A stretch of DNA of 64,000 bases from Geosiphon pyriformis uo1. Its lineage: Eukaryota > Fungi > Glomeromycota. The stretch spans positions 452,763 through 516,762 of the forward strand of contig JAAOMT010000057.1 in assembly GCA_016748015.1 (NCBI GenBank), given 5' to 3'. The translations under genes were made by a program, and so were the position numbers. A model generated the notes under the pieces. That model saw only the letters and a program-made list of their open reading frames with translations, was not told the origin of the DNA and made no database searches. This document shows positions 1-64,000 of the stretch, one piece after another (the stretch's first letter is position 1; every line of letters begins with the position of its first letter).

Positions 1-13557: not shown

Positions 13558-16500
13558 TTATAAAGCTCCAAGACCAGTTCGTCTTAATCTGAACACCGTT
13601 TCGATAGGTTGTGTAATACCACCAGACTGTCCTAGGGTGGAACCCTCTTTCCAACTAGAAATTGTAATTGAGATAAATATATGAAAAAAATACAAGTTGC
13701 AAACATCAATTCCCAACAATCGATGTCTGATTTTCTTACCCCATCTTTGACAACATGCGGTGTCCGAGATTATCGGATGCTAAAGGTGCAGCAGATCCTA
13801 GATTAAAATAAGAATTTTGTGAGTTCAACAAACCGTTCATCCTTCCTATCATAACACATTAAAATATGATATATACCTCCAACCACAGATCCATGTTTGA
13901 GACCAGGTCCTCCTACACCAAGTGCTTTGACAAGAGGGCCCTTTCCCTTCTTTTTTACCTTTTCTTTTGGTTCCTTTACTTTTTCTTTTGGTTCCATTAC
14001 TTTTTCTTTTCGCGACAATTCTCTCTTAATCAAATCTTTCAATCGTGACTTTTCCTGACCGTTGAGATTTGTCGCGACCGCAACCATTTGCATTCGTCCC
14101 TGATTAACCAAAATATCGATCTCGGTTGGATCTTTGGGAAGGAAACTATTTGGCGTTTTCTCCAGGATGGTATACCTGAGGCGGACAAAAATATAAATCG
14201 TTAATTCCAGTTATTTTGGACATGCGGGGATTTTTGATTCACCTTGTAATACCAGTCCCAATACTTTGAGATTTCAATTTATATTTTTTGGCTAATATAT
14301 GAATCCAGCGACGAGTGGCTGGGGCGTAAGGTTGCATATGTAGACTAAATTAATGTGACAAGTTAAACAAGTCACTATGATTAAGGATCAATAGAAAAGT
14401 AAGAAATTACGAATTGATCTTCTGATTCGTTATAAAGTTACGAATGGCTTTATTGATTCCTAGAAGCTCCACATATGGTTCATTACGAATTGATTGATCT
14501 CGCTGCCGTTTTTTTTTTGTCTGATTACGATTATAAACTTTTGCTCGTTCGAGTCGACTTTTGAAGTCTATTATCACAAGCAATATTTTGAGCATTAGCT
14601 TTTTCAAAAATGAATTTCAACGAGACCCTACACTTTTAAAAACACACACCTTGTCCTGGGTAGCTAATAAATGTAGGGTTAAATAAGTCGTTTAAATTTT
14701 TACGGTTCCTTTTCTTCTGCTTTCCACGTTTCTCAGTTTGCTTTTTAATCGGAGGTTGGTTAGGAACAATTGCTTCGGGTTCTACTAACATATCTATTTC
14801 ATCTAAATATCTAACATCCCAATAGATATCAGAACCGAGAGGGCGATCAGTTATACGATTTTTAACGGGAACATTTTCCTCCTCGTCACATTCAGAAGAA
14901 TCAATATAAGAATTGGAATCTTCGTCTTCGTCTTCATCGACATCCTCATCAACGTCATCGATATGTTCAAAATCTAATGAATCTCCAAAATTGAGGGAAG
15001 ATGACAAAGTCTTCAGATAATCGGGATCATTGGTAGATGTATTCTGAGTGAAACAGATATTGCTGAGCTTAATCGAGAAAAGAGATTCCAAACTATGTAA
15101 TATTACGAGAACATACTTTCATATAATCAATTAGGGCCTCCATCTCCTCATCCTTGTATTCACTTTCTTCCTCCAAATAATGCCTATGATTGTCCCTTCT
15201 TCCCCTCCGTGAAAGATTTCGGCTTTTGGGATTGCGATCCTTTTGAAATGAAGGAGATTCTGCGGAGTTAGCCACTGTACTGGGAACAACAGGTTCACTC
15301 GGAATAATAGCTATAGGTGTATTATTAAAAACGCTGGATTGAGGTGTAACTCTGATTCCCCGTGGTTTGAAAACAATGATTTCGTCCTCATCACTTGATT
15401 CCAAACCGGCATCTTTTTCCCTTATGAAGCCGGTTATATTGTGGCTGCTCGACTGCATTAAAGCATGGTTGCCAGTTATATCAATAAGATGATTTTCGGA
15501 ATCAAGAGATGCTTCCTGGGTTTTTATTGGAGGTGATCTTGCCAAGAATTCATGGCTTGCGGTCGAACCAATAAAAGTAACAGGCTTTGAAAATGGTCCA
15601 TTTGGGGTCATTTCATTGGAAGACGAGTCTTGTTGCTCGACTTTGATTACTTGAGAAAATGGACGTTCGATATTTGTCTTGAGCGATTCTTTATTCACAT
15701 TGTGATAATCAAGGCTCCCCCAAATTTCATTCTGAACTGTTAAAGAGAGCGTGGTTGTGGGAGGGGTAGTTTTGTTTTGCTTGCTCGTTGATGCATTTGT
15801 GGCATTATCATGCGCCAGTGGAGTAGTCTGGAGAGTTTTTGGTGGATGACAATCTTCTTCAATCCATTCAAAAGCTTGCATTAAGATTTCATCTTCTGAT
15901 GCGCTTTCTAGTATATTAGAAATTATGAAGCGAAATCATTCTTTGGAATAGGAATGAATAATTTTCATCCATAATCCGCTTCGCATACTTTTATTCCAAC
16001 AAGTGAAAAATATCCTCGAGGATATTTCAATTAACTTTTGATTATCGCAAAAACAAAGGCTCAATTGAACAATGATTACTTACCGGTCGGATTACTGATA
16101 GCTTGATTAACTGGTGATAATTCACCAAGCTCATTTGGATTATGTAGATGTGCAAGCGCGCGAGGCTTATTGAAGATAATAGGACGCCGATATTTACTGT
16201 TTCCATCAGCATATCTTCTCTTCCACGAGGAATTAGGCTCATTGTAAGCCATCTCTTTTGTTTCTTTTTTCGAGTGACTAGCAAGGGAAGGCTTGCTTTC
16301 CTTCTTCTTACGAATCAGGTTGACTTTAGTTTGGTTTCCAGTAAGTGGATCATAGGCCTGTCTGATCACAGTATGAAAAGACTGATCAAGAGTCCCCGCG
16401 TGAGAACCAACGGATTCTTCTTTAAATTGCAAAACACTTCAGTTATGACCAGATCCTGAATTTTATGAAAAACCTTGTTCTTTGACCTGCCAAAATTCAA

Positions 16501-16642
16501 ACTAAAAAGTTCAAAACACTGTGTAAAGAGACGGCTAACCTTGAGAATCGTAGTCAAAAAAGTATCCCTTAGAACGAGTTTTGAATTTTTTACCAGAAAG
16601 ACGAACTTTTCCTCGACCACTTTTACTAAATCTTTTTGGCAT
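13558..16642 (-). CDS. SQS1: Sqs1/Pfa1-like R3H + G-patch protein; exons 16642-16540, (start uncertain, ~16420 or ~16323)-16084, 15907-15117, 15043-14650, 14567-14411, 14344-14243, 14175-13877, 13797-13740, 13654-13558
   Basis: R3H-like PATRRWIHILAKKYKLKSQSIGTG, a C-terminal G-patch NLGHRMLSKMGWKEGSTLG..GITQPI..RTGLG and acidic disordered tracts. The first acceptor is not resolved. Confidence 0.78.
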
Positions 16643-17163
16643 TTTAATAGTCCTGATATTAGGTTCTCTGAAACTATAGTCGGATAATAAATGAGATCAG
16701 AGTTCGATCATTTACTTAATTACTTAATGTGTACGTTATTGCGTATTTTTTTTTGGAAAACAGTTAAGAAATCCTTTTTGTGTTTAAATTTAAACTTTTA
16801 AAATAATCTTATAACTTTTAACATATAATAATTGCAAACATACAAGCAATATTTTAAAAATCACAATATAATTTTAAAAATTATTAAAATATTACCAAAT
16901 AACAAGTTACATTAAAAATTTTGTTTTACTAATTTGTTTTCATTTCTATATTTTTCATGAGAAATGTTAAACTGATTGTTGATCCATAAATCTCACATTC
17001 AAGGATCGGCATCAAGTTGTGTTCTATATTATATTATCGTATAGGTCGCACATTTTTTGCTGATCAGACAACCTTTACTGGCAGCCCGAAAGACTGAAAA
17101 TTAAAAACTTTGGTTTCTAATAAATTTAGCCATAAGCAGAGAGGCATCTTTTCTAAGCTTATA

Positions 17164-18264
17164 ATGGAACCCTCCGCGTCAACAAGTACTGAGTTTCCCG
17201 AAACGACTTCAGAGTTGTGGACCCAGAAAACAGCTTTTGAAAGAGTAAGTCATAGCCTTTGACCTAAACATTGTTTCGACACCTTTTTGAAGATTCGCTG
17301 CTGGCGACTTTTTTCCAAATGTCATCAGTTAATCAACGAAAATCCAATTTTTTGAATGACTCCTTTAAACAACAAATCGTTTACAAACATCGCTCTAGCC
17401 TAAATATAATGCAATCCTTTTCCGTTTGGCTTACTCGAAAGGCAAAATCGTGTCCCGAGGAGAAATGTTTCAGTTTTTGCCTTTTTCGTTACAAATAACG
17501 AATACTGACGTGTTTCATTTTTTTCAACCTAAAGAAATATCAAAAATTCCTTGATGAATTAACTCCTCATACTGCCTATAGATGGGTCGGAACAGTTGCT
17601 CTTGTATTATTATATATGTTACGGATTTTCAAAATCCAAAAATTTTACATAGTAACTTATGTGAGTATGTCAGATAAGAAATTATATCGACCAAATGTGT
17701 CAGGGAATTAACGCAAATACATATTTTACACCTTTTTAGGCGCTTGGTATCTATCTCCTTAACTTATTTCTCGCTTTTCTTCAGCCCAAATTCGATCCTT
17801 CGCTCGAGTTAGATCTTGCAGAAAGCGAAATTGAAGAGGGCCCCGCACTTCCAACAAAAGCAGACGAAGAATTTCGGCCTTTTATTCGGCGATTACCGGA
17901 ATTTAAATTTTGGTAAAACTCTCTTATAAAGCACAAAATTTTCCTTTATATACTTTCTTTTATTGATTGTGGGGATTTTTTTTACCAGGCATTCTTCTAC
18001 CAAGGCCATAGTGATTTCTCTAGTATGCACATGTCTTCCTTTCTTAGATATCCCTGTATTTTGGCCGATACTCCTTATCTATTTTTGCATTTTATTTTCA
18101 ATTACAATGAAGAGACAAATCAAACACATGATAAAGTACAAGTAAGTCATTAAGATCCTATGCTATTTTCAGCTTATTGATTAAAGTTAAGCATTTGCTA
18201 AACCAGGGCATTTTTCTGTAGATATATACCGTTTGACATTGGTAAAAGATCTTACAAAAAGTAA
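17164..18264 (+). CDS. RER1: Golgi-to-ER retrieval receptor Rer1, ~191 aa; exons 17164-17244, 17535-17660, 17740-17912, 17989-18141, 18222-18264
   Basis: Motifs [47 protein letters not shown] and [17 protein letters not shown]; all introns GT-AG. Confidence 0.96.
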
Positions 18265-18902
18265 TTATATGTTTGCGGACATGTGGCAGTTTTGAAATCC
18301 AAAGTAAGAGCTACCATCTCACTTTTCTTGCCTTTTAATCTTTATTTTACAATCAACATTAGATTCGTTTCTACTAAAACCCAAGCAACGTAATGAAGCC
18401 CTCTATTCCACTATTTTATTATAATATACTATTTTAATTGGATTCTAAAGTAAAATAGACGAATTAAAAACTTGATAATCTTGTTAGTTATATTCCCAAG
18501 TGATATAAAATCGGCTATGTTTTTAGCCCTTCTTAATAAAGGTGACATACCATGATTACTTACGAACTTTATGATATAAACGTGGCTTTTAATTGTGAGG
18601 CTTTTCAGTAATAAATTATTGTACATTGAATAAATTCATGCTTCTTTTGTTCTTAATTTATGTCAGCATTTTCAGGCTTATTAGAAGCCATCTATGATAT
18701 ATTCAACGTTTAATCACTAACGCTATGAGACATAGACTAAAAAACTTTTTTACAGATAACTCAAGTTAAACTACATGAAATATGAGAACACTAAATAATT
18801 TCGTAATTCAAGAAACAAAAGAAACTGGTAGACTAAATCATATGATCAAGTGTATTCCACGCCACCCGGATTAAAAAATTCTCAATGTTTCACTTACAAA
18901 GT

Positions 18903-21900
18903 TTAACGCTTCCATGAGCGTTCACGTTCTTCATCTTCTTCATCTTCATCAAAAGTAACTTCTGATTTTATTGGTTCTGTTGTTGTTTGTGCTGTTGTTG
19001 TGGCGTCAAGTGATTCGGAGGCATCATTCTCAATGGTTGTATTTTTAGGCTCTGAAGGAACAACAGGTCCTGAGGTGGGTTCAGTATGCCAATTGATAGA
19101 CACCGCGCCAATTTCTGGAATGTTGCGCCCTTTGCTCAGAGCCTATGAAATAATTTTATAATAAAATAAAATGGTTGATTCATAAATTAAAACATGTCTT
19201 TTTACTAACCTGTTCAGCCTCGTGCCTGTTCTTGAATTGAACTATTGCAGATTTTATTTCCTCGTTTATTGTCAATGATTCGACTTCCCCAAATTGCTGA
19301 TAAGTGTAGACAGTAGAAGCAGTAGCATAAGTACATTTGTTTTATCTATTTTTTCTGTTTTCTCAAATGTTTTTGATATTTTTTTCAGCATTCAGGCATG
19401 GAACAGCCGCTTTGTTATTTTTATATGTGAGGCTTTTTTTCATTTTTAATTGATCATGGTGGTTTTTTTTTCATTTTTATAAGATATAATATATCTTTTC
19501 AACCAACCTCAAAATAGCTACGAAGAGTATCTTGAGATCCTCTTGGAACTTCTTTGAGTATAAGTTTTGTAGGACGGTTATCCAGTTTATAGGAGCGCAG
19601 GACTCCACCACCACGAACTCGAGGCCAAATCGTACGAGCTCTGCCACGAAATCCAAAAATCCCTCGTCCACGGACTTTGGATGATGAAGCGTCATTTAAA
19701 CTGTTTGTGGTAGATGTCAGATCGCCCTGGATTTGTGATGAAGTAAGTAAAAAAGAATGAAGACTGTCAACAAATATTTAATCGATTCTGAAAAGTCTAA
19801 GAATAATACCTCGGGTTTTCCTGCATCAGGTTTAACTTGAGAGTTTTCGCCTATGGTAAGTTGTCCAAGGGCAGTCTCTGGAGGGACACCACCAGACTCA
19901 TTCAATTTACTCAATGCATCAAGCTCCCGATCCAAACGTTCTCGTTCTTTTTCTTCTAATAAATTTTTAGAAAAAGCTCCACCCGTCAAAATCGGAGCTG
20001 CTCCCCCAAGCATGGGTTTGAGAACAGAAATGCTGGTATCCTTTTTGATGTCTTCAGAGATTCTGCTCAAGCTGCTTAAAAGCTCCTCCCGCCCTTTAGG
20101 GTCACCGGTCTTCTTCTTGGCTAATTCCATGAATTTCTTTTGTTCCTCGATTTGTCGCTGAATCAGCTGTTCCCTTTGTTTTTGAATTTCAAGAATAGCT
20201 TTGAGATTCTCCTTTTGTTTTTTCACTTTTTCATCTATCTCTTTTTGCTTTTTTTCTTCCGCTTCTTTCTGCTTTTCAGCGATGGAAGCTTGTATTTCGA
20301 CCGAATGTATTGTCGATACAGAATCTAGTTTGATTGAAGGAATAACGGGTTGTTTTGATGGTGACGTGCTTGAATTTTGTTGTTGTTCTTCCTTTTCCAC
20401 TTTATGCCAATAAACCTTGACGAATCGATTGTCAAAGATTGGTTCTGGAGAATTGTAAGCCTTTGAAGCTTCCTGACTGGTGCTAAATTGGATGATAGCT
20501 TTTTGGAAAGGAGGATCGACATTGATATTGGTTATAATACCAAATTTTTTGAAAAATTCATTGACCTTGTCAATTGTACAGAATTCAGCAGGAATGTTTT
20601 CAACTACTAATGTCGAATTTTTGCTGATTTGCCCAATTACACTAGATCTACTGAAATTTCCGCGGGCTCCACGACCACGAGTACGGCCCCTAGATGAATT
20701 AGAGCCACGATTTGATGGCTGTCCATTTGAATCGATAAAAGGTGGCGCATTTGGGTTTAGCGCGGGTATAATGACAGAATTTGGCCTGTTTTCAGGAATT
20801 TGGGAGGTTTCATTGTCCTTATTTTCTGTTATGGCCGATTGATTCAGCTCTTCAGGCCTCGATAAAGCAGCGCGTTCAGGGTCATAAGCATCTGCTGTTG
20901 GTGTTATGGAGCGCGATGTTTGTTGTGTAGCTATTCATCGAGGCAATTAATTGATCAATAACCAAATAAAATATTAACTTTGAAAAAGTGAATTGGAATA
21001 ATTAATAAAATATATCAGGTAACTTACGAAATGGGGGTTCGATATCAAATTGGTTGTGTGTGCCTGTAGTCCCCATAAAGAAAGGGGGTCTTCCAGGAAC
21101 ACCTGGACCCATCATACCCACATTGCCTGCCATAGGAGCACCTCCAATTGGAGGTATTATATCAAATGGGCGATTTAACGGAACATCATCAACGACAATT
21201 CTGTCAACACCGTGATCGAAAGGGCATAGATCACCACGCATACAATATCCCTTTTCTAAGAGGAAAAGGAAATGTATATATATTTTTATTATTATTATTA
21301 TTGAAATTTATAAAGACGAAAACACGAGAAAAAAATAACTACCATCGTAATCGCGACATCTAGATTGCCTTCCAGGTCTTATATCAGGGAAACCTCCACG
21401 ACCTAGAACCAGTGGACCATTTCGACCTCCACCTCGATCATTCACTCGTCCACCGCGAACTTTTCTATCTTCGAAACGATCACCAACTGGCAAATTCATA
21501 CCATTTGAACCCCATTCATTTCCCCATCTTCCTGATCCGATATTTGGAGCCGAAGAATTTGGTGTTACTGGCGCAAAATTTCTGCTATGTAATCTACTGT
21601 TTCTGTCATAATCTACTCGGCGAGCGCCAACATTATAACCTATCCCATTAAGGGCATAACCGTTTCCAGCAACACCTATATTTTGATTAGGTCCTAACAT
21701 ATTATTTCGTGGTATCTTATTAGAGCGAAATTCCTCATCAGATTCATCCCGACGCCTTTTTGAGGAACGATCATCTTGAAAAGCGTTATTGTACTGAGGG
21801 CCTGCAGCGGGACCTGTAGGTATCCCGTCACTACGCATTCTTTTATTTTTTGTTTCTCGATCGTCATCGCGGTTCGAAAAATTGGATTGTCGTTCAGCCT

Positions 21901-22622
21901 GACGTCGATAATCCTCTCGATTGTCACCCTCACGCTCACGATGTTTAAAATTACGATCATCATCTTCATCAGAACCTTCGCTTTCGGCTCTTTTTCTTAT
22001 TCCTGATTTGGGTAAGGATAAGTATTCATTTTTATCAGGTTGATTTATTGAGCTTTTGGTTGGCTTAGTCTCAGCCTGTGTCGAATTTGAAGCCTGAACC
22101 TTCGAAGTGGGTTCAGGAATATTTTCACTTTGGTCGTTTGGAGGTGTCACAGATATTTTCCCTAAATATTCTTTCGTATTTAAAGCGTTGAAAAGTTTGC
22201 CAACAAAGGGCTCCGTTTCTTTAAATCCAAGTATCGCAAATGTAATAGGAGATCATCGATACAGTTATGCCAAATTTTGAAGAAGCTTCAGTTAGTTATT
22301 AAAGTTTTATAAGAAAATCTATTGGGAATAACATGGATGAAAAATACCTTCTTTTAAAAAGTCATCAAGTTGACTAACACATAATTGTCTCAAATCCTGA
22401 CTAGATTTATCGTGTTTTAACAAGGCGATCACATAATCTGCGAGCACACCTGGGTCAGCGTCACATCTATGAAGAAATTTTAAGGATAAAAATCAGTATT
22501 TGAAGCTTAAAATTTCTAGAGCTATTAAGTACGCGACTAATAGTTTGCAAGTTTTACATTGGCTCTAGTTGTTGAGTAAGATATTCTTTTAAAGCTTTAG
22601 AGGAAGGATCGTCAAGAAGCAT
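18903..22622 (-). CDS. RBM26/RBM27 (Rmn1)-like PWI + CCCH + RRM protein; exons 22622-22558, 22466-22348, 22218-21343, 21255-21028, 20930-19810, 19726-19508, 19296-19210, 19142-18903
   Basis: PWI start LEPICDADPGVLADYVIALLKHDK, CCCH CRDYDEKGYCMRGDLCPFDHG, RRM TLVVENIP..FKKFG..AYNSPEPIFDNRFVKVYWH, a second RRM, and C-terminal ERERSWKR. Confidence 0.9.
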
Positions 22623-24980
22623 GTTGCGCAAAAAAACTGTCAGGTCAAAGTTCAAACCTCCTTTGTGAGAAATACTTGGGTAAATATTGTAGAAAAGCGA
22701 ATGAGCGTACTAAGCATGGATACCTAAAGGTTCTTTGACAGATGGATAGACGAAAAAATAATAATAGCTAGTAAAAGCTGAAATATCATTTTCAGGCCGG
22801 CCCCCCAGTCACTAATTTATGTTTTCTTTGAATCAGGAGTGGCGCAGTTAACTCGTTGGGCATATGAATGACGTAGACTATAATAATCACTCTAAATGAG
22901 GTCTGATATTTAATTCTTTGGGTTTTGGAAACAACGAAAAATTTAACAATATATATTGAATAAAAAAAATTTTTTCTTAAGAACATTTATGAAAAAAAAA
23001 CAATACAGATTTATCATATTTAAGAGTTAATCTAACAATAAACTTGTTAATATTTAAATTATTATCCAACTTTATTTAATTTTGATATATTCTAAATCAT
23101 GATAAAAACCATGTTTATTAATATACAATTTTAAAGAGATTATTTCAAATTAAAAAGTAATAATTGTTTAATTTTAAAGAATAAAATATATTTTAAAATT
23201 GTATTTATATAAAATTATTAATTATTTTAAAATAATATATTATGAATTTTTTATATTAATTCAATTTATATAATAAAAATTTATATTTTTATATATATAT
23301 TTAATTAAAAATTAAATTAGTAATAAGTATTTAAAAAAAATATATATATTTACATGATATATAAATTAAAAACTAAATATTTTTCTATTTTTAATTTTTT
23401 TTTCTATTTTTTTATTTTAATATAATATTAATATAAAAAAATAAAAATTTTTATATTATTAATATAATTTATTAATTATTTTACAAAAAAATTATAATTA
23501 TTAAAAATTTATAAATTAAACAAATAATTTTTTTTAACATAATTAATAAATTATAATAATAATAATAATAATAATAATTTGTAAATAATCAATTAAATTT
23601 GGATTTTTAAAATTAATAAACAAATTAATAAATAATAGTTAAAATAAAGTTGTAAACACAAATTAATATATAAATTAATATATATTTATTATTAAAATTT
23701 AAAAAAATTATATTTTAATGTTTTGTAAAATAAGCATATTTTAAGATATTTAATAATAAAAAAATTAATATTTGCATAAAAATTAAATTGAATTATATGT
23801 TTAAAAAAAAAATATATTTTTTAATAGTTTCTTTAAATTTTATGTTATAAAGTTATTTGAAATGGTTTAAAAAACAAAATTTATAATTTAAACAGAAATA
23901 AATATTGAAAGAATAATAATTTTTTCTTTTTCAACTAAAATTCTTTATTTTTTAAGTATAACTTAATATTAAATAATGAATCTAAAAAAAAAGTAAACTA
24001 GTCTAAAAATTGCAAATTAATAAAATTGGATTGGTAACAAAAATGATCAAATTAAATTCTTTGGTTCATTATATGAAAATTTTTTTATTTAAATATTTAT
24101 GAATAGATTGATTTTTTGAAGTGAGGGGAATTTAATCCCAGATGATTGACTAGAGTTCAATTAATTTCTTTTTATATATTGAAAATTAAATGATTACAAA
24201 TGAAATGTTCCATTTCGGGTTTATTTCATTTTGGAAATTTAAAAAAAAAAAAAAAATTTCCGTAAAACAGAAAAAAAAAAAAAAAGATCCTCAAACCGTT
24301 AATCAAAATAATGCAGATGATTTAACAAATGGAAATTAAATAATGATTATACATTCAGGATAAATAAAACAAAAGCCTTGTTTAGGTGATGCGAAAAAAA
24401 AAATCAATTATTTGTTGTTTTTATTATTATTTCTGTCTATATTTTCTCTTGGTTATTATCTCTCTTGGGTATTTCAATGATTTTTCAAATAAGTTTTCCA
24501 AACAAAATGATCAAAGAATGGTTTTCATTGGCTGAATTTATCATCATGTGTTTCGAAATGTGAATTATTGAAAATTCTATAATAAAACACAATTTCGAAT
24601 TTCACCATTAAACAATATATGTCTTCAAAGTCATCTAAATCAAAGCTTTTAACATCAAAGCGATCAACATATGGACACTTTGTTCAGAAAGCATTAGGGA
24701 GGTATAGATTATTAAAATCTTGCACTATTTTTAAAATCTGAACTCAAAATTCAAATATTTAAGAGGTTGCCGAAAAATATTTACGATTCTTGTAAATGAA
24801 GTGAGCCGATCTTATGACATATGAAACTTATAAAACAAGATTGTGCTTTGATGAATAAATTCCAATATTTGGTTTTCAAAAAGATTTAATAATTATTATA
24901 AACACACATGCACACACACATTTAACCTTTTATTATACAATATTATTTATGTGAAATATGAGTAAATTAAAAAATTATTA

Positions 24981-25015
<35 letters not shown>

Positions 25016-25483
25016 TATTTTGTATGATTACCATATTTTTCAAATTTTGATAATGTACCTTTTTTAAAAATTTTAATTATTAATAAAAAGTTATTTATAT
25101 CTTTTGACTCATTAATATTTTTGATTTAATTAAAAATATTAGAATTACGTTTAATTAATTAATTAATTATTTATTTATTTATTTTATATTATCTATTAAT
25201 ATTAAAAATTTTATTTACCTATATTGTTTTATTTTAGATTTATAAAAATTTATTAATTATTATTTTATAATTTTGTTTTGTTTTGTTTGATTTACATATT
25301 TTTATTTATTAAAAATCAAATTTAACAAATATATTTTAAAATTTTATTTTAGATTTAAATTTAAACTATTTTTTAATAATAATTTCATGTTTTATTTTAT
25401 TATTTTATTTTATTTTATTTTATTTTATTTTATTTTTCCTTTTATTTTATTTTATTTTCTTAAAAAATTTGACTGAGATTTAC

Positions 25484-25542
<59 letters not shown>

Positions 25543-25962
25543 GAAATTTAATTTTAATTAACTAAACCGATTTTTTTTTGTTAAATAAGGTTAAATATAA
25601 TTATTTATTTGTTATTTGTTATTTTTAAATTAATGAGCTATTAATTTAACGATAACTTTATTGTTTGTTTTATAATTGAAAGTAAAAATTTTCCAATTAA
25701 AAAAGTAAATTAACTCGCTTTATTAATTATTGTGAACAAATAAAACCTCAAAAAAATTCAATCACGTGAATAAAAAAGATCGTAAAGTCATAGTTTTCGT
25801 GTCGATCAATCATAATATTATATCAATCGAAAAATTTTACACTACAGCAAATTATCCGTATGGGCAGGATGCCTGAAATAAAATCGACCAATCCTTGACT
25901 CGACCAACCAACGCCATCTCAGACCCCTTTTTATCTTTTGTTTGAATGATAAAGTAATAGGT

Positions 25963-26026
25963 GTAGTAGCAGTGGTAGTAGTAGTTGTAGTTGTAGTAGA
26001 AGTAGTAGTAGTAGTAGTAGTAGTAA

Positions 26027-26082
<56 letters not shown>

Positions 26083-26083
26083 A
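25963..26083. repeat. (GTA)n microsatellite
   Basis: Read directly; it explains the poly-Val and poly-Leu ORFs. Confidence 0.95.
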
Positions 26084-26353
26084 TATTAAAACACTATTAT
26101 TTGTGGATTGATACAAAATTAGAAAAAAACAAAAAGGATGGCTGTACATACTATAACACGTAATAAAGAAGAAAATGCGACGGAATGATATAAAGAGGTA
26201 TAAATTAATAAAGACACATATAAACAAGTAAGGCCTGGATGAAGTGACCGGGACAGCCCTGAATATATTTATATACTGAAAAGGCTATTTTTTTATGTAT
26301 GACGTGAGACAATATTGACTTTTTGGGTGATGATAATAATAATTTTCTAATGA

Positions 26354-27864
26354 TTAAGCCCAAACCTACAAAAAAATAAAATGAAAAAAATTTTAGAAGG
26401 CGAAATATGATAATTCAAAGAAAAATAGAATATATCCAAAGGTAAATAAAATATCCAAAGATATATATTTTCTACAAATGAAAATAAGGCAAACCACAAA
26501 AGTAATGAAATTATTTCTTCTTTACCTTCAATAATGAGTCCCAACTTCCCGTGCACAATGCCATTCCATCACTGGACACACCCAGACAACTGACACGATT
26601 TGCATGTGCCGCCAAAACACCTACACGCTCACCCTTTAGAGTATCCCATACATTACAATTAAAGTCATCATATCCAGCAAATAGGAGACGTCCAGAAATG
26701 GAAAAGGCAACCGAGGTAATTCCACAAAGAATATTGTCATGTGTATACTGATTAAGTTCTCTGTCAGCTCTGAGGTCAAATAATCTACAAGAAGCATCAT
26801 CTGAACCAGTACCGAAAGCATCACCGTTTGGGAAGAATCTTTTTGAATTAAAACAAAATTTCCCCAATAGATGAAATATACTTGCAAATAAGAAAATTCA
26901 ACTTGATAATTAGAAAAAATTCAACTTACTGTACAGCATTGATATCTGACTCATGACCTGTAAATGTTTGTACACATCGTCCACTTCGAATATCCCAGAC
27001 TTTAGCGGTAGCATCACATGCTCCAGAAACAAATATTTGTTGATTCGGTGCGAGAGATAAACTAGCATCGGATCAACACCGAAATTCCCATGAAAATTTT
27101 TAGGAAATGTCAGTTATAAAATTTCTAAATTATGAGAGGTATCATTTTTAAAACATTGAAATAATAATTACCTCATTACATCACCGGTATGGTCAGTGAA
27201 TTCCAAAAGTTTTACTCCCGCATCAATATCCCAAAGCATGCAAGTCATATCGCCGGACGATGTTAGAATTTGCTTATCGTTCAAAAACCGACAGCAGGAA
27301 AGATAACCAGTATGAGCTCCCAATTCCCGTGCTACTTTAACAGAACCTTCTTTTGTTTTCAAATTATAAATCGAACAAATATTATCTAGACCACCACAGG
27401 CGACAAAATGTCCAGATGGTGCATACGCACAAGTCATGACCCATGAAGATCGAAGCGGAATCGCGTGCACTTTATTCGTTGTGGGTGCGTCCCATACGAT
27501 AAGTTTTCCATCTTGTGAGGCGGAAACAAGGTGACGTTTATCCGACGCCCAATGCATGGCATAAATTTTAGCCAAGTGACCTTTCAGGGTACGACGAACT
27601 TTCATCACGATTCTGGGTAGCTGTTCAATCTCGCTTGCCATAGATCTTACTATAAAATGTCAAGTAATTTGGATGAGGTATTTTTACAGAAGGAAGAAGA
27701 AAGAAGAAGATGAAGAAGAAGAAGAAGTTTCTTCCTAGTAAAGGGAAACTTTAAGGATACATACGGGAAGTATCTGCCAACTCATCTCTCTTCATCTTAA
27801 TTTTTTCCTTTAATGTCTCGGCCTCTTTACGAGCGGCTGCTATTCTGTCTGAGATGTCAGTCAT
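26354..27864 (-). CDS. GPB1: Heterotrimeric G-protein beta subunit (WD40), ~344 aa; exons 27864-27765, 27649-27172, 27061-26930, 26838-26526, 26365-26354
   Basis: Motifs [53 protein letters not shown] and TGSWDSLLK|VWA*; all introns GT-AG. Confidence 0.97.
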
Positions 27865-28721
27865 GTTGGGTCTTTATTTTTTTTAGGGAAAGGTTTTAAA
27901 GAAGCCACAAACAAAGTCCTGGTCGGTTAATAAGACGATGAAGCAAATTGGTCAAAATTTTATATTTGTAAAGGTGGCTTTCCCTAAGAGACAAAGGTTG
28001 TGGGAGATAGATAGGTTAGAAAGGGAAAGGGTTAAATATTGAATAAAGGAAGGGACAGCAAGAGATAGAAAGGATAAGGACTTTGTGGTAAAGAGAAAAA
28101 AAAGGGAAAGGGAAAGGCCACACCTGTTAGTAAAACTCACCAGTCGTTTACCGAGTTTGAGAGATGCAAAAATGAGGGGACAAAGTAACATTGAAAGAAT
28201 AGGGTGTTGCCTAGGTGTCTTGTTACCATAAACAGAAAAGCAACGAAATTCTAGTACAACCGAAAGAGTTTGGCCCAATTGGATATTTAGATATTTTACC
28301 GTCCGATATCTCTAACGTAAAGAGCAAATAAAAGAAAAAATAACTGCATAACTATTCATGCAGAAAGTGAATCCCCAGCAATTTGTATTATTTTAGTCTT
28401 TCACATATCTTTAATAGCCTTGGCCAAAAAATACCTCACTTTTTGAAACTCTAAGTTTGCAGTCGAAAAGAATTTCCAATTCACATGGCAAAAGATCGAC
28501 ATTAGAAGAGTTATCTATGTCCGACACCCTTCGTGAAAATGGAAGATTCCATGAGAATATTTCGGCCTAAATTTTTTTGAGTAATTATATCTCTAACTCC
28601 GAAATTATCTTAATGAGCCATGATAGGGATTGTCCACCAATTTTTACTAACAAGAGAGATTCCAAAGAGGATTCTTTAAAATGTATCCATCAAAAAAGTT
28701 GCTATAAATTTTCTTTTTTAA

Positions 28722-28974
<253 letters not shown>

Positions 28975-31019
28975 GTCTTTTAAATTTTCAAATATCATAT
29001 TATTATAATTTCATGTTCAAAAATGCTTGTGTAATGTGATGCTGGTGATCAATAATACATTACGGAATCTTAATTTCTTCAAAGATAACAGATACGCATT
29101 TACATATAAAAAAACTGCAGCAAAAGAGAGAGAGATTCCGGTTTATTGAAACAAATACATAACAAGGAAATCTACATAATATTTTATATTTAATTGTAGT
29201 AATATATTAATATTGAAATTTTGTTCCCAAGCTTTTTCGTAATTTTTTTTATTGTCTTGGTAAAGAAATTAAAATTTTAAAATTATTTTAACAATGTGAG
29301 TTTAGAAAATTTTTCAGTATTTAAGGAGCGGTGTTAGGGTTAGGTAAATTGTTTGTTTTATTGTAAACAATTCATTTAAACCTTAGATAACAGGGTTTGC
29401 GTCTAAAAAATTGAAAATTATTGTTTTATCAGTTGAGTTAAACAAAAATTGTGTTTCACAGACTGGTCTGTGAAAAAGACGAGACCTATCAAGACTTTGT
29501 ACAATTTTATTATTAGAAATTTTTAAACTTCTTTATCTGTATTCAAAAATTAAAAATTAACAATTAATAAATAGAATTGTGGAATTTATACTTATACTTG
29601 AAATGAATCATATTTTTTTGCTTTTAATGTTTTATTAAAAAAACTTATTACTTGAGAAATATGCTAGTATTGGGAAATTTTGTGATTTTTCAAATTTTTA
29701 TATACATGAGAAAAATATTCAAATAATATCTTTCAAGCTAATTTTTAATAATGTATTGTTATAAAATTGAACACAACTTTTTTCTATCTTTTAATAAAAA
29801 ATCAGATTTTAATTAAAACTTTAAAGATTAAAAAAAAAATTTTAATAAATTAATTATTATGTGTTTCAAATATTAAAATAATAACAATTTTTAAAAATTG
29901 TTTTACTTAAAACCTAATTTTTTATAAACAAATTCTTATATCAATTGACAATTACTTAATTGATAACATTATTATAATCTAATTATTATAATTTAATTGT
30001 TATTATTTAATTGTTATTATTACAAAATATTTGACTTTATTTTTTTATTTGATATTTTTTTTATTAATTAATTAATTTTTCTATTCAAGTCAATTTTTTT
30101 TATTTTGTAAAATTTAATTAACTATATATTAACAAAAATTTTCAAATTTATTTATCAATAATTTTAAAGTTTTATTAACCAAATTCAAAATAATATTGTC
30201 TAATTTAAATATTAATAAAAACAAACAAATATTTTTTAACATAAAAAAATAAAATTTAATTATTAAGCTTTATTTTTTTTTAAATCAAATTTTTATTTAT
30301 TATTATTATTATTATGTAATAATAAATGTGGTTTAATTACTATCTAAAAAAAAACTTTAAATTAAATACAGTTTATGTATTTATTATATATAATTAATTA
30401 TTTAAATTAATTAAGACTACATTAAACAAACAAAATAAAAGTATTTATACAAACAATTTTAACATATTTCAAAATCTTAAAAATAAATTAATTGGCTTTT
30501 TATATTAATATTATAAATGTTTTTTTTTAATATTTAAATTAAAACCTTTTTTAATATTTAAAATTATAAAGTTTTTATTAACAATTAAATTTTTTTTATA
30601 CTTAATTTAAAATTTAAAATTTAATAATTATATCTGATTTTTATAGTTAATTACAACAAAATACACCAGATTAATAATCTTAAACAAATTTGTTTTGAAG
30701 TTTTTTTTAAAAATATTGATTTTTTAATTTAAATCTTAAAAACCAAGTTTTTAATAATAATCATATAAACAATATTATTATTATTATTTATATTAATTTA
30801 AAACTATAATATATCTAAGTTATTTACATATTTTTTTAAAAAATTTTAAATTTTAATTATATAATTAGAAATAAATAATTTTTTTTAATATTTTTTATTA
30901 ATTTAACAAGTATAGTTCAATTATTATTTAGTATATAAAAACAAACTAAATAAGTCTAACCAAATATAATTCATGTGTTTTCTACATATAACTAGTTATT
31001 CAGGCCAATTAAGACAACA

Positions 31020-34000
31020 CTATACACTTATATATATTTTTATATTATTACAAATACCTAAAAAAAATGAACAAGTTTTATGTAAATTAAAACTAATAGT
31101 AAATAACTCAACAACACTAAACAAACAAACAACACTTACTAATAAACAATTAGACACAGCATAAAAAGCAATATAAACTATTTCTATATTACTAACTAAT
31201 CTACTTTTTTCTATATCTACTTTAAATTTTGTTCTGAACAATCACAACTTACTTTGATGTTCCTTAGCCAAATAATAAGCAAAATTAATTATCACTAATA
31301 CAGTTTTTTTTTTATTTCCAAAAACCAAAATTGTCTTATTAATTCATCTCTTAAAAATAAAACTCTTGCATAAATTTACATAAACTTCAATATTTAATAC
31401 TTTTAAAAAAAAATATGCAACATCAAAGATAATAATAGAAAACATTTATTTATTAAAGATTTCTACAAATCTACATGGCTTAGCAAAATTTTAAAACATA
31501 CTAAAGTGTTTTTTAAGCAAATAAAAATATGGTCAAGCAGTTTAATATTACTATATATCAAACATAATATCTTTAAGTAATCCTTATTATAGAGTTTTTT
31601 CTTAATAGTAATTAATAATTTCTTATGAACTGTTTTTATTAAATACATATAAAAAGTTGCTAAAACTTTGCCTATAAAATTTGACAGTATATAAAAGTTT
31701 GAATGCCAAACTGCTGTTGTATTGACCCAATCTATAAATTTAACTAATGTCTTATCAATAACTTTCACATTTAAACCAGTCTTTTATCAAGCTCTATAAA
31801 TTGTTCTGTAGATATTTTAAACAAAATAATAAGTATACTCTAATATGACTTGACTATCAGTCATAATAAACTTTTTATAAATTTTAACAAAAAGAACAAA
31901 ATCAGAAGTTGTTATATTATATGTAAAATTATTAGTCTTATTATTATTAATGTTCTCAGAATAACTTTTAACTTTAATTTACTTAACAAAAATGTTCTTA
32001 AATCTAATTAAATTAACTATGTAATGTTTTTCTATTCAGTATTTGTTTTAAAAGTTTGACAAAAGAAGTCTCAGTTCCAAAATACATGTATTTAAAACCA
32101 CTTAACTGTTTGTATACACTACTATTAAACAAGATAAAAAAATATATTCCAATATTAAAACAATTTCTTAAAGTTTTAATATTGTAGAAAATAGCATCTT
32201 ATATATCTTTACACTTATGCTCTTTTTAACATCAGAAAAATAAGTTATCATCCTACTAGCTACATTTATAATACTTAATTGCTTTAATAATTAATACATG
32301 TAAACATTAAACAGCCCAGTCTATAATTCATGCAAATAATTATAAACATCTAAAAAAGCAAATAAATAAGAAAGATTTAAGCAACCAAAGACAAAAACAG
32401 CTTTACTAAAATTTACATTACAATTTTTTATATAATTTGAAGCTTTTTTAAATTACAATAGTATTAAACTCTTAGGACTTAATTTTTTTCATTATAAAAA
32501 GTTTTTCAACTTATAATCAATTTTTATTTATCCAACAATTTGTTATTAAAAACAACACTAAAGTGCCTTAAAAAGTGGACCACATTATAATAAAAGAAGT
32601 TTCTCAAAATTTTTAATATCAAAAATTACTTAAACTATAAAAAGCATTAGACAAACTATTGGTTAAAAAAATTTTGTTATTCAAAAATATTTTTACAACA
32701 TCTGCCAAAAAGTTATTCACAGAACTAACTTTTAACTTAGTAAAAATTGCAAAAAATTTTTTAGAACTTACTCCAAAACTTGCAAGTCCAAAAAATAAGA
32801 TTTAAACAGTTGTTCAAGAATTTTAAATATATTAGCAAACATAACAAAAAAACAATTTTGCTTTTTATCTGAATTTATTCAAAGATTTTCAATCTATAAA
32901 ATAATAAGTGATACAAAGTTTTATTAAAAAAGTCTCTTGATAGATTGGCCTTGAACTTTAATTTCTTTTTTAGCATAATATCTTATTTTTGATACATATT
33001 TTTAAATATAAAACTAAACTGTATTTGGTAGCAAACAATAAGCTGTAAAACTACTAAAACCAGATATAAAAATTGCTTATCTGATACTGTTTTCTAAGTA
33101 CCAGATTAAAAAAAAACTTGACATCAAAATGTGCTTTGACAAGACTAGGCTTAAACATACTTTTTGTCAATAAAAATATCTCTAAATATCTGTAAAACTT
33201 ACTATGTCTAACTATAGATATTAGCTGACCATAAATGTTTAAAGAAGTATTTACAAATTTTTAATTAATAATAATTGTTACAGTTTTGTTATTGTTGATA
33301 GAAATATTATTAATTATAAAAAACTTACTAATTATATTCAAAATATATTATATAAATGTTTGGTTATTTTCTATCCAAATTGTATTATTGACAAATACAT
33401 CTGCTACAAAAAAAAAAATTTACTTCTATTTATTTTCATTCTGTCTGTCTTTATCACAAAATTAATATTGATTCTGTATTTACACAAATGTTCTTGTCTT
33501 TTAATATTATACAGCAGAAAATCATAAAAAATCTTCTACAAGAGTAGTAAAAATATTTTATTCTAATCAAACTCATCTTGTATTTTGTTGTCATCTAAAA
33601 AGCCAAAATTTGTTATTATTTTATTAAATTTGTTCTTGTGTATATTGCCAAAAAACTTAATAAATTTGTCATATATCTTGATATATCTCAAACTAGCTTT
33701 TAAATAATGTTATCAAACCAAATCATAAGCTTTATAGAACCAATCAAATTTCACAGTTTTTTTTCAAAGTATTTTCTATAACTAAATTAATAGCAAATAC
33801 AAAAAATTAAGTTAAAATATCCTTTAAAACCCAAAAATTGTCACTTTAAAGAACATTACTCTAATACAAACTAATAAAATCCAGTCTAATAAAATCTTTA
33901 ACAAAATTTTTTTTGCTGTTTCAATCAGTACAATAAGACATGTATTTATTAAAATATTATTTCAATCATAAGATTTAGAAATTATTAAGACTCAAGCTTT

Positions 34001-34956
34001 TTTTTAAAAAACAGAAACTTTACTAAAAGCCAGCCAAAAATTTAGCAAACCCAAAAAGTATTTTAATATTTTATTGTTACAATGTTTTCAAAGCTTATTT
34101 AATATATTAAATAGACTAATAGCTTTGTTATCTAGCAAGTCATTGATTACCAAAATTAATTTATGTATATTAATTATATTTATTATATTAACAAAAGCAT
34201 TATCTTTTATATAGCTTAATAGTATATATTAGTAAGACTATATAGTATTTAGCATTAAAAACACCTTTTATTTTTTTGTCCAATCTACTATAATTTCATC
34301 AACTTTAAGCTTCACTTTATTTAACTTTAAAACCAGCTTTTTTCTAATTACCAAATAATTCAAAACTACTTTGTAAAAAGACTATTCTAAAATACTTCTT
34401 ATTATGTTTTTCTTGTTAAAACTGAAATTTTTTATCCATTTCTTAATTACTTTTTTAATAACCATATTTTTAGCTATCTTTGATTTATAATATTTGGATT
34501 TTCTATACAATTTTTTAATTATTAACAAATGTTTAGCAATATTATTTGAATTTACACCATTTTTAAATCAAAACTTCAATTTTGAAGACTTTCTTATTAT
34601 CAATTATCAGCCATTTTTTAAAAAAACAGTCATACTCAATTTTATTATCTAAATTCTGCTTCTTAACAAACTTGGCAACCAGCAGTTTTAGTTTAAGAAA
34701 TTTTGAAGATTGTTTATTTCTTGATTAATCAAACTCATTAAATTAATGTTTAAAAAAAACTACATCTGTTAAATCTATTATTACCTTTCTTAATACTTCT
34801 TATATAGCATTCAAATTACTCAGAACTTTAATTTTTATAAATTTGTTTATTATTTTAGAAAATTTATCAAAAACACACTTTTTAAAATGAATTCATTTGA
34901 CATTATTAGCATCCTTAATTCTAAATTTCCAATGGTTTTAGTTAGCATGTTTCTGA
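31020..34956 (-). mobile_element. Decayed non-LTR (LINE) ORF2 with RT and RNase H; 5' part cut off by an LTR insertion
   Basis: The RT catalytic motif reads FVNNTIW (from FVDD; 33384-33395). Thumb region YRYLEIFL..KPSLVKAHFDV (~33120-33200). RNase H-like remnants FNVYMY..FSTILKL*EIVLILE..YTNS*VVL (~32090-32310). ORF end at 31020. Confidence 0.8.
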
Positions 34957-35951
34957 TATTATGAGTAAACTTAAGAATATATAATAATAACATTTAGTGT
35001 TCAAAATTTGGGTTTTTAGGGAGCTTTTAAAGATTTTCTGTTAGTAAGCTTGTTTAGTATATCAGTGTTATCAGTCTTTAAAGGTTTTTTTGATTGATGT
35101 GAATTTATCTATAGAGTTCTTTGATTATAAAGCACAGAGAGATGGTTTTATGATATTACAACTTCATATATGTAAACTATCTTTTTTGAGCTAGTCAAAT
35201 ACAGTTGCTAGAGTTTGACAGTGTTTTTTTGCTCATCTAATAAACTAATAAGATAATATTAATATCCAATTCTAAGAAAAGCTTCTTTCTTTTATCAGGC
35301 TATTATAAAGTCTATTCTCAGACAGTCAATTTTTCTATATTGTCATTCCACAAGAGAAAAAAAAAGAAAAAAAAAGAAATTAGTATTGTCAATTGTTATA
35401 ATCAAAAGCAATTAGTTCAAGTCATACAAGTTCAAGACAGTTTTATGCTAAGAGTATTTGGCTGAGAATAAAGATAAAAACAAGATTAATTTAGCTAAAA
35501 TACATGAGTATAAAAATTATATAGATATGAATTTTGGTTTTTTTAATATTTTTTTTATTTTAGTAATATAAAATATAGGATATAACAAGGGATATGTAAC
35601 AAATATAGGTAAAAGGAAGTTGATTTTTGTCTATCTGCTTGTCTTTTTATCTTTTATAATTACTTTTTTTTATACTTTTTTTTAGTTTTATAAGATTGCT
35701 TTTAATTGTTTTATTATTGCTAATTATTGTTTGCTATTTTTGTTATTGCTTTATTTTTCTATATTATTACTAGTTATCCTAAGTTTGACTAGTTTTTTTG
35801 TATTATATTATGTTTTCATGTTTTGTATTATATTATTTCGAGTTATTATACATTATTCTGTGTTTTTTTGTGTTATTCTGTATTATTTTATGTTATTATA
35901 TTTTGATTACATTTTTTTATAACTTGAATTGGTTTTTCTACTTAGATAACA
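34957..35951 (-). repeat. 3' LTR of element B (family 2), preceded on the minus strand by a PPT
   Basis: Homologous to 2378-3422. The adjacent 35952-35963 reads AAAAAAGAAAAA on the minus strand. Confidence 0.8.
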
Positions 35952-36126
35952 TTTTTCTTTTTTAAAATTGAGCTTTTGTAAAATTGTATGCATCTGTAAA
36001 ATCTTCATTTTCTGTATAATGTTTGATTATTGCTTTAATTATTGTCTTTTTTAAGTCTTTAAATTCTGCATTCATTATTTGTTTTATGTTATTGACTGTA
36101 ATAGTCTCTAAAAAGCTGTTTAGCAG

Positions 36127-36941
36127 TATTACTTATAGAAAATAAAAATCATAGTAGTATATATTAGCTAATCAGAAGTAGACATAGTAAAATGAGAAAT
36201 TCCAAGATTTTTCTCAAAGAAATTACAGGATTTCAGATATTACAAGATTCTCATACAAGAAATTACAGGATTCCAGAATTACAGAATTCCAGGAATTCCA
36301 GAATTTCTGGTGGAAAAAATAGAGAAATTGAAGAATTTTAAATATGTATATATAGCAATAGCATTAGTAGTAAAAAAGACAAACCTCTCAGTTTAAATTT
36401 TATTTAAGAAATTTTTTAATTCACAAATATCAATAAATAATTATTTGTCATCTTAATCTACTCTCCACTATCAATATTTTATGTTAATAATAACTGATAC
36501 TTAACCACACTAGAACAATAATTCTTGATTATGACTATTGATAAAATACTAATATTCATTGCTTTGGCTTATTTCTTTCTTTTATTTTATTTTATTTTAT
36601 TTTATTTTATTTTATTTTGTTATTTCTTGTTGTTGACTAATTGATTAAAGATTAAAGTACTGAGTTATTGACATCAAGAATTGTCTGGTAAAAGACTTCT
36701 GCAAATAGGTAAAACATGTAAGAAATATGGATTGCTTACCAAAGGATTGCTGGCCACCAAGTCAAAAAAAGAATTGACAAAATTGCAATTCCAAGAGGCT
36801 ACTGAAACCAACCATTAAATTTTTGTCCATTATACAAAGTACTCAACCAAAACCTTCAGATATTACCAATTATATTAGTTATTAAGCACCAAGTTATGAG
36901 TTTGTTATTTGATTTGAGACTCCAAATAATTATCTGTAACA
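36127..36941 (+). mobile_element. Solo LTR (family 1, subtype with TTCCAGAA repeats) with 4-bp TSD GCAG
   Basis: T(A)TTACTTATAGAAA...ATCTGTAACA, flanked by GCAG at 36123-36126 and 36942-36945. Confidence 0.9.
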
Positions 36942-37245
36942 GCAGTATAATTAAGCAGTGTTTAAATGCTGTATATAATTAATATGCTGCTTTGTAGTAT
37001 ATTATTAAGTTGTTTTTTTCTATAAATATTTTTACTTGTTTAAAAGCTTTTTTATTGAATGTTTGTTGATTAAGGTTTTCATATAATATCCTCAATCCTA
37101 TTTGTTTACCAATTTTATAGAACTAGTAGACTAGTGAAAATTTTTCTTTTCATACTCTAGAGTTTTTGGATGTCTATTTTCTTGTTATTGGTTTTAATAT
37201 TAACCTACTTAAAGCTTTTTTTATTTCTTCGAGCTTGACCTGACA

Positions 37246-37280
<35 letters not shown>

Positions 37281-37906
37281 CTTTAATTGTTTGTAGGGAT
37301 AAAAACATTCAGTTTTAGTTGAACTTTTGTTCACTTTTTTTTTGCTTTTGTCTTTGTATTATATCTTTTTCTTATTAATTGTGATTTCTATTTAGATTGT
37401 GAATTGTTGAATTGTCTCAAATAGTTGTTTTGAGAGTTTTAGAATTTGATTTAAAAGATCTATATTAAGAGTTCTATTATTTTTCTTGCTGTTTCAGCTA
37501 TTATATATACTTAAATTTTTCAATTAAATAGTTATATGTTAATTATGTTTCAATAATGATAATTGATTCCAAATTTTGTAATATATTTTTTGGTTTGATT
37601 AATGGAATCTGTGTTTCTAATTGCAGTATGAATAACAATGTTTCTTGTTTTGTATAATAAATTTTTAACTAATTTCTATGTACTACTTTCTTTAAAATTC
37701 TGTTTTCCAATCTTAATTTGTAAGCTTTATTGTCTAAAACTTTGTGTATGCGAAATAGACCATTTTATTTCAGATTAAACTTTCTATTCTACTGTTTCTT
37801 AGTCTTTGTACAATGTAACAATATATGGTCTCTAATTTTGAATTCAATTAGTTGGTCAAATAAGCAATTATTATGTTTTTTTTTTGTTGTTTTTGAGTTT
37901 TACTAA

Positions 37907-38832
37907 TGTTATAGGTGATTATTTGGGATCTCAAATCAAATAACAAACTTATAACTTGGTGTTCAATAGCTGAATTATGTTGGTAATATTTGAAGATTGT
38001 TTGTATCTGAAAGTTTTAATTGAGTCTTTTTTATAATAAACAGAGATTTAATAATTGTTTTTAATAGCCTTCCGAAATCACAATTTCATCAATTTTTTTC
38101 TTGGCTTGGTAGCCAGCAATTCTCTGATAAGTAATCCTTAAATTCAAGTATCTACTCTTTTACAGAAGTCTTTTACCAGGCAATTCTTGATATTAATAAC
38201 TCAGCATTTAATTCTTAATCAATTAATAAACAACAAAGAAATAAAATACAAAAGAAAATTAAAGAAAATAAAATATAAGCCAAGGTAATAAAGTTAGTAT
38301 TCCATCAATAGCTGTGATCAAGAGCTATTCTTTTAGTATAGTTAAGTATTAGCAGCTATTAACATGAAGTATTGATAATTAAAGTCTGATAAATATTTAT
38401 CAATCATATAATAGCAACATGAATTGGATATAAATAAGTATTTTATTGATATTTTGATAATTTTATTTCAATAAATATGAACTATCTGGGAAGTGATTAG
38501 TGAATAAATAGGAAGGAAAGTCCAAATTAAGAGGTTTTGGTTCTGATTCTGTCTTTTTTGCTTCTAATACTCTTGCTATATATATATAATTTAGATTCTA
38601 TAAGATTGCTTATATTCTCGAGCAATATGCTATAATTTTTTAAGCAATACTTATATTGCTGAACAATGTGCCCTAATTTTCTAATATTGCTTTACATTGC
38701 TAAGCAATGTGCTGTAATTTCTAATATTGCTCCACATTGCTGAGCAATGTATTCACATGCCAATTACTACTCTCCTATTGGTCTATTTGTTTTCCTACTA
38801 TTTTCTTTTATACTTTTTCTTTATGAATAACA
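37907..38832 (-). repeat. 3' LTR of A (926 bp, 4 palindromic units)
   Basis: TG...CA termini on both strands; PPT adjacent. Confidence 0.92.
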
Positions 38833-38845
38833 TTATCTCCTTCTT

Positions 38846-39481
38846 TTAATATTGAGCTCTGTTAAAATTTTCACTTTGAATTAAGTCTAATACTTCTTTT
38901 TCTAATACTATTTGTTCAACTTTGTTTCTTATATTTTCGATTTATGCATTGTTTATTCTTCCTTATTGGTTAATGGTAATTGTCTCCATGTTGGAATGTA
39001 ACAATATTTCTGGGTAATTTTGAAATATTGTGTGTAGTTGATAGATTGTTCTAATATATAGTAATAGATTTGTCTTCTTTCTAATAATATTTTCAATATT
39101 CTGTATTATTTCTTGATTGAATATTCTTTTGGTTTTATCAAGATATAATTTTTGAATGTTCAATTTTTGTTCCAACTGATAGTAGCAGTATGGTATTAGA
39201 AGTTGTTCTGTTTATTGTTTCCAATTATCTTTTGAAAGTTTTTTTGTTGGAATCATGATGGGTATTTTCTTAAAAGTGTTTTTTACTTTCTCTACTATTT
39301 TATCTGATCTGTTTCTTGATTGTTTTTGTGGTCACTGGTATGGTGTACTTTTTCTTTTTTGTTTAGTGTTTCAATAACAGATTGTTTGGTGGTTAATGAC
39401 AATTTCTATGTTTAATTGTTGTTGACTTAAGGCCTGAAACAATTGTTGAGCTAAGATGTAAATATAATCTGGTATTTCCAT
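38846..39481 (-). pseudogene. ORF3 of element A (212 codons including stop), unknown function
   Basis: MEIPDYIYILAQQLFQAL...FNRAQY*; same 636-bp length as, and collinear with, 60401-61036. Confidence 0.75.
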
Positions 39482-42400
39482 TTTTTTTGATGTTTTTGTT
39501 GCATATACTGTGTCTTTATATATTCTTTTGGTTGTTTAATTTAACATGTTTGGTTTAATGATTATAATTGGTTTTAGATCTTATGGAATCTTATCTGGTT
39601 GAACTAGTATTTATTGTACTCCCAGTTGTGGAATATTATTGGTGAATGACAATACTATATGATAATATGGTTTCAGTTAATTATTATGTGCTGCTTTGGC
39701 TAAGATTTTGTTGTCTTATCTTAATTTATAAGCTCTATTTCCTAGAATTTTTTCTATGTGAAATGGTCCATCTTATTTGGGGTCAAATTTTCCCACTTCA
39801 TTGTTTTTCCATTTTAATACAAGTAAGAGTATTTTGTTTTCAATTCTAAATTTAACTGGTTTATCCAATAGTTGGTTATCATGTCTTTTTTTTTGTTTTT
39901 TTTGTAACTTTTGAATATTATCAGCTGCTCTTTACTATTTGTTTTTTAGTATTTCCATTAAATTATATGTTTTTCTTAACAATGTTTCTTGGAAATTGTC
40001 TTCTGTTATTGGTTTAGTTAGATATGTGCTGACTTCTATCTCTACTAATATTATTGCTGTTTTACTGTATATTAATTCAAATAGTATTGCTTGTGTAATG
40101 TCTTGCTTCATTATCTAATAAGCAAATAATACTGATAATATAAACAAATTCTATTTGTCTTAATTTTTTTGGCTAATTTTGGCAATTGCTTTACACAATG
40201 TTCTATTGAATTTTTCGACTAAGCCATTGATTTGTGGATAATATGGTAATGATAATAATTTTTTTATTCCAAATCTTTGGCTTAATTCTGCTAATGTTCT
40301 ATTCACAAAGTAAGTTCCTTGGTTAGATAATAATTTTTTTGGACATTTATGTCGATAAATCAAATTTTGATGAACAAATTCAGCAATGAATTCTGCATCT
40401 GTTTTTTGAATGGCTTTTGTTTTTGGCCACTTAGTAAGATAATCTATGACTATTGCTATATATCTGTTTCTTTTGCTAGTTATTTTTAATGATTTGACTA
40501 AGTTAATTCCAATGTGATTGAATGGTTGTTCTACTTTAATTGGTCTCAAAAACTTACTGGGTTTTGTTCTTCTTCTTCTCTGATAAGCATCACAATTTTG
40601 AACATATTAGATAATATCTGGATATATAGATGGCCAATAGTATCTTTTTCTGGTTTTTTTCATGATTGCTTCTTTATGAAAATATCCTGCTGTTAGATCT
40701 GAGTACATATTGAATAGTATTGTTTTTTTTTCTGGTTCTGTAATTACTCTGAGTGGTTGGTCTGAATTTTTTCTGTTTTTCTGATATAATATATTTTGGT
40801 AATTAATAAAATATTTGGATTGTTGTTTTATGTTGTTCTATTTCTTTGAAAATAATTTTTTCTTAAACTGCTGGGTATTAATATAGTGTTGAAGTTGTTA
40901 ATATTTTTGTGTATTTATTTTTGTTATATTTTTAGATTGAAATGTTCTTAGATTTGTCTCATTCATAACAAACTGTCAACATTTCCATTTTTTTTCTTTT
41001 TTTGTAATGTACTGTATAATTAAATGATAAAAGTTTTATTTTTCATCTAATATAGTACTTATCTTCAAATTTTTGCTTCTGGATTGAAGTCAATTTTTTA
41101 TGATTAGTGTATATGTCAAATTTCTGACTTAAGTATTTCTTTCATTTTATGACTGCCCAATAGATAGTTAAGTGTTCTAATGCTGGTGTTCCATAGTTTT
41201 TTTCAGCTGGACTTAAGCTGTGACTAACATATGCTACTGGGTGTTCTCTTCTATCTGGTTTTTTCTAAGATAGTACAGCTCTTAATACTTGACCCAATAC
41301 ATCAGTTGTGATTATGAATGGTTTGCTATAATCTGAATAGATCAGTACTGGAGCTTGAATAAGCTTTCTTTTTAATGTATTAAAAGCCTCTTGCTAGTTT
41401 TCCGTCTATTTATATTTGGTGTTTTTTGTTTGGAGCTGGTATAATGACTGAGCCAGTTTAGAAAAGTCTTTGATAAAGTGATAATAGTAACCTGCAAATC
41501 CTAAGAATGCTTGTAGTTCAGTCAAGTTGGTGAGTACTAGAAAGTTTTTAACTATCTCAATTTTGTCTGGATCCATCTTAATTTCATCTTTGCTCACAAC
41601 ATGTCTCAAAAATTTTAATTTTGTTTTGCCAAAAAAGCATTTGGTTGCATTTAACTTTAATCTGGCTCTTTTTAGTCTTTTAAATACTTGTTGGAAATGA
41701 TGTAAATGATCATCAAATGTCTTTGAAAACACGTTGGTATTATCCAAATATATGATTACTGATTTTCATAATAGTCCAATATAGACAATTTCCATAAGCT
41801 GTTAAAATATGGCTGAAGTATTTATTAAGCCAAAAAGCATAACTTTAAATTCAAAATTTTTTTCTCAGGTTGTAAAAGCTGTTTTCTCCTTATTTTCTGG
41901 TTTCATGGCTACTTGCCAGTAATTATTGTCTAAGTTTAAAGTTGAGAACCATTTTTTTCCTCCAAAAACATTGAAAAGTTCTTGGATCTTTGGAATTGGG
42001 TAGCTATCTTTTTTTGTTACTCCATTAAGTTTTTAGTAATCTACACAAAAGCAGATTTTTCTATTCTTTTTATGAACTAGTACTATTAGTAATGACCATA
42101 GACTCATTGATAATTAAATTAACCTATTGTCTAACATCTGATTGATTTTTTGTTAGATGATTTTATGGCTTGCTGGTGGTATTTGGTATGCTTTTTGTTT
42201 AATTGGCATTGTATCTCTAGTTTTGATTTAATGTTGAATTATGTTAGTTCTGCCAAATTTATTTTTACTAACAAAAATGTTATTGAAGTTGTTGAGTAAT
42301 ATCTTAAGCTGCATATATTGTAGTGAATTTAAATTTCCCAAGTTTATTTGTTCTAATTGTTCTAGTTGGAACAGATAATATTTTTCTTATTCATATATTG

Positions 42401-42779
42401 TTTGTGATGTGATATCCACATATCCACACAGTTGTAGAAAGTCTAAAATAGGGTTTGGTGGTTGTTCTTCAACTTTAGTGCTTAAATATTCAATGGTAGT
42501 TTCTGTTGGTATTTCAATGACATCTCTTATTATATTGTAGATGAAAATTTTGATATGTTTTAGACTTTTGGCTAGTATGTAAAAATTGGTAAATTCCATC
42601 TTTCCTGATTCACAAATGATAGTTTTCACTTCAAAAATTTGAGCTTGATTCTTTATTCTCTTTTCTATGACTAATATGTACTGGTTATATGATAAAATAA
42701 AAATTGATTAACAGGTGGAGATAATTTTTTCTTTGTCAATAACTTCTTTTTTTGCCATATTAACTGGTACATCTATTCT

Positions 42780-43155
42780 ACTTATGAATCCAAATTCACT
42801 AATCCCTCTACTGTAATCTCTAATTCTTCCATGTTTCTCACTAATACTAATTGAGCTATTTTAACTAGAGATAGAAATATTGTCTGTGCTATTTTTTTAT
42901 TTGGCTCTATGATATAAGTCTTTTCTAAATCATTTTGTAGTATTGCAATAATATTTTTTATATATCTTGTGTCAATTATTCTTTCTCTGATATTGATTCC
43001 TCTTTTTGCTAAACTACTTTTAGATGCTAATTAAACCATCATTGTTGCTGGAATTTCCAGTGCTACTTTGAAATCAATGCAGGTGCATGAATGTAGTTCC
43101 AATTTGATGGTTTTTTTTTCAGATATCTCAAATCAAACTTTGCATCCATATCATG
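42780..43155 (-). pseudogene. dUTPase domain of element A pol
   Basis: DAKFDLRY / LASKSSLAKRGI / IIDTRYIKNI / KIAQTIF: decayed dUTPase motifs 1-4, with a motif 5 remnant. Confidence 0.85.
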
Positions 43156-46100
43156 TATGCATTTGGGTATAATACCTTTATTATTATCACTGAACCATTT
43201 AAGTTCTTGCTTCTTAGTAAGGTCAGAAAACATGATATATTGTTTTGGATTTAAATTAGAGTTCAAACTATTGTTATTGTTATTGCCAATTTAAATGGAG
43301 CTAAAACCATTGTTTTCATTGTCATCATTGTTAGAATTTGAATTGAAATGAAATGTTGATTCTGGTTCTAATATACAGCTGCTAATTGGTTTTTTTTCTT
43401 CTGAGATCATGTAAATTATGCATGATGGTGAATTGTAGATAAGGTTACACTTATTACAATACTGAAAGTCATATGAAATCAAACAGTGGTCACATAATCA
43501 GGTGTTTATTTCTTCCAAGCACTATTTTTGCTCTTTTTTTGTTGGTGCCAAATTCCGGTAATGCTTGTAGAATTTCTTTGGATCTGTTTTAATATCTAAA
43601 AATGTGTTTAAATTGGGAATGAGAACAATATTAACTGGTTCTGGAGAATTGTTTTTTATCTCCAGGATTTTATTGGGTGAAGCATCTTCTATTTTGGCAT
43701 TGGTCATTTGCCAGATCTCATCTTTGTTGTGCAAATAACTGTCCAAGCAAGAGATTACTCAGTGCCATATGGCAGTAATAGATATGCCACAACTAATCCA
43801 GTTGCTTATGAAGATCGTGCACTGACATGAAGTGTCACATATTTCTCTTTGACCAAGAATGTTGTTCTATATTCCCTTATTAAGTAATTGTTTATTACAA
43901 GTGAGACATGGTTTGTTGTTCCACTTGTTCTGTCTTTTTGAATAGTCATAATATTTTCTATGGTATGACTTGCAATAATAATGTGTTCTGGTCTAATAGT
44001 CTTCATTAGATGCTATTCATGCTCTTATGGAGAATAGCTTCTTGTTGCAATCTTAACATTTGAGAAGAATATATGATGGCTTCTTGATGGGTTTGTGTAA
44101 GTATAATTGTTTTTAGCTACTAGTTATTTCTTCTATGGCTGTGGTTTCTTCAGGTTTGTCTTCTTCTTTTCCTTTTTCTTTGTTGTTCTAAGAAAGTATT
44201 GGTGGCAGTTTGTTGTGGTCAGTGTTAGTCCATAAGACTTGGTAGGCTTTTCAGATAGATTTGTTTTCTTCTTTTAAATGAATTAGCAGTGCTGGCATAG
44301 TGTGGGATTTGAAATAACTGCACATGACTGGTACCTAGATGTGATGTTTGTTCTGACTGAGTTGTAATTTCTAAGTAGTCCAATCAATTACAGTATTTGC
44401 TTTAATCAGCCAGTTATTTCCAACAAGAGCTTGGTATTGGGTGGCTTTTATAATTAGGACTTTAATAGGAATAGTAATGCCATTAACTTTAAAAAGGAAG
44501 TCATCAATTTTACTGATTGGAATTTTGGTTGTTTTATTAGCAGTGATAATTTTGGTGCTGGCAGTTTGATCAACTTGACAACCTAATTGGTCCATAAGTT
44601 GGTATGTAATGATGCTGCCTACTGAACCACTGTCCAAGATCAGTTTGATTAACTGACCATTGATCTTAGCATTGGTGTACATTGTGGTGATGAGTTTGGC
44701 ATCAAGAATGGCTTCACTAAAAAGAAGTACTTTGGTTGGTTCTTTGATTTTGAAGAGAAAAATTGCTGCTAATAATTTGTTGTTAGTGACAGTAGCTAGA
44801 GATATGTTACTGTTAATTATTTGTTTTGGAGTGCATTCTAAGTTGTTGAATGAGGTGTTTTCTGGAGTAACTAGTAGACTTAAATAGTTCTGGAAATTCG
44901 GATTTTAAATATATTTGGTTCTCAAACTTTGCAGTTGTAATTCTGAGAATTGGATTGAAAAACTGGAAATTAGTTGATGCATGATTATTGTTAATCTTCA
45001 GTTTTGTTGGGTATGGGTAACTCTTGGCCTTTGAGTTTTAGTGATTAATTAAGCTAAATTTGATGGCAGTGTTTGAATTTATTGGAATTAATAGATCACT
45101 TGGAACTGTGACTAATAGGTAGGTTGTGACTGTAGTTGATAAATTACAGGTGCTATAGGCTGATAAATTGGTGGTAAATACATTTACTACATCATTGGTG
45201 GGTAATAAAGTTGATAATAGTTCTGATTTGGGTGGTAATTTGGAATTTGAAATTGGTGATTAGGGTTTTGATATTGATTTCCTAATCATTGATTATTAAT
45301 TCTAGTGTGGTAATCAATCCTAATATGTCCTTGTTTATCACAATTGTGACAGATACATGTCTTTTGTTGCCACAATAGTCAAGTTGACAATGATATGAAA
45401 CATGACTGATTTTGGTAATAATTTCTAAGATTGTTATAACATTGTGACAGTTGATATATTGCCTGATTGTTGTTAGCTAAGTACTCTTCTAATTTCTAAT
45501 TGATTGAATCACTAAATTGTTTCAATTTAGAATCCAATTTAAATAATCTGTTTATTACTAGATTTACAGCTGGACATAGTTAGCTTCAAGTTTAGCTGAT
45601 TCAAAGTCTCTGGCATATGTAATTGCTGCTTACAAGTCAGCTAGATGTAATAAACATATATGTTAAAGGATACTACTGTGCAGACCATAAATAAACTGGT
45701 TCAAAATTTGTGGTGCTGTGAAATAGTTGACATTGATTGCTTGGATTTGGCACAGATTTCTATGAAAACATCCTAAGTAAGTGATAACTGCTTTAGTGTC
45801 TCCTTATTTTATAGTGGTGAAGGTATTAACCAAGTGGTTAATCCTGTTATTATTACTAAAATATCTTAGAAATTTTAGCTTAAATGTGTCGAAAGTTTGG
45901 GGTTTTTGAACCAAACTTTAATATCACGAGTTGGCAGTATTCTATAGAAAATAGAGAATGGCTTGTAGTGTTCTGGTGTCATTCCATCTATTGGCTGTAA
46001 TGGTTTTTTTTATGTTGTTGAGTCATACTTGGGTATTGTCTTCTTTGCCAGTAAATTTTTCTATTTTGGCAATTGAAACATAAGCTATTTGTACTGCAAT

Positions 46101-47034
46101 TTGTTGTGGTTGTTATGGTGGTTGTTAAAGTAGTTGCTGATGTTGTATTGGCTGTTGTAGTGATATAGCAACTGGTAGTGAATCAATTACAAGTTTTGGA
46201 GGTAAGTTTTGCTGAGTAACAATGTTGAGGTTTGGATTGTTCTAATTTTACTGAGTTTAATCAATCAGAGTTTGATTTTCTGGGTTTTCTGAAATTAAAT
46301 TTTGATAATTAAATTTCTGATCTTCATTTTTTTCTTCTTCTGATTCCATCACTTCTTAAAAACTCATGGCTCTGAAATTTGGTTGAGATAACAGTAATCA
46401 AAATCCTGATGGTGTTAGTGATCACAATTTAAATCCTTCAAAATAATCATTATAGGTTCCTAACAATTCTGCTTTCTTTTGTTTACTTTAAAATGGAAGT
46501 TAGACTAATGATGATTTTGCATTTGAGGTGGACATGCCTAGTGATGAAATATTGATAGTACTTCTAAGTTGGTGATTCTACTCTTGTTTTTTTCCAAGTA
46601 GGTGATTGTATTTTTTGAAGTGTTATCATTGGTGTTTGTAGTTTTTTTTTGCCTTTGTTTGCATAAGTAATTGGATATTTTTGTTGAGTGTGATTTTCAA
46701 TTTCTCTATTGATTTCAATAAGGATTGCTGTGAAATTATAATTTGCTAGTAGGCTAGTATTTTGAATTAATTTGTTGTAAAAATTTCCTCTTGCTGAGTT
46801 GGTTTCTACTAATACTCTTAGCAAATATGAGATTCTCTTATTAATATAAAAATTGAAGGCAGATTTTACTGATAGGTAATTGTTGGTTAATTTCAAGTGT
46901 TAACAATAATACTGAAATAAAGATTTGGCAAATCCTAAATAATTTGTTCTTATTCTTTCTGGTTTTGCCACTTTTGAATGGTTGTGTATTGGTGCTGGTT
47001 TTTTGTAGAATTATATCTCACAGAAAGCACTAAA

Positions 47035-47879
47035 TGTTACAGGTGATTATTTGGGGTCTTAAATCAAATAACAAATCTGTAACTTAGTGCTCAATAGTTG
47101 AATTATGTTGGTAATATCTGAAGATTGTTTATATCTAAAAGTTTTGGTTGAGTTCTTTGTATAATGAACAGAGATTCAATAGTTGTTTTCAGTAGTCTTT
47201 CAGAATCACAATTCTGTTAATTCTTTTCTTGGCTTGGTGGCCAGCAATCTTCTGGTAAGTAATCCTTAAATTCAAGTGTCTACTTTTTTGTAAAAGTCTT
47301 TTACTAGGCAATTCTTGATGTCAATAACTTAGTATTTAATTTTTAATCAATTAATAAACAACAAAGAAATAAAATACAAAAGAAAATTAAAGAAAATAAA
47401 ATGTAAACCAAGGTAATAAAGTTAATATCCTATCAATAGCTATGATTAAGAGCTATTGTTCCAGTATGGTTAAGTATCAACAGTTATTAACATGAAGTAT
47501 TAATAGTCAGAGTCTGATAAATATTTTTTAATCATATGATAGCAACATGAATTAGATGTGGATAAGTATTTTATTGATATTTTGATGATTTCACTTCAGT
47601 AGATACAAACTATCTAAGAAGTAATTAGTAAATAAATAGGAAAAGAAATTCAAACTAAAAGGTTTTGGTTCTGATTCTGTTTTTTCTGCTTTTAATGCTC
47701 TTGCTATATATACATAATTTAGGTTCTACAGAATCACTCACATTCCCAAGTAATGTGCTATAATTTTTTAAGCAATGCTTACATTGCTAAACAATGTGCT
47801 TACATGCTAATTACTACTCTCCTATTGGTCTATTTGTTTTTTTACTATTTTTTTTTATATGTTTTCTTTATGAATAACA
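47035..47879 (-). repeat. 5' LTR of A (845 bp, 2 palindromic units)
   Basis: TG...CA termini; followed on the minus strand by the PBS TT-TAGTGCTTTCTGTGAG. Confidence 0.92.
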
Positions 47880-50717
47880 CTAATATTGTTAGCTGTTGTT
47901 CTATGATTGTTTTTTAATGTTTCTATATGCTGATATGTTTTTTGGTATAAAGTAGTTTCAAAATTTTTTTTGGTATTGTTTTTGTTAAAAAAAAAGATAT
48001 TTTTTATTTAATAGATAGAGTAGTTTTTTTTTATAGATTAGTTTGAATAGTGTAAACTGGGTAATATTTTGCTTTAATATTTGGTATATAAATAATACAG
48101 AAAGTATAAATAAGTCTTATTCTTACACATTTTTATAACTTAATTTTGCTAATGTTTTATACAGTGTTTAGTTAAATTGTTTTACCAGTTTATTTGTTTG
48201 TAGGTGATAAAATAACAATAAGAGTTGTTTTATTCCAAACTATTAGCTTAGTTCAGTTAGTGTACTATTGATAAAATATATTTCTTGGTTGAATAACAAT
48301 TCTTTTAAACATCTATGATGGCAAATTAGATCTTAGTATACAAACTTAGCTACTGTTTTAGCATCAACTACTTGGATCACTCTGGCTTCTGGCCACTTGG
48401 TAAGATAATTTACAACTACAGCTATGTAACAATTTTCCTTGAATGTAATTAAAAAAAGACCAACCAAATCAATCTTTATTTTATCAAATAAATTTCCAAC
48501 TAGAATAGATCAAAATAGTTCCATTGTTCTGGTTTCTCTTTTTTATTGGCATGAATTATTGTTAAGAACATATTCAAAAATGTTTTTATATATTATTGGC
48601 CAATAGTATAGATTTGTGGTTTTTTCTAGAATAGTGTTTTTATTGAAGTGTTTTGCAGTTGGGTCAAAATACATACTATGCAAAACAGTTTCTTTTTTAT
48701 TGTTTTTTATAATTTGTTGTGGAATAATATAATTTTAGCATTCTTGATAGTATAATTGGTTGTTCTAAATAAAGTAATTACAAGCTTGTTTCTATATACT
48801 ACTTTGTTTTTGTTAAGATAATAGCTCCTTGAACTGAAAAGTTAATAAATACTAATGTAATCACTAATAGGTAGTTGTATCTATGAATTTAAAATTAGAT
48901 TTGTATTATCTTTGATAAACTGTTGGCATTAGTGTTTTTGAATTCTTTTTTATAATGAACTTTGTATGAGAATTGTTGCAGATAAGTATTCTATTATGTA
49001 TATCTTCCTTCTAGTTGTGGTTTACTGAATAACCAAATAAGTCTCTTATAATTAGTATATAGGTTAAATAGTTGGCAAAGATAGTGTCTCCAATTTTGTA
49101 CTGCTTAGTAGATAGCAAAACATTCTAAATTTGTTATGTTATATATTTTCTTTACTGCACTAATACTGTGATTGGCATAGACAATTAGATGCTCTCTATT
49201 GTCTGATTTAATTTGTAACAGAATGGCTTTTAATGCATTTTTTAAGATGTCTGTAGCAATGATGAAATGTTTATTAAAATTTAAATAAATCAATATTGGT
49301 GTTTTTATTAAGCACTATTTAAAATAATTAAACACTTTTTGTTGTTTTTTTTTTATAAGTACAGAACATATTTCAAAAGTAAATGATAAAAAAATTTTGC
49401 AATGTCAGAGAAGCCTTTGACAAATCAACAATAATATCTTGTCAGTCTTAAAAATTCTTGTAATTCTTGCAGATTAATTAGAACCAGAAAATTTTTAACT
49501 TTCTGAACTTTATTTGGATTAAGTTTTACTTTGTTTTTGCCTATTACATGTCTCAGAAATTTAAGTTCAGTCTTTTCAAAAAAACATTTGTCAGAATTAA
49601 GTTTTAGTTTAATGTTATAAAGATAATTAAAGACTTGTTAGAAATAGAGCAAGTAGTTGTTAAATGCTTTAAAAAATACATTGGTGTTATTCAAATATAT
49701 TATGACTGATTTCCAAAAAATTTTCTTGTACACAATATTTATAAGATGCTAAAAAATAGCAGAAGTATTGCAAAGTCCAAAGAGTATTATATTGAATTCA
49801 AAATTTTTGTTTTGTGTAGTAAATATTATTTTTTTTGTCTTTGGAGTTTATTTTGACTTGCCAATATTCACTGGCTAGATCCAAAGATAAAAACCATTTC
49901 TTATTTTTCAAATTATTCAGAATTTTTTGAATCAAGAAAGTAAAATAATTATTCTTTTAAATAATACTATTTAACTTTTAGTAGTTTATGCAAAACTGTA
50001 TTTTCCCATTTTTTTTGATGGCCAATATGACTGGAGAAAACCAAAGGCTTAACAATTTTTTGATTAACTTATTATTTAATATTAATTATACTTTTTGTTT
50101 AATCAGATTATTGTTTGCTGGAGTTACTTGATAGATTTATTGTTTAATAGATTATACATCTTTTATGTCAATCTGAGTTTTATAATATCAGTATATTCAA
50201 ATTTATTTTTACTGGTAAAAACATTGGTGTATTGATTCAAGAAAATTTTGATTTATATTTATTGGAGTATACTTAAGTTTCTTAAATTTAGTTTAGTAAT
50301 TTTTTTAGATGTAAACAAATAATTTTCTTTTGGCAGGTTTCATACTTGTAAAGTAATATCACAAAATAAAAACAGTTGTACAAAGTTCAAAATAGGCTGT
50401 GGTTTCTCAGAATTCTGAATGTTGGAAGAAATGAAGCCAACAAAAATTCTTTCAGAAATTTCAATAACATTTTTAGTAAGGTTGTAAATAAAAATTTTAA
50501 AATTTTTATGAGCCATAATAGAGATATATAGGTTAGCAATATCAGGTAGGCAACAGATTTCTAGATTGGCTTTAAATAATAAAACTTAGTCTTAGATCTT
50601 TCAATTCACCTTAAAAATATACTGTTAATATAGAAAAATAAAGATGACTGTATTAGTGTAGATGAATTCTATTTTGTTACTGTCTTTTTTTACAAAATTA
50701 ATTAGTACATTCTCTTT

Positions 50718-51092
50718 TCCACTTAATTTAAACCCATTAATATCTTTGGTAGTAAAATCTAGTTTTTTGTGTGATGTAACTGGGATTAATTGTGATATTT
50801 TTACAAAAAGTAGGAAAATAGCTTGAGCAATCTTTTTTTGTGATTTAATTGTATAGAGTTTATTGAAATTGTTTTATAGTATAATAATGATGTTTTCTAT
50901 ATATTTGGCATTAATAATTATTCCTTTTATGTTGATTTTTTTTACAAGACTTGACTGTGAGACAACTTAAATCATATTATTAACAAAAATTTTTAAAGCT
51001 ATTTTGAGATCTATTTTTACAAGAGAGTATAAAGTTATAACTACAGAGAATTGTCTGAAGTATCTTAAATCAAATCCAGCATTGTTTTCATG
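50718..51092 (-). pseudogene. dUTPase domain of element B pol
   Basis: HENNAGFDLRY / SQSSLVKK / KGIIINAKYIENI / KKIAQAIF / KDINGFKLSG. Confidence 0.82.
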
Positions 51093-51809
51093 TGTTTTTT
51101 CAAAGCAAATTTCTTTATTGTCATTACTATATTATTTCAATTCTAATTTCTTAAAGAGATTAGAGTAGATAAAATACTGTTCTATTTTGGTAGTATTATT
51201 TGGCTTTTAAAATAACATGTTCTTAGCATCAAACTTATATTATTCTTCTGGTTTTAATAGTTTAATAATAGAGTATAGTGTTCTTGAAGGTAAATTAAAT
51301 ACGAAATTACACTTATTACAGTATTGAAAATAACAAAAAATCAAGCAATAACCACACAGTTTTGTATTAAGATCTGCAAGTCTCTGTTTTTGTTCTTTTT
51401 AGATTAGAGCCAGTTCTTAATATTAGTTTTAGAATGCTTTGGAATCATTTGTAAATATGTTGTTTATTTCTTTAATTGTTACTAAGACATTTTTTATAAT
51501 ATGTATTTTCTTAATAATGGCTTCTTTTCATTTGGCTGTGACTATTTTCTAAATTTTTTTTTTATTATGGGGCCATAAATCCAGTCAGTTTATTATTTAA
51601 CTATATGCTGTTGTAAATGGAATGTTTTTTTTGGTTCAGTTATTTATTAGGATAGTGTATTGACACAATTCATTACTGTTACTTATAGAAATTAAGAATA
51701 TTATAGTTAAAGAAATAGCCAATCAGAAGTAAGCATAATAATAAAAAAATTGTAAAATTCCAGAATTCCAGAATTCCAAAAATTTTATATAATATTAATT
51801 ATATATATA

Positions 51810-53164
51810 CAGAGGGGTATAAAAAGTATTGGATACTTAATATAATATATAAAAAAGGCTATATATTATAATACCATTACCAATTTAAGCCATAATTTTT
51901 TTTATAATTACTTATAGTTATAATCTACAAATCAACATAAATCATGTCTTTGTAAAACACAATAGTGGATTATATGCATATATATAAAATATCAAACATT
52001 TTTGTTATAAAAAAATTTACCACATCAAATGTGTCTTGGAAAAGAACTTTCTGAATACCAAAAAGGAGGAATTATTTCAGCAATAAAGTTAGGACATACA
52101 AACAGTGAGATTTTCATGACTATTGGATGTTTACATTCTTCTGTAATACATGTATAGAAGTCATACGAGCTAAAAAAACTTCCTAAAAAATGAATGGGCC
52201 AACCACAAATTTTTAACAAATGTGCACATGAACAACTCAAATATTCAATAATGGAGAATAAAGAAACCTGCCACCAAACTTTTTCTCAAATACGATTGAA
52301 TTTTATTAAAGATACCAACAAATCTATTTCTATACAAACTATTTGAAATGGATTAGCTCAAGAAGAACTTCACTCGTGCATTTCTCGTTTCAAGCCATTA
52401 ATTTTCAAATTAAATAAAGAAAAATGTTTACAATGGGCTTGTACTTATGAAAATTGGACAGTAGAAGATTTTAAATGAGTTGTTTGGTCAGATGAATCTA
52501 CATATACACAATTTAGGACTACAGAATTTGGATGTGTATGGCATAAACCTTCCGAAGACTTTCATAAGAATTGTATTGTGGCCACAGTTAGAAAAAGCTT
52601 TGGTCACATGTTTTGGAGATGTTTTTCATGGGTTGGTTTAGATCTTTTAGTTCCTTTGGTTGGTCATATTACTGGAGTTATACACCACGAAACCTTGGCT
52701 AATTATGCAATTCCTACGGTAAAACTTTATGCAAAAAAAACTAAAAAAAATTTTTTTTTCCAGGAAGACAATGCATCAATCCACACATTAAAAGTCACAC
52801 ATTCTTTTCTTACCTCTTCAAATGTTGAATTACTTCCTTGGCCAGCACAAAGTCCTGATATTACTTCAATAGAAAATCTTTGGTCATATATTGAAGTTAA
52901 AATTTGTCAACATAATTTACAACCCTCAAATATTGTACAATTGGAACAGTGGGTTAAGGAAGAATGGAATGCAATACTTGTAAATTACTATCGTAATTTG
53001 ATCAAGTCTATACTATGTCGAGTTCAAGCTATTTTTAAAGCAAATAGAGGTCAAACAAAATACTAACATGTATTTTAATATAATAATAAAAAATTAATAA
53101 TTCATAAGTTAGTTCTTTTATATAACATATTATAAAAGTGTCCAATACTTTTTATACCCCCCTG
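51810..53164 (+). mobile_element. Tc1/mariner DNA transposon, 1355 bp, 29-bp TIRs, TA TSD
   Basis: Left TIR CAGAGGGGTATAAAAAGTATTGGATACTT (51810-51838) matches the reverse complement of 53136-53164 with 2 mismatches. TA at 51808-51809 and 53165-53166. Confidence 0.97.
52029..53066 (+). pseudogene. Tc1-family DD34E transposase (345 codons, 4 in-frame stops, no frameshift)
   Basis: HTH start KELSEYQKGGII, then WSDES, FQEDNASIH and WPAQSPDITSIENLW; 34 residues between the second D and E. Confidence 0.95.
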
Positions 53165-54011
53165 TATAACAGTAGCATTAGAAGTAAGAAAAAGCAAAAT
53201 CTAGTTCCAGTTAGTATTTCCTTTTTTATCTATTAATTAACCTTTACTTCATGGATAATTAATATCAACTGAAGTAAATTTATTATCCCATATTAAATAA
53301 AACATATTTGTTATTATCTAATCTATGCTGTTATTATTTGATTGAGAATATTAATTCATCTTTTATTATTAACACTTTATGTTAACAATATCCAATACTT
53401 AACTATACTGAAACAATAATTCTTAATTATGACTATTGATGGAATACTAATCTTTTATTTTTTTATTTATTTTTTATTTTTTTTATTTGTTTTATTTTGT
53501 GTTTGTTGATTTATTAATTGATTAAAAGATTAACGTGTGAAATACTGACATCAAGATATAGCACTAATAAAAAACTCAAAAATAAAGCTAAACATTCGGA
53601 ATTAAGAATAGCTTATCAAGAAATACTGGCCACCAAGCTGAGAAAAAAATTGATGGAATATATATTCTGAGAAGTGACAGATACCAAAATATACCAATTT
53701 GAAGATTGGAAAAGAAATTAAAACAAAACATCACAAAAAATATTACCATTGAATCTCTGTTTATTATACAAAAGATTCAACCAAAATCTTCAAATATTAC
53801 TAATACTATTCAATTATTAAGCACCAAGTTATGGGTTTGTTATTTGTTTTTATACCCTAAATAATCATCTGTAATATTTGGTGCTTTCTGTGAGATATAA
53901 TTCAACAGAGAACCAACACCAGCAACAACCATGCAGGAAAGTGGCAGACCAAGAGAAAACAAGGGAAAATCACTTAGGATTTGCGAAATCCTTATTTTAC
54001 TATTACCTTTG

Positions 54012-54810
54012 AAAAACTCATTAAATTAAAACTCTGATTATTCAAGACCCAATCATTAAAACCCCAACCATTTGAAACGTACCATTGATAAATTTGTTAA
54101 AAACTCATTAAAATTAAAACTCCGATTATTTAAAACCCAATCATTAAAACTCTGAACATTCGAAAATTACTGTTGAGAAATTCGTTAAAACTTGTTAAAT
54201 TAAAACTCTGATTATTCAAAATCTGATCATTAAAACCCTAAACATTCGAAACTTACCATTGATAAATTCATTAAACTTTATTAAATTAAGAACTCTAATT
54301 ATTCAAAACCCAATCATTAAAACTCCGAACATTCGAAAATTACTGTTAATAAATTCATTAAAAATTTGTTAAATTAAAACTCCATTTATTCAAAACCCAA
54401 TCATTAAAACCCCAAACATTCGAAACTTACTATTGATAAATTTGTTAAAAATTTGTTAAATTAAAACTCCAATTATTCAAAACCTGATCATTAAAACCCC
54501 AAACATTTGAAACTTACCATTAATAAATTCATTAAAAACTTATTAAATTAAAACTCCAATTATTCAAGACCTAATTATTAAAACCCCAAACATTTGAAAT
54601 GTACCATTGATAAATTTGTTAAAAACTTGTTAAATTAAAACTCTGTTTATTCAAAATCCAATTGTTAAAACCCCAAACATTCGAAACTTACCTTTGATAG
54701 ATTTGTTAAAAAAACTTGTTAAATTAAAACTCTGATTATTCAAGACCTGATTATTAAAACTCCAATTATTTAAGACCCAATTGTTAAAAAACCCAAACAT
54801 TTGAAACCTG
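54012..54810. repeat. ~87-bp tandem minisatellite, ~9 copies
   Basis: The anchor ACATT(C/T)GAAA recurs at 54068, 54156, 54242, 54329, 54416, 54503, 54590, 54677 and 54797. Confidence 0.93.
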
Positions 54811-55113
54811 ATAATTCCAACCCTGCTATCATACAAAGAAACTTACTGTCGATAAAACTCATTAAACTTTTAGCAATTCAAACTCTGAGAATTATTCAAA
54901 AATCCGAACATTCAAAGTCTGATAAATTCCAAACACCACTATCATACAAAGAAACTTACCTAATTCCCACAGTACCAATAAATCAGAAAAATCCACCTGA
55001 CAGCCCTAAGTCAGAATATTGGGATGTAGTTACAATCCACTTCCATGTGTCATATATTTGAAGAAGAGCCAATCAGTGAGAACAAATAGGAATCGGAATC
55101 AGAACTTAATCCC

Positions 55114-55303
55114 AATTCAAACTCCACTGATAACAGCAATGATTCAAACACTACTAATGACAGCAACAATTCAAACTTCGCTAATGACAACAATGATTCA
55201 AACTCTGCTAATGACAACAACAATTCAAACTCCACTAATGACAACAACAATTCAAACTTCACTAATAACAATAACAATTCAAACTCTGCCAACAACAAAT
55301 TCA
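55114..55303. repeat. 27-bp tandem repeat, ~7 copies (ATTCAAACTCCACTAATGACAACAACA)
   Basis: Gives the 9-aa periodicity IQTxLMTTT seen in ORF 55019-55462. Confidence 0.9.
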
Positions 55304-55586
55304 AACTCCACTTCAAACACTGAACAATATATCATGCTTCTAGATCTTATAATGGAGCAGAAATTAACTAAATTCAGTAATAATAATGAGAGCATTATGT
55401 CTAAACATACACATAATACAGATGCAAGATTTGAAATTAATATTTTGGACAGACTGCTATAGTTAAAAACCCCAGTCATGTATAAAATTAGATTTACAAA
55501 TAGCAATAAAAATTACAGCAACAACATTAATACAAAAGAGAAATTTAGAAAATTTTGCAGAAGCTTAATATTAAAGAAAGAAATAA

Positions 55587-56569
55587 TGTTACTTATAAAA
55601 AAAAAATACAAGAAAATAGTAGGAAAAAACAAATAGAGAAAATAGACCAATAAGAGAATAGTATTTAGCATATGAGCACATTGCTCAGCAATGTGAAACA
55701 TTGTCAGAGAATTACAACACATTGTTCAGCAATAAGCACATTGTTAGAAATTACAGACACATTGCTCAGCAATGTAGAGCAATGTCAGAAATCATGGCAC
55801 ATTGCTCAACAATGTAAGCATTGCTTGAGAAATTATAAAACATTGCTTGAGAATGTGAACAATCTTGTAGAACTCAAATTATATATATATAGCAGTAGTA
55901 TCAGAAGTTAGAAAATTAGTCAATTAGGCTCAAAATTAAGAAAACTGAAAGTCAGTAGGACTTTCAGAGTCAATTAGACTCACAGGTTATAATTATTAAA
56001 TATTCTTCCTTTAAAAGATAGAATACTATAACTTGAAGTAAAATTACTCTCATATTAATGTTATTATCCACTACTTAACCTGCTGGCACAATAGCTCTTG
56101 ATCACAGCTATTAACAGAATACTTATTTTTTATTTTATTTTATTTTCTTTATTTCTTTATTTTCTTTTATTTTCTTTATTTTATTTTCTTTTCTTTTGTT
56201 ATTCACTAAATTGATTAAAGAGTTAAGTGCTAAGTTATTGATGTCAAGAATAGCCTGGTAAAAGACCCCAAAGGAAGGGTATTGGAATTGAGAATTTAAG
56301 GATAGCTTACCAGAAAGGCATTTCTGCCAAGATTACCAGCCACCATGCTGAGAAAAAAATTCGATGGAATTGTGATTCTGAGAGGCTATGAGAAAGACAA
56401 CAATTAAATTTCTGTCCATTATACAAAAAACTTCACAACAAAATCTTCAGATCTACCAAACCTTCAGATAAAACAACACCTTCAGAGATACCAACACCAA
56501 TTATATTAATTGAGCACCAAATTACAGGTTTGTTATTTGATTTAAGACCCCAAATAATCACCTGTAACA
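55587..56569 (+). repeat. LTR (family 1, palindrome subtype, 5 units)
   Basis: TGTTACTTATAAAA...CACCTGTAACA, preceded by a PPT. Confidence 0.9.
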
Positions 56570-56724
56570 ACAATTCCAGCTCTGCTCAATATAACAATGA
56601 AAATAACAATAATTCGGACTCTGATTCAAAACCCAAAACATATATCGTGCTGTTTAATCTCACTAAAAAGCAGGAACTTAAATAATTCAGTGATAACAAT
56701 GAAGATATTATGTCAGAACAAGCA

Positions 56725-57102
56725 CATAATACCAATGCAGAGTTTGATTTAAGATATCCAAAGAAAGATGCTTTCAAATTGGAACCACATTTGTACACTT
56801 GTATTGATTTGAAAATAGCACTAGAAATTCTAGCAATAACAATAGTTCAATTAGCATCTAGGAGTAATCTAGCAAAAAAAGGAATTAACATTAGAGGAGA
56901 AATAATTAATGCAAAATATATAGAAAATATCATTACAATGCTATAAAATAATTCAAAAAAAGCCTACATTATAGAGCCAAATAAAAAGATAGCACAGACA
57001 ATATTCCTGTTTTTGGTTAAAATAGCTCAATTAGTATCAGTAGGAAACAAGAAAGAATTAGGAATTACAGCTAGAGGAATACAGGGTTTTGGATTCACAG
57101 GT
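56725..57102 (+). pseudogene. dUTPase domain of element D pol
   Basis: All five motifs are recognisable: NAEFDLRYP, ASRSNLAKKGI, GEIINAKYIENI, KIAQTIF and RGIQGFGFTG. One stop. Confidence 0.92.
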
Positions 57103-60100
57103 AAAATAAATGTACTAGTTAATATGGCAGAGAAAAAAATTATTGACAAGAAAGAAATTATTTCTACCTGTCAATTAATTTCCATTCCACCATATGATTA
57201 ATACATAATAGTCATAGAAAGAAAAATAAAAGACCAGATTCAGATTTTTGAGACAGAAGCAACACTTTGTAAATCAGAAAAGATTGGATTAGTCAATCTA
57301 CACATACCAGCCAAAAACCACAGACACATCAAAATTTCTATTTATAATAACACAAAAAATATCATTAAAATACTAGAAAAAACTATTATTGGATACTTAA
57401 CCACTGAAATTGAAGACCAACTGCCAAACACCATTGCAGACTTTCTACAACTGTGTGGATATATAGATATTACATCACAAACAATATATGGACAAGAAAA
57501 ATATTATCTGCTCCAACCAAAACAATTGGAACAGATGAACTTAGGAAATCTAGACCCACTACAATATATGCAGCTTAAGGTGTTACTCAACAACTTCAAT
57601 AACATCTTTGCTAATAAAAATGAATTTGGAAGAACTGACATAATTCAGCATCAAATCAAAATTGGAAATGCAATGCCAATTAAACAAAAAGCATAGAAAG
57701 TACTACCAGTTAGCCATGAGATTATTTGTTAAGAAATCAATCAGATGCTTAATAATAGATTAATTCAGTCATTAATAAGCCCATGGTTATCACCAGTAGT
57801 ATTAATCTATAAAAAGAATGAAAAAATCCACTTTTGTGTAGATTACTAGAAACTAAATGGAATAACAAAAAGAAATAGCTACTCAACTCCAAAAATCCAA
57901 AAACTTTTTGATGCTTTTGAAGGAAAAAAATGGTTTTCAACTTTAAACTTAAACAGTGGTTACTGGCAAGTAGCTATAAAACTGGAAGATAAAGAGAAAA
58001 TGACTTTTACAACTTGAAAAAAAAACTTCGAATTTAAAGTGATGACATTTGGCTTGATGAATGCTCCAGCCATATTTCAATGGCTCATAGAAATTGTCTA
58101 TACAGGACTACTATGGAAATCAGTAGTCATATATCTGAATGACACCAATGTGTTTTTAAAAATATTTGATAATCATCTATATCATCTTCAACAAGTATTT
58201 GAAAAACTCAGATGAGCAGGATTGAAATTAAATCCCAACAAATGTTTCTTTGACAAAACAAAACTCAAGTTTTTGGAACATATTGTGAGCAAAGATGGTA
58301 TCAAAACAGATTTAGATAAAATTGAGATTGTTAAGAACTTTCCAGTACCAAATAATTTTATAAAATTAAGAGCATTTTTGGAATTTGCTGAATACTACTG
58401 CCACTTTATCAAAAACTTTTCCAAAATAGCTCAATCACTACACCAACTCCAAACAAAAAACACCAAATATGAATGGACTAAAACTCAACAAGAAGCTTTT
58501 GATATATTAAGAAGAAAGCTTATTCAAGCCCTAGTATTGATCTATCCAAATCATAACAAACCATTCATAATTACAACTAATGCATCTAGTCAAGCATTAA
58601 AAGCAGTACTATCTCAGAAAGAACTGAATGGATAAAAACACCCAGTAGCTTATGTCAGTAGAAACTTAAGTTCAACTGAAAAGAACTATAGAACTCCAGT
58701 ACTAGAACACTTAGCTATCTATTAGGCTGTCATCAAATGGAAAGAATACTTGAGTCAGAAGTTTGATGTCTACACTGATTACAAAGGATTGACTTCAATT
58801 CAGAAGCAAGAATTTGCAGACAATTGTCATACCAGATAGAAAATAGAACTTTTACTATTTAATTATACAGTACACTATAAAAAAGGAAAAAAAAATGGAA
58901 ATGCCAACAGTTTGTCACTAATAAAATAAGTCTAAAAACATTTTCAATCCAAAAATATAACAAAAGATGAATATACAAAAATACCAACAACTCTAATATT
59001 ATATAAATACCCAATTGTTCAAGGAGAAATTATCTCAAAAAAAACAAAATAACATAAAACAACAATCAAAATATTTTATCAACCATCAAAATATACTTTA
59101 TCAGAAAAACAAAAAAAATCTAGATCAACCAACCAGAGTAATCACAGAACCAGAGAAAGAGACAATATTATTCAACATGTATTCAGACTCAACAGCAGAA
59201 CATTTTCACAAAAAAGCAACCATAGAAAGAATCAGAAAAAAATACTATTGGCCATCAATATATCCAAACATCATCTAATATGTTCAAAATTGTGATGCTT
59301 GTCAGAAAAGAAGAGGAACGAAACCCAGTGAATCATTAAAACCAATCAAAGTGGAACAACCATTTGATTGTATTGGAATTGACTTAGTTGGACTATTAAC
59401 AATCACCAGTAGAGACAACAGATATATTGTAGTAGCTATAGATTATCTTACAAAATGGCCAGAAGCAAAAGCCATTTAAAGAGCAGATGTAGAATCTATT
59501 GTCAAATTCATTTATCAAGATTTGATCTGTTGACATAGATGTCCAAAAAAACTATTATCAGATTAAGGAACTCATTTTGTAAATAGAACATTAGCAGAAT
59601 TAAGTCACAGATTTGAAATAAAAAGACCATTATTGTTACCATATCATCCACAAACAAATGAGTTAGTTGAAAGATTCAACAGAACATTGTGTAAAACAAT
59701 AGCCAAGATTAGCCAAGAAAACCAGAATGAATGAAATTTATTTATACCATCAGTATTATTTGCTTATTGGACAATAAAACAAGACATTACACAAGCAACA
59801 TCATTTGAATTAATATACAGTAGAACAGCAATATTACCAGTTAAGATAGAAGTCAAAACATATCCAACAGAATCAATAACAAAAGAGAATTTTCAAAGAA
59901 CATTGTTGAAAAAAACATATAACTTAATAGAGACACTAGAAAACAAATGGTGAAAAGCAGCTGATAACATCCAAAAGTCACAAGAAAAACAAAAAAAAAG
60001 ACACAATAACCAACTACCAGAGAAACCAGTCAAATTCAGAATTGGAGACAAAGTATTTCTACATTGTACCAAAACAGAAAAACAATAGAATGGAAAATTT

Positions 60101-60400
60101 GATCCCAAATGAAACAGACCATTTCACATAGAAAAAATTTTAGGAAATAGAGCTTATAAATTAAGATTAAACAACAAAATATTAACCAAAGCAGCACATA
60201 AAGATTGACTGAAATTATATCAAAACATAATATTAGCATTTACCAGTAATATTCCACAACTGGGAGCATAGAGAATACTGGTTCAACCAGATAAGATTCT
60301 ACAAGACCTGGAACCAATCATAGTTATTGAACCAAACACATCAAATTGAACAAAGAAATATATAAAAACATAGTGGATGCGACAAAAACAACAAAGAAAA

Positions 60401-61036
60401 ATGAAAATACTAGACCATATTTATACTTTAGCTTAACAATTGTTTCAGACTTTAAGTCAATAACAAGTAAACATAGAAATTATTATTAACAATCAAACAA
60501 TTTGTTATTGAAATACCAAACAAAAAAGGAAAAATACACCATACCAGTAACCACAAAAACAATCAATGAACTGGTCAGATAAAATAGTAGAAAAAGTAAA
60601 AAACACTTTTAGAAAAATAACCATCACAGTTCCAACAGAAAAACTAGTGAAAAAAAATTGGAACCAATAGATAGACCAACTTCCAATACCATACTGTTAC
60701 TATCAATTAGGACAAAAAGTAGATATTCAAAAATTATACCTTAATAAATCCAAGAAAATCTTCAATCAAAAGATAATTCAGAACATTGAAGACATTATTG
60801 GAAAGAAAACAAACTTGACATTACATATTAAGACCATTTATTGACTACACACTATATTTCAAAACTACCCAGAAGTATTGTTACACTCTGACATAGAAAC
60901 AATAACCATCAACCAATAGGGAAAAATAAACAACTCACAAATCAAAGAAATAAAGAGCAGAGTAGAACAGACACTACTTGAAAAAGAAGTATTTGACATA
61001 ATTCAAAATGAAGATTTTAACAGAGCTTAATATTAA
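60401..61036 (+). pseudogene. ORF3 of element D (212 codons including stop), unknown function
   Basis: MKILDHIYTLA*QLFQTL...FDIIQNEDFNRA*Y*; no frameshift; the stop abuts the PPT AAAGGAGGAAATAA. Confidence 0.75.
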
Positions 61037-61048
61037 AGGAGGAAATAA

Positions 61049-61884
61049 TGTTACTCATAAAAAAAAAAACAGATATAAAAAATAATAGACCAATAAGAAA
61101 GTAGTAGTTAACACATAAGCACATTGCTTAGCAATGTGGAGCAATATTAGAAATCATGGCATATTGTTCAACAATGTGGAGTAATGTTAAAAAATTAGAA
61201 CACATTGCTCAGCAATGTGAGCATTGTTTAAGAAATTATAGCACATTACTTGGGAATGTGAGTAATCTCATAGAACATCAATTATGTATATATAGTGGTA
61301 GTATTAGAAGTAAAAAAGACAGATCTCTTAGTTTAGATTTGATTTAAGCAATCTTCCACATTACAAATATCAATAAATAATTATTTACTATCTTAATCTA
61401 CTCTCTACTATTAATAATTCATGTTAATAGTTGCTGACACTTAATTACACTAGAAAAATAGCTCTTAATCATGGTTATTGATGAGATATTAATATGCAAA
61501 TTACTTTGACTTATTTATTATTATTTTTTCTTGTTTTATTTTCTTTGTTGTTTGTTAACTTAATTAAAAAATTTATATGTAGAGATACTGACATCAGAAT
61601 ATAGCACTGGTAAAAGACCCAGGAATAAGAGTAGACACTCAGAATTGAAAATATCTTATCAAGAGGATTATTGGCCATTACACTAAGAAAAAAAATTAAT
61701 AAAACTGTGGTTTTGGGAAGCTATAGATAAAACTATCAATTAAATCTCTGTCTATTATACAAAAAACTCCATCAAAACCTTCAGATACAAACAACCTACC
61801 AATATTACCAACCAGAACAACTGTTAAAACACCAAGTTATGGGTTTGTTATTTGCCTTGAGACCCCAAATAATCATTTGTAACA
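61049..61884 (+). repeat. 3' LTR of D (836 bp, 4 palindromic units)
   Basis: TGTTACTCATAA...ATTTGTAACA, following the PPT. Confidence 0.92.
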
Positions 61885-64000
61885 CTATTAACACAAACTA
61901 CTTTATAGTGCCACAGATTTTGAACCAGTTTATCTGTGGACTATGTAGTAGCATTCTTCAGTGCATACATCTATTACATTCACAAACACTTTAAGATATA
62001 ATTATTCATATCAGAGATTTCAAATTACCCAAGCTAAAAGCCAATTACATTCAAGCTATTAATCTAGTAATAAATAGATTATTTAACTTGGACTCCAAAT
62101 TGAAACAATTCAATAATTCTATTAACCAGAAATTAGAAGAATACTTAGTTAACAATTAAGCAATATATTAATCTCTACAATATTGTAACCATTCAGAAAT
62201 TTTCAATTAGTTCCAAAATTAGTCATGTTTTTTTTTATCATCTTATTAATTATGGCCACAAAAAATGTGTATCTGCCATAATTGTAATAAATAAAGCCAT
62301 TTAAGGATTGATTGCCATGCCAAAATTAATAATCAATAATCGGAAAATCAATATTGAAACCCCAATTACTGATTTTAAACTCCAAATTATTAACCAAATC
62401 AAGACCCATATCAATTTTATTACATCCTAATAACACAACAAGCAATATACTCACTATCAATTTATTAGTCTTTAGTATTAGTAATATATTAACTGCAGCC
62501 ACAAGTCATCTATAAACCCCAATTATTTCAAACACCACCACAAAACTTATATAAAAACAGAAGCCAAAGGCCAAAGATCATTCAAATTTGACAGAATTAG
62601 AGATTGGCAATAGTAATACACCAATTAATTTCCAGTTTATCAAACCAATTATTGGGAACATGACAACAAAATTCAGAAAACCACTATGTCTAAAACCCAA
62701 ATATTCAAAACTATTTAAGTCTTTTTATTACACCAGAAAATGTTTTAACCAACAACCAGAAATCAATTAACTTACACTTATCAACAATATTTTATCTGCT
62801 ATCATTACAAACAACAAATTGCTCACAGCCATATTTTTTTTCGAACTGAAAGAACCAATAACAATTCTTTTATTTAATAGAGCAGTTTTTAATACTAAAC
62901 CAATTACCACTATGTATATCAATGCCAAAGTAGATGGCCAATCTATTAAACTCATTCTTAATAGTGGATCAGCAGACAACATCATCATATAACAATTCAT
63001 GAACCAATTAGGTTGCCAAGTTAATTGAACTGTTAGCATAAGAATAATTATTGCTAATAGAGCAATAAAGACTTCAATTGGTGAAATTAATAACTTTTTC
63101 TTTGAAGTTAATGGCATTATTGCATCAATTAAAGTCCTAATTATGGAAGCCACTTAGTACTAAGTGCTAGTTGATAATGATTGGCTGTCCAAAACCAATA
63201 CTGTACTTAACTAGAATACTCAAAAGCTACAATTCAGTCATAATAATTTGCAAACTTAAATACTTGCTATTTGTGGTCATTTTAAATCATTTACTATGTA
63301 ATTATAGCCACTAATTAAATTTGAAGAAGAAATAAACAAATCTATCTGAGAAGCCTATCAAGTTTTATAAACTGAAAAAAAATACAATAAGTTATCATTC
63401 ATACCAAACTAAGAAGAAAAAAAAATGTTCTAAGCAACCACCTTTACATATACTTTGTACACTACTATTAATCAAAACTAGCCAATCTATTGTTGATCCA
63501 AACTAATTTGTGTTAATTGTAATAAGAAATTGTTAACAATAGGCACATATTGTGGTAACAATAAGAAATGGCCAATAGCAATCAAGTATTATTGTCACCT
63601 ATGTGTTCTTAAACACTTTAAATAATTAAAAAGATAAAGAAAATAAAACAACAAACCATGTCTTGCTTGTAGAAAAACTTTTTTAGACAAAGAAACATGA
63701 AATAACATTCTTGGTTGTAAAAAAATGTGTGCCAAATTATGCTAATACACAATTTTTATCAGTGATTAGATAAAAAGAGGAATGCCAATAGACACTGTTT
63801 GAAGGAGAGCCATAAAATATTTAGATGATTGTTTATACAATAATAATGAAATCTGGTGAATGGCAATTGCCAAAATCGAAAACATGTTTTCAGAAAAAAT
63901 AAAAACAATTAAAACAACACACCAGAACCTAAAAAAATTATTTGGATTTTAAACTCTAATATTATTTTTAATGTTATAGATCTGAAACAATTTTACAAAC
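61885..64000 (+). mobile_element. Ty3/Gypsy element E: gag C-terminal half, CCHC, PR, Cys-rich region (continues beyond the window)
   Basis: QILNQFICGLCSSIL, CICHNCNK*SHLRIDC (~62267-62315), YINAKVDGQSIKLILNSGSA (~62915-62975) and CVNCNKKL..PCLACRK (~63510-63680). Confidence 0.88.

What the first reader, a model, noticed from the sequence alone, without database searches (positions are those of the whole stretch)
37907..61884. Gypsy family with a dUTPase between protease and RT, in three copies from two LTR families
Seen: decayed dUTPase motifs 1-5 just upstream of RT in A (42780-43155), B (50718-51092) and D (56725-57102), plus a stub in C. A and D share LTR family 1 while B uses LTR family 2, so the domain is probably ancestral to a radiating clade rather than a one-off capture. 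Established: dUTPases are common in some retroviruses but rare in Ty3/Gypsy elements; from recall, Tuber Tmt1 is a fungal example with this placement. Inference: the enzyme would limit uracil incorporation during reverse transcription. It may come from a viral, bacterial-endosymbiont or host donor.
Basis: partly seen in the sequence, partly recalled or inferred. Interest (0 to 1): 0.8.

Follow-up and report, generated by a model that had tools for sequence, protein, structure and literature searches.

The report
Fungal retrotransposon with doubled dUTPase fold
These dead fungal jumping genes carry a real dUTPase between protease and reverse transcriptase, a layout already known, followed by a second, likely inactive domain of the same fold that also appears, unlabelled, in many distant Gypsy elements, and their integrase is likely a separate gene.

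Summary
Observation confirmed. A, B and D carry a dUTPase (PF00692: D 52 bits, B 48; A frameshifted but keeps the motif-3 Asp). All 120 best hits are Geosiphon pyriformis gene models; transversions between D and B fall at third codon positions (53 of 84), so it was a selected coding domain. dUTPase between protease and RT is known (Tuber, Postia, rotifers, planarians). Two additions. (1) The ~100 residues after it are a motif-less dUTPase-fold domain; a matching domain precedes RT in 88 of 119 other Gypsy-type hits, and its profile finds yeast dUTPase in the PDB (E 3e-5; 26 of 32 hits are dUTPase-fold). (2) The copies belong to a Glomeromycotina-associated clade whose Pol stops after RNase H; integrase starts at its own ATG 10-31 nt later. 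Only 1 of 16 clade relatives has dUTPase, so 'ancestral' holds for the Geosiphon-type families only; the donor is unresolved. The scan noted the split integrase and a doubled dUTPase before on other DNA; I found neither, nor the widespread relic, in print in 10 searches.

The parts
37907..47879 (-). Element A: full-length decayed Ty3/Gypsy copy, inserted into B's integrase tail, 4-bp target duplication CTAA
47035..47879 (-). A 5' LTR (TG..CA), followed by a PBS-like stretch
37907..38832 (-). A 3' LTR, preceded by a polypurine tract
44410..44673 (-). A aspartic protease (DSG)
   Evidence: PF13650 40.1 bits
43200..44370 (-). A Cys-rich region and Asn/Ser-rich linker between protease and dUTPase; no Pfam family
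   Evidence: translation printed; no hit on this part of P0003; conserved in intact P0564
42770..43195 (-). A dUTPase, two 1-nt deletions, motif-3 Asp and Tyr kept
42460..42769 (-). A second, motif-less dUTPase-fold domain
   Evidence: aligned to D
40948..42182 (-). A RT-RNase H, ending at TAA 40950-40948
38849..40918 (-). A integrase frame (about 420 codons plus a 270-codon tail without Pfam hit), start position reads ATA, 29 nt after the stop
47880..51676 (-). Element B, Cys-rich part to integrase; gag-PR not in the window
50712..51134 (-). B dUTPase
   Evidence: PF00692 48.4 bits
48884..48897 (-). B RNase H stop (48897-48895), 10-nt spacer, integrase start position (ATA)
35067..37906 (-). 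B integrase tail, 3' region and 3' LTR of family 2 (35067-35950), interrupted by a solo LTR 36127-36941 (+, target duplication GCAG)
51677..55535 (+). Element C: 5' LTR split by a Tc1-like element, PBS-like stretch, gag start, 87-nt and 27-nt repeat arrays, dUTPase stub 55304-55535
55587..56569 (+). LTR with a polypurine tract in front (3' LTR of another copy) abutting D
56689..57105 (+). D dUTPase, one stop, motif-3 Asp reads Asn
   Evidence: PF00692 52.2 bits
57106..57420 (+). D second, motif-less dUTPase-fold domain (core 57175-57402)
57700..58935 (+). D RT-RNase H in frame with both domains, ending at TAA 58933-58935
58936..58966 (+). 31-nt spacer between RNase H stop and integrase ATG
58967..61030 (+). 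D integrase frame starting at ATG 58967, with tail
61049..61884 (+). D 3' LTR (family 1)

Best explanation
These are dead, nested Ty3/Gypsy copies whose long first reading frame holds gag, protease, a Cys-rich region, a five-motif dUTPase, a second likely inactive dUTPase-fold domain, RT and RNase H, while integrase is likely a separate gene behind a stop codon. In the active ancestors the dUTPase would have been packaged with RT, trimerised and turned dUTP into dUMP so that RT put less uracil into the cDNA (inferred from retroviruses). The second domain is most likely an older, dead dUTPase of the kind left before RT in many Gypsy lineages, kept for a structural role (inferred); the active copy was likely regained or duplicated beside it. 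Integrase would be made by re-initiation or from a subgenomic RNA (untested). The copies died by C-to-T decay on both strands after insertion, likely from cytosine methylation.
For: Pfam hits and order. Column counts in 120 relatives: motif 1 D 107, motif 2 S95 R104 S105, motif 3 D90 (N30) Y120, motif 4 Q120, motif 5 F120; 2 of 120 keep all 17 key residues. Intact natural relatives P0564 (PR-Cys-dUT-domain 2-RT) and P0134 (PR-dUT-RT-RH) keep all motifs. Third-position transversions: dUT D vs B 53 of 84 (p 2e-8), RT-RH 128 of 216. Domain 2: pre-RT domain in 88 of 119 RT hits; hhalign to domain 2 95.8%, to the dUTPase 86.8%, reversed controls under 0.5%; 19-row profile finds yeast dUTPase E 3e-5, the first 12 and 26 of 32 PDB hits are dUTPase-fold; 7 of 19 rows match PF00692 below cut-off; 0 of 81 rows keep motif 3; best hit of that profile in the whole window is D 57175-57402. 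Split: shared TAA in A, B, D, spacers 29, 10, 31 nt; clade of 18 rows (SH 99) in which 13 of 16 relatives end 1-10 residues after the RNase H end motif and none has integrase; integrase relatives start with Met, 42 of 120 in exactly D's register, 76 within 75-80. Decay: 106 of 109 LTR differences are transitions; CpG o/e 0.02-0.06 vs 0.87-1.01 in host genes.
Against: No activity or expression data. Direct comparison of domain 2 with the neighbouring dUTPase was not significant (0.5% and 2.1%), so the link is transitive; the window hit is weak alone (E 0.019); selection on domain 2 is marginal (8 of 14, p 0.06). Both folds were poor (pLDDT 42 and 59) and no fold search matched domain 2 to a dUTPase. 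The integrase search was limited to 156-1208 residues and gene callers start proteins at ATG by construction; no intact DNA spanning the RNase H-integrase junction of a relative was obtained, only three pairs of records with equal contig length. None of 15 clade relatives without dUTPase has the relic either.
Confidence: 0.75

Rival explanations
1. Domain 2 arose by tandem duplication of this family's own dUTPase and only converges on the pre-RT domain of other Gypsy elements.
For: It sits directly behind the dUTPase; P0134 has the dUTPase without it and 0 of 15 other clade members have it.
Against: It scores higher against the distant pre-RT domain (95.8%) than against its neighbour (2.1%).
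Confidence: 0.2
2. Active dUTPase was ancestral in the whole split-Pol clade (or in Gypsy Pol generally) and was lost or degraded many times.
For: Element dUTPases score 119-170 bits with each other against at most 70 with any PDB entry, pointing to one origin; P0134 lies on another RT branch and has a gag/pol overlap unlike A; relics are widespread.
Against: Only 1 of 16 clade relatives has it and P0134's sister P0131 lacks it; exchange between element lineages explains this as well; a relic beside an active copy needs two events anyway.
Confidence: 0.35
3. The dUTPase was captured recently from the host or an endosymbiotic bacterium.
Against: Best PDB hit changes with the member (feline lentivirus, yeast, staphylococcal phage, an alga-type entry); best phage identity 38.8%; no relative in the prokaryote genome scan (exact-pattern method, weak).
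Confidence: 0.1
4. The stop and ATG between RNase H and integrase are decay artefacts and Pol was one polyprotein.
For: A and D share in-register stops inside integrase too, so shared stops can come from decay.
Against: Undecayed relatives end at the same place; spacer lengths 31, 29, 10 keep no common frame; integrase relatives begin in the same register.
Confidence: 0.07

Closest known systems
dUTPase-bearing fungal Gypsy elements: PosPlaTy3-5 (Postia placenta), Phanerochaete elements, Tuber Tmt1 (PMC2864245, passages read; Tmt1 paper itself not read)
   Same: dUTPase between protease and RT in a fungal Ty3/Gypsy element
   Different: Those were surveyed as chromodomain-type elements of Dikarya; here no chromodomain hit, Glomeromycotina-associated clade, second dUTPase-fold domain, separate integrase frame
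Bdelloid rotifer Juno, Vesta, TelKA (PMC5408684, passages) and planarian Burro (PMC6431247, passages)
   Same: dut or dUTPase-like domain between PR and RT, shared by whole lineages
   Different: Animal hosts, extra ORF3 or env; no tandem active-plus-dead arrangement mentioned in the passages seen
Retroviral dUTPases (non-primate lentiviruses, betaretroviruses; PMC4531489, passages)
   Same: Trimeric-type five-motif enzyme carried in the polyprotein; model for the uracil-limiting role
   Different: Tested in viruses, untested here; position differs; best-hit similarity to FIV for P0564 (70 bits) is not repeated for other members
Canonical Ty3/Gypsy (Metaviridae) Pol
   Same: LTRs, PBS-like and polypurine stretches, gag-PR-RT-RH-IN order
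   Different: Integrase follows a stop and has its own ATG instead of being cut from Pol (canonical layout recalled)

Membership tests
Trimeric dUTPase (PF00692) | Pfam score above the curated cut-off of 22 bits | tested here: met
   D 52.2, B 48.4; relatives 38-71
Trimeric dUTPase (PF00692) | Five motifs in order with motif-3 Asp and Tyr | tested here: met
   one search counts; A keeps the Asp; D and B read Asn; intact P0564, P0134 keep all
Trimeric dUTPase (PF00692) | dUTP hydrolysis, trimer formation | not testable with these tools
   no assay; no complex job run
dUTPase fold (domain 2) | Sequence-profile homology to dUTPases | tested here: met
   transitive; direct comparison not significant
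dUTPase fold (domain 2) | Structural match to the beta-clip fold | tested here: inconclusive
   model pLDDT 59, strand pattern similar to domain 1; fold searches matched domain 1 only
Active dUTPase (domain 2) | Catalytic motifs 1-5 | tested here: not met
   absent columns 141-250; 0 of 81 relic rows keep motif 3
Ty3/Gypsy LTR retrotransposon | LTRs with TG..CA ends, target duplication, PR-RT-RH-IN order | tested here: met
Ty3/Gypsy LTR retrotransposon | Integrase as C-terminal part of one Pol polyprotein | tested here: not met
   a variation of layout, not of kinship
Chromovirus | Chromodomain after integrase | tested here: inconclusive
   no Pfam hit on integrase end or tail of A and D, but the copies are decayed
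Chromovirus or any named Gypsy clade | RT placement with named reference elements | not tested
   the tree holds search hits only, no named references

The most novel reading that the evidence does not exclude
A catalytically dead dUTPase fold is an unrecognised, ancient part of Pol between protease and RT across many Ty3/Gypsy lineages, so dUTPase in Gypsy elements is not a rare capture but an old component that usually decayed into a structural (perhaps trimerising) module; the Geosiphon-type family carries a working enzyme and the relic side by side, in a clade that also makes integrase from its own gene.
Probability: 0.45. Interest if true: 0.72.

Novelty: new variant of a known kind. Interest (0 to 1): 0.52.

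Why it matters
The finding as stated is a new instance of a known layout. What would matter is the relic: if a dead dUTPase fold precedes RT in a large share of Gypsy elements, the textbook view of sporadic dUTPase capture changes, an unannotated Pol domain gets a fold and a testable role, and the origin of retroviral dUTPases can be re-asked. The family also belongs to a lineage in which integrase must be translated and packaged apart from Pol. It is very abundant: LTR elements cover 41% of the G. pyriformis genome (PMC11952901, passage) and over a hundred of its gene models are fragments of this family, which would inflate dUTPase counts in that proteome.

Tried and rejected
No whole genome held, so copy number and the host's own dUTPase were not examined. 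Folding P0003 failed (pLDDT 42); the P0564 two-domain model was middling (59) and its fold searches gave no Z of 5 or more and no Foldseek E under 0.001. Direct profile comparison of domains 1 and 2 was null. DNA scans for relatives found nothing in viral contigs, unrelated elements only, nothing in the first metagenome scan, two short loci without the RNase H-integrase junction in the second, and nothing in prokaryote genomes. The Atlas gave no answer. No RNA holder listed. A lentiviral origin was considered after and dropped because searches gave other best hits. A strict CpA-type RIP (recalled pattern) was rejected: mutated fractions by 3' base were 0.42, 0.42, 0.48 for A, C, T. A conserved +1 frameshift between RNase H and integrase was considered and dropped: spacers are 31, 29, 10 nt. 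A third ORF after integrase was checked and is unresolved. Ten literature searches showed no paper on dUTPase in Glomeromycotina elements, on a separate Gypsy integrase ORF, or on a widespread dead dUTPase fold, judged from listings and the passages read; the library lacks most subscription papers, a G. pyriformis genome paper was not held (I recall, unverified, that it lists dUTPase among expanded Pfam domains), and the dUTPase tree in the supplement of PMC2864245 was not opened.
Full report
Setting. The window is AT-rich, with intron-containing host genes on the left and nested repeats from about 35 kb. No whole genome is held. The D dUTPase finds 420 proteins; all 120 listed are Geosiphon pyriformis gene models at 66-76% identity, so the host is likely that Glomeromycotina fungus or a close relative (inference).

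Anatomy. A (37907-47879, minus) is the only full-length copy: LTRs 85.8% alike, a 4-bp target duplication, gag, protease, Cys-rich region, dUTPase, RT, RNase H, integrase. It sits inside B's integrase tail; B resumes at 37906 and ends in an LTR (35067-35950) that matches the LTR at 2477-3422, not A's. B is cut at about 51676 by C's LTR, and D starts at 56570 behind another LTR, so neither shows gag-PR. C holds a dUTPase stub reaching motif 1.

The dUTPase is real. D and B pass PF00692 (52.2 and 48.4 bits, cut-off 22). A is the same domain with two 1-nt deletions and keeps the motif-3 Asp. In 120 relatives the motif columns read D107 (motif 1), S95 R104 S105 (2), D90 N30 and Y120 (3), Q120 (4), F120 (5); the departures are those that G-to-A and C-to-T changes give. 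Gene models P0060, P0061, P0097, P0098 join protease and dUTPase. Two undecayed relatives from unnamed sources keep all motifs in one frame with protease and RT: P0564 and P0134. Transversions, which C-to-T decay does not make, fall at third codon positions: 53 of 84 for D vs B (p 2e-8) and 7 of 10 for D vs A, like RT-RNase H (128 of 216).

How old and from where. A tree of 54 domains shows A/D-type, B-type and two further groups; 8 of 10 representatives looked up are named G. pyriformis, 2 unnamed. P0564's domain scores 119-170 bits against seven element domains and at most 70 against the PDB, which points to one origin. But among 120 RT hits only P0134 has a dUTPase, and its RT sister P0131 lacks it. 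P0564 groups weakly with A and D (82/69). So the domain is ancestral to the Geosiphon-type families, and patchy in the wider clade. The donor is unresolved: best PDB hits differ by member, the best listed phage match is 38.8%.

Already known. dUTPase between PR and RT is described for PosPlaTy3-5, with Phanerochaete and Tuber elements cited (PMC2864245, passages), for rotifer Juno, Vesta and TelKA (PMC5408684, passages) and planarian Burro (PMC6431247, passages). dUTPase is also enriched among TE-related Pfam domains of Entomophthora muscae (bioRxiv 2023.09.13.557621, one passage). PMC3248453 has no 'dUTP' (passages); PMC2774666 mentions fungal chromovirus dUTPase (passage). The role in non-dividing cells and the rise of G-to-A changes without it come from lentiviruses (PMC4531489, passages).

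A second dUTPase fold. After motif 5 come about 105 conserved codons without Pfam hit (D 57106-57420). Direct comparison with domain 1 was null. But its profile hit, weakly and in one register, a stretch before RT in distant Gypsy polyproteins. Iterating from one of them, with P0134 left out, collected that domain in 88 of 119 RT hits, mostly 100-130 residues before the RT start motif, and in 0 of 15 members of the elements' own clade; hhalign gave 95.8% to domain 2 and 86.8% to the dUTPase, reversed controls 0.5% or less. A profile of 19 of these, which I picked by hand from the 81 full-length rows, finds yeast dUTPase at E 3e-5 in the whole PDB; the first 12 and 26 of 32 hits are dUTPases or dCTP deaminases. 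Seven of 19 match PF00692 below cut-off and three match the herpesvirus dUTPase-related family. The profile aligns to domain 2 of P0564 at 91%, hits domain 2 in 66 of 122 family proteins, and its best window hit is D 57175-57402 (E 0.019); none of 81 rows keeps motif 3. Named sources among the 120 RT hits outside the clade are animals; most rows are unnamed. Structure prediction did not settle it. An earlier scan note (e1-7508563), seen only after these tests, reports a doubled dUTPase on other DNA.

Separate integrase. A, B and D share a TAA a few codons after the RNase H end motif, then 29, 10 and 31 nt, then ATG in D and ATA in A and B. In a FastTree of 117 rows (5 of 120 hits dropped as too short) A and D fall in an 18-row clade (SH 99); 13 of the 16 relatives end 1-10 residues after that motif, two end 30 and 166 after, one is cut, and none has an integrase domain. 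Their clusters include Rhizophagus clarus, Funneliformis and Cetraspora records. The integrase finds 119 of 120 proteins with an integrase core and no RT, mostly 390-440 residues (search limited to 156-1208 residues), 118 starting with Met and 42 in exactly D's register, including R. irregularis and Entrophospora records. Three RT/integrase pairs have equal contig lengths. Among 4631 contigs of run X1, probably the window's own sample and not independent, none of the 40 differences shown (of 68) touches the stop or the ATG, and D's earlier stop at 58927 reads C in 98% of depth. Several earlier scan notes report this split on other DNA, often with a stop-start overlap; here there is a spacer.

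Decay. 106 of 109 differences between A's LTRs are transitions, split evenly between strands; CpG is nearly gone in the elements (o/e 0.02-0.06) but not in three host gene stretches (0.87-1.01), with no CpA preference. This fits methylation-driven deamination after insertion (inference; CG methylation of repeats is reported in R. irregularis, bioRxiv 2021.03.30.436303, passages) and says nothing about the dUTPase, which cannot prevent it.

Verdict. The finding is true and, as stated, a new member of a known kind. The tandem of an active and a likely dead dUTPase fold, the spread of that relic, and the separate integrase make it a variant worth following. Shown: domains, order, selection, stop and spacer. 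Inferred: enzyme activity and role, fold and role of domain 2, mode of integrase translation.

Noticed in passing
window 51811-53166 (+): Tc1/mariner-like element with terminal inverted repeats and TA duplication, DDE_3 hit 29 bits, inserted in C's 5' LTR; CpG less depleted (o/e 0.36) than the Gypsy copies
   Followed up: partly
window 43200-44370 (-); 51181-51676 (-); 63300-64000 (+): Cys-rich region of several CxxC pairs between protease and dUTPase, conserved in intact P0564, no Pfam family; other clade members carry a different Cys-rich insert at the same place
   Followed up: partly
window 38849-39660 (-); 60230-61030 (+): About 270-codon tail in frame with integrase in A, absent from the ~420-residue relatives, no Pfam hit, weak coding signal (13 of 25 third-position transversions); could be a fused tail or a third ORF
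   Followed up: partly
window 54004-54786 and 55113-55303 (+): 87-nt (29-codon) and 27-nt tandem arrays inside element C's gag and linker
   Followed up: no
window 61896-64000 (+) and 1-3422 (-): Two more gag-protease fragments of the family; D is inserted into the first, the second carries an LTR of family 2
   Followed up: partly
window 47019-47034 (-) and 53877-53894 (+): PBS-like stretch directly inside the 5' LTRs of A and C; priming tRNA not identified
   Followed up: no
L001 50-439 and 385-2025: In the P0134-type family gag overlaps pol in another frame, unlike A where gag and protease read in one frame
   Followed up: no
window 9628-27659: Host genes by translation (names recalled, not searched): tetraspanin-like, branched-chain keto-acid dehydrogenase E1 alpha, G-patch protein, RRM protein, G-protein beta subunit
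   Followed up: no
window 3423-4750, 22937-24117, 29587-31050: Very AT-rich stretches (GC 8-15%) that match one another weakly; possibly fully decayed repeats
   Followed up: no

Follow-up and report, generated by a model that had tools for sequence, protein, structure and literature searches.

Trans-acting proteins with an anti-silencing or regulatory role that are specific to one family of elements are exemplified by Tas of the foamy viruses and VANC of the VANDAL elements, and in foamy viruses such a regulator occupies a 3' position and is served by an internal promoter. In plant Gypsy retrotransposons, for example Athila and Bagy2, extra open reading frames (ORFs) in sense orientation occur between pol and the 3' LTR and are called aORF-3S, or 'env-like', and the role of accessory ORFs located behind pol in non-infectious LTR retrotransposons is regarded as an open question (PMC7264820). 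Fungal Gypsy elements carrying a dUTPase between protease and reverse transcriptase (RT) were described by Novikova et al. (2010), and the legend to their Figure 3 refers to an additional ORF, its function unexplained; in its accessible parts, their survey extends over Ascomycota, Basidiomycota and one chytrid, deals mostly with chromoviruses and names no Glomeromycotina (PMC2864245).

The locus considered here, an additional gene termed ORF3 that lies behind the integrase of Ty3/Gypsy elements, occurs in several copies within a 64-kb window (the whole stretch of DNA analysed, 64,000 nucleotides) of the fungus Geosiphon pyriformis. In the accessible part of the source, 41.2% of the genome of this organism is given as LTR sequence (PMC11952901). 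Element A is complete (9,973 bp; 37907..47879, minus strand) and is bounded by two TG...CA LTRs that are 86% alike and by a 4-bp target site duplication (TSD), TTAG; it carries a PBS-like sequence and a polypurine tract (PPT), and its order is protease, RT-RNase H (RH), separate integrase (40918-39536), ORF3 and PPT. It sits inside the integrase of an older element, B/C, of another family (about 65% nucleotide identity to element D), the 5' part of which, C (47880..51162, extending to about 51.5 kb, minus strand), encodes dUTPase, RT, RH and the beginning of the integrase. We treat B as the 3' part of the same element because the end of C and the start of B are adjacent when placed on the integrase of D, and the frame runs across the TSD. 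Element D is a 3' fragment from which the 5' part is missing. It consists of a decayed dUTPase-RT-RNase H part of pol with its own stop (56575..58935, plus strand), a decayed integrase (58967..60349, plus strand) with its own ATG, an H2C2 motif, a core and an SH3/GPY-F-type tail, then ORF3, a PPT (61035..61048, plus strand) that overlaps the ORF3 stop at 61034-61036 and, directly after it, the 3' LTR (61049..61884, plus strand; TGTTAC...GTAACA). The order characteristic of Ty3/Gypsy elements, PR-RT-RH-INT, is represented by the protease in A and by the dUTPase, RT, RH and integrase H2C2 and core in D. The decayed D integrase yielded no Chromo match at E<=0.01 and, at its C-terminus, only an SH3_Tf2-1-like Pfam match below the curated cut-off.

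Other remnants crowd the neighbourhood of these elements. Upstream of D, the last 14 or so codons of another ORF3, together with a PPT (55548..55586, plus strand), precede an LTR at 55587-56569; given this arrangement, and a likeness of only 76% to the 3' LTR of D, that LTR probably closes a different element and is not D's own 5' LTR. The segment 53180-56569 (plus strand) is a probable non-autonomous derivative consisting of an LTR, PBS, 1.7 kb of non-coding DNA, the ORF3 tail, PPT and LTR, with an 87-bp tandem array at about 54004-54786 and 27-bp repeats at 55115-55303; the pairing of its two LTRs, only 74% alike, is uncertain. Downstream, 61885-64000 (plus strand) is a gag-protease fragment of another element, with 69% nucleotide identity to 44232-45728 of A and without a PBS, into which D was probably inserted. 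In the polyprotein, a long Cys/His-rich stretch with several CxxC pairs lies between protease and dUTPase (about 44300-42800, minus strand; 63368-64000, plus strand). Two elements have a PBS-like sequence in common (47015-47033, minus strand; 53875-53892, plus strand), the complement of which resembles what we take to be the 3' end of elongator tRNA-Met; no tRNA genes were found within the 64-kb window. Directly upstream of element C there is a decayed Tc1/mariner-type transposase (about 52000-53070, plus strand; DDE_3 match), and an LTR copy at 2477-3422 (plus strand), 68% like the LTR of B (35068-35951), follows a gag-protease-like fragment at the start of the window. A region of normal CpG content encodes host genes for a dehydrogenase E1 alpha (11813-12865, plus strand), an RRM protein (19717-20934, minus strand) and a G-protein beta subunit (26511-27659, minus strand).

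An earlier note on this DNA had drawn attention to a 636-bp, ATG-initiated frame following pol in both D (60401..61036, plus strand) and A (38846..39481, minus strand), in D free of frameshifts and ending at the PPT, and all these details are correct. Each frame comprises 211 codons and a stop, and the two are colinear and ungapped with 82% nucleotide and 72% amino acid identity. The two are nonetheless not open: there are 8 internal stops in D and 5 in A, and both copies are pseudogenes. The remark that the stops in D all lie a single transition away from sense is uninformative, because it applies to any stop codon. What had been flagged in D is the remnant, inactivated by mutation, of a genuine extra gene conserved behind a Gypsy integrase. 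Conservation between two LTR families had also been claimed; A and D are in fact members of one family (80% nucleotide identity over 4.7 kb), so that this claim depends on B, where the peptide quoted as a homologous ORF3 start is indeed present and a full-length homolog was found. A poly-A frameshift and an inserted solo LTR nevertheless divide the ORF3 of B into three pieces. Its N-terminal piece (37329..37463, minus strand), assigned to subfamily F3 and 60% identical to protein P0023 over 57 aa, ends before the frameshift; the middle piece (36942..37275, minus strand) shows 50% identity to P0011 across 110 aa; and beyond the 815-bp solo LTR (36127..36941, plus strand; 4-bp TSD GCAG) lies the C-terminal piece with the stop (35962..36129, minus strand), which has 49% identity to P0023 across 55 aa and is followed by a PPT and an LTR from 35951. 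Compared with the Geosiphon subfamilies, these pieces show 44-60% identity to F3 and 25-33% to F1, the subfamily of the D copy.

The ORF3 frame has been conserved under purifying selection. From composition, about 18 stops would be expected in each copy, against the 8 and 5 present in D and A (P=0.007 and 0.0002, respectively), and at all 9 of the 9 internal-stop sites the intact homolog carries Q, R or W, for which the background is 17%. The 113 differences between the A and D frames are distributed over codon positions 1, 2 and 3 as 37, 21 and 55. A dN/dS value near 1 had been named as evidence that would contradict a selected protein; the NG86 estimate for A versus D is 0.22, compared with 0.37 and 0.29 for blocks of RT-RH and integrase, respectively, and with 0.51-0.80 in a neutral control of three LTR frames. 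As the transition-rich decay biases NG86, a permutation was used instead, in which differences were shuffled among sites of the same base, and this agrees: 55 amino-acid-changing codons were observed, against 72.8±4.1 after shuffling (0 of 5000 shuffles as low) or 70.4±4.2 when trinucleotide context was retained (P=0.0004), and no LTR frame was significant in the same shuffle (P 0.14-0.90). Among the contigs of run X1 at a likeness of at least 80% (n=11,048), no indel within ORF3 reached the 10% listing threshold, and three single contigs skip portions in or near ORF3.

The elements are depleted of CpG, with an observed/expected ratio of 0.05-0.06 against 1.0 in the gene region of the window, which fits heavy methylation. 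Classic RIP was considered; the C/T differences show no preference for CpA (0.40 before A, 0.40 before C and 0.49 before T), and only CpG is lost. Loss of CpG with no such bias makes decay through methylation the likelier process. In a related fungus, according to the accessible part of the report, transposable elements are both methylated and targeted by small RNAs (bioRxiv 2021.03.30.436303).

Intact relatives of ORF3 exist in the same organism. A search with the A copy returned three homologs among 203 candidates, all annotated Geosiphon pyriformis, of which KAG9285377.1 is intact, with 211 aa and 65% identity to ORF3 of A; the intact homolog P0001 shows 66% identity to D and 65% to A, and intact homologs begin at the same Met as the window copies. 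A phmmer scan gave 54 matches and, of the 10 looked up, 8 were from Geosiphon and 2 environmental. The best 120 of 164 matches in one profile search comprised 118 Geosiphon and 2 environmental proteins, and the best 120 of 204 in a second comprised 117 and 3. When 269 collected proteins, many of them fragments or chimeric gene models, were grouped according to which of seven hand-picked seeds they matched best, the subfamilies numbered 12 (F1), 97 (F2), 35 (F3), 4 (F4), 117 (F5), 2 (E1) and 2 (E2). There are thus at least seven subfamilies, five from Geosiphon and two environmental, and the seeds are 20-40% identical to one another. Full-length members have 209-245 aa; of the 117 F5 proteins, 23 have a length of 239 aa. 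The C-terminal peptide derives from the PPT and the start of the LTR in 21 of 117 F5 proteins, 2 of 2 in E1 and 2 of 2 in E2, and this ties the proteins to LTR elements. In these three subfamilies (L001 3093-3148) ORF3 reads over the PPT into the LTR, such that its last residues are set by the priming signal; in F1 to F3 it stops at the PPT. No ORF3 relative was found in viral contigs among 30 and 147 pattern matches, and a tree of 11 ORF3 rows carried long-branch warnings and no order of events was drawn from it.

The DNA context of ORF3 was followed in D, A, B/C and a metagenome contig, L001, which carries RH, a stop, an integrase with one internal stop, a further stop, an open 230-aa ORF3, a PPT and an LTR, and therefore places an intact ORF3 in the same slot, between integrase and PPT, of an independent element. 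ORF3 of L001 is 24% identical to that of D, whereas the identity of these two elements is 52% in integrase and 48% in RH. ORF3 thus diverges about twice as fast as integrase, as would be expected for family-specific proteins or those in conflict with the host, and such a rate also fits any small accessory protein.

The canonical layout, in which integrase belongs to the Pol polyprotein, is absent from D, A, C and L001, where integrase is a separate ORF. Across these four elements of three families, the junctions between RH and integrase (58930-58969, plus strand; 40953-40916, minus strand; 48900-48882, minus strand; L001 769-801) leave 31 nt in D, 29 in A, 10 in C and 24 in L001 from the RNase H stop to the integrase start, which reads ATG in D and L001; A and C have ATA there. 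The integrase stop, at 60347 in D, is maintained, the sole variant listed among the family contigs being another stop. It is separated from ORF3 by 51 nt in D, 54 in A, about 80 in B and 316 in L001; ORF3 is in register with integrase in A and D, 17-18 codons behind the stop, and out of frame in B and L001. With integrase as an ORF of its own, the number of cistrons in the element is three or more; the differing spacers and frames and the fixed integrase stop indicate that ORF3 would be a separate one. Stop read-through is known in SIRE1; a fusion of ORF3 to integrase by read-through was rejected as a general mechanism, given the out-of-frame arrangement in B and L001.

How the putative ORF3 cistron may be expressed is suggested by a TATA-like box in the spacer, at 60359..60366 (plus strand) in D, about 42 nt upstream of the ATG. 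Across D, A and B the distance from such a box to the start is 41-46 nt; in L001 it is greater, at about 126 nt. Among 30-nt background windows, 9 of 148 and 7 of 272 contain a box of this kind. The DNA here is AT-rich and the box was spotted only in retrospect, and as an internal promoter it is suggestive only. No consistent splice acceptor signal (branch point and YAG) was found just upstream of ORF3 in D, A and L001. We would put even odds on an internal TATA promoter, located within the spacer, as the source of ORF3 expression, with reinitiation or splicing otherwise responsible.

The predicted product is a small soluble protein. An AlphaFold model based on a 27-sequence alignment (mean pLDDT 72, pTM 0.61; pLDDT 36 from the single sequence) has an N-terminal helix, a disordered linker at about 32-55 (pLDDT below 50 at 32-38 and 40-55), a hairpin at 56-69 and a helical core at about 81-203, for which block-mean pLDDT is 73-91 over 81-200; a homodimer prediction in which the alignment was not used scored 0.00, which speaks neither for nor against a dimer. 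Typical linkers are basic, with 4-9 K+R, and the pI of the protein varies from 5.2 to 9.3 across 10 representatives, with no uniformly basic net charge. Invariant positions in the 211 alignment columns hold I, L, Y, G, N or F and in no case D, E, H or C, and the one to three cysteines form no conserved column. The lack of an invariant acidic, His or Cys residue suggests a binding protein rather than an enzyme.

Known domains and folds were sought widely. Pfam, at the curated cut-off, gave no ORF3 match for the two window copies and 59 homologs, those above cut-off being confined to chimeric gene models, in their gag, protease, zinc-knuckle or RNase H portions. A PHROGs search with 8 proteins gave a best E of 0.0012 and no family common to several of them, and there was no match to the PDB by sequence or by profile. 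The whole model retrieved nothing at E<=0.001 from PDB and BFVD with Foldseek, and VIA-align gave a best Z of 5.1 (rmsd 5.1, 81 aligned), with none above background. A match to an already described domain, the other finding named as contrary to a new accessory protein, was therefore not obtained by any of these routes; the lack of a fold match does not make the modelled ORF3 fold a new one. A resemblance to DUF1016_N, the N-terminal domain of YhcG, had been seen by eye and was rejected: hhalign gave a probability of 2% with an alignment off the motif, and the score of 20.9 falls within the block-shuffle range of 10.3-22.0 (n=40; template profile of 9 sequences). The selection, the intact homologs and the absence of a known-domain match all uphold the accessory protein proposed in the earlier note, its function aside, and ORF3 is almost certainly a real, selected, non-env accessory gene.

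The linker is of particular interest with respect to localisation. The pattern R/H/K-x2-5-PY is the consensus of the PY-NLS, carried by cargo of Kap104/Transportin, in the accessible part of the source (PMC2408616). A corresponding motif, [RKH]x2-5PY, is present in all three window copies (D, A and B) and, among the linkers sampled, in F1 (1/1), F4 (4/4), E1 (2/2), E2 (2/2), F5 (27/48) and F3 (1/4), compared with 2 of 808 core windows as a control. In F2, the largest subfamily sampled, it is lacking (0/26) and the linker is still basic. A PY-NLS is expected within a disordered and basic segment, and the motif lies, as this rule asks, in the low-confidence, basic linker. Import of the ORF3 protein into the nucleus through this motif is, on balance, slightly favoured.

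The reading that we prefer, at a probability of roughly 0.4, is that ORF3 encodes a nuclear regulator acting in trans, one that helps its own family to be expressed in the face of host silencing. A chromodomain-less, dUTPase-bearing Ty3/Gypsy lineage carries ORF3 as a third gene behind integrase and would express it as a cistron of its own, most likely via the internal promoter; the soluble, helical product would enter the nucleus through the PY motif, bind the DNA or RNA of its own element and increase the expression of that element as a transactivator or anti-silencing factor would. Such a function is suggested by the probable import signal, the absence of catalytic or membrane features, the fast divergence and the methylation-scarred genome. 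Against it stand the absence of the PY motif from F2 and its presence in only one of four F3 linkers, the variable pI and the lack of any detected likeness to a known DNA- or RNA-binding fold, and its promoter component is weakened by the post hoc nature of the TATA box in AT-rich DNA and its greater distance in L001. In its most far-reaching form, which we regard as unlikely, the elements would constitute a 'complex' clade, resident in fungi of the Geosiphon lineage and organised like an envelope-less complex retrovirus, with gag-pol, a separately translated integrase and a nuclear transactivator or anti-silencing protein of new fold under an internal promoter, and through family-specific variants of that protein at least five families would escape methylation and drive LTR expansion in this genome.

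Since the integrase lies outside the polyprotein and lacks a detectable chromodomain, ORF3 could instead be its cofactor, packaging the enzyme, importing the pre-integration complex or tethering it to target chromatin. The separate integrase of D, A, C and L001 speaks for this, as do the PY-type import motif and the way in which ORF3 immediately follows integrase in each of the four elements for which DNA context exists; with ORF3 diverging about twice as fast as its presumed partner, we consider such a role improbable. A nuclear factor acting on RNA, like Rev or CERV, would bind the full-length polycistronic transcript and license its export or translation. For CERV, required for export of the genomic RNA of Cer1 in C. 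elegans, the accessible part of the literature provides a precedent (PMC10309623), the ORF3 product is likewise small and probably nuclear with a basic linker, and a multi-cistron layout may raise the need for RNA sorting. The missing splice acceptor signal in D, A and L001, however, leaves no sign of the conflict between spliced and unspliced RNA that Rev-like factors solve, and this function seems rather doubtful. Quite unlikely, too, is a cytoplasmic role in counter-defence or particle movement, for example as a suppressor of RNAi or a mover of particles through the coenocytic hypha. It would accord with the F2 proteins that lack a PY motif, with the soluble, non-enzymatic and fast-evolving character of the protein and with the small-RNA silencing of transposable elements reported for the related fungus, but the motif is kept in six of seven subfamilies that are only 20-40% identical.

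A degenerate env or env-like protein is largely refuted, and we give it very little weight. ORF3 does occupy the env slot, as a sense ORF between pol and the PPT, but hydropathy, taken alone, gives no indication of a transmembrane segment (best 19-residue Kyte-Doolittle window 0.27-1.33) or of a signal peptide (best N-terminal 10-residue window <=1.54) in 10 of 10 representatives, in line with what the earlier note had maintained; the furin motif R-x-K/R-R is absent from the same 10, the few cysteines are unconserved, the proteins have only 209-245 aa and the model is mostly helical. That the frame is no gene at all, being stop-poor by chance and shared descent or representing an integrase C-terminus severed by a decay stop, may be dismissed: the register with integrase in A and D and the broken state of every window copy would suit it, but purifying selection, intact homologs with the same Met, the fixed integrase stop and the out-of-frame spacers of B and L001 refute it.

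ORF3 therefore represents a real and undescribed accessory protein family that occupies a known kind of slot in an unusually multi-cistronic lineage of fungal Gypsy elements. We found no description of the gene in the literature, and libraries of transposable elements or supplements may already hold the elements themselves. At least 233 'hypothetical proteins' of G. pyriformis are whole or partial matches to the family and are probably transposon rather than host genes. The family is directly testable, being small and soluble, with intact natural members, a usable structure model and an LTR-rich host and, if the anti-silencing or transactivating function that we favour is true, it would be a rarity among fungi and could be responsible for the LTR expansion in G. 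pyriformis.

With Tas and VANC, the resemblance is one of analogy only, no link in sequence or fold having been found. The dUTPase-bearing Gypsy elements of Novikova et al. (2010), likened here by their description in the accessible parts of the paper, combine dUTPase and an extra ORF as do the Geosiphon elements (PMC2864245). CERV of Cer1, as far as its accessible description goes, is similarly a novel soluble accessory protein of an LTR retrotransposon, and a nuclear one; likened by description, it differs from ORF3 in being produced from a spliced mRNA and in having a demonstrated export function (PMC10309623). The plant aORF-3S share with ORF3 the slot, the orientation, conservation in most copies of a family and an unresolved function (PMC7264820), whereas ORF3 occurs in a fungus, behind a separate integrase, and lacks a transmembrane segment, a sign of a splice acceptor and a family match. 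Gene23 of Grande and the antisense aORFs, likened by description, are antisense and occur in plants, unlike ORF3, but they too are accessory genes in the 3' internal region with no database match and, with a nuclear product and a promoter of their own, they offer the closest functional picture for ORF3 (PMC7264820).
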